From: Candidatus Aenigmatarchaeota archaeon
GTDB lineage: Archaea; Aenigmatarchaeota; Aenigmatarchaeia; GW2011-AR5; JACRMX01
Direction of reading: 5' to 3'
Assembly (NCBI GenBank): GCA_016219485.1
Contig: JACRMX010000023.1
Span: 1 to 13,610 of the forward strand
Length of the DNA stretch: 13,610 nt
Part shown: positions 1 to 13,610 of the stretch, piece by piece
How positions within the stretch are numbered: the first letter of the stretch is position 1
How the letters are laid out: every line of letters begins with the position of its first letter
The notes under the pieces: generated by a model
What the model was told of the DNA's origin: nothing
Databases searched by the model: none
The model's input: the letters and a program-made list of their open reading frames with translations, nothing else
Translations under genes and position numbers: made by a program

Positions 1-747
1 CTCTGCCTTCCCTTTTATGTCATCCACTACATTCTTTGCAACCGAAAGTGCATACCTCATGTGTCTTGGGTCAACCTTTGCCATTGTCGAGTTCGCAACT
101 AAATTTATGGCTTCTGGAGAAATTGTATTGAAAAGTCCCATTATATTTGACAGCTTGCTGGAAAGCGCAAGCTTTATATCGTGCTCCCACTCTTCCTTGC
201 TGGCATAAAGCCTTTTGTCAAAAAGGTAAAGACCTCCGTCCAGGAATGATGTCATGCCATCGATGAACATGCTTAAGTTATTTTTATGGCTGCCTGGGAT
301 GTCTATGTGGATCAGCTTCTTTCCAGCATCTTCTAACTTTAATTGATCACCGAGCGGATTGCAGTAAGCTGTTATCCCGTGCATCCTCATAAAGGCGAAC
401 ATAAAGTCAGAAAGCAATTTGTCATCGCAATAAATAGCAACGCTATCATTTCCGGTAGGATTTAAGGAAGCAAAGATTTCAATTTCACCGTGCTCATTGA
501 TTAGTGCAGGCACCATGTTAAGCATATTATGCTTAATTACTATAGCCTTGTTCAGTCTGCTCAAATTTTTTGCTATATCAGGGTCTGGAGAGAAAACAGC
601 GATGCTTTTGTTGTCAGCTGTATCAATGTTATCGGATATTGTATAGTTATAGTATTCAGTAACATTTTCATCCCTAATACTGTCCCTTTTTATAACACGC
701 CCCACTGCAACTTTAAGTTCATCTACAGGTTTTGGGAACTTGTACAT
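1..747 (-). CDS. Hypothetical protein, N-terminal 249 codons only; the gene continues past the left edge of the window. Last gene seen in the regulator-gvpF-gvpG operon.
   Basis: I checked the minus-strand frame from the ATG at 745-747 (MYKFPKPVDELKVAVGRVIKRDSIRDENV...) codon by codon and found no stop down to position 1. It starts 10 nt after the stop of the upstream 135-aa gene. The ORF track lists only complete ORFs, which is why it is absent there. I recognise no family. Confidence 0.5.
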   Translation of the reverse strand, partial: MYKFPKPVDELKVAVGRVIKRDSIRDENVTEYYNYTISDNIDTADNKSIAVFSPDPDIAKNLSRLNKAIVIKHNMLNMVPALINEHGEIEIFASLNPTGNDSVAIYCDDKLLSDFMFAFMRMHGITAYCNPLGDQLKLEDAGKKLIHIDIPGSHKNNLSMFIDGMTSFLDGGLYLFDKRLYASKEEWEHDIKLALSSKLSNIMGLFNTISPEAINLVANSTMAKVDPRHMRYALSVAKNVVDDIKGKAE

Positions 748-757
748 AATCTTCACT

Positions 758-1165
758 TCACTCTCGGTGATCAACTAGCCCAAACCTCTTTCCATAAATT
801 CTCTTTCTTGTTGTTATCGCACCCGAGTATTTCGGCTTCTGAGGCACACTGGACCAGTTCGCAGGGTTTCTTAGCATTTTCGCATACTTAGGCGAGGGCA
901 TAAGCGATTGTGAAAGCGGGTTAAGATTCTTCTCTCTGCCTTCTTTTTTCTTAGCCATATTCCTTTCATTGGCCTGCACCCTCTCCTCATACCGCTGCCG
1001 CATATACATCAATTTCATTCTCACATTATCGCGCCATTTCTCAATTCTTCTTCTCATTTCAAGGTTGATTATTCTTCGCGGCTTTTCTTTTCTCCCTAAG
1101 CGAATCGAACTAAGGCTTCTCCTGCCCGTACTCCCCTTTCCTATGTCTGAAGACCTGTCAGCCAT
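758..1165 (-). CDS. Small, highly basic Arg/Lys-rich protein (135 aa) of unknown function, co-operonic with gvpF/gvpG.
   Basis: ATG at 1163-1165 is preceded by GAGGTGA (rc of 1169-1175), a strong SD-like site. It begins 9 nt after the gvpG stop. Composition is extreme R/K/E (e.g. RRRIEKWRDNVRMKLMYMRQRYEERVQANERNMAKKKEGREK). No family recognised. Confidence 0.5.
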   Translation of the reverse strand: MADRSSDIGKGSTGRRSLSSIRLGRKEKPRRIINLEMRRRIEKWRDNVRMKLMYMRQRYEERVQANERNMAKKKEGREKNLNPLSQSLMPSPKYAKMLRNPANWSSVPQKPKYSGAITTRKRIYGKRFGLVDHRE

Positions 1166-1174
1166 GCTATCACC

Positions 1175-1468
1175 TCATAACAATAGACCTGTGCTAAACT
1201 GGCCTATGTTAATATCATTTACCCTCTGTGCTATTCTTAATTTCTCTGCCAGCTCTGAAGTTCTCTTTTTATACTCTTCTCTTGGCAATTCTCCAAGTTC
1301 GTATAGTAATGCAATCTCCTTTATTTCGTTCTGTGTTTTTTTCAAAGGATATAATTCCTGCAAGGAATTTTTATGTACAGCACGAAAGCTCATCATGATA
1401 AGATTCGGCAGAGGTTCGAAACCAGCCAGGCTTAACGGTAATAAAAATACATCGTCTATGACAAACAT
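1175..1468 (-). CDS. gvpG: Gas vesicle protein GvpG. The ORF track extends to 1519 with a GTG; the likely true start is the ATG at 1466-1468.
   Basis: MFVIDDVFLLPL... at the N-terminus and ...LYELGELPREEYKKRTSELAEKL fit the GvpG family pattern. The ATG at 1466-1468 overlaps the gvpF TAA (TAATG) and is preceded by GGAGGAGAAGG (rc of 1471-1481). Position directly after gvpF is the canonical one. Confidence 0.65.
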   Translation of the reverse strand: MFVIDDVFLLPLSLAGFEPLPNLIMMSFRAVHKNSLQELYPLKKTQNEIKEIALLYELGELPREEYKKRTSELAEKLRIAQRVNDINIGQFSTGLLL

Positions 1469-2124
1469 TACCTTCTCCTCCCCATTATTCTTATATCCAC
1501 GAAATTGTACGGGGGCCACGGCCCGGAATATTTAATTTTACATTCTTTGTATTTCTGCCCTAGCCTTTCCACCTCTTCTGAAAATTTCTCTATGTCTCTT
1601 TTGTCAACCAAAAATGATTTGTTGTAAAGCAACCTGTCAGAAAACAGCTCGCCTCTTCGAACTTCGACGACAATCCTGTCCAAAACTGCAAAATCCTCTT
1701 CTTTTACAGCTTGGGTCATTTCTTGTGGAATACCCGTGTCTAAAGGAATGTCTTCTTTTACATCTTTACCTTCTTTTGGGGCAACAACCTTCACACCGAG
1801 CTCTATTTTATTGTCTATTAGTCTGAGGCTCCTTTTTAGAATGGGATAAACATTCCTCATTGTGTTTACCAGAATGCCTTTTGTTCTGAATACCATCCCA
1901 AATGCTACTGGCAAAACTGTATGCTCTTTCAGAAGACATAGCTCAACATCCTTGTGCCTTGCCACGTTGTCATCAGTGGGCTCGTAATCTTTTAGCGGAA
2001 CCTCGCTGGCTATGGCGCATAAATCATGATACGGCAGAGCATAAGGCCTGCCGCCTTCTATACCCTCTTCAGGAAACCCGTTTAGTTTGGTTCTGTTTAT
2101 TATGCAGTAGAGATATTCAGCCAT
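1468..2124 (-). CDS. gvpF: Gas vesicle protein GvpF (GvpF/GvpL family).
   Basis: N-terminal EYLYCII (YxYG-like) and C-terminal FSDRLLYNKSFLVD...YSGPWPPYNFVDIRIMG closely match haloarchaeal GvpF (FTDRLIINKSYLVD...YTGPWPPYNFVDIHIG). The ATG at 2122-2124 lies 2 nt after the stop of the upstream regulator gene. Confidence 0.9.
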   Translation of the reverse strand: MAEYLYCIINRTKLNGFPEEGIEGGRPYALPYHDLCAIASEVPLKDYEPTDDNVARHKDVELCLLKEHTVLPVAFGMVFRTKGILVNTMRNVYPILKRSLRLIDNKIELGVKVVAPKEGKDVKEDIPLDTGIPQEMTQAVKEEDFAVLDRIVVEVRRGELFSDRLLYNKSFLVDKRDIEKFSEEVERLGQKYKECKIKYSGPWPPYNFVDIRIMGRRR

Positions 2125-2126
2125 GG

Positions 2127-3143
2127 CTATTCCTTCTTTTCATAGAGCAAAGATATGCTTTCCACGCCCTGTATGTTCGAGCGTAGGAACATGTTCAGGA
2201 AATTCTTTGCCTGCATGTGATCGTTTAGCATACGGGTTATCCGTTCTCTATCAATAACTGTGTATATCCTTACCTTCTCGAATCCGAGCTTGCTCTGTAG
2301 AAGACCTTCCTTTTCAAGCTTATGTAGCAGCGGGTATAGCGTGCCTGAAGAAAGCAAAACATGAAAGTTATCGTATATTCTCTTTTTTATATTAATTCCG
2401 CATATAGGCTCTTTGGAAACCATAGCAAGAATAATCGTCTTCAATTCGTCTTTCACAAATTTTTCAAAAAAGCCGTTGGTGGTATTTGCTAAAGAGGGTC
2501 CTGTGTCTAGCATATTATTGTCCTTGATTATAATGGCCTTAGAGTGCTTCTCTACTATTCTCCTACAATCGTCCTTGCCTAATTTGGTGATGTCGTACAT
2601 GCAGAGTACAGCGTCGCAATGCAATTTGCTGAGAACTTTTTCCCTCTCTTCGTAATTGAGAAAGCTTTCAGCATTATTAAACCCTATCTTTTTCCTTTTG
2701 TGTACAACCTCATGTTTTAGCGTTTTCGTCGGCTTTGGCTCCAGTGACCTGACCTGTATAGGAGAAGTGCAATCTATTATTATTGTGCCAAAGTCGCCAT
2801 TTCCACTCTTCTTCCCTTCGCCCCCCCCCCTCTCCAACCAGAAAAATTTATTAATGTTCTCTATGGAAGGGTTGATTATTGTCAGTTTTCCAACTTTATA
2901 GTCTATTAGGATTTCCCTTACCTTTTCTAAATTCTCGTCTGTAATCAAAAGGGCATTAGTATTTCTGCCGGACAAGAACTGGACGTAAATTTTATATTTG
3001 TCCGTTTCTGGTGTATATAAATATAAAATATGCCCATTCCCGGACAAGAGATGATTCGTAGATTCGTTAATATTGTCAAAGGTTACTAAATGCTCATTGC
3101 ACAACTTATTTTCTGATGCCCACATATTTTCCAATGCCCACAC
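2127..3143 (-). CDS. Fused transcriptional regulator: N-terminal MEDS-like sensory domain plus C-terminal PadR-type winged helix. Start is either GTG 3143 or ATG 3125.
   Basis: C-terminus has the PadR signature GTLYPLLHKLEKEGLL. The N-terminal ~200 aa has MEDS-like motifs (HILYLY...E, DAVLCMYDITKL...H). The stop is 2 nt before the gvpF ATG, so translation looks coupled. It contains a G10 tract encoding Gly-Gly-Gly. Confidence 0.6.
   Translation of the reverse strand: MWALENMWASENKLCNEHLVTFDNINESTNHLLSGNGHILYLYTPETDKYKIYVQFLSGRNTNALLITDENLEKVREILIDYKVGKLTIINPSIENINKFFWLERGGGEGKKSGNGDFGTIIIDCTSPIQVRSLEPKPTKTLKHEVVHKRKKIGFNNAESFLNYEEREKVLSKLHCDAVLCMYDITKLGKDDCRRIVEKHSKAIIIKDNNMLDTGPSLANTTNGFFEKFVKDELKTIILAMVSKEPICGINIKKRIYDNFHVLLSSGTLYPLLHKLEKEGLLQSKLGFEKVRIYTVIDRERITRMLNDHMQAKNFLNMFLRSNIQGVESISLLYEKKE
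2821..2830. repeat. C10/G10 homopolymeric tract inside the regulator CDS.
   Basis: cccccccccc at 2821-2830. The minus strand reads AGG GGG GGG GGC, giving R-G-G-G in the ORF (WLERGGGEGKK). This is very unusual in the AT-rich sequence here. Confidence 0.95.
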
Positions 3144-3429
3144 CCCATGTCTTGCAATTCATTAACAAAATATTGCAGAGAGAATATCGAAATTTGACTC
3201 GAAAAAATGATTCATATATTTAATTGTGAAAGATGGTATATATAGTTTTTCCAGACGCATTTCCTGTGTCGAACATCGATACGAAATACGACTCTGCATA
3301 TCAGCTTAATAAGTGAACCAACAATTCGTGAAAAGATTTCCTGCGGTTTTTAAGGGACAAAATACCTAATGTAAAGAGTTTACCTGTTGGCTTTTATTAC
3401 TAGCTAAGGCAAATGCCGGCTAGAAGAAA

Positions 3430-3714
3430 TTATTTTTCTTCTTCAGAATGCGTATAAGGTACGCCGCGTCTTCTTGTATTAAGTCTTCTATAGCTTAGAA
3501 TTTTATTGCCACCCTCAGTGATAACAACCTCGTATTCTCCTATCAAATCTTGGCTGCTTGGAACAGCTCTTCTTTCCAGCATCTCAATATTAATCTGCCA
3601 ATTTTTTCCAACCTGCTTGGCGCTTATAATACCGAGCGATTCTTTCTTCAGCGTATCTTTCATCAGGCTGCTTGCCATTTCATTAATTTTAACAAGTTCG
3701 TTCATAAAAATCAC
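3430..3714 (-). CDS. Small hypothetical protein (91-94 aa) ending the gvpA-gvpN operon. Start is GTG 3714 overlapping the upstream stop, or ATG 3705.
   Basis: ORF MIFMNELVKINEMASSLMKDTLKK...YEVVITEGGNKILSYRRLNTRRRGVPY. Start-stop overlap or 5-nt spacing with the paralog gene. No family recognised. Confidence 0.45.
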   Translation of the reverse strand: MIFMNELVKINEMASSLMKDTLKKESLGIISAKQVGKNWQINIEMLERRAVPSSQDLIGEYEVVITEGGNKILSYRRLNTRRRGVPYTHSEEEK

Positions 3715-4058
3715 GGAATGTAAACATAGTCGTTTTCGAGTCTTACTTGTGCGCCAATCCAGTCTTTCAGCGACCCCTTCACATTATAGCTTTCCAGATT
3801 CTCTACATTGAAATAATATTTTAGGAATTGCGCCAGCTTATTCCTTCTGAACTGACCAGCCTTGCTAAAAGCCTTGGGGTCAAAGCTACCATCAGCTTTT
3901 AGGCATGTAAAAAACATCTCTTTTATCTCCTTGTCAGCAGTTTTGACTTTTATGATAATAACATCAGTATCATTTCCAATTCTCTTAGGCTTCTTCTTCC
4001 ATAGGTCGTAGACGCTGTATAGCTTTGCCTCTTTGATAAGTCCGTGGTTTGTTATCAT
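3711..4058 (-). CDS. Hypothetical protein, paralog 2 of a tandem pair (115 aa).
   Basis: Clearly similar to the 4144-4500 product: both share a KLY(D/S)VYDLWKKKP...DTD.I..KVK....EIKE.FFTCLK.DG.F. K..SK....RNKLA.FL.YYF...E.YN.K....DW.G..V pattern. ATG at 4056-4058. Confidence 0.5.
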   Translation of the reverse strand: MITNHGLIKEAKLYSVYDLWKKKPKRIGNDTDVIIIKVKTADKEIKEMFFTCLKADGSFDPKAFSKAGQFRRNKLAQFLKYYFNVENLESYNVKGSLKDWIGAQVRLENDYVYIP

Positions 4059-4143
4059 GAATTAAATTCGGCCAAAAGGTTTATAAAACTTCTTTTTACA
4101 TATCGGAATTCGACATACATAAAAAAACTTGTTGCTATGGGGA

Positions 4144-4500
4144 TTATTGCTTTTTAACAGTAAGGGGAATAAATATTCTATCGTCCTTTATTTGTACACG
4201 TCGACCTTTCCAGTCCTTTATATTTTCCTTTAGATTATACTCCTCTGGGTTTGTGTCAAAATAGTACATGAGAAATCGTGCAAGCTTATTTCTCATGGCG
4301 GCACTTCTTTTGCTTGGGGTTTTTGTTGAAAAGGTTCCATCCCCTTTCAGACAGGTGAAGAATGTTTCTTTTATTTCTTTGTTTCCGCTCTTCACTTTTA
4401 CTACTATAGCGTCTGTGTCATTGAAAGCGACCTGGCGTGGTTTCTTCTTCCATAAGTCGTATACATCATATAATTTAGCATCAACAATAACAGCATCCAT
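4144..4500 (-). CDS. Hypothetical protein, paralog 1 of a tandem pair. The ORF track starts at TTG 4512; the likely start is ATG 4498-4500.
   Basis: Paralogous to the 3711-4058 product (see that entry). The ATG at 4498-4500 is preceded by GGGTG (rc of 4506-4510), which is SD-like. No family recognised. Confidence 0.5.
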   Translation of the reverse strand: MDAVIVDAKLYDVYDLWKKKPRQVAFNDTDAIVVKVKSGNKEIKETFFTCLKGDGTFSTKTPSKRSAAMRNKLARFLMYYFDTNPEEYNLKENIKDWKGRRVQIKDDRIFIPLTVKKQ

Positions 4501-4545
4501 CAAAACACCCAATTTCTTAATATCTTAATAGCTGAAAACATTACA

Positions 4546-4950
4546 TTATATGTAAACGACCTCAGGTCTTGGTATGCTGGGCGAGAATGGCATCCTCCTG
4601 CCACCCCATTTCCATGATCTCTTATCCCATCTCACCAATTTCTTATCAAACCCAGAAAGTTTGGCATTCCAGTTTGAAGCGTAGATGACCTCCCTTCTTC
4701 TCCACCGGCTCTGCCATTTGAGTGCTCTCTTTGCCATTCTTGCTTCTGATCTTTCTGCCCTTCTATCCCACTTCAAGGCAAGCTTATTTGCACGCAAATC
4801 CCATTTTATACTCCAAGAAGAAACCTTTGCCTTGTAGCCTGCTTCATATTTTACTCTTTTAGCTAGCCATTTTGTGCTTATCCTGGCATTCTTGGCATCC
4901 TGCTTTAAATGCCTCATTTCAATTTTTCTTGCTAATCTATTTTGCAGCAT
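4546..4950 (-). CDS. Very basic Trp/Lys/Arg-rich repetitive protein (134 aa) immediately downstream of gvpN.
   Basis: The ATG at 4948-4950 is 2 nt after the gvpN TAA (TAATTATG). The sequence has repeated W-x3-W / KW(D/Q) elements: WSIKWDLRANKLALKWDRRAE...ALKWQSRWRRRE...LVRWDKRSWKWGGRR. No family recognised. Confidence 0.5.
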   Translation of the reverse strand: MLQNRLARKIEMRHLKQDAKNARISTKWLAKRVKYEAGYKAKVSSWSIKWDLRANKLALKWDRRAERSEARMAKRALKWQSRWRRREVIYASNWNAKLSGFDKKLVRWDKRSWKWGGRRMPFSPSIPRPEVVYI

Positions 4951-4952
4951 AA

Positions 4953-5978
4953 TTATAACATTTTTTGAATTCGCTCCTTTATCAATAATCTTTTTTTGGC
5001 TACATCATCAAAACCTAAGAATTTTGATGACATGGCATCAACACATACTTCTTCGAGATAATCTTTACCAAAACCGTTAGTTGCCTGTAAGGCCTGCCCG
5101 ATCATTATTGCTATCCTTGTTCCAGGTTTTTCTACACCGCCTAAAATGTTTCGCAGTTCCCTTACTACATCGACAATCTTCTCAGCCCGCGCTTTCGGCA
5201 GGCCCGAATGAGCTTGAACTATCTTTACCTCTGTATCCCTGTTGTAATAATCCATATGTATTGTTGCAATCCTGTCTAGCAATGCATCCTGCGGCTTGTG
5301 GACGCCTGCGTACTCCATATTATTTGAAGTCAGCAACAATGAGAAATCCGGGTGAACTTTGATGTACCTATCTTCGCCGAACTTAGTTGGCAGTTCCAAT
5401 ACACCCTCTTCCAGAACAGAAAGCAGGATGTTGTTTGCCTCAGGCCTGCTCCTTGAGAATTCATTATAAATTAATGTATAGCCATACTGGCACGCAAGTG
5501 TCAGAGGATTAGAAACCCATCTTGCTTCCATCGTATCTTTATCCTTGAAGACATTGTGAATAAATTTATCCCTTATGGTGGTCATCTCTATCTTTGAATA
5601 GCCGCCGATCAGGTTAGTGGTATTAATGGCTTCATCACCATTAACCCATACAGAAGGCTTTCCGAGCAAATTGGCAGCCTGCAAGGCTAGTGCAGTTTTC
5701 CCGCATCCTGTAGGACCAATAATGTGTACAGGATAGCCAGTCTTTAGCCATAGGAGGATTTTGCCTATATACCTTTTGACTTCGTCTGTCTCAATAAAAT
5801 TTTTCGGCACTGGTGACAAGAATTTTGCTTCGATATCTTCCCTTACTGTAGCAAGCTGGACTTCTCTGACATCTTCCTGTTCGCGTTGTCTAGTAAGTAT
5901 TGTAAGCTTTTTCTCAGCTATGGCTTGGTGAACAGCTCCACCTCTAACTTTTCGCGGATGTTCTGGAACATATTTCAT
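4953..5978 (-). CDS. gvpN: Gas vesicle protein GvpN (AAA+ ATPase).
   Basis: Walker A GPTGCGKT, overall AAA+ layout, ~340 aa, and a position downstream of gvpA. The ATG at 5976-5978 is preceded by AAGAGGA (rc of 5983-5989). Confidence 0.88.
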   Translation of the reverse strand: MKYVPEHPRKVRGGAVHQAIAEKKLTILTRQREQEDVREVQLATVREDIEAKFLSPVPKNFIETDEVKRYIGKILLWLKTGYPVHIIGPTGCGKTALALQAANLLGKPSVWVNGDEAINTTNLIGGYSKIEMTTIRDKFIHNVFKDKDTMEARWVSNPLTLACQYGYTLIYNEFSRSRPEANNILLSVLEEGVLELPTKFGEDRYIKVHPDFSLLLTSNNMEYAGVHKPQDALLDRIATIHMDYYNRDTEVKIVQAHSGLPKARAEKIVDVVRELRNILGGVEKPGTRIAIMIGQALQATNGFGKDYLEEVCVDAMSSKFLGFDDVAKKRLLIKERIQKML

Positions 5979-6125
5979 ATCAGAATCCTCTTATTTTATT
6001 GTAACTTTACCCCTACATCTTTGCTTCTAGATGTGTTCATCCGGCTTCCTACCATTGTATCGTTAGTTGGATACCCTGCGAGCCTAGTGGCGTTGAACAT
6101 GCTCATAAAAAATAAAAGCAGGCGA

Positions 6126-6497
6126 TTAGCCCCAAAAATTCTTTATGTACTCTTGCAGTGTCGTGGCTTGATAGTTCTGGATTTTCGTTGCGAAATTGTT
6201 AATCTTTGTCACAACCTTTCTTGAACCTGCGTTTATCTCTCTTACTGCGGCTTTATTTACCTTTTCCTGTTCTTTTATTGTCTGCTGAAATAATGCGATT
6301 TTGTTGTGCACTTCCTGCACGCCTTTGTACATATTTGCAGCTGCTGCAGCATTCTCTTTTTCCTGCGCTCGTATATCATCCACTAACTTGCTCACGCTTG
6401 TCGCCATAACTCGAACACCCGCTTGCATTGTCTTATAGGTTTCTCTAATCGCTGCCTGTTTTGCTCTAACGCTCCCTGCTACAAGTGGATCAGCCAT
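6126..6497 (-). CDS. Helical Ala/Lys/Gln-rich protein (123 aa) with ~33-residue periodicity, between gvpA and gvpN. Candidate GvpC/GvpO-like accessory protein.
   Basis: The ATG at 6495-6497 is preceded by AGGTGA and lies 13 nt after the gvpA stop. Segments KQAAIRETYKTMQAGVRVMATSVSK and KAAVREINAGSRKVVTKINNFATK are 66 residues apart (2 x 33), with a weaker middle copy (AAAAANMYKGVQEV...). The family assignment is uncertain. Confidence 0.55.
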   Translation of the reverse strand: MADPLVAGSVRAKQAAIRETYKTMQAGVRVMATSVSKLVDDIRAQEKENAAAAANMYKGVQEVHNKIALFQQTIKEQEKVNKAAVREINAGSRKVVTKINNFATKIQNYQATTLQEYIKNFWG

Positions 6498-6510
6498 TTA
6501 ATCACCTGCC

Positions 6511-6735
6511 TTAAGCTTTAGCAGGTGCTGCGATGGCCGCTTGCTCAACCTTTGTTATCTCTTCTGCGTAGTGCAGGTATGTGTCAACGCTTGCCACTAC
6601 AACTCTCGCTTCTATAGTGACTATCTCTATTCCCACCAAGTTTACTCTTGCCCATGCATCTACAACCAAACCCTTGTCAAGGATTCGGTCGATAACTTCT
6701 GCAAGACTTGCTGTATCTGGCGCTTGATTTACCAT
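6511..6735 (-). CDS. gvpA: Gas vesicle structural protein GvpA.
   Basis: [45 protein letters not shown] is the hallmark GvpA core. 74 aa. The ATG at 6733-6735 is preceded by GAGGTG. Confidence 0.95.
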
Positions 6736-6760
6736 ATTTTCTACACCTCATATTTTTATT

Positions 6761-6768
6761 TTATATAA
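6761..6768 (-). promoter_or_regulatory. TATA-like box (TTATATAA) about 26-33 nt upstream of the gvpA ATG.
   Basis: AT-rich TATA-like element at the expected archaeal distance upstream of gvpA. It implies a very short leader. Confidence 0.3.
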
Positions 6769-6896
6769 GTTGCCCCCAATTCCTTCTGCAATTAAATGAT
6801 GCGTCTGCATCACTTTATTTAATGCAGTATAAAATTGCACAACCCTTTTAATTATATTGCAATCCGTTCAATATAAACATAAGCAAAAAATCGATG

Positions 6897-6919
6897 TCCG
6901 TATCGGATTTCGATACGCA
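6897..6919. promoter_or_regulatory. Inverted repeat CGTATCG-gattt-CGATACG in the gvpA upstream region.
   Basis: Seen directly. A related CGATACGaaATACGA element lies at 3276-3291, upstream of the regulator gene. Confidence 0.3.
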
Positions 6920-7192
6920 TAATCTGTGAGTTCTCTGTAAGCATTCCTATGGAAAGTTTATGCGATCTTTAGACTCTTTTGTCTTGAACGTTTTGCCTCT
7001 TCATCTCATTAAGATAAAGTATAAAAATCTGCCAGATACTTTATCTTATGCATCATGCTCAAAGACCGAAGGTCTTTGGCACACCGCGGAAGCAAAGCTT
7101 CTGCGAGTGAATTCCTCAGAAAATTCATTCCAAAAGAATTTGCTTGTCTGGCATATCCTATCTTGATAGCCTCTCTAGAACCCTGTCTGAAA

Positions 7193-7227
7193 ATTTTAAA
7201 AATATATCATCCCAAATATTTTTAAAA
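7193..7227. repeat. Perfect 13-bp AT-rich inverted repeat ATTTTAAAAATAT / ATATTTTTAAAAT with a 9-nt spacer.
   Basis: Seen directly: attttaaaaatat-atcatccca-aatatttttaaaat. Confidence 0.6.
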
Positions 7228-7330
7228 TCATATTCTCACAGCAGTTGAATCTTAACGTCAGTTGTTTGATTAACAGAACCGTTCCTGATGCATCCTCACA
7301 CATCGCATAAGAACACTGATAAAACTTTTT

Positions 7331-7465
7331 CCCGCCAGTAACGCCGTTGTTCATTGATAGCCGAACTGACGCAACGCCGAATGACGAGCGTTCGATTGAC
7401 TCGCTCGTCAGTTTTTCGATGCGCCTTTTCTGAATGGCATTGCTCTAACGGTTGAGGGCTGGCGG
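7331..7465. other. GC-rich island with nested inverted repeats in the long gvpA-upstream intergenic region. Candidate structured RNA or a remnant of one.
   Basis: cccgccag at 7331-7338 pairs with ctggcggg at 7458-7465, an 8-bp closing stem spanning ~135 nt. An internal hairpin gacgagcg-ttcgattgact-cgctcgtc (7393-7419) is followed by a T5 run. Local GC is well above the surrounding sequence. No convincing ORF; the 93-aa minus ORF 7296-7577 looks spurious. Confidence 0.25.
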
Positions 7466-7518
7466 GCAAGTGTATTGAGCATAAAATCTTTTTAAAGGAA
7501 ATAGTATACATATGAGTA

Positions 7519-7893
7519 GTGATACTAGTGGCAAAAAATAGGTATGATGTTTTTAGACAGGTTTTAATGATTTTCATAATATTAATATCACTATTTCAGT
7601 TATACTCAGCAATATTTCTAATTACCAGGGAGGCAGTTCGTTATATTGTATTTGCTGTATTTTCTGCTTCTACATTTATAATTGGCATGATATCAATTTA
7701 TTCAATTTTAAGTAGAGAGAAATGGGGAATTTATGCTACATCGGTGTTCTTTATGGTCACAGCAGCTTATTTTGCTCTGAGTCTAGTATATATGCCTTAT
7801 TATCTCATGCCTGTGACAAATATTCTGGGAATTATATTTTTATTATGCCTCTGGCTTGCTGTATTGGTAAATAAAAATAAGCTGCAGAAATGA
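7519..7893 (+). CDS. Small hydrophobic membrane protein (3-4 predicted TM helices). Start is GTG 7519 or ATG 7567.
   Basis: Almost entirely hydrophobic ORF: IFIILISLFQLYSAIFLI...ILGIIFLLCLWLAVLV. No family recognised. Confidence 0.4.
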   Translation: MILVAKNRYDVFRQVLMIFIILISLFQLYSAIFLITREAVRYIVFAVFSASTFIIGMISIYSILSREKWGIYATSVFFMVTAAYFALSLVYMPYYLMPVTNILGIIFLLCLWLAVLVNKNKLQK

Positions 7894-7901
7894 TGACCTG
7901 A

Positions 7902-8378
7902 TTATTTTTCTGCAGAAAATTTCTCTGCAAGCAATGCTGCATTTTCCTTCAGCCTTTTTATTATATCCTTTATTTTGATCTTGGATGCTTTTCTCATCTC
8001 CGGGACGAGGTTTTTGTGATAAAATTCCCCGAATGTCTCGTTGATTATACCTTCGCTGTTTCTGAAAGCAACCCTTAGAAACCCGTACATAGTAATAACC
8101 AGCGGCTTCTCAGCGTTGTTGTCGCCGTCTATTGAAACTTCCACGACAATCTTTGTGTGCTTGTCTATTATTTTAATTATAGAAAATTTAATTTTGATTA
8201 TGTTTTCACGTCCTCCGGCAAGGACCTCATTTTCCTTCTCCACCATTCTTCCGAGTGTCTTTGCCATGTCCATAAATTCAAGCGCAAAAACATATGGGCT
8301 ATTCACCATAACCGAGATGCTCTCATCTGCAAATGTTTCTGTAATTATGCGCATAGCGTCAGCCTCTGCATTCTTCAC
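7902..8378 (-). CDS. Hypothetical protein (150-158 aa). Alternative start at ATG 8352-8354 would avoid the overlap with the upstream gene.
   Basis: ORF MKNAEADAMRIITETFADESISVMVNSPYVFALEF... with a mixed charged/hydrophobic character. No family recognised. Confidence 0.45.
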   Translation of the reverse strand: MKNAEADAMRIITETFADESISVMVNSPYVFALEFMDMAKTLGRMVEKENEVLAGGRENIIKIKFSIIKIIDKHTKIVVEVSIDGDNNAEKPLVITMYGFLRVAFRNSEGIINETFGEFYHKNLVPEMRKASKIKIKDIIKRLKENAALLAEKFSAEK

Positions 8379-8901
8379 ATAGCCATGAGCCTGATACCTT
8401 TTTCAGGTTATCGGAATAGTTTCCGCATGATTCGCACTGGTCAAAGAGAACAGGCTCTTCTTTGCGGTCAAGACTGCCTATTTTCATTTTTTCGAGCATA
8501 ATTTCAAAAAGAGCCGGCTCTACCCTCAGGATATCATTGTTCGTAATTATTCCAATGAGCTTTTTGTTTTTAAAAACAAGCAGCTTTTCTATGCCTTTCT
8601 GCGTAAGCAGGCGGGCTGCTTCTTCCAGTGTTTTGTTTGGCGAGATCGTAACCGGATTTTTTGTCATTATGTCGGAAACCTTTTTTCCTTTTCTGCTGGC
8701 AACATGCTTGTAAACTATATCCGAAGGCGTGAGTATGCCAGCGACTCCTTTTTTCCCGACAACGACAACTGAGCCTATTTTGTTTTTCTTCAGCATCTCA
8801 GCTGCTTTTTTGATGCTATCGCCAGGAGAAATGGTTTTTACGCTCCTGTTCATAACTTCCTTGACGAGTGCGCTGTACCTCATGATAGATATATGGTACA
8901 T
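8359..8901 (-). CDS. CBS-domain pair protein with a C-terminal C4 zinc ribbon.
   Basis: Two CBS-like units (VMNRSVKTISPGDSIKKAAEMLKKNKIGSVVVV..GILTPSDIV and DIMTKNPVTISPNKTLEEAARLLTQKGIEKLLVF..IGIITNNDIL), followed by CESCGN...CEEC. Confidence 0.7.
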   Translation of the reverse strand: MYHISIMRYSALVKEVMNRSVKTISPGDSIKKAAEMLKKNKIGSVVVVGKKGVAGILTPSDIVYKHVASRKGKKVSDIMTKNPVTISPNKTLEEAARLLTQKGIEKLLVFKNKKLIGIITNNDILRVEPALFEIMLEKMKIGSLDRKEEPVLFDQCESCGNYSDNLKKVSGSWLCEECRG

Positions 8902-8970
8902 GCCTAATAAAAAGATTAGTGAGGTTTGAAAAAACCTTATCCTTTAGTTTGCAGAGAATTGTATATATAT

Positions 8971-9087
8971 AAAAGTTAGAAACTTTTCCTTGTATTATTA
9001 GAAGGTTTTTTTCTGCTTTCCCCTCGATATTAGGGGGAAAGAGAAAAAACGTACGGGCATGGAAAAACAGTGCTTTTTCCAAATGTT
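8971..9087. repeat. Composite palindromic intergenic repeat, copy 1 (modules C-A-B), upstream of hjc.
   Basis: C is aaaagttagaaactttt (7-bp inverted repeat). A is gaaggtttttttctGCTTTCCCCTcgatattAGGGGGAAAGagaaaaaacgtacggg. B is CATGGAAAAAcagtgcTTTTTCCAAATGtt. It matches 9592-9735 almost base-for-base apart from an extra B module there. Confidence 0.7.
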
Positions 9088-9145
9088 ATCCTTTTTTATT
9101 ACAGAACCTAAAGGCTCTCCAATAAAAACTAACGCCTTCTATTAT

Positions 9146-9523
9146 ATGCTCATGGTAAAAACTTATAAGAAAGGCTATACAGCTGAAAGGGAAATTGTTC
9201 ATACCCTGTATAAAATGGGGTATGCTGTTATACGGACCCCGCGTTCAGGCCGCATATGCCTGCCAAGCCCTGATATTATTGCTGCAAAACATGGTAAAAT
9301 TATTGTTCTCGAATGCAAGTCACGCAAGCGCGCTTTTAACGTGCCTGCAGAGCAGGTGGAAGAGCTGAGAGAATGGGAAAAAAGAGCAGGAGCAACAGCT
9401 TATATCGCATGGAAGGTTGCACACAAAGGGTGGTTCTTTTTCCCCATGTCTGTTGTAGAAGAAAACAGGGGAAATATTGGAAAAAGAATGCCGCAAAAAG
9501 CCATAGGCATTGACGATATCTGA
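9146..9523 (+). CDS. hjc: Holliday junction resolvase Hjc (archaeal PD-(D/E)xK nuclease). The ORF track start at 9059 lies inside the repeat and is probably not used.
   Basis: KKGYTAEREIVHTLYKMGYAVIRTPRSG...PDIIAAKHGKIIVLECKSRK matches the Hjc core (ERE..., PD, E.K). About 125 aa, typical Hjc size. ATG at 9146 or 9152. Confidence 0.8.
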   Translation: MLMVKTYKKGYTAEREIVHTLYKMGYAVIRTPRSGRICLPSPDIIAAKHGKIIVLECKSRKRAFNVPAEQVEELREWEKRAGATAYIAWKVAHKGWFFFPMSVVEENRGNIGKRMPQKAIGIDDI

Positions 9524-9591
9524 AACAGATAAATCAAAAATAAGAGTTTTTGAAAACCCCTTATCCCGCAGAGAATTGAATAGATATGAGA

Positions 9592-9735
9592 AAAAGTCAG
9601 AAACTTTTTCTATACATGGAAAAGGCTGTGCCTTTTCCAATGTTTTGCCAGAAGGTTTTTTTCTCTTTCCCCTCAATATTAGGGGGAAAGAGAAAAAAAC
9701 CGTATGGGATTGGAAAAACGTGGTTTTTCAAAGTC
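9592..9735. repeat. Composite palindromic intergenic repeat, copy 2 (modules C-B-A-B'), downstream of hjc.
   Basis: aaaagtcagaaactttttc (C). Then ttctataCATGGAAAAGGctgtgCCTTTTCCAATGtt (B, 9609-9644). Then gaaggtttttttctctttcccctcaatattagggggaaagagaaaaaaaccgtatggg (A, 9651-9706). Then a degenerate B: ttGGAAAAACgtgGTTTTTCaa. Confidence 0.7.
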
Positions 9736-9755
9736 CTCAAGCTTTGTATGTAATG

Positions 9756-10553
9756 TCAGAAAACTGCCTCAAGCCAGGCGCCAATCAATATCAGCGTCTC
9801 TGCAAGAGCAAGATAGATGAGCGCGTCTTTTACAACAGCGTTGAATGCTATTGAGCCGTATTTTTCCCGCAAAAGCCCTATTGAAAGTATTCCGCCAGCC
9901 AGGCCTGCAAGAAAATAGCCGGCGATCTCCGGCACGCCATGAAGCGCTATTGCGCCCAGGCCCAGCGGAACGCCATACAGGTATGCCTGCATGGTATGCA
10001 TGCCCTCTCCTATAAGCGACCTTATGTTAAAGCCAAGATAAACTGCTATGATAGAAGCGTTCCATGCCAGTATAAATACAGCGCCTGCACCGAACATGAT
10101 TGAAAGTATAAAGCTGAGTATCATGGTCTGCGAATTATTTATAAAATATTTCAGGAAAAGGTAGCTGCTGTCGACCGTGGTCCCTGATACCATGTTTTTA
10201 AGCGTGTTTGTCTGCAGGGAAAATACATTCATATCCGGGGCAAAAACAAAAATAAATGCAAGCGAGAATATTACCCCGAGAAAAAATGCTGAATAAACGT
10301 ATATCGCGCAGATGTGCCGGGTAAATATATTACCGCTCGGGTTTTTGTCCCTTCGCTCTTCTATGACGAATATGCGCTGGAAAAATGGCACAAAAAGTAT
10401 TGTTATAAACGTTATTGTGAGCAGAGATGCTTCTGAGGGAAATATGCGCCATGCAAAAAATGATGCTATCAGAGAATACACGAAAGCAACAACAAATATG
10501 CGCCATGGATCCTTTTCTGCGGATTTCGGGTTTATCAGTGATTCAAGAACCAT
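9756..10553 (-). CDS. Integral membrane protein, SpoIIM/DUF95-like.
   Basis: Multi-pass hydrophobic protein with a C-terminal HGVPEIAGYFLAGLAGG segment resembling the conserved HG(I/V)xE(I/L)PA motif of the SpoIIM/DUF95 family. Family call is tentative. Confidence 0.5.
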   Translation of the reverse strand: MVLESLINPKSAEKDPWRIFVVAFVYSLIASFFAWRIFPSEASLLTITFITILFVPFFQRIFVIEERRDKNPSGNIFTRHICAIYVYSAFFLGVIFSLAFIFVFAPDMNVFSLQTNTLKNMVSGTTVDSSYLFLKYFINNSQTMILSFILSIMFGAGAVFILAWNASIIAVYLGFNIRSLIGEGMHTMQAYLYGVPLGLGAIALHGVPEIAGYFLAGLAGGILSIGLLREKYGSIAFNAVVKDALIYLALAETLILIGAWLEAVF

Positions 10554-10679
10554 GATATCTATTTATTTTCCGGTTTAAATATAGTTTTAAAAAACATGCC
10601 CTTAAATTTATTTTATAGCAATACAAGGAAATAAACAGTATATTACTTCCTTGTTTGCTATATATTAGAAAAGCAATGC

Positions 10680-10718
10680 TTTTCTATACATGGAAATTCC
10701 TTCAGAATTTCCAATGTG
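10680..10718. repeat. Module B repeat, copy 3, in the divergent promoter region upstream of the HMGCS operon.
   Basis: ttttctataCATGGAAATTccttcagaAATTTCCAATGtg. It shares the ttttctatacatgg...ccaatgt frame with 9607-9644 but carries a different, still complementary, stem. Confidence 0.65.
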
Positions 10719-10768
10719 TGAAACAAGTTGTATAATGTCCAAATTCTTTACTTGTTTCACTATAAAAG
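10718..10768 (+). promoter_or_regulatory. Perfect 11-bp inverted repeat (GTGAAACAAGT-N21-ACTTGTTTCAC) abutting a TATAAAAG box about 40 nt upstream of the HMGCS ATG. Candidate operator plus promoter.
   Basis: Arms at 10718-10728 and 10750-10760 are exact reverse complements. tataaaag at 10761-10768 is a TATA-like box. Confidence 0.4.
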
Positions 10769-10803
10769 CCTTTTCGGTTTATTGATTTCATCAGGTTGTT
10801 TAT

Positions 10804-11847
10804 ATGGCTGGTATAGTAGGATATGGCGCATACGTGCCGCGGCTTAGGATAACGGTCGACGAAATAGCGCGCATATGGGGCCAGGACCCTGAGAGCATAA
10901 AAAGCGGGCTTGGCGTGAGTGAGAAAAGCGTGCCTGAGCATGATGAAGACACTGTTACCATAAGTGTTGAAGCTGCAAAAAATGCTATTGCGCGCGCAGC
11001 TATTGACCCAAAGGACATAGGAGCAGTATACGTGGGCTCTGAGAGCCATCCGTACACAGTAAAGCCTTCTGGCACAATAGTTGTTGATAGCCTAGGCATC
11101 GGGCCTGATGTTTCTGTTGCTGACACAGAGTTTGCATGCAGGGCTGGAACAACAAACATATTCATATGCATGGGGCTTGTAATGTCTGGCATGATAAAAT
11201 ATGGCCTTGCTATTGGCGCAGACACATCGCAGGCCAGGCCTGGTGATGCCCTTGAATACACAGCTGCTGCAGGCGGAGCTGCATTTGTAATAGGAAAGGA
11301 CAACGTGGCTGTAAAAATAAAAGACGCATATTCATTTGTAACAGACACTTCTGATTTCTACAGAAAGGAAGGCGAGATATATCCGACACATGCAGGAAGG
11401 TTCACAGGTGAGCCTGCTTATTTCAGGCATGTTATTGCTGCAACAAAAACCGTGCTTGAAAAAAACAGTCTTAAGCCGCAGGATTTTGACTTCTGCGTAT
11501 TCCACATGCCCAATGGAAAATTTCCCGTAAGAGTTGCAAAGATGCTTGGCTTTGAAATGAAACAGCTGGAAGATTCGCTTGTGGTTAAAAAAATAGGAAA
11601 TACCTATTCAGGCTCAAGCCTGCTTGGTCTTTCGTCTGTTTTGGATAAAGCAAAGCCTGACCAGCGCATACTTATTACATCATATGGCTCAGGCGCAGGC
11701 TCGGACTCATTTATAATGGAAACAACAGACCTCATAGAAGAAATTCAGAACAGGGCGCCAAAAACAGACAGCTACATAGATGCTAAAAACAAAGAATACA
11801 TTGACTATGGTACATATGTAAAGATACGAAAAAAATTGAAGATGTGA
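10804..11847 (+). CDS. Archaeal-type hydroxymethylglutaryl-CoA synthase.
   Basis: N-terminal GIVGYGAYVPRLRI, active-site EFACRAGT and 347 aa fit archaeal HMGCS. Position is in an operon with thiolase and DUF35. Confidence 0.88.
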   Translation: MAGIVGYGAYVPRLRITVDEIARIWGQDPESIKSGLGVSEKSVPEHDEDTVTISVEAAKNAIARAAIDPKDIGAVYVGSESHPYTVKPSGTIVVDSLGIGPDVSVADTEFACRAGTTNIFICMGLVMSGMIKYGLAIGADTSQARPGDALEYTAAAGGAAFVIGKDNVAVKIKDAYSFVTDTSDFYRKEGEIYPTHAGRFTGEPAYFRHVIAATKTVLEKNSLKPQDFDFCVFHMPNGKFPVRVAKMLGFEMKQLEDSLVVKKIGNTYSGSSLLGLSSVLDKAKPDQRILITSYGSGAGSDSFIMETTDLIEEIQNRAPKTDSYIDAKNKEYIDYGTYVKIRKKLKM

Positions 11848-11867
11848 TATTAGATGAGTGTGATGCT

Positions 11868-13007
11868 ATGAAAAAGATCGCGATCATTGGCGGTTACCAG
11901 ACTGCATTCGGCGAGCTGTGGGAAAAATCACTCGGAGACTTAATAGAAGAGGCAGGCATAGGCGCGATCAGCGATTCCGGAATAGAGAAAAATGATGTTA
12001 ACTGCCTCTATCTTGGAAACATGGCAGCAGGCCGTTTTGTAGGGCAGGAGCATGTGGCTGCATTTGCTGCTGACTGCCTCTCTCTTAAGGTGCCTGCTAT
12101 ACGGTGCGAGGCTGCCTGCGCATCAGGTGCTCTTGCTTTTTCACAGGCGTGCATAAAAATATTGAGTGGAAAGGCTGAAACTGCGCTTGTTATCGGCGCA
12201 GAGAAAATGACTGATGTTATAGGTTCAGAGGCTGTAACAACGCTGATGGGAGCAGGGGACAGTGAATGGGAATCGAGCATAGGGCTGACATTTGCAGGGC
12301 TCTATGCACTAATGGCACGCGCGCATATGCACAGGTATAAAACAACAAGAGAGCAGCTTGCAATGGTCGCTGTTAATAACCATAAAAACGGGCAGAAAAA
12401 TGAAAAGGCGCAGTTCCGCTTTCCTATCACAGTGGATGATGTAATAAAATCTGCTGTCATAGCAGACCCCCTGCGGCTTCTTGACTGTTCTCCGATAACA
12501 GACGGAGCAGCATCAGTGATAGTTGCGAGCGAGGATTATGTGCAAAAGAAAAAAATAGAAAATCCTGTCTGGGTTCTTGGCAGCAGCCATGGAAGCGACA
12601 GCATAGGCCTCCACGACCGCGCTGACATAACAGAGATGGCTTCAGTTAAAAAAGCTGCAAAGGATGTTTTCGATGAATCTGGATTGAAACACAAGGACAT
12701 TGATGTTGTTGAACTGCATGACTGTTTTACTATAAATGAAATAATAGGCCTGGAAAGCATGGGATTCTGCGAGAAAGGAAAAGGCGGAACATTTGTGGAA
12801 GAGTCTGAATTACCAACAAACACAACAGGCGGGCTGAAATCATGCGGCCATCCTGTAGGAGCCACAGGCGTCAGGCAGATAATAGATATTTACAGGCAGC
12901 TCAAAGGCGTATCTATAAATCAGGTTAAAGGCGCAGAGCACGGGCTTGCTCTGAATGTTGGCGGCAGCGGAGCAACAGCCATTATACATATTCTTGGAGT
13001 TGAATAA
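11868..13007 (+). CDS. Archaeal acetyl-CoA C-acetyltransferase (thiolase). The ORF track starts at GTG 11844; the likely start is ATG 11868 (MKKIAIIGG).
   Basis: IAIIGGYQTAFGE, catalytic CEAACASGALAF, C-terminal GGLKSCGHPVGATG. The HMGCS TGA overlaps the upstream GTG frame. Confidence 0.88.
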   Translation: MKKIAIIGGYQTAFGELWEKSLGDLIEEAGIGAISDSGIEKNDVNCLYLGNMAAGRFVGQEHVAAFAADCLSLKVPAIRCEAACASGALAFSQACIKILSGKAETALVIGAEKMTDVIGSEAVTTLMGAGDSEWESSIGLTFAGLYALMARAHMHRYKTTREQLAMVAVNNHKNGQKNEKAQFRFPITVDDVIKSAVIADPLRLLDCSPITDGAASVIVASEDYVQKKKIENPVWVLGSSHGSDSIGLHDRADITEMASVKKAAKDVFDESGLKHKDIDVVELHDCFTINEIIGLESMGFCEKGKGGTFVEESELPTNTTGGLKSCGHPVGATGVRQIIDIYRQLKGVSINQVKGAEHGLALNVGGSGATAIIHILGVE

Positions 13008-13008
13008 A

Positions 13009-13383
13009 ATGGAGTCAGTTCCGATTAAATGGAGAAGGCAGAGGCACAGGTACATGCTTACCGGCTCAAAATGCAGCTGCGGCGGTGTTTTTTATCCGCC
13101 CAGAAATTTATGCAGCTGTGGAAAAAATACAGAAGATGCTGTGCTCAGCGGTGAGGGAAAAATAATCTCATACACAGAAATACATACTGCGCCAGAAGGA
13201 TTTGAAGCAGAGACGCCATACACAATAGCACTCATAAAACTAAAAGACGGACCTGTTATACCAGCACATATTGTTGGCAGAGGCGCTGAAATAGGGAAAA
13301 AAGTGGCCCCTGTTTTCAGGAAAATGGGAGAAGGCGGCAAAAAAGGCGTTATTGCCTACACAACAAAATTTGTCGTCGTGTAA
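13009..13383 (+). CDS. DUF35 OB-fold/zinc-ribbon protein, the scaffold partner of archaeal thiolase/HMGCS. The ORF track starts at 12955; the likely start is ATG 13009 (MESVPIKW).
   Basis: CSCGGVFYPPRNLCSCG zinc ribbon followed by an OB-fold-like C-terminal half. The ATG is 1 nt after the thiolase TAA, with a GGAG upstream. Confidence 0.82.
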   Translation: MESVPIKWRRQRHRYMLTGSKCSCGGVFYPPRNLCSCGKNTEDAVLSGEGKIISYTEIHTAPEGFEAETPYTIALIKLKDGPVIPAHIVGRGAEIGKKVAPVFRKMGEGGKKGVIAYTTKFVVV

Positions 13384-13490
13384 TCACCTGGTTTTATCAT
13401 CGGTCTATCATTATATGGTTTTATTTGGTGATTATCAATTAACTGCCCCTAGCACATTAAATTAATTTCTTAAACATTAGAATTGCTTTG

Positions 13491-13575
13491 CAATTCTATG
13501 CATGGGAAAAATAAAGTTTTTCCCAATGTGAAAATATTTTCTGTTTTCCCCTACTTGAGCGAGGGAAAACGAAAA
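13491..13575. repeat. Palindromic intergenic repeat, copy 4 (modules B-A), downstream of DUF35.
   Basis: ttctatgCATGGGAAAAAtaaagTTTTTCCCAATGtg (B), then tctGTTTTCCCCtacttgagcgAGGGAAAACgaaaa (an A-like hairpin). Confidence 0.6.
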
Positions 13576-13610
13576 TGTTATGAGCCACAAGAAAGTCACT
13601 TCGTGACAAA

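Follow-up and report, generated by a model that had tools for sequence, protein, structure and literature searches.

The gas-vesicle cluster most like the one examined here is the p-vac region of Halobacterium salinarum, carried on pNRC100, in which gvpACNO is accompanied by gvpDEFGHIJKLM. Two of its products, GvpJ and GvpM, are GvpA-like proteins, and gvpJ, gvpM, gvpK and gvpL are essential gas-vesicle genes. GvpC binds the outer surface of the shell and raises its collapse pressure, while GvpI limits vesicle length and forms a heterodimer with GvpH. The parts of such a region need not lie together, as in Haloquadratum, where gvpACNO is found apart from gvpFGHIJKLM. Among non-halophiles, Methanosarcina barkeri carries a cluster of the order gvpAAA-NOFG-JHKLM (PMC9501494), and the methanogen clusters are described in the same review as having several copies of gvpA and as lacking gvpC, gvpDE and gvpI (PMC9501494).

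The DNA analysed here (the window) is one entire contig of 13,610 bp from the metagenome-assembled genome (MAG) of an uncultivated archaeon, labelled Aenigmarchaeota (DPANN). The taxonomic labels of this contig and of related ones come from binning, and one related MAG (L015) is labelled Methanosarcinales. Gene order at this locus and in its relatives is nearly collinear with p-vac, and the contig stops inside the gvp cluster, within the gene 3' of gvpI. Gene identities, homologies, synteny and purifying selection form the observed basis for reading the window as, very probably, the first part of a complete vac region of haloarchaeal type (A-C?-N-O plus E-F-G-I-J-H-K-L-M), cut by the contig end. 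Every ORF listed in the original prediction was found on the minus strand where it had been placed, though the second of its two operons had been described without the 338-aa PadR/GvpE-like gene that heads it. The first unit holds gvpA, orf123, gvpN, orf134, the OB-like genes orf122 and orf115, and gvpO; the second, co-directional with the first, holds the regulator, gvpF, gvpG, gvpI and a coiled-coil gene. In the order of transcription, the features are as follows.

6736 to 6900, no strand: region upstream of gvpA, with TTATATA at about 35 nt from the ATG and GAGGTG at about 8 nt from it
6511 to 6735, minus strand: gvpA, major shell protein, 74 aa (PF00741 1.4e-14; NCBIfam GvpA 5e-37)
6126 to 6497, minus strand: orf123, 123 aa, basic (pI 9.8), three repeats of 32 aa each, at the place of gvpC, 13 nt 3' of gvpA
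4953 to 5978, minus strand: gvpN, AAA+ ATPase, 341 aa (TIGR02640 8e-96; PF07728)
4546 to 4950, minus strand: orf134, very basic (pI 11.5, 10 Trp), with an 11-residue repeat, 2 nt 3' of gvpN
4144 to 4512, minus strand: orf122, first OB-fold-like gvp-associated paralog, likely true start 4500
3711 to 4058, minus strand: orf115, second OB-fold-like gvp-associated paralog, 56% identical to orf122
3430 to 3714, minus strand: gvpO, 94 aa as longest ORF, likely start 3705 (PF05800 5.1e-15)
3144 to 3429, no strand: 286-bp intergenic region between the units, wider than any other gap here, rich in A/T, containing TATATATA and AATTGCA/TGCAAT inverted repeats
2127 to 3143, minus strand: gene for a GvpE-like PadR-family regulator, 338 aa (C-terminal part PF03551 1.1e-8), heading the second unit
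1468 to 2124, minus strand: gvpF, 218 aa (PF06386 9e-42)
1175 to 1519, minus strand: gvpG, likely start 1468, a 1-nt overlap with the gvpF stop (PF05120 2e-7; NCBIfam GvpG 1e-13)
758 to 1165, minus strand: gvpI homologue (orf135), 135 aa, pI 11.3, 9 nt 3' of gvpG, matched to GvpI by hhalign
1 to 747, minus strand: orf249+, N-terminal domain of 249+ aa, frame open to base 1, 10 nt 3' of gvpI

From gvpA to orf249+ the gaps between genes measure, in order, 13, 147, 2, 33, 85, -4, 286, 2, about -1, 9 and 10 nt. The tight coupling of 2-13 nt that had been proposed for the small ORFs is therefore found at some junctions only, and not at those of 147, 33, 85, -4, 286 and about -1 nt. The 286-bp gap is probably the promoter of the regulator-gvpF unit, and the region upstream of gvpA, which has AATTGCA-bearing inverted repeats of its own at 6784-6842, is probably the gvpA promoter region, both to judge from position and sequence.

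Four core genes, gvpA, gvpN, gvpF and gvpG, had been recognised from the letters of the sequence, and the Pfam and NCBIfam HMMs confirmed them all. The product of the single gvpA copy at the locus (pI 4.5) is 77% identical to Halobacterium GvpA and scores 121 bits, over the cutoff, on the halo_gas_GvpA model. GvpN shares 46% identity with its Halobacterium counterpart, GvpF 34% (2.5e-36) and GvpG 38%, orthologues of the last beginning at residue 18 of the 1175-1519 ORF. GvpO had been thought unrecognisable in the window; it is in fact the 94-aa ORF, which is also the target of Halobacterium GvpO in a tblastn search (1.8e-11; 35% identity) and has orthologues 84-89% identical in the relatives. 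The locus would then be expected to make gas vesicles by the usual route, with GvpA polymerising into a ribbed shell, the AAA+ protein GvpN and GvpO acting in vesicle enlargement, and GvpF, G, J, K, L and M (with H and I) forming a nucleation and assembly complex.

Two genes of the second unit tie the locus to the haloarchaea in particular. The regulator gene lies directly upstream of gvpF, the place occupied by gvpE, and its product aligns with Halobacterium GvpE in hhalign (95.9%, E 5.7e-9); GvpE as a tblastn query matches 2214-2465, within this gene (5.6e-6), with 30% identity in the GvpE region. Halobacterium GvpE itself matches PadR at 5e-7, and PadR chains in the PDB match the regulator down to 1.6e-5. 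By profile and position, then, the 338-aa product is a GvpE-like PadR regulator, one that would activate gvp promoters. Unlike the haloarchaeal protein, it begins with an additional conserved domain of about 200 aa, which has a weak MEDS match (E 0.007) and no similarity to GvpD, and no GvpD homologue was found, a further departure from the haloarchaeal arrangement.

The second is orf135. There is no GvpI model in Pfam or NCBIfam, and the assignment comes from profile alignment: hhalign places the orf135 family with Halobacterium GvpI (97.6%, E 2.8e-12, 33% identity over 91 columns), and the two have in common the motifs NP..S.MP, S[ST]VP.[KT]PKYS and R[IL]YG[KQ]R. A 128-aa ORF of the related contig L009 bridges them in BLASTP, matching both orf135 (7.7e-19) and GvpI (2.5e-11). 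Halobacterium GvpI is likewise small and basic, with 144 aa and a reported pI of 10.8 (PMC9501494). On these alignments orf135 is a GvpI homologue. Placement of the small ORFs in known Gvp families had been named beforehand as speaking against the original prediction, and it has come about in part: of the six that had been assigned to no family, profile searches place the 94-aa one in GvpO and the 135-aa one in GvpI; the tandem paralogs and the W/K/R-rich protein stay unmatched.

The 123-aa helical repeat protein had also been regarded as unplaceable, and in the Pfam search it indeed has no match at E <= 1 to the GvpC models PF05465 and PF01304, on the first of which Halobacterium GvpC, the control, scores 3e-74. 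Its repeats are significant: self-similarity at offset 32 scores 63, the shuffle maximum is 46, and 0 of 300 shuffles reach the observed value. Orthologues of 87-127 aa, varying in repeat copy number, lie directly after gvpA in eight relatives (L002, L006, L007, L015, L017, L018, L020, L023). The protein is predicted to be all-helical and ends in [DE]F.xY.K.F[WY]G, resembling the core DAF.xY.D.F[AY] of the Halobacterium GvpC repeat. Like GvpC (33-aa repeats in cyanobacteria, PF01304; 32-aa repeats in haloarchaea, PF05465), it combines a post-gvpA position with helical repeats of about 32 aa. That said, haloarchaeal GvpC has 382 aa and is acidic and recognised by PF05465, whereas the orf123 family is short, basic and outside that model, and hhalign gave a marginal P of 9.5e-4 over 29 columns against the Halobacterium GvpC repeat profile and 0.008 against full-length GvpC, with a probability of <=22% in both. 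Taken together, these features make orf123 a plausible candidate for a GvpC analogue. Each 33-aa repeat of GvpC reaches over four monomers of GvpA and touches acidic residues in their helix alpha2 (PMC9994262), and the basic repeats of orf123 may coat the acidic outer face of GvpA in a similar manner.

Unlike haloarchaeal vac regions, the locus has three extra genes between gvpN and gvpO (orf134 and the two OB-like genes) and a gene for a large coiled-coil protein after gvpI. None of them matches Pfam, NCBIfam or the 14 Halobacterium Gvp proteins. Every unplaced ORF is represented by orthologues on related contigs, and the dN/dS values, 0.09-0.5, are close to those of gvpN and gvpO, so that these are true genes rather than chance ORFs. 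As they are conserved inside gvp clusters, the idea that some of the small ORFs are new components stands. Four things are new here: the OB-fold-like family, the W/K/R-rich protein orf134 and its 11-residue repeat, orf123 with its repeats of 32 aa, and a rare family of coiled-coil proteins.

The OB-like family counts 52 representatives among 1.84 billion proteins. All 11 of the genomic contexts inspected for it are gvp loci, and in 9 of these it lies between gvpN and gvpO. Orthologues of orf115 in L002 and L007 are 84-86% identical to it (dN/dS 0.17). The OB fold is a closed beta-barrel of five strands, a helix lying between strands 3 and 4, and its barrel face binds oligonucleotide, oligosaccharide or protein ligands. 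Neither Foldseek nor a PDB sequence search gave a significant match for the gvp-associated pair, and their identity to PrgE of pCF10, RPA/SSB and CsaA/MetRS-C, all OB folds, is <=14%. They also differ from known OB-fold proteins in context, which is exclusively gas-vesicle clusters at the loci inspected, and no gas-vesicle protein with an OB fold is described in the literature searched. The third extra gene, orf134, shows self-similarity at offsets 11 and 33 (scores 75 and 61; shuffle maximum 47) and its orthologues in L020 and L023, 77-87% identical, stand in the equivalent place (dN/dS 0.27-0.28). Its sole likeness to a 94-97-aa ORF found after gvpN in L002, L006 and L007 is a KWD.R motif.

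The OB-like proteins may be assembly or chaperone adaptors that act with GvpN, GvpO and the GvpH-like Hsp20, and orf134, a putative periodic (11/33-residue) Trp/Lys/Arg helix, a second surface-binding protein or adaptor. It is also conceivable, though rather unlikely, that the OB-like pair and orf134 bind nucleic acids and regulate the expression of gvp genes, acting for example on mRNA, and are not parts of the assembly machinery or shell. A basic charge would be equally expected of proteins binding the acidic GvpA surface, and one OB-like protein forms a fusion with a chaperone domain of Hsp20/GvpH-like type (hhalign 97.3%). Context argues in the same direction, since the OB-like genes lie constantly between the AAA+ gene gvpN and gvpO, away from the regulator gene, and in L010 a Cdc48 AAA+ gene stands two genes beyond an OB-like gene.

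The gene cut by the contig end, orf249+, is identical (100%) to the NCBI protein HZB66_01240, annotated as partial, and 77-85% identical to the N-termini of relatives in L007 (556 aa), L002 (524 aa) and P0002. Full-length relatives have about 520-560 aa, a long coiled coil being followed by a basic tail that ends in an IHKRKRLG motif. The family has only 8 members in 5.8e9 proteins, all of them at gvp loci where the context is known; the AF2 model of orf249+ is poor (pLDDT 58).

A gas-vesicle cluster in tiny groundwater archaea implies an unexpected host group, and it might be supposed that the contigs are mis-binned and that the cluster comes from some euryarchaeon, methanogenic or other, and not from DPANN archaea. 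The Methanosarcinales label of L015, the dependence of all labels on metagenome binning and the close likeness of GvpA to the Halobacterium protein would fit such an origin. It is nonetheless unlikely, given that independent depositors arrived at Aenigmarchaeota (four MAG/protein labels), Iainarchaeum (an 88-kb contig) and Woesearchaeota, and that several of the samples come from the 0.1-0.2 um fraction of filtered groundwater. By gene content as published, Methanosarcina clusters are also without gvpC, gvpE and gvpI (PMC9501494), and this locus has one gvpA, a GvpE-like gene, a GvpI homologue and a gene in the gvpC position. From a haloarchaeal vac region the locus differs as well in that its proteins are not acidic, so that a salt-in adaptation is absent.

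The original prediction was right that GvpJ, GvpM, GvpK and GvpL are not within the window: tblastn with the proteins of the relatives and of Halobacterium, GvpH included, matches only gvpA and gvpF. Yet all of J, Hsp20, K, L and M follow gvpG wherever a syntenic locus could be read past that gene, which was so for eight loci, the closest relative's included (L002, L003, L004, L006, L007, L017, L018, L024), representing about five independent assemblies; L024 begins after gvpI and was joined through L020. Family calls for these downstream genes are firm (GvpJ 3e-29, GvpL 3e-47, GvpM 2e-24, Hsp20 1e-12, and GvpK by Pfam). Unlike in haloarchaeal vac regions, there are two copies of gvpJ whose products have C-terminal zinc ribbons, and two Hsp20/GvpH-like genes follow, before gvpK, gvpL and gvpM; this J-H-K-L-M order is that of Methanosarcina barkeri. 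Closer to the haloarchaea, the order in L009 is exactly F-G-H-I, and the units of L006 are divergent. A position of the missing genes just outside the window was the other finding named beforehand as speaking against the original prediction, and it holds in the relatives, at 50-85% protein identity. From that synteny, gvpJ, K, L, M and the H-like genes very probably lie just past base 1, where the second unit would continue with two copies of gvpJ, two Hsp20/GvpH-like genes, gvpK, gvpL and gvpM.

A real rearrangement that left J-H-K-L-M elsewhere in the genome, or a loss of the block that made the locus a decaying remnant, is very unlikely. Two independent assemblies do break here, one gene apart, the cluster of the closest relative (GCA_053537135.1) lying on two contigs with the break inside gvpI, a gene short of where the window stops, and in L006 part of the set follows gvpO, in the divergent arrangement mentioned above. 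The break, however, has paralogs (of the orf320 and orf556 families) as its neighbours, along with a repetitive coiled-coil region, a typical setting for short-read assembly failure, the longer contigs L002, L003 and L007 run unbroken across the point, and every gene in the window is intact and under purifying selection. That the small ORFs stand in place of the usual accessory set, in a reduced or re-invented system whose genome lacks GvpJ, M, K and L and in which novel proteins take over their roles, is hardly credible, for although the 13.6-kb window has no detectable J, K, L or M homologue and does hold several conserved ORFs without a family, the contig ends inside the operon, every same-order relative read past gvpG carries J, an H-like gene, K, L and M downstream, the novel ORFs have no hhalign resemblance to the GvpA fold family, GvpK or GvpL, and in relatives the OB-like genes are found alongside J, K, L and M and so do not replace them. 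The reading of the content as non-canonical thus mostly fails.

Homologues of GvpI and GvpE outside the haloarchaea, in MAGs labelled DPANN, contradict the published view that these proteins are specific to haloarchaea. As a tentative possibility, ultra-small groundwater DPANN (Aenigmarchaeota, Iainarchaeota and Woesearchaeota MAGs) may make gas vesicles by means of a haloarchaeal-type vac region, in which the OB-like family and orf134 serve as a required module for assembly or shell decoration. If so, GvpI and GvpE would not be haloarchaeal inventions but proteins shared or exchanged with DPANN lineages, and the OB-like family together with orf134 would constitute a previously unrecognised and functionally required module.

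The gas-vesicle genes of the window are arranged as a haloarchaeal-type vac region in two units, parted by a gap of 286 nt: gvpA-(C-like)-N-X-OB-OB-O and E-like-F-G-I-(coiled-coil)-[J-J-H-H-K-L-M], where the bracketed block is taken from related contigs. All of the ORFs listed in the original prediction were found, on the minus strand, and HMM searches upheld its identification of GvpA (PF00741, 1.4e-14; NCBIfam, 5e-37), GvpN (TIGR02640, 8e-96), GvpF (PF06386, 9e-42) and GvpG (PF05120, 2e-7; NCBIfam, 1e-13). Absent from that list was a 338-aa gene at 2127-3143, the first of the second unit. The tight spacing of 2-13 nt ascribed to these genes holds for only part of the junctions: those of 13, 2, -4, 2, 9 and 10 nt are tight, and the remaining gaps measure 147, 33 and 85 nt. 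For every ORF without a family, related contigs supply orthologues, and dN/dS is 0.09-0.5 (vs 0.12-0.33 for gvpN/gvpO); the unplaced ORFs are real genes.

The idea that novel genes replace the canonical accessory set in this locus arose for the most part because the contig is truncated and because some Gvp families have no HMM. GvpO, thought to be unrecognisable in the window, can be assigned to the 94-aa ORF at 3430-3714, which matches PF05800 at 5.1e-15 in HMM searches and is found by the Halobacterium GvpO query at 1.8e-11 (tblastn). For GvpI and the other Gvp proteins, references were taken from the Halobacterium salinarum pNRC100 vac region and profiles were compared. The family of the R/K-rich 135-aa ORF at 758-1165 (orf135) aligns with GvpI at 97.6% probability (hhalign, E 2.8e-12, 33% identity over 91 columns), and the motifs NP..S.MP, S[ST]VP.[KT]PKYS and R[IL]YG[KQ]R are common to both. 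In a more distant cluster (L009), where the gene order is F-G-H-I, a 128-aa ORF matches orf135 at 7.7e-19 and GvpI at 2.5e-11 (BLASTP). Judged by these alignments orf135 is a GvpI homologue, and its reading as an unrelated basic protein was dropped on the GvpI match; the gene had seemed unassignable because GvpI has no Pfam or NCBIfam model. Thus two of the small ORFs said to belong to no family have found one, while the OB-fold-like pair, orf123, orf134 and orf249+ stay unplaced.

The 338-aa gene lies directly upstream of gvpF, the same place as gvpE, and its product ends in a PadR domain (Pfam, 1.1e-8). This domain aligns with GvpE at 95.9% (hhalign, E 5.7e-9), the gene is found by a GvpE query at 5.6e-6 (tblastn), and Halobacterium GvpE itself scores 5e-7 on PadR. 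We identify the gene from these matches as a GvpE homologue, a regulator of fused domains. Its N-terminal domain gave no similarity to GvpD or to PDB sequences in hhalign comparisons and a PDB sequence search.

A basic motif, [IV]HKRK[KR][IL]G, often longer as (Y/W)xP[IV]HKRKRLGAxxLE, recurs in different proteins of closely related gvp clusters. Eighteen sites are listed, in the window (2682-2702, minus strand) and in the related contigs L002, L006, L007, L020, L024 and L001. The GvpE-like regulator has it in its linker, the orf320 and orf556 families have it at their C-termini, the second PadR gene, which follows gvpM, has it at the N-terminus, and it occurs in several small ORFs too. The GvpI motif R[IL]YG[KQ]R is akin to it and is kept as far as Halobacterium. 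The HKRK motif may serve several proteins in common, for docking or for degradation. A repetitive acidic insertion (KEGKDVKEDIPLDTG... units) lengthens GvpF orthologues to 275-354 aa (L007 11986-12813; L002 12333-13397) and does not occur in the GvpF of the window (1468-2124, 218 aa).

GvpJ, M, K and L had not been seen in the window, and this observation stands: tblastn queries with J, M, K, L and H match only gvpA and gvpF there. The window is one whole metagenome contig, with an open ORF (orf249+, 1-747) running off its left edge, and since it is the entire contig there is no leftward extension within this assembly. The product of orf249+ (minus strand) is 100% identical to NCBI HZB66_01240, annotated as partial, from a MAG labelled Candidatus Aenigmarchaeota archaeon. 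Exact-sequence look-ups with the GvpF and GvpA of the window gave no match, and a first scan of genome contigs with GvpF gave no relative. A search with orf122, one of the OB-fold-like paralogs, returned 12 homologues, whose contigs share the gene order of the window and run on beyond the place at which it breaks off.

In four of the related contigs (L002 and L003, of 42-44 kb and from Hainich groundwater, with L004 and L007), gvpG is followed by gvpI, orf320 and/or orf524-556 genes (relatives of orf249+), a short GvpA-like gene, gvpJ, two Hsp20-like genes, gvpK, gvpL, gvpM and a second PadR gene. In L006 this gene set recurs, with the units divergent. NCBIfam scores in L007 are 1e-9 and 3e-29 for GvpJ, 3e-47 for GvpL and 2e-24 for GvpM, GvpK being assigned by Pfam, and both Hsp20-like copies match archaeal Hsp20 at ~1e-12 (NCBIfam) and GvpH at E 7.5e-5 (hhalign). 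When species-representative genomes were scanned, this organisation turned up again in MAGs labelled Iainarchaeum (L017, an 88-kb contig) and Aenigmatarchaeota (L018, 69 kb), and the front part of the cluster in MAGs labelled Woesearchaeota and, for one relative, Methanosarcinales, all of these labels being those of MAG binning. The closest relative with orf134, GCA_053537135.1, has its cluster split one gene upstream of where the window ends, over two contigs: L020, which stops in gvpI, and L024, which opens with orf315 and orf540, followed by J, J, Hsp20, Hsp20, K, L and M. The contig of the window breaks among paralogous genes and a coiled-coil repeat, a frequent site of short-read assembly failure. 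Going by the relatives, J, K, L and M very probably lie some 1.3-5 kb beyond base 1.

GvpJ-like proteins are duplicated in clusters of this type (L007 15609-16301; L002 16655-17347 and L017 2118-2862, these last two assigned by similarity only), and both L007 copies end in a CxxC...CxxC zinc-ribbon extension that Halobacterium GvpJ does not have. Cdc48 genes flank the gvp clusters in L007 and L024.

The OB-fold-like paralogs, orf122 (4144-4512) and orf115 (3711-4058), define a family for which AlphaFold2, given a 12-sequence alignment, returned a confident model, with pLDDT 88 and pTM 0.82. Neither Foldseek against the PDB nor a PDB sequence search gave anything significant, and the family is therefore named OB-fold-like without a close structural relative. 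A profile search found only 52 members among 1.84 billion representative proteins, and 40 of these score E <= 1e-10. Scans of 33 members against Pfam and NCBIfam were negative throughout, and hhalign gave no match between 14 Halobacterium Gvp proteins and the OB, orf249, orf134 or orf94 families. The setting was a gas-vesicle cluster in all 11 contexts examined, nine of them between gvpN and gvpO; in the other two the gene adjoins Hsp20, GvpG and Cdc48 (L010) or two GvpL/F genes (L013). In one member, P0051, profile comparison shows the OB-like domain (99.4%) fused to an Hsp20/GvpH-like domain (97.3%, E 2.4e-11). Further members have long K/E-rich tails, and among the multi-domain members Pfam matched nothing but an OapC zinc ribbon, in a single protein. 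The diverse alignment (A3) was too variable for a pattern scan, for which the closer alignment (A2) worked.

A far more elaborate gvp cluster is carried by L010-L012 (JGI 3300024353; Logan SRR31055087/91). Its genes encode a 624-aa GvpF, two GvpG, Hsp20, a Cdc48-type AAA+ protein, a 317-aa GvpA-like protein, Hsp70, a GvpL-DnaJ fusion and a 418-aa protein made up of a K-rich region and an OB-like domain; gvpN did not appear in the part that was read.

Located 13 nt after gvpA, orf123 (6126-6497) encodes a protein of pI 9.8 with three 32-aa repeats (self-score 63 vs a maximum of 46 in 300 shuffles). Its orthologues are 87-127 aa long, depending on repeat number, and all share a C-terminal [DE]F.xY.K.F[WY]G; the repeat core of Halobacterium GvpC reads DAF.xY.D.F[AY]. 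Pfam GvpC models do not match orf123, and its hhalign likeness to the Halobacterium GvpC repeat profile (P 9.5e-4 over 29/38 columns) is suggestive only. Each 33-aa repeat of Anabaena GvpC extends over four GvpA monomers and touches acidic residues of helix alpha2 (PMC9994262), and a basic protein with a 32-aa period beside an acidic GvpA (pI 4.5) fits this mode of binding. A 33-aa ORF just 5' of gvpJ in L007 (15517-15618) ends in EFIKEFWGWI and so repeats the [DE]F.x..K.FWG signature with which proteins of the orf123 family end.

The product of orf134 (4546-4950), 2 nt after gvpN, has a pI of 11.5, 10 Trp and periods of 11 (score 75 vs a maximum of 47) and 33 residues (score 61), with an aromatic residue every 11 positions. 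Two closer relatives have it with 77-87% conservation; elsewhere among relatives a helical basic ORF of 94-97 aa (orf94) stands in its place. Beyond a KWD.R pentapeptide, orf134 has no match in the orf94, orf135, orf123 and orf249 families. The orf249+ family numbers only 8 proteins among 5.8 billion and has a paralog, orf295-320; full-length members have a long coiled coil and a basic tail. Its structure model was poor and the fold matches were uninformative.

The gap of ~780 bp on the 5' side of gvpA (6736-7518) is unusually long and holds no convincing gene, only ORFs of 50-93 aa; scans for Rfam families and tRNAs gave no match here or anywhere else in the window. The features from this gap rightwards are as follows.

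6784-6842 and 6845-6883: inverted repeats in the gap upstream of gvpA
7519-7893, plus strand: 124-aa ORF, probably a membrane protein, no Pfam family
7902-8378, minus strand: 158-aa ORF, no Pfam family
8359-13383: right flank, with a CBS-pair protein with C-terminal zinc ribbon, Hjc Holliday-junction resolvase, a SpoIIM-like membrane protein and an archaeal HMG-CoA synthase/thiolase/DUF35 trio

The 124-aa and 158-aa ORFs are placed between the gvp cluster and the CBS-domain gene. The right-flank genes, which are ordinary archaeal ones, show an archaeal chromosome context with no obvious mobile element.

How such a locus might work can be proposed from what is known of other systems. GvpA is the shell, GvpF through GvpM form an early assembly complex, GvpI and GvpH are non-essential modulators, GvpN and GvpO support growth, and GvpE activates the gvpA promoter and its own (PMC9501494). 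The orf123 protein would coat the ribs in a GvpC-like manner, orf134 could provide a second surface helix or an adaptor, and the OB-like proteins may act with GvpN/GvpO and the GvpH-like chaperone. Inverted repeats containing AATTGCA 5' of gvpA and of the regulator gene, together with TATA-like boxes, are candidate operator/promoter elements.

According to a 2022 review, GvpD, E, O and I are specific to haloarchaea, and methanogen clusters are without gvpDE, gvpC and gvpI (PMC9501494). Here GvpI and GvpE homologues, and a cluster collinear with the haloarchaeal vac region, are present in MAGs that are non-halophilic and bear the labels of three DPANN phyla; several of these come from 0.1-0.2 µm groundwater fractions. 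In the full-text literature, with subscription journals mostly outside its scope, we found no description of gas-vesicle genes in Aenigm-, Iain- or Woesearchaeota or DPANN, and none of an OB-fold gas-vesicle protein. The kind of cluster is known. New to the literature and databases searched, which is not proof of novelty, are the lineage that hosts it, the OB-like family, the protein with 11-mer repeats and the regulator with its fused domains.

The OB-like family is a concrete new candidate accessory protein for gas-vesicle assembly, whose mechanism is still unresolved, and a low-salt cluster of haloarchaeal type with a short GvpC-like protein could serve the engineering of acoustic reporter genes. 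The presence of GvpI, GvpE and a collinear vac region in DPANN-labelled MAGs bears on the origin of the haloarchaeal cluster, and invites the question whether buoyancy is used by cells that are nano-sized and presumably host-associated.

What the first reader, a model, noticed from the sequence alone, without database searches (positions are those of the whole stretch)
2127..3143. MEDS-like sensor domain fused to a PadR-type winged helix, encoded directly upstream of gvpF-gvpG and translationally coupled to them
The C-terminal 80 aa carry the PadR signature GTLYPLLHKLEKEGLL. The N-terminal ~200 aa look like a MEDS (DcmR-type) sensory domain. The stop codon is 2 nt before the gvpF ATG, so the regulator is co-transcribed with the structural genes it presumably controls. 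This differs from the haloarchaeal GvpD/GvpE regulatory pair. It may be a distinct, possibly ligand-responsive, control system for gas-vesicle formation.
Basis: partly seen in the sequence, partly recalled or inferred. Interest (0 to 1): 0.6.

Follow-up and report, generated by a model that had tools for sequence, protein, structure and literature searches.

The report
GvpE-like gas-vesicle regulator with sensor domain
This gene encodes the gas-vesicle cluster's own transcription regulator in a DPANN archaeon: a relative of the haloarchaeal activator GvpE, fused to a MEDS-type sensor domain and carrying a run of ten G that appears to switch the gene on and off.

Summary
Window 2127-3143 (minus strand; likely start ATG 3125) encodes a two-domain protein. 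The stop codon lies 2 nt before gvpF.

The C-terminal PadR winged helix passes Pfam's cut-off (35.3 vs 27 bits). The N-domain scores only 16.7-18.2 bits on MEDS (cut-off 29.8). Its small family links it to proteins that do pass. Its predicted fold is KaiC/RecA-like, closest to FlaH, with no Walker A motif.

The claim that it differs from GvpD/GvpE is only half right. Haloarchaeal GvpE is itself a PadR protein. It is homologous to this DNA-binding domain (hhalign 98%) and occupies the same place, directly upstream of gvpF. This is a GvpE-type regulator with a fused sensor. No gvpD is present.

A palindrome, T[AG]TCG-N5-CGA[CT]A, occurs 24 times in 138 kb of related loci against 0.1 expected. 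Almost all copies lie in gvp promoter regions. In the window they sit 13, 22 and 23 nt upstream of TATA-like boxes of x115, the regulator and gvpA.

A G10 tract inside the N-domain varies between orthologues (G9, G10, G12) and leaves four of seven assemblies out of frame.

Verdict: a new variant of a known kind. Activation, ligand sensing and phase variation are inferred, not shown.

The parts
2127..3143 (-). Regulator ORF (called REG here). This is the maximal ORF from GTG 3143; the probable start is ATG 3125 (residue 7).
2526..3089 (-). N-terminal MEDS-like domain (aa 19-206). Predicted alpha/beta KaiC/RecA-like fold without a Walker A loop. Conserved residues: H38, K49, D124, S127, E168, C181-x-Y183, H200.
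2821..2830 (-). G10 homopolymer (C10 on the + strand) coding ..R-G-G-G.. in a moderate-confidence loop of the N-domain. Candidate slipped-strand on/off switch.
   Evidence: Orthologues carry G9, G10 or G12 at this site. Loss or gain of one G gives a stop at aa 121 or aa 145.
2145..2477 (-). GvpE-like PadR winged helix-turn-helix plus a long C-terminal helix (aa 223-333). The Pfam PadR match covers aa 238-287, which is nt 2283-2432.
1468..2124 (-). gvpF. Its ATG lies 2 nt after the regulator's stop codon.
1175..1519 (-). gvpG. This is the maximal ORF; the family match begins at residue 18, which puts the likely start next to the gvpF stop.
3265..3283 (.). Operator-like site CGTATCGATGTTCGACACA upstream of the regulator gene. 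Its 15-nt core ends 22 nt before the TATA-like box.
   Evidence: Conserved in L001, L003, L005 and L006.
3237..3245 (-). TATA-like box CTATATATA, preceded by GAAAAA. Putative promoter of the regulator-gvpF unit.
   Evidence: Inference from sequence only.
3184..3200 (.). Degenerate third copy, GAGTCAAATTTCGATAT, downstream of the TATA-like box. Possible autoregulatory site.
   Evidence: Conserved in L001, L003 and L006.
6899..6917 (.). Perfect palindrome CGTATCG-N5-CGATACG upstream of gvpA. Its core ends 23 nt before TTTATAT at 6871-6877.
4099..4117 (.). Palindrome TATGTCGAATTCCGATATG between two paralogous small genes. Its core ends 13 nt before TTTTATAAA at 4080-4088, upstream of the 115-aa gene (3711-4058).
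6511..6735 (-). gvpA, the presumed main target gene.
   Evidence: PF00741, 1.4e-14.
3430..3714 (-). gvpO, the last gene of the upstream gvpA-...-N-...-O unit.
4953..5978 (-). gvpN.
   Evidence: TIGR02640, 8e-96.

Best explanation
The gene encodes the dedicated transcription regulator of a DPANN (Aenigmarchaeota) gas-vesicle cluster. Its C-terminal half is a GvpE-type, PadR-family winged helix with a long C-terminal helix. It most likely binds DNA as a dimer. The probable target is the palindrome T[AG]TCG-N5-CGA[CT]A. In this window the palindrome lies upstream of the TATA-like boxes of gvpA, of the regulator's own operon, and of an internal small-gene promoter. By analogy with GvpE, this placement suggests activation, with a weaker site downstream of its own TATA box for feedback. 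The N-terminal half is a divergent MEDS domain with a KaiC/RecA-like fold that has lost the Walker A loop. It most likely gates the DNA-binding half in response to an unknown signal (a small molecule, nucleotide or redox state). In haloarchaea that gating role falls to the separate KaiC-like protein GvpD. The gene is co-transcribed with gvpF-gvpG. A G10 tract inside the N-domain makes production of the full-length protein stochastically switchable. Shown here: domain identities, homology to GvpE, synteny, motif enrichment and placement, and tract-length polymorphism. Inferred: DNA binding to the motif, activation, signal gating, and reversible switching.
For: Identity. PadR scores 35.3 bits against a cut-off of 27. 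GvpE is itself PadR. REG versus GvpE: BLASTP 2e-7 and hhalign 98%. GvpE scores 49.6-53.9 bits against 39 for the best solved PadR. JGI names one relative 'PadR family transcriptional regulator, activator of gas vesicle formation'.

Synteny. The gene lies directly upstream of gvpF-gvpG in all loci examined, including divergent gvpA..O / REG-F-G.. layouts like the haloarchaeal gvpACNO / gvpDEFG...

N-domain. MEDS is the top hit in 25 of 31 members. P0015 scores 29.3 bits over profile positions 2-160 of 161. The relative P0075 passes at 30.1 bits and is found by the N-domain profile at E 1e-14. The fold is KaiC/RecA-like.

Operator. There are 24 strict matches in 138 kb against 0.1 expected. Almost all are intergenic, upstream of gvpA, REG, gvpN, gvpO or x115. 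The same motif is present where REG is only 32-36% identical. In the window's clade and two others, the gap from core to TATA-like box falls into two classes, 11-13 nt and 22-24 nt, one helical turn apart. PadR-type dimers are known to bind palindromes of this size (PMC7145548). GvpE acts from a 20-nt upstream activating sequence next to the BRE promoter element (PMC4390858).

Switch. 12 of 13 G/C runs of 8 or more in 240 kb lie in or just upstream of REG-type genes. G9 and G12 occur in strains that are 99.7% identical.
Against: No binding or expression data exist. TATA boxes were picked by eye or regex in AT-rich DNA, and no transcription start sites are known. In several other lineages (L010, L012, L033, L034, L040) the palindrome lies 16-60 nt before the start codon, next to the ribosome-binding site. 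That position fits repression better. Most characterised PadR proteins are repressors. One family locus (L041) has no such palindrome. Stand-alone PadR paralogues and a second MEDS-PadR paralogue exist in related clusters and could be the protein that binds the motif. MEDS is below Pfam's threshold for this protein itself. No ligand can be named. Tract-length differences come from short-read metagenome assemblies.
Confidence: 0.6

Rival explanations
1. It is a classical PadR-type repressor. The dimer sits on the palindromes and blocks gvp transcription until a signal sensed by the MEDS-like domain releases it.
For: Most characterised PadR regulators are ligand-released repressors (established knowledge; PMC7145548 for the binding mode). 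In L010, L012, L033, L034 and L040 the palindrome lies 16-60 nt upstream of the start codon, close to or inside the core promoter or 5' UTR. The window has a degenerate copy downstream of the regulator's TATA-like box.
Against: The closest characterised homologue, GvpE, is an activator (PMC4390858). In the window all three strong sites lie upstream of the TATA-like boxes, with helical phasing, and do not overlap them.
Confidence: 0.25
2. The N-domain is not a small-molecule sensor. It is a built-in equivalent of GvpD: a degenerate KaiC-like module that controls oligomerisation, stability or turnover of the attached GvpE-like domain, possibly by binding a nucleotide.
For: GvpD is KaiC-like (PF06745 at 9e-15). 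The N-domain's best structural matches are KaiC-like FlaH, RadA and KaiC. One family member touches the KaiC model at E 0.008. K49 and D124 occupy the positions of the Walker A lysine and the Walker B aspartate. No gvpD is present in the window. GvpD acts by lowering GvpE levels (PMC4390858).
Against: hhalign of the N-domain against either half of GvpD gives only 0.4-4.5% probability. The glycine-rich Walker A loop is absent in 31 of 31 members. The sequence signal points to MEDS.
Confidence: 0.2
3. The palindrome is recognised by a different factor, and this protein has other targets. Candidates are the stand-alone PadR paralogue at the cluster end or the second MEDS-PadR paralogue.
For: Paralogous PadR genes occur in related clusters: L003 18619-19002; L041; and REG2 in L043 and L044. 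They score 79-84 bits on the family's DNA-binding-domain profile.
Against: The motif co-occurs with the gene upstream of gvpF in all lineages sampled but one. This includes short contigs, and a Woesearchaeota locus (L014) where the gene upstream of gvpF is a short PadR-only form. The window itself shows no second PadR gene, although the cluster runs off the contig end.
Confidence: 0.15
4. The poly-G length differences are sequencing or assembly artefacts. The gene is always intact and not phase-variable.
For: All alleles come from short-read metagenome assemblies, where long homopolymers are error-prone.
Against: The tract is kept at the same site in orthologues that are only 50-77% identical at protein level, with different flanking codons and different codon phase. 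GGG makes up only 17% of Gly codons in the window. Independent tracts occur in or near REG-type genes in other lineages: L010, L012, L032, L034 and L043. In total, 12 of 13 long G/C runs in 240 kb are associated with these genes.
Confidence: 0.3

Closest known systems
GvpE, transcriptional activator of haloarchaeal gas-vesicle genes (Halobacterium salinarum, Haloferax mediterranei)
   Same: Homologous PadR-type winged helix. Encoded directly upstream of gvpF, abutting or overlapping it (PMC4390858). The cluster layout is the same, including divergent gvpA..O / regulator-F-G.. forms. A cis element of about 20 bp lies upstream of the promoters of gvpA and of the regulator's own operon.
   Different: GvpE is 191 aa, with an unrelated N-terminal region of about 77 aa. 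This protein has a MEDS-like domain of about 200 aa instead. The GvpE upstream activating sequence is two 8-nt portions separated by 4 nt. Here the element is an inverted repeat, TRTCG-N5-CGAYA. There is no GvpD partner gene. The host is a low-GC DPANN archaeon, not a haloarchaeon.
GvpD, KaiC-like P-loop antagonist of GvpE
   Same: Same fold class (KaiC/RecA-like) as the N-domain. It is encoded immediately upstream of the GvpE-type DNA-binding module. It could play an analogous gating role.
   Different: GvpD has intact Walker motifs and a second basic domain (536 aa). No significant sequence similarity was found (hhalign 0.4-4.5%). GvpD is a separate polypeptide.
MEDS-domain regulators such as DcmR (MEDS plus helix-turn-helix) and MEDS histidine kinases
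   Same: One-component architecture of a MEDS-type domain plus a DNA-binding domain. The conserved H...C-x-Y...H pattern lies at the ends of the domain. Family members reach or approach the Pfam cut-off.
   Different: The window protein is below the Pfam threshold. The output domain is PadR/GvpE-type. The family is confined to DPANN gas-vesicle clusters. No hydrocarbon metabolism genes lie nearby.
PadR family, short form (wHTH plus one C-terminal helix; e.g. PDB 4esb, B. subtilis PadR 5x11, hsRosR 6qfd)
   Same: Winged helix with the GT(L/I)YP motif, a C-terminal dimerisation helix, and palindromic operators of 14-20 bp (PMC7145548).
   Different: It has an extra N-terminal domain and a CG rather than GY motif in helix 2. 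The closest characterised relative is an activator.
FlaH/ArlH, KaiC-like protein of the archaellum
   Different: FlaH has a Walker A loop and binds ATP; this domain lacks that loop. Sequence identity is only 12-16%.
Homopolymeric-tract contingency loci (phase variation by slipped-strand mispairing; PMC2831843)
   Same: A long G run inside the coding sequence, length polymorphism between near-identical strains, and in-frame and out-of-frame alleles.
   Different: It lies in an archaeal (DPANN) transcription regulator of a buoyancy organelle. Switching has not been observed directly.

Membership tests
PadR family (PF03551) | Winged helix-turn-helix scoring above Pfam's gathering cut-off | tested here: met
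   35.3 bits against a cut-off of 27, over aa 238-287. All 31 family members match. PDB PadR proteins are the only sequence hits.
PadR family (PF03551) | C-terminal helix after the wing, used for dimerisation | tested here: met
   The model shows H299-333 after strands 282-286 and 292-296. This is a prediction only; dimerisation was not tested.
PadR family (PF03551) | Binding to a palindromic operator | not testable with these tools
   A conserved palindrome is enriched in the promoters. Binding was not measured.
GvpE (gas-vesicle activator) | DNA-binding domain homologous to GvpE | tested here: met
   BLASTP 36 bits, E 2e-7. hhalign 98%, E 2.9e-13. The family profile scores GvpE at 49.6-53.9 bits, against 39 bits for the best solved PadR.
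GvpE (gas-vesicle activator) | Encoded immediately upstream of gvpF in a gvp cluster | tested here: met
   A 2-nt gap in the window. Same position in all related loci. Same in pNRC100 and pHBOR01.
GvpE (gas-vesicle activator) | N-terminal region of GvpE (about aa 1-77) and overall length of about 190 aa | tested here: not met
   The alignment covers only GvpE aa 77-159. The N-terminus here is a MEDS-like domain of about 200 aa.
GvpE (gas-vesicle activator) | Activates the gvpA promoter and its own promoter from an upstream element next to the BRE | not testable with these tools
   In the window the palindromes lie 13-23 nt upstream of TATA-like boxes. No expression data exist.
GvpE (gas-vesicle activator) | Works with a GvpD antagonist encoded upstream | tested here: not met
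   No ORF in the window matches GvpD_P-loop or GvpD_bR2. None is seen in the related loci.
MEDS (PF14417) | Score above Pfam's gathering cut-off for this protein | tested here: not met
   16.7 bits (full protein) and 18.2 bits (N-domain alone) against a cut-off of 29.8. Only aa 157-200 align, to profile positions 117-160.
MEDS (PF14417) | Homology to proteins that do match MEDS over the whole domain | tested here: met
   25 of 31 members have MEDS as their N-domain hit. P0015 scores 29.3 bits over profile positions 2-160 of 161. P0075 passes at 30.1 bits and is found by the N-domain profile at E 1.1e-14. No other family gives a competing hit.
MEDS (PF14417) | Sensing of a small molecule | not testable with these tools
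   No ligand can be inferred. Conserved H38, C181, Y183 and H200 are candidate contacts.
KaiC/RecA-like P-loop ATPases (including GvpD) | RecA-like alpha/beta fold | tested here: met
KaiC/RecA-like P-loop ATPases (including GvpD) | Walker A motif GxxxxGK[ST] | tested here: not met
   Found in 0 of 31 members. The loop reads P-x-x-D-K-Y.
KaiC/RecA-like P-loop ATPases (including GvpD) | Sequence homology to GvpD | tested here: not met
   hhalign gives 2.3%, 4.5% and 0.4% probability against whole GvpD, its P-loop half and its bR2 half. The GvpD profile had only 2 sequences.
Phase-variable homopolymer locus | Long homopolymer in the coding sequence, with length differences that change the reading frame | tested here: met
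   In frame with G10: the window, L001 and L006. Out of frame: G9 (L003, L005), G10 (L040) and G12 (L045). L003 and L045 are 99.7% identical apart from the tract.
Phase-variable homopolymer locus | Reversible switching within a clonal population | not testable with these tools
   Only consensus assemblies are available.

The most novel reading that the evidence does not exclude
DPANN archaea compress the haloarchaeal GvpD/GvpE switch into one polypeptide. A Walker-A-less KaiC-fold (MEDS) domain senses a metabolic or redox signal and gates a GvpE-type activator bound to a conserved palindromic upstream element. On top of this, a poly-G tract in the sensor domain flips the regulator on and off at random, so a population of these tiny cells hedges between buoyant and non-buoyant states. 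Related clusters swap the input module: a receiver domain fed by a cluster-encoded histidine kinase, or a second MEDS-PadR paralogue upstream of gvpA.
Probability: 0.3. Interest if true: 0.75.

Novelty: new variant of a known kind. Interest (0 to 1): 0.6.

Why it matters
Transcriptional control of gas vesicles in archaea is understood only for the haloarchaeal GvpD/GvpE pair, which most haloarchaeal clusters lack (PMC4390858).

This finding gives a GvpE homologue with a defined candidate operator and a fused sensor domain. It is conserved across several DPANN lineages. I found no description of DPANN gas-vesicle clusters or their regulation in the searchable literature.

It makes three things directly testable:
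- what GvpE-type proteins recognise in DNA;
- what signal controls buoyancy in DPANN cells;
- whether an archaeal regulator is phase-variable.

It also shows that GvpE, described in the literature as leucine-zipper-like, belongs to the PadR family. A compact regulator plus operator could be useful for engineered gas-vesicle reporters.

Tried and rejected
- The AlphaFold-database fold library was not available, so MEDS or GvpD models could not be matched by structure.
- Sequence and profile searches of the N-domain against PDB gave nothing significant.
- The full-length model built from 10 sequences was poor (pLDDT 60). I replaced it with an N-domain model built from 30 sequences.
- The metagenome scan added no new alleles of the coding poly-G tract.
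- Homology of the N-domain to GvpD was tested and is not supported by sequence.
- An active ATPase is rejected, because no member has a Walker A motif.
- The looser pattern ATCG-N5-CGAT with one mismatch is not enriched in the window alone (4 found, 3.0 expected). The signal appears only with the full half-sites and across loci.
- One simulation script timed out, and one regular expression had a wrong spacer length. Both were redone.
- Literature searches for gas vesicles combined with PadR, Aenigmarchaeota, DPANN or Woesearchaeota returned nothing relevant.
- The MEDS paper (PubMed 15814558) is not held in the library.
- The sigma-70 promoter scanner was not used because the host is an archaeon.
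Full report
**What is there**

The window is a whole 13.6-kb contig of a 'Candidatus Aenigmarchaeota archaeon' genome assembled from a metagenome. On the minus strand it carries, in order:
- gvpA (6511-6735);
- a 123-aa gene;
- gvpN (4953-5978);
- three small genes of unknown function;
- gvpO (3430-3714);
- the ORF in question (2127-3143);
- gvpF (1468-2124);
- gvpG;
- a 135-aa gene that ends near the contig edge.

The rest of the window holds ordinary archaeal genes: a CBS-domain protein, the Hjc resolvase, and the trio HMG-CoA synthase, thiolase and an OB-fold protein.

The ORF's stop (TAG, 2129-2127) is 2 nt from the gvpF ATG (2124-2122). Orthologues start at the position of residue 7, so the likely start is ATG 3125.

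**The two domains**

The C-terminal part passes Pfam PadR (35.3 bits against a cut-off of 27; aa 238-287). PadR proteins are the only solved structures it matches by sequence. The model shows a winged helix followed by a long helix, 299-333.

For the N-terminal part, MEDS is the only family that turns up, but it is below threshold: 16.7 bits, or 18.2 bits for the domain alone, against a cut-off of 29.8. Only the last 44 profile positions align.

The family is small:
- A word-indexed search of 5.8 billion proteins returned 10 proteins.
- An exhaustive HMMER search of 1.84 billion representatives with the N-domain profile returned 33.
- Nearly all are 240-350 aa with the same two-domain plan.
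- All 31 aligned members hit PadR.
- 25 of 31 have MEDS as their N-domain hit. P0015 scores 29.3 bits over profile positions 2-160 of 161.

The N-domain profile also finds a paralogous group of 331-352 aa at E 2.5e-20 to 1e-10. One of these (P0075) passes the MEDS cut-off at 30.1 bits. So 'MEDS-like' holds by transitive homology, not for this protein on its own.

An N-domain model from 30 sequences has pLDDT 74.5 and pTM 0.70. It has a RecA/KaiC-like fold:
- Foldseek's only hit below E 0.001 is FlaH (4yds, 2.5e-4).

No member has a Walker A motif (0 of 31). The loop reads P-x-x-D-K-Y. The lysine (K49) and an invariant aspartate (D124) sit at the Walker A and Walker B positions.

**Relation to GvpD and GvpE**

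I fetched the Halobacterium pNRC100 and Halogeometricum pHBOR01 clusters. GvpE of both passes Pfam PadR (30.0 and 34.4 bits).

GvpE aligns with the regulator's DNA-binding domain over aa 77-159:
- BLASTP 36 bits, E 2e-7.
- hhalign 98%, E 2.9e-13.
- With one family profile and the same database size, GvpE scores 49.6-53.9 bits and the best solved PadR scores 39 bits.

JGI names one relative 'PadR family transcriptional regulator, activator of gas vesicle formation'.

GvpE lies directly upstream of gvpF and overlaps it by 8 nt (PMC4390858). The DPANN regulator lies directly upstream of gvpF in every locus I could examine:
- nine places that encode close homologues;
- six genomes of Iainarchaeum, 'Nanoarchaeota', Woesearchaeota and an unnamed archaeon;
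- five further loci.

Several of these loci have the divergent layout gvpA..O / regulator-F-G.., as in the haloarchaeal gvpACNO / gvpDEFGHIJKLM. The DNA-binding half is therefore a GvpE homologue in GvpE's place.

GvpD is KaiC-like (PF06745, 9e-15). That is the same fold class as the N-domain. Sequence comparison shows no significant relationship (0.4-4.5% hhalign probability). That link is a lead, not a result.

**The cis element**

A perfect palindrome, CGTATCG-N5-CGATACG, lies at 6899-6917 upstream of gvpA. A 2-mismatch copy lies at 3265-3283 upstream of the regulator. A further copy lies at 4099-4117, between two paralogous small genes.

Enrichment across 12 related loci (138 kb):
- TCG-N5-CGA occurs 42 times against 9.2 expected.
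- The stricter T[AG]TCG-N5-CGA[CT]A occurs 24 times against 0.1 expected.

Almost all copies are intergenic, upstream of gvpA, the regulator, gvpN, gvpO or x115. Some lie upstream of a 90-aa hydrophobic protein gene next to two clusters. The motif persists where the regulator is only 32-36% identical.

In the window's clade and in L004, L007 and L014, the gap from the 15-nt core to the first TATA-like hexamer falls into two classes, one helical turn apart:
- 22-24 nt for gvpA and the regulator;
- 11-13 nt for x115, gvpO, the L014 regulator and the small genes beside the L004 cluster.

This resembles the GvpE upstream activating sequence, which must lie close to the BRE promoter element (PMC4390858).

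There are exceptions. In L010, L012, L033, L034 and L040 the palindrome lies 16-60 nt before the start codon, which fits repression or autoregulation better. The window also has a degenerate copy downstream of the regulator's TATA-like box (3184-3200). The TATA boxes are guesses in AT-rich DNA, and no transcription start sites are known.

PadR-type dimers bind palindromes of 14-20 bp (PMC7145548).

**The poly-G tract**

A G10 run (2821-2830) lies in a loop of the N-domain that more distant homologues lack. Alleles at this site are:

| Tract | Loci | Reading frame |
|---|---|---|
| G10 | window, L001, L006 | in frame |
| G9 | L003, L005 | out of frame |
| G10 | L040 (different flanks) | out of frame |
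| G12 | L045 | out of frame |

L003 and L045 are 99.7% identical over 1263 nt, with one substitution, and differ by three G in the tract.

The flanking codons and the codon phase differ between orthologues. GGG makes up only 17% of glycine codons in the window. Losing or gaining one G in the window gives a stop at aa 121 or aa 145.

In 240 kb of these AT-rich loci there are 13 G/C runs of 8 or more. Twelve lie in, or within about 260 nt upstream of, a GvpE-type regulator gene. These include independent tracts in L010, L012, L032, L034 and L043.

This looks like phase variation by slipped-strand mispairing, a mechanism known generally in prokaryotes (PMC2831843). All the data are short-read consensus assemblies, so artefact is not excluded.

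**Most likely mechanism**

The protein is the cluster's GvpE-type regulator, made from the first cistron of the gvpF operon. The model has four parts:
- It binds the palindromes as a dimer.
- In this clade, the upstream and phased positions of the sites, together with the homology to GvpE, favour activation of gvpA and of its own operon. A weaker downstream site may provide feedback.
- The MEDS-like domain gates the DNA-binding half in response to an unknown signal.
- The poly-G tract decides whether full-length protein is made at all.

A frameshift would also end translation about 700 nt before gvpF. That could lower gvpF translation if the two genes are coupled. This is an inference.

**Modular variants seen elsewhere**

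- A receiver domain fused to a GvpE-like domain, next to a histidine kinase, inside the L012 cluster.
- A second MEDS-PadR paralogue directly upstream of gvpA in L043 and L044.
- Short PadR-only forms (L014, L041, and the end of the L003 cluster).

**Novelty and verdict**

This is a new variant of a known kind: a GvpE-family regulator with a fused MEDS-like sensor, a well-defined candidate operator and a probable homopolymer switch, confined to DPANN gas-vesicle clusters. I found no paper describing it. Interest 0.6.

Noticed in passing
window 2821-2830; L001 10294-10303; L003 10019-10027; L005 1273-1281; L006 4101-4110; L040 7893-7902; L045 3002-3013: A poly-G tract inside the regulator gene varies between orthologues (G9, G10, G12). 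It leaves four of seven assemblies out of frame. L003 and L045 are 99.7% identical apart from the tract.
   Followed up: yes
L010 7935-7943; L012 9795-9808; L032 36-51; L034 3747-3754; L043 8231-8241: Independent long G or C runs (G9, G14, C16, C8, G11) lie in or just upstream of GvpE-type regulator genes in other DPANN lineages. Overall, 12 of 13 runs of 8 or more in 240 kb are associated with such genes.
   Followed up: partly
L012 8990-10677: A histidine kinase and a response regulator sit inside a 'Nanoarchaeota' gas-vesicle cluster. The response regulator's C-terminal part resembles the GvpE-like domain (tblastn 27% identity over 191 aa). A G14 run lies at the 3' end of the kinase gene.
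   Followed up: partly
L043 8001-9059 and 4346-5170; L044 8001-9002 and 4376-5206: Other Aenigmarchaeota clusters carry two regulators of this kind. One of 333-352 aa (MEDS plus PadR) lies directly upstream of gvpA. The second, of about 275 aa, lies between gvpO and gvpF.
   Followed up: partly
window 3711-4058 and 4144-4512: Two tandem paralogous genes (115 and 122 aa) with no family match are conserved between gvpN and gvpO in DPANN clusters. The palindrome and a TATA-like box lie between them.
   Followed up: partly
window 4546-4950 and 6126-6497: Two further cluster genes have no family match. One is a 134-aa protein rich in W, R and K with repeated K-W-D/x-R-R motifs. The other is a 123-aa helical protein directly after gvpA, where haloarchaea have gvpC.
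   Followed up: no
window about 6770-6860 (minus strand, between the TATA-like box and gvpA): The long putative gvpA leader contains an inverted repeat (CTGCATTAAAT...ATTTAATTGCAG). It is conserved in L001, L003 and L006. It could be an RNA hairpin or another binding site.
   Followed up: no
L001 3978-4250 and 4307-4321; L004 1876-2151 and 2207-2221: A conserved 90-91-aa, very hydrophobic protein (MAVFGAGLD...) is encoded near two clusters. The same palindrome lies upstream of its TATA-like box (3 nt to the first hexamer and 11 nt to TTTATA in L001; 11 nt in L004). It is a possible extra member of the regulon.
   Followed up: partly
L001 9835-9905: In L001 an insertion of about 47 nt separates the palindrome from the TATA-like box of the regulator promoter (gap 69 nt instead of 22). 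This recalls the 22-bp insertion that abolishes GvpE activation of the c-vac gvpD promoter in Halobacterium.
   Followed up: no
L041 about 6100-6500: In this locus the N-domain coding region upstream of the called 128-aa PadR gene is interrupted by an in-frame TAA. No TCG-N5-CGA palindrome is present anywhere in the locus.
   Followed up: no
L003 18619-19002; L041 1709-2083: Stand-alone PadR genes of 124-127 aa lie at the edge of these clusters. They score 79-84 bits on the regulator's DNA-binding-domain profile, so they are close paralogues.
   Followed up: partly
window 3108-3143: The 5' end of the ORF holds an imperfect 18-nt direct repeat (GTGGGCATTGGAAAATAT / GTGGGCATCAGAAAATAA). It gives the peptide MWALEN-MWASEN and makes the start codon ambiguous (GTG 3143, NCBI's call at residue 4, or ATG 3125).
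   Followed up: partly
whole window and loci L001-L014, L040-L045: Complete gas-vesicle clusters with a haloarchaeal-like gene order occur in several DPANN lineages (Aenigmarchaeota, Iainarchaeum, Woesearchaeota, 'Nanoarchaeota'). Searches of the held literature found no description of them.
   Followed up: partly

What the first reader, a model, noticed from the sequence alone, without database searches (positions are those of the whole stretch)
2821..2830. G10 homopolymer inside the gvp-linked regulator gene, a potential slipped-strand on/off switch or an assembly-error hotspot
A run of 10 C (G on the coding strand) is very unexpected in a sequence with this base composition. It encodes Gly-Gly-Gly in what looks like an inter-domain linker. 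Tracts of 8 or more residues are classic slipped-strand mispairing sites. A one-base slip would truncate the regulator upstream of its PadR domain. Gas-vesicle production is famously unstable, or phase-variable, in other organisms, although there the cause is insertion sequences. The tract is also a place where homopolymer sequencing errors would produce a false frameshift.
Basis: partly seen in the sequence, partly recalled or inferred. Interest (0 to 1): 0.55.

Follow-up and report, generated by a model that had tools for sequence, protein, structure and literature searches.

The report
Slippery G-run in gas-vesicle regulator
A run of ten G's inside the regulator gene of a gas-vesicle (buoyancy) gene cluster of a tiny uncultured archaeon is inherited across related populations but varies in length among them, switching the gene between intact and broken, which is the signature of a bacterial-style random on/off switch that has scarcely been described in archaea.

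Summary
The C10 run (G10 on the coding strand) at 2821-2830 is real. It is the only G/C run of 6 or more in the window, against about 0.003 expected. It encodes R-G-G-G at codons 105-108 of a 338-codon gene (2127-3143, minus strand). That gene has an N-terminal alpha/beta domain and a C-terminal PadR winged helix, and sits between gvpO and gvpF in an Aenigmarchaeota (DPANN) gas-vesicle cluster.

The window's G10 is in frame. G9 would give 120 aa and G11 144 aa, both without the PadR domain.

The tract sits at the same place in every tract-bearing orthologue (76-92% nt identity), in different codon registers, in the least conserved part of the gene:
- G10, in frame: window, L001/L002, L003, L035.
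- G9, out of frame: L004, L005.
- G12, out of frame: L034.

Three groundwater assemblies of one population (L035, L005, L034) are identical over 12-15 kb except at the tract. One is ON and two are OFF. No other gvp gene in these loci is frameshifted.

Best reading: a slipped-strand contingency switch on the gvp regulator. Raw reads could not be inspected, so sequencing error at the homopolymer is not excluded for individual length calls. Reversibility and phenotype are untested.

The parts
2821..2830 (-). G10 homopolymer (C10 on + strand), codons 105-108 (R-G-G-G) of the regulator gene; the proposed slipped-strand switch
   Evidence: Orthologous tracts are G10 (L001, L002, L003, L035), G9 (L004, L005) and G12 (L034).
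2127..3143 (-). Regulator gene, 338 codons from GTG 3143. NCBI annotates 335 aa from TTG 3134 (MBI5347217.1, 'PadR family transcriptional regulator [Candidatus Aenigmarchaeota archaeon]').
   Evidence: dN/dS against orthologues is 0.23-0.45.
2526..3095 (-). N-terminal alpha/beta domain (residues about 17-206, alternating strands and helices) that contains the tract loop. The MEDS-like resemblance is weak only.
   Evidence: AlphaFold model. Pfam MEDS E=0.0069, 16.7 bits against a cut-off of 29.8.
2172..2489 (-). C-terminal PadR-type winged-helix DNA-binding domain (residues about 219-324; Pfam match at 238-287 = nt 2283-2432)
   Evidence: Pfam PF03551, 35.3 bits, above the cut-off. Foldseek to PadR structures 5zi8, 7wh4, 1xma: target TM 0.66-0.75.
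3267..3281 (.). Palindrome TGTCGAACATCGATA (motif YRTCG-N5-CGAYR), 22 nt upstream of a TATATATA box in the regulator's own promoter; putative operator
3185..3199 (.). Degenerate copy of the palindrome between the TATA-like box and the regulator start codon
4101..4115 (.). Palindrome TGTCGAATTCCGATA (coding-strand reading), 12 nt upstream of a TTTATAAA box before the 115-codon gene 3711-4058 (-)
   Evidence: Same position in L001, L003, L004, L005.
6901..6915 (.). Palindrome TATCGAAATCCGATA, 23 nt upstream of a TTTATATT box, 166-180 nt upstream of the gvpA start
   Evidence: Identical site upstream of gvpA in L001.
6511..6735 (-). gvpA (major gas-vesicle protein), presumed target of the regulator
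   Evidence: Pfam Gas_vesicle, 1.4e-14.
4953..5978 (-). gvpN-like AAA_5 ATPase gene of the cluster
3430..3714 (-). gvpO, immediately upstream of the regulator gene
   Evidence: Pfam GvpO, 5.1e-15.
1468..2124 (-). gvpF/L, starting 3 nt after the regulator stop codon
   Evidence: Pfam GvpL_GvpF, 9.2e-42. In frame throughout.
1181..1468 (-). gvpG homologue (81% identical to L001 GvpG)
   Evidence: tblastn. L001 Pfam GvpG.

Best explanation
The G10 run is a real, inherited, hypermutable homopolymer in the coding sequence of the PadR-type regulator of the gas-vesicle cluster.

Proposed mechanism:
1. During replication the run gains or loses G's by slipped-strand mispairing.
2. Changes of +/-1 or +/-2 shift the frame at codon about 108. 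The product is then a 120-144 aa stub lacking three strands of the N-terminal domain and the whole DNA-binding domain (OFF).
3. Changes of +/-3 only add or remove a glycine in a disordered loop, so the gene stays ON.
4. A population therefore always holds cells with and without the regulator.
5. The regulator probably binds the YRTCG-N5-CGAYR palindromes in front of gvpA, an internal gvp gene and its own gene, so the switch would turn gas-vesicle production on or off heritably but reversibly.

Shown here: the tract, its conservation, the length differences between and within lineages, their frame consequences, the specificity to this gene, and purifying selection on the gene.

Inferred: that the length differences are biological rather than technical, that switching is reversible and frequent, that the protein binds the palindromes, and the sign of regulation. 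The palindromes sit just upstream of TATA-like boxes, which weakly suggests an activator, so OFF would mean no vesicles.
For: 1. The tract is highly non-random: it is the only G/C run of 6 or more in the window and the only run of 7 or more in each orthologous locus.
2. It lies at the same site in five lineages with 76-92% nt identity (dS 0.36-0.87) but in different codon registers (RGGG, EGGG, AGGG, RRGG...). That part of the gene is indel-rich and the least conserved: local invariant columns are 43% against 61% gene-wide, and only 5% of 9-column windows are invariant.
3. Lengths and frames: G10 is in frame in the window, L001=L002, L003 and L035. G9 is out of frame in L004 (G10 would restore it) and in L005. 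G12 is out of frame in L034.
4. L035, L005 and L034 are 99.96-99.99% identical over 12-15 kb, and every difference is at or within 5 nt of the tract. One allele encodes the full 330-aa protein (P0014) and two are split.
5. Among about 20 gvp genes in 5 loci, only the regulator shows split frames.
6. The gene is functional. dN/dS is 0.23-0.45. The 216 codons after the tract in the OFF allele L004 remain open, with dN/dS 0.22-0.43, the same as ON-ON pairs.
7. In silico, G9 and G11 remove the PadR domain. The tract loop is disordered and absent from more distant homologues.
8. The palindrome occurs 6 times in the window against 0.34 expected, always in gvp intergenic regions, and is conserved in relatives.
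9. Poly-G tracts in regulator genes are proven switches in bacteria: rmpA (bioRxiv 10.1101/2025.09.12.675794) and the Campylobacter poly-G phasome (PMC6321876).
Against: - No reads were available. The three near-identical assemblies have only about 10x coverage (contig names). They also carry base differences right after the tract (CGC versus C; TGC versus TGA), which resemble post-homopolymer miscalls.
- L034 has a TGA two codons after the tract in the productive frame.
- L006 has lost the pure tract and is frameshifted elsewhere. Some lineages may simply be losing the gene.
- dS of 0.4-0.9 is not saturated, so part of the tract's conservation is shared ancestry.
- DNA binding to the palindromes, reversibility and phenotype were not tested.
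- No SSR phase variation in archaea was found in the held literature.
Confidence: 0.6

Rival explanations
1. Technical artefact. The organisms carry one fixed tract length (in frame). The G9, G12 and neighbouring base differences between assemblies are Illumina or assembler errors at a long G homopolymer. The tract is a curiosity with no switching of consequence.
For: All differences between L035, L005 and L034 are at the tract or within 5 nt downstream of it, where phasing errors occur, and coverage is about 10x. P0002 (G10) is found unchanged on four contigs.
Against: A 3-nt difference (G9 versus G12) is large for a consensus error. An independent OFF allele occurs in a different lineage and data set (L004, Logan SRR22387954). 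A G9-G12 run is physically slippage-prone in any replicating genome (established SSR biology). The tract is retained where the flanks diverge.
Confidence: 0.2
2. Non-adaptive mutational hotspot or gene decay. The tract is real and does slip, but it is not selected as a switch. It is an inherited weak point, and OFF alleles are the first step of losing a dispensable regulator in reduced DPANN genomes.
For: L034 carries a nonsense codon as well. L006 has an interrupted tract plus another frameshift. The regulator's dN/dS (0.23-0.45) is mostly higher than that of its neighbours (0.04-0.36). A second small PadR gene sits at the end of the cluster.
Against: ON and OFF alleles coexist in one otherwise identical population. 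The OFF allele L004 shows no relaxation downstream of the tract. A costly tract would be expected to be interrupted by synonymous changes (GGA, GGT, GGC), yet all tract codons stay GGG in five lineages. Distant DPANN gvp loci have their own G/C runs next to regulator genes.
Confidence: 0.15
3. Expression-level recoding. RNA polymerase slippage or ribosomal frameshifting on the G run produces both full-length and truncated proteins from any allele, so DNA length matters little.
For: Long homopolymers can cause transcriptional slippage (general knowledge). Out-of-frame alleles keep an intact downstream frame.
Against: No stimulatory structure or canonical slippery heptamer was looked for or noticed. 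Efficient slippage is documented mainly for A/T runs (my own knowledge). Four lineages keep the run exactly in frame. Nothing here tests RNA or protein.
Confidence: 0.05

Closest known systems
[quoted passage not shown]
   Same: A poly-G homopolymer lies inside the coding sequence of a transcription regulator. Length changes frameshift the regulator and switch a whole downstream phenotype ON or OFF. The repeat is conserved across the lineage.
   Different: It is bacterial, plasmid-borne, a LuxR-type regulator, and controls capsule rather than buoyancy. Reversibility and phenotype were shown experimentally there. Here there is only comparative sequence evidence from an uncultured archaeon.
Campylobacter jejuni / Neisseria poly-G contingency loci (for example PMC6321876, PMC2192423)
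   Same: G8-G13 runs in reading frames, with length polymorphism between near-identical genomes and ON/OFF frames. Mismatch repair is absent in Campylobacter (my own knowledge).
   Different: Those tracts sit mostly in surface-structure enzymes, many per genome, in host-associated bacteria. Here a single tract was seen in 13.6 kb, in a regulator, in a groundwater or sediment-type archaeon.
Genetic instability of gas-vesicle formation in Halobacterium salinarum through insertion elements, and the GvpE/GvpD regulators (my own knowledge; cf. the DasSarma and Arora review cited in PMC9258230)
   Same: High-frequency heritable loss of gas vesicles, with regulator genes embedded in the gvp cluster.
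   Different: The mechanism there is IS insertion or plasmid rearrangement, not repeat slippage. GvpE and GvpD are unrelated to this PadR-type protein: no GvpD or GvpE family appeared in the Pfam scan.
PadR-family transcription regulators (for example Rv3488, LmrR, Halobacterium RosR)
   Same: C-terminal winged helix with PadR signature (Pfam above cut-off; Foldseek target TM 0.6-0.75). Palindromic candidate operators.
   Different: Classical PadR proteins are about 100-180 aa. This one carries a 200-residue N-terminal alpha/beta domain of uncertain family.

Membership tests
Simple-sequence-repeat (homopolymer) phase-variable contingency locus | Homopolymer of about 8 or more nt within a reading frame or promoter, far longer than composition predicts | tested here: met
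   G10 is the only G/C run of 6 or more in the window, against about 0.003 expected.
Simple-sequence-repeat (homopolymer) phase-variable contingency locus | Repeat length differs between closely related genomes or within a population while the flanks are identical | tested here: met
   L035 G10, L005 G9 and L034 G12 are otherwise identical over 12-15 kb. This is at the level of assemblies only; reads were not available.
Simple-sequence-repeat (homopolymer) phase-variable contingency locus | Observed lengths include both in-frame (ON) and out-of-frame (OFF) states of an otherwise intact gene | tested here: met
   ON: window, L001, L003, L035. OFF: L004, L005, L034. The downstream frame is intact and under purifying selection.
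Simple-sequence-repeat (homopolymer) phase-variable contingency locus | High-frequency, reversible switching in a clonal lineage | not testable with these tools
   Needs reads, cultures or single-cell data.
Simple-sequence-repeat (homopolymer) phase-variable contingency locus | Repeat state correlates with a phenotype | not testable with these tools
   Uncultured organism. The gas-vesicle phenotype is unknown.
PadR family of transcription regulators | PadR winged-helix domain above Pfam's gathering score | tested here: met
   PF03551, 35.3 bits against a cut-off of 27. All 11 homologues match.
PadR family of transcription regulators | Fold similarity to solved PadR proteins | tested here: met
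   Foldseek hits to 5zi8, 7wh4, 1xma and 3elk with probability 1.00 and target TM 0.65-0.75. The model has moderate confidence, with pLDDT 70-87 in this domain.
PadR family of transcription regulators | Binds a palindromic operator at target promoters | tested here: inconclusive
   The YRTCG-N5-CGAYR palindrome is enriched (6 against 0.34 expected) in gvp intergenic regions and co-occurs with the gene across DPANN loci. Binding was not tested.
MEDS sensory domain (PF14417) | Pfam match above the gathering score | tested here: not met
   16.7 bits against a cut-off of 29.8, covering only the last 44 profile positions. 5 of 11 homologues give weak hits.
Haloarchaeal gas-vesicle regulators GvpE / GvpD | Sequence similarity to GvpE or GvpD families | tested here: not met
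   The Pfam scan returned only PadR, E2F_TDP (weak) and MEDS (weak).
Programmed frameshift / transcriptional slippage site | Both frames expressed from one DNA allele; slippery motif plus stimulator | not tested
   No RNA or protein data. No dedicated search was done.

The most novel reading that the evidence does not exclude
This is a true repeat-driven contingency locus in Archaea: a stochastic, heritable buoyancy switch in DPANN archaea, acting through a poly-G tract in the gvp regulator. On this reading, homopolymer switches on regulators are a recurrent, independently evolved feature of DPANN gas-vesicle loci. Supporting observations are C8/C16 upstream of the regulator in L011/L009, G9 in the 5' end of the regulator in an Iainarchaeum locus (L015), and G14 at a histidine-kinase/response-regulator junction (L017).
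Probability: 0.35. Interest if true: 0.75.

Novelty: new member of a known kind. Interest (0 to 1): 0.6.

Why it matters
[quoted passage not shown] I found no described archaeal case in the held literature and no paper discussing gas-vesicle clusters or their regulation in DPANN archaea. If the switch is real, ultra-small, genome-reduced archaea would use a one-gene mutational switch instead of signal transduction to split a population into buoyant and non-buoyant cells. That would matter for how they disperse or stay with hosts in stratified water and aquifers. It would also give a concrete marker, tract length in reads, that can be followed in existing metagenome time series. On the practical side, annotators will meet this gene as a 'pseudogene' or as two ORFs in about half of the assemblies, as already happened in L004, L005 and L034.

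Tried and rejected
- First scan of genome contigs with the single protein found nothing. The profile scan found only distant homologues (32-35% identity) and unrelated PadR proteins.
- A viral contigs pattern scan for the conserved flank found nothing.
- A second N-terminal search with a profile added no new fragment.
- Walker-A reading of 'GGGEGKKS': rejected. It does not fit G-x4-GK[ST], is not conserved in the orthologues, and lies in a disordered loop that does not follow the first strand.
- MEDS assignment of the N-terminal domain: below threshold.
- Suspicion that the gvpF length differences (201-354 aa) were further frameshifts: rejected. They are in-frame acidic repeat insertions.
- Poly-G read-end artefact of two-colour sequencers: rejected. 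The run is embedded in frame, at a homologous position, in independent assemblies from different projects.
- Long-dead pseudogene for the OFF alleles: rejected for L004 and L005, not for L034 or L006.
- Foldseek gave no convincing named homologue for the N-terminal domain. ORC/Cdc6-like hits have TM of about 0.2.

Full report
**Observation.** Positions 2821-2830 are ten C's on the + strand. No other C or G run in the 13,610-base window reaches 6, and A/T runs stop at 7. With 21% C and 19% G, a run of 10 or more is expected about 0.003 times. The run lies in the 338-codon ORF 2127-3143 on the minus strand, at nt 314-323 of the gene. It is read as AGG GGG GGG GGC = Arg-Gly-Gly-Gly, codons 105-108. 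The ORF is open through the run, and both halves align with homologues in one frame. The window's G10 is therefore the in-frame state.

**What the gene is.** The database holds this exact protein as 'PadR family transcriptional regulator [Candidatus Aenigmarchaeota archaeon]' on a 13,610-base contig, so the window is a whole MAG contig.
- Pfam gives a PadR winged helix at residues 238-287, above the curated cut-off. It gives only a sub-threshold match to the end of the MEDS domain.
- An AlphaFold model (mean pLDDT 61, ordered parts 70-87) shows an N-terminal alpha/beta domain at residues about 17-206 and a C-terminal winged helix. The winged helix superposes on solved PadR proteins with target TM 0.65-0.75.
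- Residues 103-115, which include the glycines, are a low-confidence loop between helix 94-101 and strand 118-124. The tract is therefore inside the N-terminal domain, not in the inter-domain linker.
- The gene sits between gvpO (3430-3714) and gvpF (1468-2124). The cluster also holds gvpA (6511-6735), a gvpN-like ATPase (4953-5978) and gvpG.
- The right half of the window carries archaeal housekeeping genes: Hjc and the HMG-CoA synthase / thiolase / OB-fold trio.

**Relatives.** Protein searches and exact look-ups recovered orthologous gvp loci with the regulator in the same place. The table gives the tract state in each tract-bearing assembly. In each of these loci the tract is the only G/C run of 7 or more.

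| Locus | Source | Tract | Frame |
|---|---|---|---|
| window | Aenigmarchaeota MAG | G10 | in frame |
| L001 / L002 | NCBI MAG and an identical Logan contig | G10 | in frame |
| L003 | NCBI MAG | G10 | in frame |
| L035 | ENA groundwater | G10 | in frame; encodes the full 330-aa protein P0014 |
| L004 | Logan | G9 | split into 110 aa + 232 aa; G10 would restore the frame |
| L005 | ENA groundwater | G9 | split; 8 or 11 G's in its sequence context would restore the frame |
| L034 | NCBI MAG | G12 | same wrong frame as L005, plus a TGA two codons downstream in the productive frame |

- The short JGI contig L006 has an interrupted tract (GCGGGGAAGGCGGAGGGG). It is frameshifted about 45 nt upstream, in an 8-nt C-rich insertion.
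- P0005 (59% identity) and the distant homologues (34-40%) lack the loop altogether.

**Is the conservation meaningful?** The orthologues are 76-92% identical in DNA, with dS 0.36-0.87 to the window. Shared ancestry therefore explains part of it.
- The tract lies in the least conserved, indel-rich stretch of the gene. Invariant columns are 43% locally against 61% gene-wide, and only 5% of 9-column windows are invariant.
- It is read in different codon registers (RGGG, EGGG, AGGG, RRGG).
- All its glycine codons remain GGG.
- The DNA run itself, rather than a peptide motif, is what is kept.

**Is the length variation local and specific?**
- L035 and L005 align over 15,430 nt with one mismatch and one 1-nt gap.
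- L035 and L034 align over 12,084 nt with one mismatch and one gap.
- L005 and L034 align over 11,685 nt with one mismatch and one 3-nt gap.
- Every one of these differences is in the tract or within 5 nt after it. One population, sampled in sister data sets, thus yields one ON allele and two OFF alleles and nothing else.
- As a control, I compared about 20 gvp-cluster proteins of L001 against five other loci. Only the regulator showed adjacent matches in different frames. The length differences in gvpF are in-frame acidic repeats.

**Is the gene alive?** The regulator's dN/dS is 0.23-0.45, mostly higher than its neighbours (0.04-0.36) but clearly below 1. The 216 codons after the tract in the OFF allele L004 are open. 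They evolve at dN/dS 0.22-0.43, which is indistinguishable from ON-ON pairs.

In the window, G9 gives a 120-aa product and G11 a 144-aa product, and G8 and G12 behave likewise. All lack the last strands of the N-terminal domain and the entire PadR domain. A 3-nt change only alters the glycine count of a disordered loop.

**Link to gas vesicles.** A palindrome, YRTCG-N5-CGAYR, occurs six times in the window (both-strand matches at four sites) against 0.34 expected.
- The sites are 6901-6915 upstream of gvpA, 4101-4115 before the 115-codon gene, and 3267-3281 and 3185-3199 in the regulator's own promoter.
- The same sites recur in L001, L003, L004 and L005. The motif also accompanies the distant homologues in Iainarchaeum, Nanoarchaeota and Woesearchaeota MAGs.
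- In the Aenigmarchaeota-type loci each strong site ends 12-23 nt upstream of a TATA-like box. That is an activator-like position, but this is a weak inference. In the distant loci the sites lie between the TATA box and the start codon, as expected for autorepression.
- That the PadR protein binds these sites is inferred from co-occurrence, not shown.

**Mechanism proposed.** Slipped-strand mispairing at a G9-G12 run is established behaviour of such repeats in bacteria. It would toggle the regulator between full-length and truncated forms and so create buoyancy-ON and buoyancy-OFF subpopulations. The closest documented parallel is the poly-G tract in the Klebsiella regulator gene rmpA (bioRxiv 10.1101/2025.09.12.675794). 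The poly-G phasomes of Campylobacter and Neisseria are the general class. Halobacterium's unstable gas-vesicle phenotype is a functional parallel that works through insertion elements (my own knowledge).

**Caveats and rivals.**
- I could not see reads. The near-identical assemblies have about 10x coverage, and the base differences just after the tract look like what homopolymer phasing errors produce. Individual length calls may therefore be wrong (rival 1, confidence 0.2).
- The tract could be a tolerated weak point of a gene that some lineages are losing, as suggested by L034's nonsense codon and L006's second frameshift (rival 2, confidence 0.15).
- Expression-level slippage is possible but untested (rival 3, confidence 0.05).
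- Arguing against pure artefact: there is an independent OFF allele in another lineage and data source (L004), a 3-nt difference between G9 and G12, and evolutionary retention of the run.

**Novelty.** The mechanism is a known kind, so I file this as a new member. The setting is unusual: an archaeon (DPANN), a gas-vesicle regulator and a free-living groundwater community. Full-text searches found no archaeal SSR phase variation and no treatment of DPANN gas-vesicle clusters.

**In passing.** Distant DPANN gvp loci carry their own long G/C runs beside regulator genes:
- C16 in L009 and C8 in L011, at a homologous upstream spot.
- G9 in the 5' end of the L015 regulator.
- G14 between a histidine kinase gene and a response regulator gene in L017.

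This hints at a recurrent strategy, but it was only partly followed up.

**Verdict.** Confidence in a biological slipped-strand ON/OFF switch is 0.6. Interest is 0.6.

Noticed in passing
window 3185-3199, 3267-3281, 4101-4115, 6901-6915: Conserved palindrome YRTCG-N5-CGAYR, found only in gvp intergenic regions (6 matches against 0.34 expected). The three strong sites end 12-23 nt upstream of TATA-like boxes. The same motif accompanies homologous regulators in many DPANN gvp loci. It is probably the regulator's operator.
   Followed up: partly
L009 36-51; L011 2747-2754; L015 5935-5943; L017 9795-9808: Distant DPANN gvp loci have their own long G/C runs beside regulator genes. C16 and C8 lie at a homologous spot upstream of the regulator (L009, L011). 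In L015 a G9 lies inside an ~88-nt insertion after the ancestral TTG start; the short frame stops at a TGA overlapping the ATG, and G10 would fuse the two frames. In L017 a G14 occupies the last codons of a histidine kinase gene, 18 nt before a receiver + winged-helix gene.
   Followed up: partly
L006 about 160-190: This orthologue has lost the pure G tract (GCGGGGAAGGCGGAGGGG). It carries an 8-nt C-rich insertion (C6-A-C4-A-C4) about 45 nt upstream that frameshifts the gene. One extra C would restore the frame.
   Followed up: partly
whole window, and L001, L003-L005, L034, L035, L007-L019: Complete gas-vesicle gene clusters (about 20 genes) occur in Aenigmarchaeota, Iainarchaeum, Nanoarchaeota and Woesearchaeota MAGs. 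None of the DPANN genomics papers in the held library mentions gas vesicles.
   Followed up: partly
window 1468-2124 (gvpF) against L001 8990-9817 and L005 8702-9766: GvpF ranges from 201 to 354 aa among the orthologues because of an in-frame, repeat-rich acidic insertion (DVKEDIPLDTGVPQEITQ-type repeats) in the middle of the protein.
   Followed up: partly
window 3146-3148 against L005 7706: The ATG that starts the regulator in L005/L035 (MGCGQLENVW...) is also present in the window, but it is out of frame by one base (CAA becomes CA). The window's gene must therefore start at GTG 3143, TTG 3134 (NCBI's choice) or ATG 3125. This is inferred from translations.
   Followed up: no
window 6787-6822 (minus strand): An inverted repeat (TTAAATAAAGTGATGC-AGAC-GCATCATTTAATT) lies between the putative gvpA TATA box and the gvpA ribosome-binding site. 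It could be a leader hairpin or a second protein-binding site.
   Followed up: no
window 3711-4058 and 4144-4512 (minus strand): Two adjacent small genes between gvpN and gvpO are paralogues of each other (50-57% identity in cross-matches with L001). They have no Pfam family.
   Followed up: no
L005 16619-16699; L034 11605-11988; L035 15349-15732: A second, small (127 aa) stand-alone PadR gene sits at the far end of the gvp cluster in the groundwater lineage. It could back up or oppose the tract-bearing regulator. The window's contig ends before this position.
   Followed up: no

What the first reader, a model, noticed from the sequence alone, without database searches (positions are those of the whole stretch)
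6126..6497. A 123-aa helical protein with ~33-residue periodicity between gvpA and gvpN, a GvpC-like candidate
The protein is Ala/Lys/Gln-rich and has no Pro, so it is predicted to be all alpha-helical. Related segments recur with a 33-residue spacing. KQAAIRETYKTMQAGVRV (from residue 13) matches KAAVREINAGSRKVV (from residue 79), which is 66 residues later. A weaker match lies 33 residues later, in the middle. In cyanobacteria, GvpC, the protein that stiffens the vesicle from outside, is made of 33-residue repeats. A short GvpC-like protein encoded next to gvpA would be a reasonable analogue. The alternative is a GvpO-like protein.
Basis: inference. Interest (0 to 1): 0.55.

Follow-up and report, generated by a model that had tools for sequence, protein, structure and literature searches.

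The report
Unannotated GvpC-like rod beside gvpA
The small gene between gvpA and gvpN encodes a single long, basic, repeat-built alpha-helix from a previously unnamed archaeal protein family that always sits where the shell-stiffening protein GvpC sits in other organisms, so it is probably the "missing" GvpC of methanogen-type gas-vesicle clusters, although this is untested.

Summary
The ORF at 6126-6497 (minus strand, 123 aa) is a real gene under purifying selection (dN/dS 0.135). Its internal repeat is real and far above chance, but the period is 32 residues, not 33. AlphaFold2 predicts one continuous helix (residues 4-122, pLDDT 88). The helix has a hydrophobic, conserved stripe, and the protein has pI 9.8 against an acidic GvpA. 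It belongs to a family of about 90 unannotated sequences. I found a member directly between gvpA and gvpN in 38 of 80 GvpN loci: Methanoperedens, Methanothrix, Methanosarcina, Methanolobus, Bathyarchaeia, Altiarchaeota and Iainarchaeum. The family has a variable repeat number (79-375 aa) and a near-invariant C-terminus Y-[IV]-[KR]-x-F-[YW]-(Y)-G. It matches no curated GvpC model (PF01304, TIGR02641, PF05465) and is not GvpO, which has its own gene in the window. Similarity to haloarchaeal GvpC is suggestive but inconclusive; that protein has a 32-residue repeat model and a repeat domain ending in ARDFYG. Best reading: a GvpC-type outer scaffold, probably a new sequence variant. A 2022 review states that methanogen clusters lack gvpC.

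The parts
6126..6497 (-). Gene X: a 123-aa, 13.7-kDa, pI 9.84 helical repeat protein (stop codon 6126-6128). It is the GvpC-slot protein.
   Evidence: ORF list. dN/dS is 0.135 against the 85%-identical orthologue in L001. AlphaFold2 gives a single helix over residues 4-122, pLDDT 88. pI and charge.
6375..6470 (-). Repeat 1 (residues 10-41, VRAKQAAIRETYKTMQAGVRVMATSVSKLVDD).
   Evidence: Lag-32 self-alignment; stacked register.
6279..6374 (-). Repeat 2 (residues 42-73, IRAQEKENAAAAANMYKGVQEVHNKIALFQQT).
   Evidence: It matches the family repeat consensus I-x-x-Q-x-K-E-N-x-x-A-A-x-x-[IM]-x-x-G-V-[RK]-E-[MLI].
6183..6278 (-). Repeat 3 (residues 74-105, IKEQEKVNKAAVREINAGSRKVVTKINNFATK).
6129..6182 (-). 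Truncated repeat 4 (residues 106-123). It ends in the family's C-terminal motif YIKNFWG (residues 117-123, 6129-6149). G123 falls on the 94%-conserved Gly of the repeat.
   Evidence: C-terminal alignment of 49 family members. The motif is also present in 38 further members. Register.
6502..6507 (-). Shine-Dalgarno-like AGGTGA, 4 nt upstream of the ATG of X. Only 13 nt separate the gvpA stop (6511-6513) from the X start.
   Evidence: Read directly from the sequence. Function is inferred.
6107..6117 (-). Oligo-T tract TTTTATTTTTT, 8 nt after the stop of X. It is a possible archaeal terminator ending a gvpA-X transcript.
   Evidence: Read directly from the sequence. Function is inferred, not tested.
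6511..6735 (-). gvpA, the shell protein and proposed binding partner (pI 4.5).
   Evidence: PF00741 E 1.4e-14; NF006874 125.7 bits. pI.
4953..5978 (-). gvpN (AAA+ ATPase). It is the downstream neighbour that defines the gvpA-X-gvpN slot.
   Evidence: TIGR02640 320.5 bits, cut-off 266.8.

Best explanation
Gene X encodes a GvpC-type accessory structural protein. It is a roughly 18-nm, basic, amphipathic single alpha-helix built from about 3.5 copies of a 32-residue repeat. It is co-translated with GvpA from a tight gvpA-X unit.

The proposed mechanism is as follows. The helix lies on the acidic outer surface of the assembled GvpA shell. One conserved face of each repeat packs against exposed GvpA helices (positions 1, 4, 8, 11, 15, 18, 22, 26, 29: I, Q, N, A, I/M, G, M/L, I, F). 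This ties neighbouring GvpA subunits together and raises the collapse pressure, as GvpC does in cyanobacteria and haloarchaea. The conserved C-terminal Y-I-K-x-F-[YW]-G caps the rod.

**Shown here**
- The gene is real and conserved.
- The repeat is real, with a 32-residue period.
- The structure is predicted to be a single helix.
- One helix face is conserved and hydrophobic.
- The position between gvpA and gvpN is fixed across many archaeal lineages.
- Repeat number varies among homologues.

**Inferred**
- Binding to the vesicle surface.
- The stiffening function.
- Electrostatic complementarity with GvpA as a driver of binding.
- Termination of the transcript after X.
For: 1. **Position.**
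   - A family member lies on the same strand, directly after the last gvpA copy and before gvpN, in 38 of 80 GvpN loci from GTDB genomes.
   - The same holds in L001, L004, L005 and L006.
   - This is the gvpA-C-N order of Halobacterium and of the cluster table in PMC9501494.
2. **Architecture.**
   - The 32-residue repeat is significant.
   - The family repeat HMM finds 322 repeat instances in 88 proteins.
   - Protein length varies from 79 to 375 aa through repeat number.
   - Variable repeat number is a described property of GvpC (PMC9372576).
3. **Rod shape.**
   - AlphaFold2 gives one helix over residues 4-122 (pLDDT 88).
   - It gives a 149-residue helix in relative P0022.
4. **One functional face.**
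   - The conservation moment peaks at 102 degrees; 0 of 2000 permutations reach it.
   - The hydrophobic moment is coherent over 112 residues at 100 degrees; 0 of 2000 permutations reach it.
   - This is analogous to the conserved face of the Anabaena GvpC repeat, which contacts GvpA helix alpha2 (PMC9994262).
5. **Charge.** The protein has pI 9.84 (net +8) against GvpA pI 4.5.
6. **Selection.** dN/dS is 0.135, like gvpN at 0.12.
7. **Possible link to haloarchaeal GvpC.**
   - Pfam's Halo_GVPC model is 32 residues long.
   - The haloarchaeal repeat domain ends in an invariant A[FY]AR[AD]FYG.
   - A family C-terminal HMM scores four haloarchaeal GvpCs at 12-23 bits. Two thousand shuffles reach at most 5.7 bits and reversed sequences at most 2 bits.
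   - The best domain always ends at FYG.
   - hhalign co-terminates the two profiles (P 5.7e-4, against about 0.5 for reversed controls).
8. **Co-regulation.**
   - In Methanothrix thermoacetophila, the unannotated gene between gvpN and gvpA (Mthe_0059) changes 2.18-fold together with the gvp genes (PMC10470525 supplement).
   - That Mthe_0059 belongs to the family is inferred from position only.
Against: - No curated GvpC model is matched. PF01304, PF05465 and TIGR02641 are absent at E <= 1 for the target.
- The best family hit to PF05465 is 12 bits, E 0.27.
- hhalign probabilities against haloarchaeal GvpC are only 16-39%.
- The reciprocal test failed: a haloarchaeal-repeat HMM against the family is not above shuffles.
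- The family profile also scores influenza HA2 coiled-coil segments at about 25 bits. Scores in this range can therefore arise from helical periodicity alone.
- The repeat period is not fixed in the family (18, 25, 32, 43, 50, 58). That argues against a strict lattice match.
- The conserved stripe has 3-4 spacing, which could instead mean a coiled-coil dimer.
- Most relatives carry an extra N-terminal helix-extended-helix domain of unknown role.
- A second repeat protein in the window (4546-4950, 11- and 33-residue periodicity) is an alternative shell binder.
- There is no experimental evidence of association with vesicles.
Confidence: 0.6

Rival explanations
1. X is a coiled-coil assembly factor or adaptor. 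It dimerises through its heptad-like stripe and acts during vesicle biogenesis, for example by handing GvpA to GvpN/GvpO or nucleating growth. It is not a stoichiometric component of the mature shell.
For: - The conserved positions follow 3-4 spacing.
- The family profile hits coiled coils in the PDB, such as HA2, keratin and designed coiled coils.
- Haloarchaeal GvpC itself dimerises and binds GvpN and GvpO (PMC9372576).
- Relatives have an extra N-terminal domain that suggests adaptor behaviour.
Against: - The stripe is rich in Gly (94%), Ala (81%), Gln and Asn. These are poor coiled-coil core residues.
- AlphaFold2 gives a straight single helix.
- Tight coupling to the highly expressed gvpA fits a structural stoichiometry better.
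- Variable repeat number is typical of GvpC.
Confidence: 0.22
2. X is a general amphipathic-helix surface protein, like apolipophorin-III, phasins or LEA proteins. It coats hydrophobic interfaces or protects against stress and is only loosely associated with the gvp cluster.
For: - There are weak sub-threshold Pfam hits to ApoLp-III, Apolipoprotein and HsbA in the target and its relatives.
- The helix is strongly amphipathic.
Against: - All these hits are far below the gathering scores.
- Every family member whose context could be examined sits between gvpA and gvpN.
- Bona fide haloarchaeal GvpC gives the same weak HsbA and Apolipoprotein hits, so they do not discriminate.
Confidence: 0.08
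3. X is a GvpO-like protein.
For: None was found beyond its small size and its location in the cluster.
Against: - There is a separate gvpO at 3430-3714 (PF05800, E 5.1e-15).
- The target has no PF05800 hit at E <= 1.
- Related clusters carry both genes.
Confidence: 0.01
4. The ORF is a chance open frame, or the repeat is a composition artefact.
For: No curated family matches it.
Against: - dN/dS is 0.135.
- Eighteen homologues have E < 1e-3 in an exhaustive search of 1.84 billion proteins.
- Thirty-eight syntenic members were found.
- A Shine-Dalgarno-like sequence precedes the start.
- The repeat score is about 8 SD above composition-preserving shuffles.
Confidence: 0.01

Closest known systems
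Haloarchaeal GvpC (Pfam PF05465 Halo_GVPC, e.g. Halobacterium salinarum pNRC100 WP_010890518)
   Same: - The gene order is the same: gvpA-C-N-(O).
- Both are alpha-helical repeat proteins. The Pfam repeat model is 32 residues, the same as the period here.
- The repeat domain ends in [FY]-A-R-[DA]-F-Y-G, against Y-I-K-N-F-W-G here. Some relatives end in exactly DFYG.
- There is weak directional profile similarity that co-terminates at this motif.
   Different: - No PF05465 hit for the target.
- The reciprocal HMM test is negative, and the hhalign probability is below 40%.
- The target is basic (pI 9.8), whereas haloarchaeal GvpC is extremely acidic.
- The target has 3.5 repeats rather than 6-7.
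- The target lacks the acidic linker and the C-terminal Cys/His (ROS_MUCR-like) domain of haloarchaeal GvpC.
Cyanobacterial GvpC (Pfam PF01304, NCBIfam TIGR02641; Anabaena flos-aquae)
   Same: - It is encoded directly after gvpA and before gvpN.
- It is a tandem-repeat helical rod with a variable repeat number.
- One helix face is conserved. In Anabaena, that face contacts GvpA helix alpha2 along the ribs, with one repeat per four GvpA (PMC9994262).
- The protein also ends in aromatic-Gly (IFG).
   Different: - The repeat is 33 residues against 32 here.
- There is no sequence or profile similarity (hhalign probability 0.1%; no PF01304 or TIGR02641 hit).
- The conserved residues differ: L/F/R/Q in Anabaena against I/Q/N/A/M/G/F here.
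Other lineage-specific proteins in the gvpA-gvpN slot (Methanophagales and Halobacteriota MAGs with 33-residue repeats, Methanoregula, Chloroflexaceae, alphaproteobacteria)
   Same: They occupy the same slot and are helical repeat proteins. They are likewise unrecognised by PF01304 and PF05465.
   Different: - They are different sequence families. The family HMM does not hit them at E <= 1e-3.
- They have different C-termini (for example ...K-K-E-T-x-Y-F-P-S).
Exchangeable apolipoproteins and apolipophorin-III (PF07464, PF01442)
   Same: These are amphipathic helical repeat proteins that bind a surface through one face. There are weak sub-threshold hits.
   Different: - The scores are far below the thresholds.
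- Those proteins fold back into helix bundles, whereas this one is predicted as a single straight helix.
- The genomic context here is exclusively gvp.

Membership tests
Cyanobacterial GvpC (PF01304 / TIGR02641) | Matches the 33-residue GvpC repeat HMM above the curated cut-off. | tested here: not met
   There is no hit at E <= 1 in Pfam or NCBIfam for the target, and none among 17 relatives. A positive control GvpC scores 171 and 130 bits.
Cyanobacterial GvpC (PF01304 / TIGR02641) | Tandem repeats with a 33-residue period. | tested here: not met
   The period is 32 (score 63). Lag 33 scores 9, which is at chance.
Cyanobacterial GvpC (PF01304 / TIGR02641) | Profile-level homology to cyanobacterial GvpC. 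| tested here: not met
   hhalign of A2 against A3 gives probability 0.1%.
GvpC as a functional class | Gene lies immediately downstream of gvpA and upstream of gvpN. | tested here: met
   Seen in the window, in 38 of 80 GvpN loci, and in L001, L004, L005 and L006.
GvpC as a functional class | Hydrophilic protein made of several alpha-helical repeats of about 32-40 aa that form a long rod (definition in PMC9372576). | tested here: met
   - About 3.5 repeats of 32 aa.
- A single helix over residues 4-122.
- GRAVY -0.43.
- The definition was read.
GvpC as a functional class | Repeat number varies between strains or species. | tested here: met
   Family members range from 79 to 375 aa and differ by whole repeat modules. 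Near-identical Methanoperedens proteins differ in this way.
GvpC as a functional class | Bound to the outer surface of the vesicle; removing it lowers the critical collapse pressure. | not testable with these tools
   This needs purified vesicles. The only indirect support is co-regulation of the slot gene Mthe_0059 with the gvp genes.
Haloarchaeal GvpC (PF05465 Halo_GVPC) | Matches the 32-residue Halo_GVPC repeat HMM above the cut-off (22.4 bits). | tested here: not met
   - The target has no hit at E <= 10.
- Relative P0022 scores 12 bits, E 0.27, at its C-terminus.
- My own haloarchaeal-repeat HMM does not separate the family from shuffles.
Haloarchaeal GvpC (PF05465 Halo_GVPC) | Repeat domain terminated by the invariant [FY]-A-R-[AD]-F-Y-G motif; profile homology around it. 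| tested here: inconclusive
   - The target ends in YIKNFWG. Relatives end in Y[IV][KR]DFY(Y)G.
- The family C-terminal HMM gives 12-23 bits on haloarchaeal GvpC, against at most 5.7 bits in 2000 shuffles and at most 2 bits for reversed sequences.
- hhalign gives P 5.7e-4 but only 29-39% probability.
- Similar bit scores to unrelated coiled coils exist.
Haloarchaeal GvpC (PF05465 Halo_GVPC) | Acidic C-terminal extension with a Cys/His zinc-binding-like domain. | tested here: not met
   The target ends at the FWG motif. Haloarchaeal GvpC continues for about 85-130 residues with a ROS_MUCR-like segment.
GvpO (PF05800) | Matches the GvpO HMM. | tested here: not met
   The target has no hit. A separate gvpO lies at 3430-3714 with E 5.1e-15.

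The most novel reading that the evidence does not exclude
The family is the ancestral, non-halophile form of archaeal GvpC, from which the acidic haloarchaeal GvpC descends. The shared features would be the 32-residue module and the ...[KR]-D-F-Y-G cap.

Its repeats are built from an 18-residue core plus heptad insertions (18, 25, 32 and so on). This would let different lineages tune rod length and register to their GvpA lattice.

The N-terminal helix-extended-helix domain present in most members, and lost in the window's DPANN-like lineage, would tether vesicles to another cellular structure.

If so, methanogens, ANME archaea, Bathyarchaeia and DPANN archaea would not lack GvpC, contrary to the current review literature. 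A compact 123-aa, non-halophilic GvpC would also become available for engineering acoustic reporter vesicles.
Probability: 0.3. Interest if true: 0.65.

Novelty: new variant of a known kind. Interest (0 to 1): 0.5.

Why it matters
GvpC sets the stiffness, width and collapse pressure of gas vesicles. It is also the main handle used to engineer them as ultrasound reporters and display particles.

The 2022 review of the field lists the Methanosarcina cluster as gvpAAA-NOFG-JHKLM and states that methanogen clusters lack gvpC (PMC9501494). A Methanothrix transcriptome study left the corresponding gene as "hypothetical".

A conserved, unannotated repeat-helix family fills exactly that slot across methanogens, Methanoperedens, Bathyarchaeia and DPANN-like archaea. 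This gives a concrete candidate for the missing outer scaffold and makes the question directly testable in cultivable Methanothrix or Methanosarcina.

It would also widen the view of GvpC from two Pfam families to a set of fast-evolving, lineage-specific rods that share position and architecture.

Tried and rejected
- **Lags 33 and 66.** Both are at chance, so they were replaced by 32 and 64.
- **Word-indexed homologue search with the single protein.** It found only one relative. The exhaustive search and the profile search were needed.
- **The search for related loci with the family alignment.** With the single protein it found nothing in GTDB genomes. GvpN was used as the anchor instead.
- **hhalign against cyanobacterial GvpC.** No similarity.
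- **My own haloarchaeal-repeat HMM against the family.** It did not separate the family from shuffles. Homology to haloarchaeal GvpC is therefore left open.
- **Foldseek of the model against the PDB.** No matches, as expected for a lone helix.
- **PDB sequence searches.**
  - They returned only coiled-coil look-alikes such as HA2 and keratin, and no solved haloarchaeal GvpC.
  - I treat the HA2 hits as periodicity artefacts, and as a warning about 20-25-bit scores.
- **PHROGs and PADLOC.** They were not run because they are irrelevant to the context.
- **Organism identity.**
  - It could not be fixed. The best GvpN identity in GTDB representatives is 60%, to Iainarchaeum and Methanoperedens.
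  - The 41%-identical relative P0006 is from a Nanoarchaeota-labelled MAG.
  - A DPANN-like archaeon is therefore only an inference.
- **The M. barkeri genome paper (PMC1636319).** It is not held.

Full report
**Context.** The window carries a gas-vesicle cluster on the minus strand:

| Coordinates | Gene or ORF |
|---|---|
| 6511-6735 | gvpA |
| 6126-6497 | the ORF in question |
| 4953-5978 | gvpN |
| 4546-4950 | a 134-aa basic ORF |
| 4144-4512 and 3711-4058 | two paralogous small ORFs |
| 3430-3714 | gvpO |
| 2127-3143 | a PadR-like protein |
| 1468-2124 | gvpF/L |
| 1175-1519 | gvpG |

The target starts 13 nt after the gvpA stop and is preceded by AGGTGA. It is followed, 8 nt after its stop, by TTTTATTTTTT. 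This looks like a gvpA-X transcription and translation unit, though that is an inference.

**Observation.** The ORF, its length, its composition and its helical nature are confirmed. AlphaFold2 with a 13-sequence alignment gives one uninterrupted helix over residues 4-122, mean pLDDT 88.

The repeat is real, but its period is 32.
- The lag-32 diagonal scores 63. The shuffle maximum was 25.8 +/- 4.5, and 0 of 1000 shuffles reached 63.
- Lag 64 scores 30. Lags 33 and 66 are at chance.
They are 68-69 residues apart, which is out of the true register.
- There is one proline, P4.
- In register, the repeats start at V10, I42, I74 and I106. The protein ends at G123, on the conserved glycine of a truncated fourth repeat.

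**Is it a gene?** Yes.
- An 85%-identical orthologue sits in the same place in an NCBI MAG contig, L001.
- dN/dS between the two is 0.135. gvpN gives 0.12 and gvpA gives 0.04.

**The family.**
- An exhaustive phmmer search of 1.84 billion representatives gave 18 hits at E < 1e-3.
- A profile search gave 38 hits, all "hypothetical" and none with a Pfam domain.
- I anchored on GvpN to fetch 80 loci from GTDB genomes. A family HMM then found a member in 38 of them.
- In every case, the member lies on the gvpN strand, directly after the last gvpA copy and before gvpN.
- The carriers are Methanoperedens, Methanolobus, Methanothrix/Methanotrichaceae, Methanosarcina (a 79-aa version), Bathyarchaeia, Altiarchaeota and Iainarchaeum.
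- Members range from 79 to 375 aa because the number and length of repeat modules vary. The best periods are 18, 25, 32, 43, 50 and 58, consistent with an 18-residue core plus heptad increments.
- All members end in Y-[IVT]-[KRQ]-x-F-[YW]-[YF]?-G.
- Most members, but not the window's protein, have an N-terminal domain of about 45 residues. It is predicted as helix-extended-helix, followed by a disordered linker and then a single 149-residue helix.

**One functional face.**
- A repeat HMM collected 322 repeat instances.
- The most conserved positions are 1 (I 92%), 4 (Q), 8 (N), 11 (A 81%), 15 (I/M), 18 (G 94%), 22 (M/L/I), 26 (I/V) and 29 (F/M).
- The conservation moment peaks at 102 degrees per residue. 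None of 2000 permutations reached it.
- In the target, the hydrophobic moment is coherent over 112 residues at 100 degrees. Again, none of 2000 permutations reached it.
- The protein has pI 9.84 (net +8). The window's GvpA has pI 4.5.
- For Anabaena GvpC, Huber et al. report that conserved residues cluster on one face, that GvpC runs along the ribs on GvpA helix alpha2, and that one 33-residue repeat spans four GvpA subunits (PMC9994262).
- 32 and 33 are the two integers nearest to nine turns of an ideal alpha-helix (32.4 residues). This last point is my own reasoning.

**Comparison with known GvpC families.**
- The target and 16 relatives match neither PF01304 or TIGR02641 (cyanobacterial, 33 residues) nor PF05465 (haloarchaeal).
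- Positive controls score 171 and 245 bits.
- hhalign against seven cyanobacterial GvpCs gives 0.1% probability.

The haloarchaeal comparison is more interesting but inconclusive.

| | Evidence |
|---|---|
| For | The Halo_GVPC model is 32 residues long. |
| For | The repeat domain of four haloarchaeal GvpCs ends in an invariant A[FY]AR[AD]FYG. |
| For | An HMM of the family's last 45 residues scores these proteins at 12-23 bits, against at most 5.7 bits in 2000 shuffles and at most 2 bits for reversed sequences. The best domain always ends at FYG. |
| For | hhalign co-terminates the two profiles with P 5.7e-4, against about 0.5 for reversed controls. |
| For | One relative has a faint PF05465 hit at its C-terminus (E 0.27). 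|
| Against | hhalign probabilities are only 16-39%. |
| Against | The reciprocal haloarchaeal-repeat HMM does not separate the family from shuffles. |
| Against | The family profile also scores influenza HA2 coiled-coil segments at about 25 bits. |

I therefore do not file the protein as a member of PF05465.

**The slot in other lineages.** In GvpN loci without a family member, the gene between gvpA and gvpN is again a helical repeat protein.
- Strong 33-residue repeats occur in Methanophagales and Halobacteriota MAGs and in a Chloroflexaceae MAG.
- Other types occur in Methanoregula and proteobacteria.
- None of these hits PF01304 or PF05465 either.

So "GvpC" behaves as a positional and architectural class with rapidly diverging, lineage-specific sequences. 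The target family is one such lineage.

**Literature.**
- The 2022 review gives the M. barkeri cluster as gvpAAA-NOFG-JHKLM and says methanogen clusters lack gvpC (PMC9501494).
- In Methanothrix thermoacetophila, the gene between gvpN (Mthe_0058) and gvpA (Mthe_0060) is listed as hypothetical. It changes 2.18-fold along with the gvp genes (PMC10470525 supplement). Its family membership is inferred from position.
- The full-text searches I ran turned up no paper that names this family.

**Verdict.**
The protein is GvpC-like by position and architecture. It is not a cyanobacterial-type GvpC and not GvpO.
- The most likely mechanism is a basic amphipathic rod that binds the acidic outer face of the GvpA shell through one conserved face and stiffens it (confidence 0.6).
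- The main rival is a coiled-coil assembly adaptor (0.22).
- Novelty: a new sequence variant of a known kind of protein. It fills a gap that the literature describes as an absence.

Noticed in passing
window 4546-4950 (-): A 134-aa ORF follows gvpN directly (its ATG at 4950-4948 starts right after the gvpN stop codon, 4953-4955).
- It is extremely basic (pI 11.5, 38 K+R) and has 10 Trp.
- It has significant internal periodicity at lags 11 and 33: scores 75 and 61, against a shuffle maximum of 30.8 +/- 5.3.
- The only homologue I found is in L001 (77% aa identity, dN/dS 0.26). It is absent from the 80 GvpN loci.
- It is a second candidate for binding the shell in this lineage.
   Followed up: partly
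window 4144-4512 (-) and 3711-4058 (-): These are tandem paralogues (56% identical) of an unannotated family of about 120 aa with no Pfam or NCBIfam hit. One copy of this family lies directly after gvpN and before gvpO in at least 29 of the archaeal GvpN loci. It is a conserved but unnamed gvp-cluster gene, and probably corresponds to Mthe_0057.
   Followed up: partly
window 2127-3143 (-): A 338-aa protein has a C-terminal PadR winged-helix domain and a weak MEDS-like region. It is embedded between gvpO and gvpF. Homologues occupy the same place in 17 or more loci. It is probably the cluster's own regulator, in place of haloarchaeal GvpD/E.
   Followed up: partly
family members P0003-P0050, L015-L054 (not in the window's protein): Most relatives carry an N-terminal domain of about 45 residues (...KHTRRELEEMAEKLGI...). 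AlphaFold2 predicts it as helix-extended-helix (H5-23, H34-50 in P0022), followed by a disordered K/P/A-rich linker. It looks SAP- or HeH-like. It has been lost in the window's lineage and in the Nanoarchaeota and Iainarchaeum versions.
   Followed up: partly
L010 (Natronorubrum bangense plasmid, CP031306): In this haloarchaeon, gvpA is followed directly by gvpN, with no gvpC listed between them. In L009 (Halogeometricum), the gvpC region reads as two overlapping frames (1825-2649 and 2465-2983) and is missing from the gene table, which suggests a frameshift or pseudogene.
   Followed up: no
window 10804-13383 (+): This stretch has three consecutive ORFs whose translations look like HMG-CoA synthase, acetoacetyl-CoA thiolase and a DUF35-type protein. 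I recognise these as the archaeal mevalonate-pathway trio, but I did not run a family search on them. This supports an archaeal origin. The best GvpN, PadR and small-ORF matches are to an Iainarchaeum MAG (L014), so the source may be a DPANN-like archaeon with gas vesicles.
   Followed up: no
L056, L058 (Methanophagales and Halobacteriota MAGs), gene between gvpA and gvpN: These are 259-305-aa proteins with very strong 33-residue repeats (lag-33 scores 151-238). They end in ...V-N-Y-[FY]-P-L-(E)n. Pfam GvpC models do not recognise them, and they give only sub-threshold ApoLp-III hits. They form another unannotated archaeal GvpC-type family.
   Followed up: partly

What the first reader, a model, noticed from the sequence alone, without database searches (positions are those of the whole stretch)
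8971..13575. Modular palindromic intergenic repeat family (hairpin modules C, A, B) at four intergenic sites, with compensatory stem changes
Seen directly. Module B occurs four times: 9058-9087, 9615-9644, 10689-10718 and 13500-13529. A fifth, degenerate copy is at 9709-9733. The frame is conserved (ttctatRCATGG ... CCAATGTK), but the stem sequence differs between copies and stays self-complementary each time. The stem pairs are GGAAAAA/TTTTTCC, GGAAAAGG/CCTTTTCC, GGAAATT/AATTTCC and GGGAAAAA/TTTTTCCC. Covariation of that kind argues that the hairpin, as an RNA fold or a dyad protein site, is under selection and is not just drifting repeat sequence. Module A (T-run, then CTTTCCCCT-N7-AGGGGGAAAG, then A-run) is a longer near-perfect palindrome and is present two to three times. 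Module C (AAAAGTT-aga-AACTTTT) is present twice. The modules combine in different orders: C-A-B, C-B-A-B' and B-A. Copies lie in divergent promoter regions (upstream of hjc and of HMGCS) and also in convergent or terminator regions. That spread does not fit a simple terminator or a single operator. It fits better a REP/MITE-like mobile palindromic element family or a family of small structured RNAs. I do not recognise it as a described archaeal repeat family.
Basis: seen in the sequence. Interest (0 to 1): 0.78.

Follow-up and report, generated by a model that had tools for sequence, protein, structure and literature searches.

The report
Modular hairpin repeats between archaeal genes
An uncultured Aenigmarchaeota archaeon carries a real family of short hairpin-forming DNA repeats that were inserted into several gaps between genes next to its probable replication origin; they resemble bacterial REP/MITE-type selfish repeats and are a new example of a known kind, not a new kind of system.

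Summary
Three exact copies and one variant copy of the B hairpin, two to three A palindromes and the C hairpins lie at the stated coordinates, all on the + strand and far above chance.

Three corrections apply:
- The two spacers flanking hjc are one roughly 190-nt composite element, X, present twice.
- The "ttctat" frame is the 3' arm of a second, covarying hairpin (C type, AGAA..TTCT). The true unit is a C-B twin hairpin of about 52 nt.
- A further hairpin cluster lies upstream of gvpA.

Covariation is strong: 96% of cells are paired, 10 of 21 pairs show double changes, and 0 of 500 shuffles reach the score.

The window is a whole contig of an Aenigmarchaeota metagenome-assembled genome (MAG). 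Sister MAGs have short, "empty" spacers at the same three positions, yet carry X and C-B copies at other loci. The modules are therefore lineage-specific insertions.

There are no Rfam, plasmid or phage matches. One phage hit is probably coincidence.

Best reading: a REP/BIME- and MITE-like mosaic repeat family. No transposase partner was found.

Notable twist: one C-B copy sits exactly where relatives have their origin recognition box upstream of orc1/cdc6 and shares part of its core sequence.

The parts
8918..9113 (.). Composite element X, copy 1. It runs left terminal hairpin, C, A, then a B variant. It is inserted between the divergent CBS-domain gene and hjc.
   Evidence: It is 79.5% identical over 127 nt to copy 2. 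The same spacer is 78 nt in sister MAG L161 and 250 nt here.
8974..8990 (+). C hairpin, copy 1 (AAAAGTT-aga-AACTTTT). The B that follows it in copy 2 is missing here.
9007..9049 (.). A palindrome, copy 1 (T-run, CTTTCCCC..GGGGAAAG, A-run).
   Evidence: (D1, I1)
9057..9086 (+). B hairpin variant (GCATGGAAAAA..TTTTTCCAAATGT), at the right end of X copy 1.
   Evidence: -10.4 kcal/mol, z -3.1
9545..9745 (.). Composite element X, copy 2. It carries a C-B unit nested inside and lies between the convergent hjc and SpoIIM genes.
   Evidence: In sister MAGs hjc and SpoIIM overlap or lie 5 nt apart, against 232 nt here. The DNA fold is -46 kcal/mol, z -9.0.
9589..9643 (+). C-B twin hairpin, copy 2 (C 9589-9611, B 9614-9643).
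   Evidence: z -5.8; 57.9 bits
9648..9707 (.). A palindrome, copy 2. The arms are 30 nt, with a perfect 19-bp stem at 9654-9701 flanked by T7 and A7 runs.
   Evidence: (I2)
9709..9739 (+). Degenerate B, which is the right terminal hairpin of X (ATTGGAAAAACGTGGTTTTTCAAAGTCC).
   Evidence: It is conserved in L159 at 11100-11130.
10607..10760 (+). Four-hairpin insertion between the SpoIIM and HMGCS promoters: H1 10614-10662, C 10666-10686, B 10688-10717, H4 10718-10760. Its outer 24 nt are imperfect inverted repeats.
   Evidence: The spacer is 86 nt in L160 and 250 nt here. The fold has z -8.7. The terminal inverted repeat matches 19 of 24. The covariance model scores 72.9 bits.
13478..13529 (+). 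C-B twin hairpin, copy 4 (C 13478-13498, B 13500-13529). It lies at the position of the origin recognition box of relatives, upstream of the expected orc1/cdc6 gene.
   Evidence: (74 bits)
13535..13577 (.). Diverged A-like palindrome (GTTTTCCC-N12-GGGAAAAC). The contig ends 33 nt later, inside further hairpins.
   Evidence: (D1, 67%)
7010..7228 (.). It holds 13-bp stems at 7010-7048 and 7193-7228 and twin hairpins at 7060-7105.
   Evidence: 22.4 bits. The first hairpin and GAATTTGCTTG are shared with L160 9959-10030.

Best explanation
The modules are a lineage-restricted family of non-coding, hairpin-forming DNA repeats. They are of the mosaic REP/BIME and MITE kind. They have been inserted or duplicated into at least four intergenic spacers of this Aenigmarchaeota genome.

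**Two unit types are clear.**
- A C-B twin hairpin of about 52 nt. Its feet and junction are conserved (AGAA..TTCTAT-RYAT-GGRAA..TTYCC-A-ATRT). Its upper stems and loops vary freely.
- A fold-back element X of 140-200 nt: a terminal hairpin, the long A palindrome, and a second terminal hairpin. X can carry a nested C-B.

**Shown.**
- The repeats are real.
- The hairpins are maintained by compensatory change.
- Sister genomes lack the modules at the same sites.
- Sister genomes carry homologous units at other sites.

**Inferred.**
- The folded single-stranded or cruciform form, with its conserved foot, is what a trans-acting enzyme recognises when copying the unit. That enzyme could be a Y1/HUH-type or a DDE transposase encoded elsewhere.
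- The elements persist because they land between promoters or just after stop codons.
- Their T-runs and A-runs flanking long stems may serve as bidirectional terminators or insulators.
For: - **Above chance.** The repeat and hairpin excess is far above expectation.
- **Covariation in C-B across five copies from three genomes.** 96.2% of cells are paired, against 78% when shuffled. Ten of 21 pairs have changes on both sides. The covariation score is 0.60 against 0.23, reached by 0 of 500 shuffles. Slid controls give 0.15 or less.
- **Stable folds.** Every unit folds with z between -3 and -6.6. Whole clusters fold with z between -6 and -9.
- **Empty sites in relatives.** The CBS-hjc spacer is 78 nt against 250 nt here. 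The hjc/SpoIIM spacer is overlapping or 5 nt against 232 nt. The SpoIIM-HMGCS spacer is 86 nt against 250 nt.
- **Copies at non-orthologous sites.** X and C-B lie at L159 10990-11203, after a 72-aa gene. C-B lies at L160 10050-10099, downstream of PolB.
- **Fold-back structure.** The arms are 30 nt at 87% complementarity. Imperfect terminal inverted repeats match 28/37 in L159 X and 19/24 in the IG3 insert.
- **Nesting.** C-B sits inside X copy 2 and is absent from X copy 1 and from L159 X.
- **Precedent.** MITEs are known in DPANN archaea (PMC11602168). REP-like palindromes are reported in archaea (PMC12306157).
Against: - No transposase sits near any copy. The only one in about 82 kb of this clade is an ISAzo13 fragment with unrelated ends.
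- No clear target-site duplications were found.
- Only five C-B units and three X copies are known, because the source genome could not be searched.
- All C-B units share one orientation, which also matches the neighbouring genes. REP clusters (BIMEs) alternate in orientation.
- The REP tag GTAG/CGTC is absent.
- Part of the repetition (X1/X2) is a local duplication around hjc.
- The exact B frame occurs in no other GTDB representative genome as a hairpin. Spread beyond this small clade is therefore not shown.
Confidence: 0.5

Rival explanations
1. The units are cis-acting or stand-alone structured RNAs. Examples would be 3'-UTR stabilisers or terminator helpers, 5'-UTR regulators, or small RNAs. 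On this view the RNA fold is what is selected.
For: - Covariation includes G-U-compatible changes.
- All five C-B units share the orientation of their flanking genes. Four of the five lie downstream of a co-directional gene.
- X begins 10-25 nt after a stop codon in two of its three copies. It also carries T5-T7 runs on both strands.
Against: - Nothing matches in Rfam for the window or the relatives.
- The conserved bases lie at the stem feet, and the loops vary freely.
- Two clusters lie between divergent promoters, upstream of the TATA boxes that align with those of relatives.
- The units are present or absent among close relatives and sit at different genes.
- There is no consistent promoter or oligo-T after C-B.
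- Wobble asymmetry gives no strand signal: 4 G-T against 2 A-C cells. The L160 copy folds better on the other strand (-21.4 against -14.7 kcal/mol).
Confidence: 0.2
2. The C-B units are variant origin recognition boxes, or other Orc1/Cdc6-type binding sites, belonging to an oriC that has been remodelled in this lineage. Each half-site is embedded in its own hairpin.
For: - **Origin in relatives.** In three relatives DUF35 is followed by orc1/cdc6. The spacer holds canonical cores TYCYA-N3-GAAAY with a G-string. L159 has 3 against 0.28 expected and L160 has 4 against 0.20, with 0 of 200 shuffles reaching either count.
- **Same register.** Window C-B copy 4 aligns in register with that box, 43-46 nt after a shared CCCCTA motif. 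CAATTCTA is identical to L159.
- **Similar sequence.** The C-B junction TTCTA-TRCATG-GRAAA resembles TTCTA-CAG-GAAAC.
- **No canonical box here.** The window has no box with canonical spacing in 8900-13610.
- **Proximity in L160.** The L160 hairpin cluster lies about 300 nt from a second box downstream of PolB.
Against: - The half-site spacing is 6-7 nt, not 3.
- There is no G-string.
- All copies point the same way instead of flanking an unwinding element.
- Copies lie up to 4.6 kb away, in separate spacers.
- A duplex-binding protein does not explain why the variable stem interiors stay complementary.
- Relatives keep their origin without the hairpins.
- The positional match rests on two short anchors that were noticed after the fact.
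Confidence: 0.17
3. There is no mobility and no selected function. On this view the spacers grew by local duplication. Their palindromes stay perfect through template switching or quasi-palindrome correction during replication.
For: - X1 and X2 are a local duplication bracketing hjc.
- B is flanked by short direct repeats (CTTTTYC). This fits slippage-type gain or loss.
- The loop of the L159 B copy looks like the inverted loop of window copy 3 (TAAAG against the reverse complement of CTTCA), as in a flip-flop.
Against: - Homologous units occur at non-orthologous loci in three genomes.
- The foot sequence is conserved across copies whose stems differ completely.
- Local duplication does not explain sharing between MAGs whose HMGCS proteins are only 79-84% identical.
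Confidence: 0.1
4. The pattern is a chance resemblance among AT-rich spacers.
For: None, beyond the AT-rich composition.
Against: Shuffle tests. The covariance-model scores are 58-74 bits.
Confidence: 0.01

Closest known systems
Bacterial REP elements and their mosaic clusters (BIMEs), mobilised by RAYT Y1 transposases
   Same: - Both are short imperfect palindromes in intergenic DNA.
- A conserved sequence sits at the foot of the hairpin, and one base is bulged.
- The upper stems change by compensatory substitution.
- Several motifs are combined in mosaic clusters.
- They are often found just after genes.
   Different: - The conserved tag is not GTAG or CGTC.
- Copies are all in one orientation, not alternating.
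- No RAYT was found.
- The host is an archaeon.
- Copy number is unknown.
- The unit is a twin hairpin.
MITEs and fold-back repeats (Correia, ERIC and RUP in bacteria; Sulfolobus SM elements; MITEs reported in DPANN genomes, PMC11602168)
   Same: Element X and the IG3 insert share these features with MITEs:
- They are 140-200 nt long, non-coding and AT-rich.
- They have imperfect terminal inverted repeats and fold back on themselves.
- They sit in intergenic DNA.
- They show presence/absence differences between close relatives.
- They carry T-runs and TATA-like ends that can affect neighbouring genes.
   Different: - No target-site duplication could be defined.
- No autonomous insertion sequence with the same ends was found.
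- The terminal repeats are weak in X copy 2 (10 of 11 nt).
IS200/IS605 ends and their miniature derivatives (PATEs of haloarchaea, PMC3119063)
   Same: - The recognised structures are hairpins with a bulged base.
- A conserved short sequence lies 5' of the hairpin.
- Four of the five C-B units are preceded by AYAT.
- There are no long terminal inverted repeats in C-B.
   Different: - No TnpA or TnpB is nearby.
- The two hairpins abut each other, with no cargo between them.
- Orientation follows the genes on both sides of the probable origin, not the direction of replication.
Archaeal origin recognition boxes (ORB and mini-ORB)
   Same: - The junction TTCTA..GGAAA resembles the clade's own box.
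- One copy lies at the orthologous position upstream of orc1/cdc6.
   Different: - The spacing is 6-7 nt, not 3.
- There is no G-string.
- All copies have the same orientation.
- The copies are dispersed over several spacers.
- The hairpin covariation is not explained by duplex binding.

Membership tests
REP/BIME with RAYT | Short (20-40 nt) imperfect palindrome, repeated in intergenic DNA | tested here: met
   B is 30 nt and C is 19-23 nt. All copies are intergenic.
REP/BIME with RAYT | Conserved GTAG or CGTC tetranucleotide at one end of the palindrome | tested here: not met
   The foot is TCTAT-RYAT / A-ATRT. There is no GTAG or CGTC. The tag definition is taken from PMC3733652.
REP/BIME with RAYT | Alternating orientation of REPs within clusters | tested here: not met
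   All B and C-B copies in the window are on +. The copies in relatives have the same orientation relative to the gene cluster.
REP/BIME with RAYT | A RAYT (Y1 transposase) gene flanked by the same REPs | not testable with these tools
   The source genome could not be reached. None is present in about 82 kb of this clade.
REP/BIME with RAYT | High genome-wide copy number | not testable with these tools
   Only the 13.6-kb contig and about 68 kb of relatives were available.
MITE | Terminal inverted repeats | tested here: inconclusive
   L159 X matches 28/37, the IG3 insert 19/24, and X copy 2 only 10/11. The whole of X is a fold-back (I2).
MITE | Target-site duplication | tested here: inconclusive
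   The boundaries against empty sites are fuzzy. No consistent duplication was seen.
MITE | Small, non-coding, with several copies and insertion polymorphism between relatives | tested here: met
MITE | An autonomous element with the same ends | not testable with these tools
   Only an ISAzo13 fragment with unrelated ends was seen.
IS200/IS605-derived miniature element (PATE) | Subterminal hairpins plus a conserved 5' target or cleavage tetranucleotide, with a TnpA/TnpB partner | tested here: inconclusive
   Hairpins are present, and AYAT lies 5' of four of the five units (read). No partner gene was seen.
Origin recognition box | Core TYCYA-N3-GAAAY, as in this clade's own boxes | tested here: not met
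   Relatives have 3-4 such cores. C-B units have 6-7 nt spacing, and no canonical core lies in 8900-13610.
Origin recognition box | G-string 3' of the core | tested here: not met
Origin recognition box | Location beside orc1/cdc6 | tested here: inconclusive
   Copy 4 is in register with the box of relatives. However, the cdc6 gene itself lies beyond the contig end, and the other copies are 3-4.6 kb away.
Intrinsic-terminator-like hairpin | Stable stem directly followed by an oligo-T run | tested here: inconclusive
   The A palindrome is flanked by T7 and A7. B and C lack a consistent T-run.
Any Rfam RNA family | Match at or near the gathering score | tested here: not met
   The window gives only sub-threshold miRNA-hairpin hits on the A palindrome. 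There are none in the relatives.
Integron attC sites | RYYYAAC / GTTRRRY core sites, co-oriented cassettes and an integrase | tested here: not met
   The core sites are absent from the sequence. The flanked genes are housekeeping genes on both strands.
CRISPR array | Identical repeats at regular spacing | tested here: not met
   The stems differ between copies, and the spacings are 557, 1074 and 2812 nt with genes in between.

The most novel reading that the evidence does not exclude
The twin hairpin may be a derivative of the lineage's own origin recognition box. Each half-site (TTCTA and GGAAA) would have acquired a complementary partner, so that it folds into its own hairpin. This ORB-like unit would then have been copied into neighbouring spacers around oriC. 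It could act as a dispersed, cruciform-forming Orc1/Cdc6 binding site, or as a selfish element that mimics the origin.
Probability: 0.15. Interest if true: 0.75.

Novelty: new member of a known kind. Interest (0 to 1): 0.45.

Why it matters
Short palindromic repeat families are well studied in bacteria and barely characterised in archaea. In the small-genome DPANN lineages, every extra non-coding base needs an explanation. This case is clean: it has covariation, empty sites in sister genomes, and modular nesting. It could be used to look for the enzyme that copies such hairpins in archaea.

The repeats also matter in practice. They probably break metagenome assemblies, and this contig ends inside a hairpin cluster where orc1/cdc6 should begin. 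They also sit in promoter and terminator space of essential genes: the mevalonate-pathway operon, hjc, and probably cdc6.

The resemblance of the conserved foot to the origin recognition box, if real, would link repeat spread to replication-origin biology.

Tried and rejected
**Searches that did not help**
- **Exact-pattern scan of GTDB representative genomes.** It gave 34 single hits, none a hairpin of this family. The source genome was not found.
- **Metagenome scan.** It was capped at 120 rows and swamped by an unrelated high-copy repeat. The source was not found.
- **IMG/VR scans.** They gave one distinct hit with the full frame and a GC-rich stem. It lies in a tailed phage with a terminase, portal, capsid protein and endolysin. 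It is on the strand opposite to the genes. About one such hit is expected by chance, so I rejected it as evidence. The looser pattern returned only chance matches.
- **Exact-protein look-ups for the window's HMGCS and GvpA.** Neither is on record.
- **Plasmid and phage BLAST of X.** No match.
- **Rfam.** Nothing real.

**Readings considered and rejected**
- CRISPR repeats, integron attC sites, H/ACA or C/D sRNAs, K-turns, dif sites and canonical ORBs. See the membership tests.

**Inconclusive lines**
- Strand inference from wobble pairs was uninformative: 4 G-T against 2 A-C cells.
- The search for target-site duplications at filled-versus-empty sites was inconclusive.
- The covariance model found no further convincing C-B copies in 82 kb. 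It found only two other twin-hairpin sites, at E of about 0.03-0.05.

Full report
**Source and setting.** The window is an entire 13,610-nt contig of an NCBI MAG labelled Candidatus Aenigmarchaeota archaeon. Its HMGCS, Hjc and GvpN proteins are each on record at 100% identity on a contig of that length. The gene order is as follows:
- a gas-vesicle cluster (1-6735, minus strand);
- a 560-nt spacer, then three small genes;
- a CBS-domain gene (8359-8901, -);
- hjc (9152-9523, +);
- a SpoIIM-family membrane protein (9756-10553, -);
- the archaeal HMGCS / thiolase / DUF35 operon (10804-13383, +).

In three relatives the DUF35 gene is followed about 240 nt later by orc1/cdc6, a phosphoesterase and PolB. 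The window therefore ends where cdc6 should begin.

**Check of the observation.**
- The B frame CATGG-N-CCAATG occurs three times on the + strand, against 0.2 expected; 0 of 200 shuffles reach 3.
- TTCTATRCATGG is exact at 9608, 10682 and 13494.
- The A palindrome occurs at 9007-9049 and 9656-9698 (91% identity), with a diverged copy at 13535-13577.
- Perfect hairpins of at least 8 bp are 20-fold enriched in intergenic DNA: 14 against 0.69 expected.

**Corrections to the observation.**
- The two spacers flanking hjc are two copies of one composite element, which I call X (8918-9113 and 9545-9745; 79.5% identity over 127 nt plus further blocks). The "fifth, degenerate B" and the 9057-9086 B are the right-hand terminal hairpins of these two copies.
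- Every canonical B is immediately preceded by a second hairpin of the C type, (T)AGAA-NNNN-loop-NNNN-TTCT(A). Its variable part differs between copies but stays complementary (9589-9611, 10666-10686, 13478-13498). The real unit is a C-B twin hairpin of about 52 nt.
- In the SpoIIM-HMGCS spacer the unit is flanked by two more hairpins (10614-10662 and 10718-10760).
- A further cluster lies at 7010-7228, upstream of gvpA.

**Covariation.** I aligned five C-B units: three from the window, one from L159 and one from L160. For window copy 2, one A-T pair and two loop bases were removed to keep the register. On that alignment:
- 96.2% of cells form standard pairs, against 78% after shuffling;
- 10 of 21 pairs have changes on both sides;
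- the covariation score is 0.60 against 0.23, reached by 0 of 500 shuffles;
- sliding the partners gives 0.15 or less.

With only five related sequences the shuffle control is generous. The slid control and the number of distinct pair types point the same way. Each unit folds far better than its shuffles (z -3 to -6.6), and does so on either strand. Wobble positions give no strand signal (4 G-T against 2 A-C cells).

**Relatives.** The closest genomes I could reach were:
- GCA_053536615.1, with HMGCS 84% identical (loci L159 and L161);
- GCA_053537175.1, at 79% (L160);
- a JGI contig at 70% (L162).

At the orthologous positions their spacers are short.

| Spacer | Relatives | Window |
|---|---|---|
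| CBS-hjc | 78 nt | 250 nt |
| hjc-SpoIIM | overlapping or 5 nt | 232 nt |
| SpoIIM-HMGCS | 86-118 nt | 250 nt |

The flanking promoter-like sequences still align. Yet the same modules occur elsewhere in those genomes:
- L159 10990-11140 is a copy of X lacking the nested C/B part. It is directly followed by a C-B unit (11151-11202) and another twin hairpin.
- L160 10050-10099 is a diverged C-B unit next to a hairpin that is shared with the window's gvpA-upstream cluster.

The modules are thus gained or lost on a short evolutionary scale, and they sit at different loci in different genomes. That is true for X1/X2 but not for the family.

**Searches elsewhere.**
- The exact B frame is found in no other GTDB representative genome as a hairpin.
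- The capped metagenome scan was swamped by an unrelated high-copy repeat.
- One phage carries the full frame around a GC-rich stem. It is a tailed phage with an endolysin, the hairpin is on the opposite strand, and roughly one such hit is expected by chance. I do not count it as evidence.
- Rfam, plasmid and phage collections give nothing.

**Best explanation (confidence about 0.5).** This is a mosaic family of hairpin repeats of the REP/BIME and MITE kind.
- X and the SpoIIM-HMGCS insert have imperfect terminal inverted repeats and fold back on themselves.
- C-B has conserved feet and free upper stems, as REPs and IS200/IS605 ends do.
- Modules nest within one another.
- Insertions avoid promoters and coding sequence.

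Shown: the repeats, the maintained hairpins, the insertion/absence pattern, and sharing between genomes. Inferred: copying by a trans-acting enzyme that recognises the folded foot, and side effects as bidirectional terminators or insulators (T7/A7 around a 19-bp stem). Against this reading: no transposase, no clear target duplications, uniform orientation, no GTAG/CGTC tag, and an unknown copy number.

**Rivals.**
- *RNA elements (about 0.2).* Co-orientation with genes and positions after stop codons fit. Against it: no family match, variable loops, placement upstream of conserved TATA boxes, and dispensability in relatives.
- *Origin-related sites (about 0.17).* This emerged from the relatives. 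Their DUF35-cdc6 spacer holds canonical boxes TYCYA-N3-GAAAY plus a G-string, significantly enriched. Window C-B copy 4 aligns in register with that box, 43-46 nt after a shared CCCCTA motif, and CAATTCTA is identical to L159. However, the half-site spacing is 6-7 instead of 3, there is no G-string, all copies point one way, and duplex binding would not explain the covariation. C-B therefore fails the membership test for a canonical box. A derived relationship remains possible, and it is the most novel reading left open.
- *Purely mutational palindromes without mobility (about 0.1).* This fits the local duplication and the short direct repeats around B. It does not fit the sharing across genomes.
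- *Chance.* This is excluded.

**Novelty and interest.** MITEs are documented in archaea, including DPANN genomes (PMC11602168). REP-like palindromes have been reported in archaeal genomes in a broad survey (PMC12306157). No paper I found describes this family. I rate it a new member of a known kind, of moderate interest (0.45). It is well supported as a real, structured, recently dynamic repeat family. Its mechanism is unproven, and the intriguing link to the replication origin is unconfirmed.

Noticed in passing
window 1-6735: A complete-looking gas-vesicle gene cluster (gvpA 6511-6735, GvpN 4953-5978, GvpF/L 1468-2124, a PadR-domain protein 2127-3143) in an Aenigmarchaeota MAG. Close homologues occur in other DPANN MAGs.
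   Followed up: partly
window 6736-7295, especially 7010-7228: A 560-nt spacer upstream of gvpA holds another hairpin cluster: 13-bp stems at 7010-7048 and 7193-7228, and twin triloop hairpins at 7060-7105. The first hairpin (AGATAAAGTAT..ATACTTTATCT) and a following GAATTTGCTTG are shared with L160 9959-10030 at a non-orthologous site.
   Followed up: partly
L285 1-690 (reverse strand), the same gvpA-upstream spacer in GCA_053537135.1: This spacer carries a different insert of about 170 nt with nested helices (TTCAAGTTTGCG..CGCAAACTTGAA enclosing further stems). It is followed by two TAAA-loop hairpins. One of them is B-like (GAACATTG..CTGCTGCC-taaa-GGCAGCAG..CAATGTTC). There is no Rfam match.
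   Followed up: partly
L159 3493-3750, L160 4179-4540, L162 12707-12941: Probable oriC of the relatives, in the DUF35-cdc6 spacer. It holds an ORB with a G-string (for example L159 CAATTCTACAGGAAACCGGGGGGTGGG). A mini-ORB overlaps the cdc6 TATA region (AAATTTAAATAnTTCCATAnGAAATATAC). L159 also has an inverted copy at 3500-3512. The L160 cdc6 gene call probably starts too far upstream, because it contains the ORB.
   Followed up: partly
L160 9640-9675 and L159 about 8858-8895: A second conserved ORB-like element, flanked by G-strings on both sides, lies downstream of PolB (GGGGTCAATTTTTCCAAAGGAAATAAAGGGGT). It may be a second origin or an Orc1 binding site.
   Followed up: no
window 8918-9113 and 9545-9745: hjc is bracketed by two direct copies of the roughly 190-nt element X. 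Recombination between them would delete hjc precisely. In L159's genome the hjc-SpoIIM pair is separated from HMGCS.
   Followed up: partly
L035-L038 (for example L036 7005-7037, minus strand): A tailed bacteriophage has the hairpin ACATTGGGGGGC-TTCG-GTCCCCCATGT followed by ATAGAA, between the capsid-module genes. It matches all 19 specified bases of the B frame. I judge this a coincidence.
   Followed up: yes
L040-L158, contigs Ga0049105_*, Ga0209255_* and related: An unrelated high-copy repeat (..ctctaggcaaccgcTTCTATGCATGGCGTAAGGGTCCCAATGTgacaaacccaatctgctggacctgt..) is present on dozens of contigs of a few JGI metagenomes. Its nature is unknown.
   Followed up: no
L288 2966-3178 (minus strand): The C-terminal fragment of an ISAzo13-family DDE transposase lies at the end of a contig from a close relative, beside the gas-vesicle cluster. 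Its end does not resemble the X termini.
   Followed up: partly
window 3711-4058 and 4144-4512: Two adjacent small minus-strand genes of the gas-vesicle cluster are paralogues, with DNA blocks about 75% identical at a 450-nt offset (D5 and D13). They have no Pfam match.
   Followed up: no
window 13595-13607: The contig ends inside yet another small hairpin (GTCAC-ttc-GTGAC), about where cdc6 should start. This suggests the repeats caused the assembly break.
   Followed up: no
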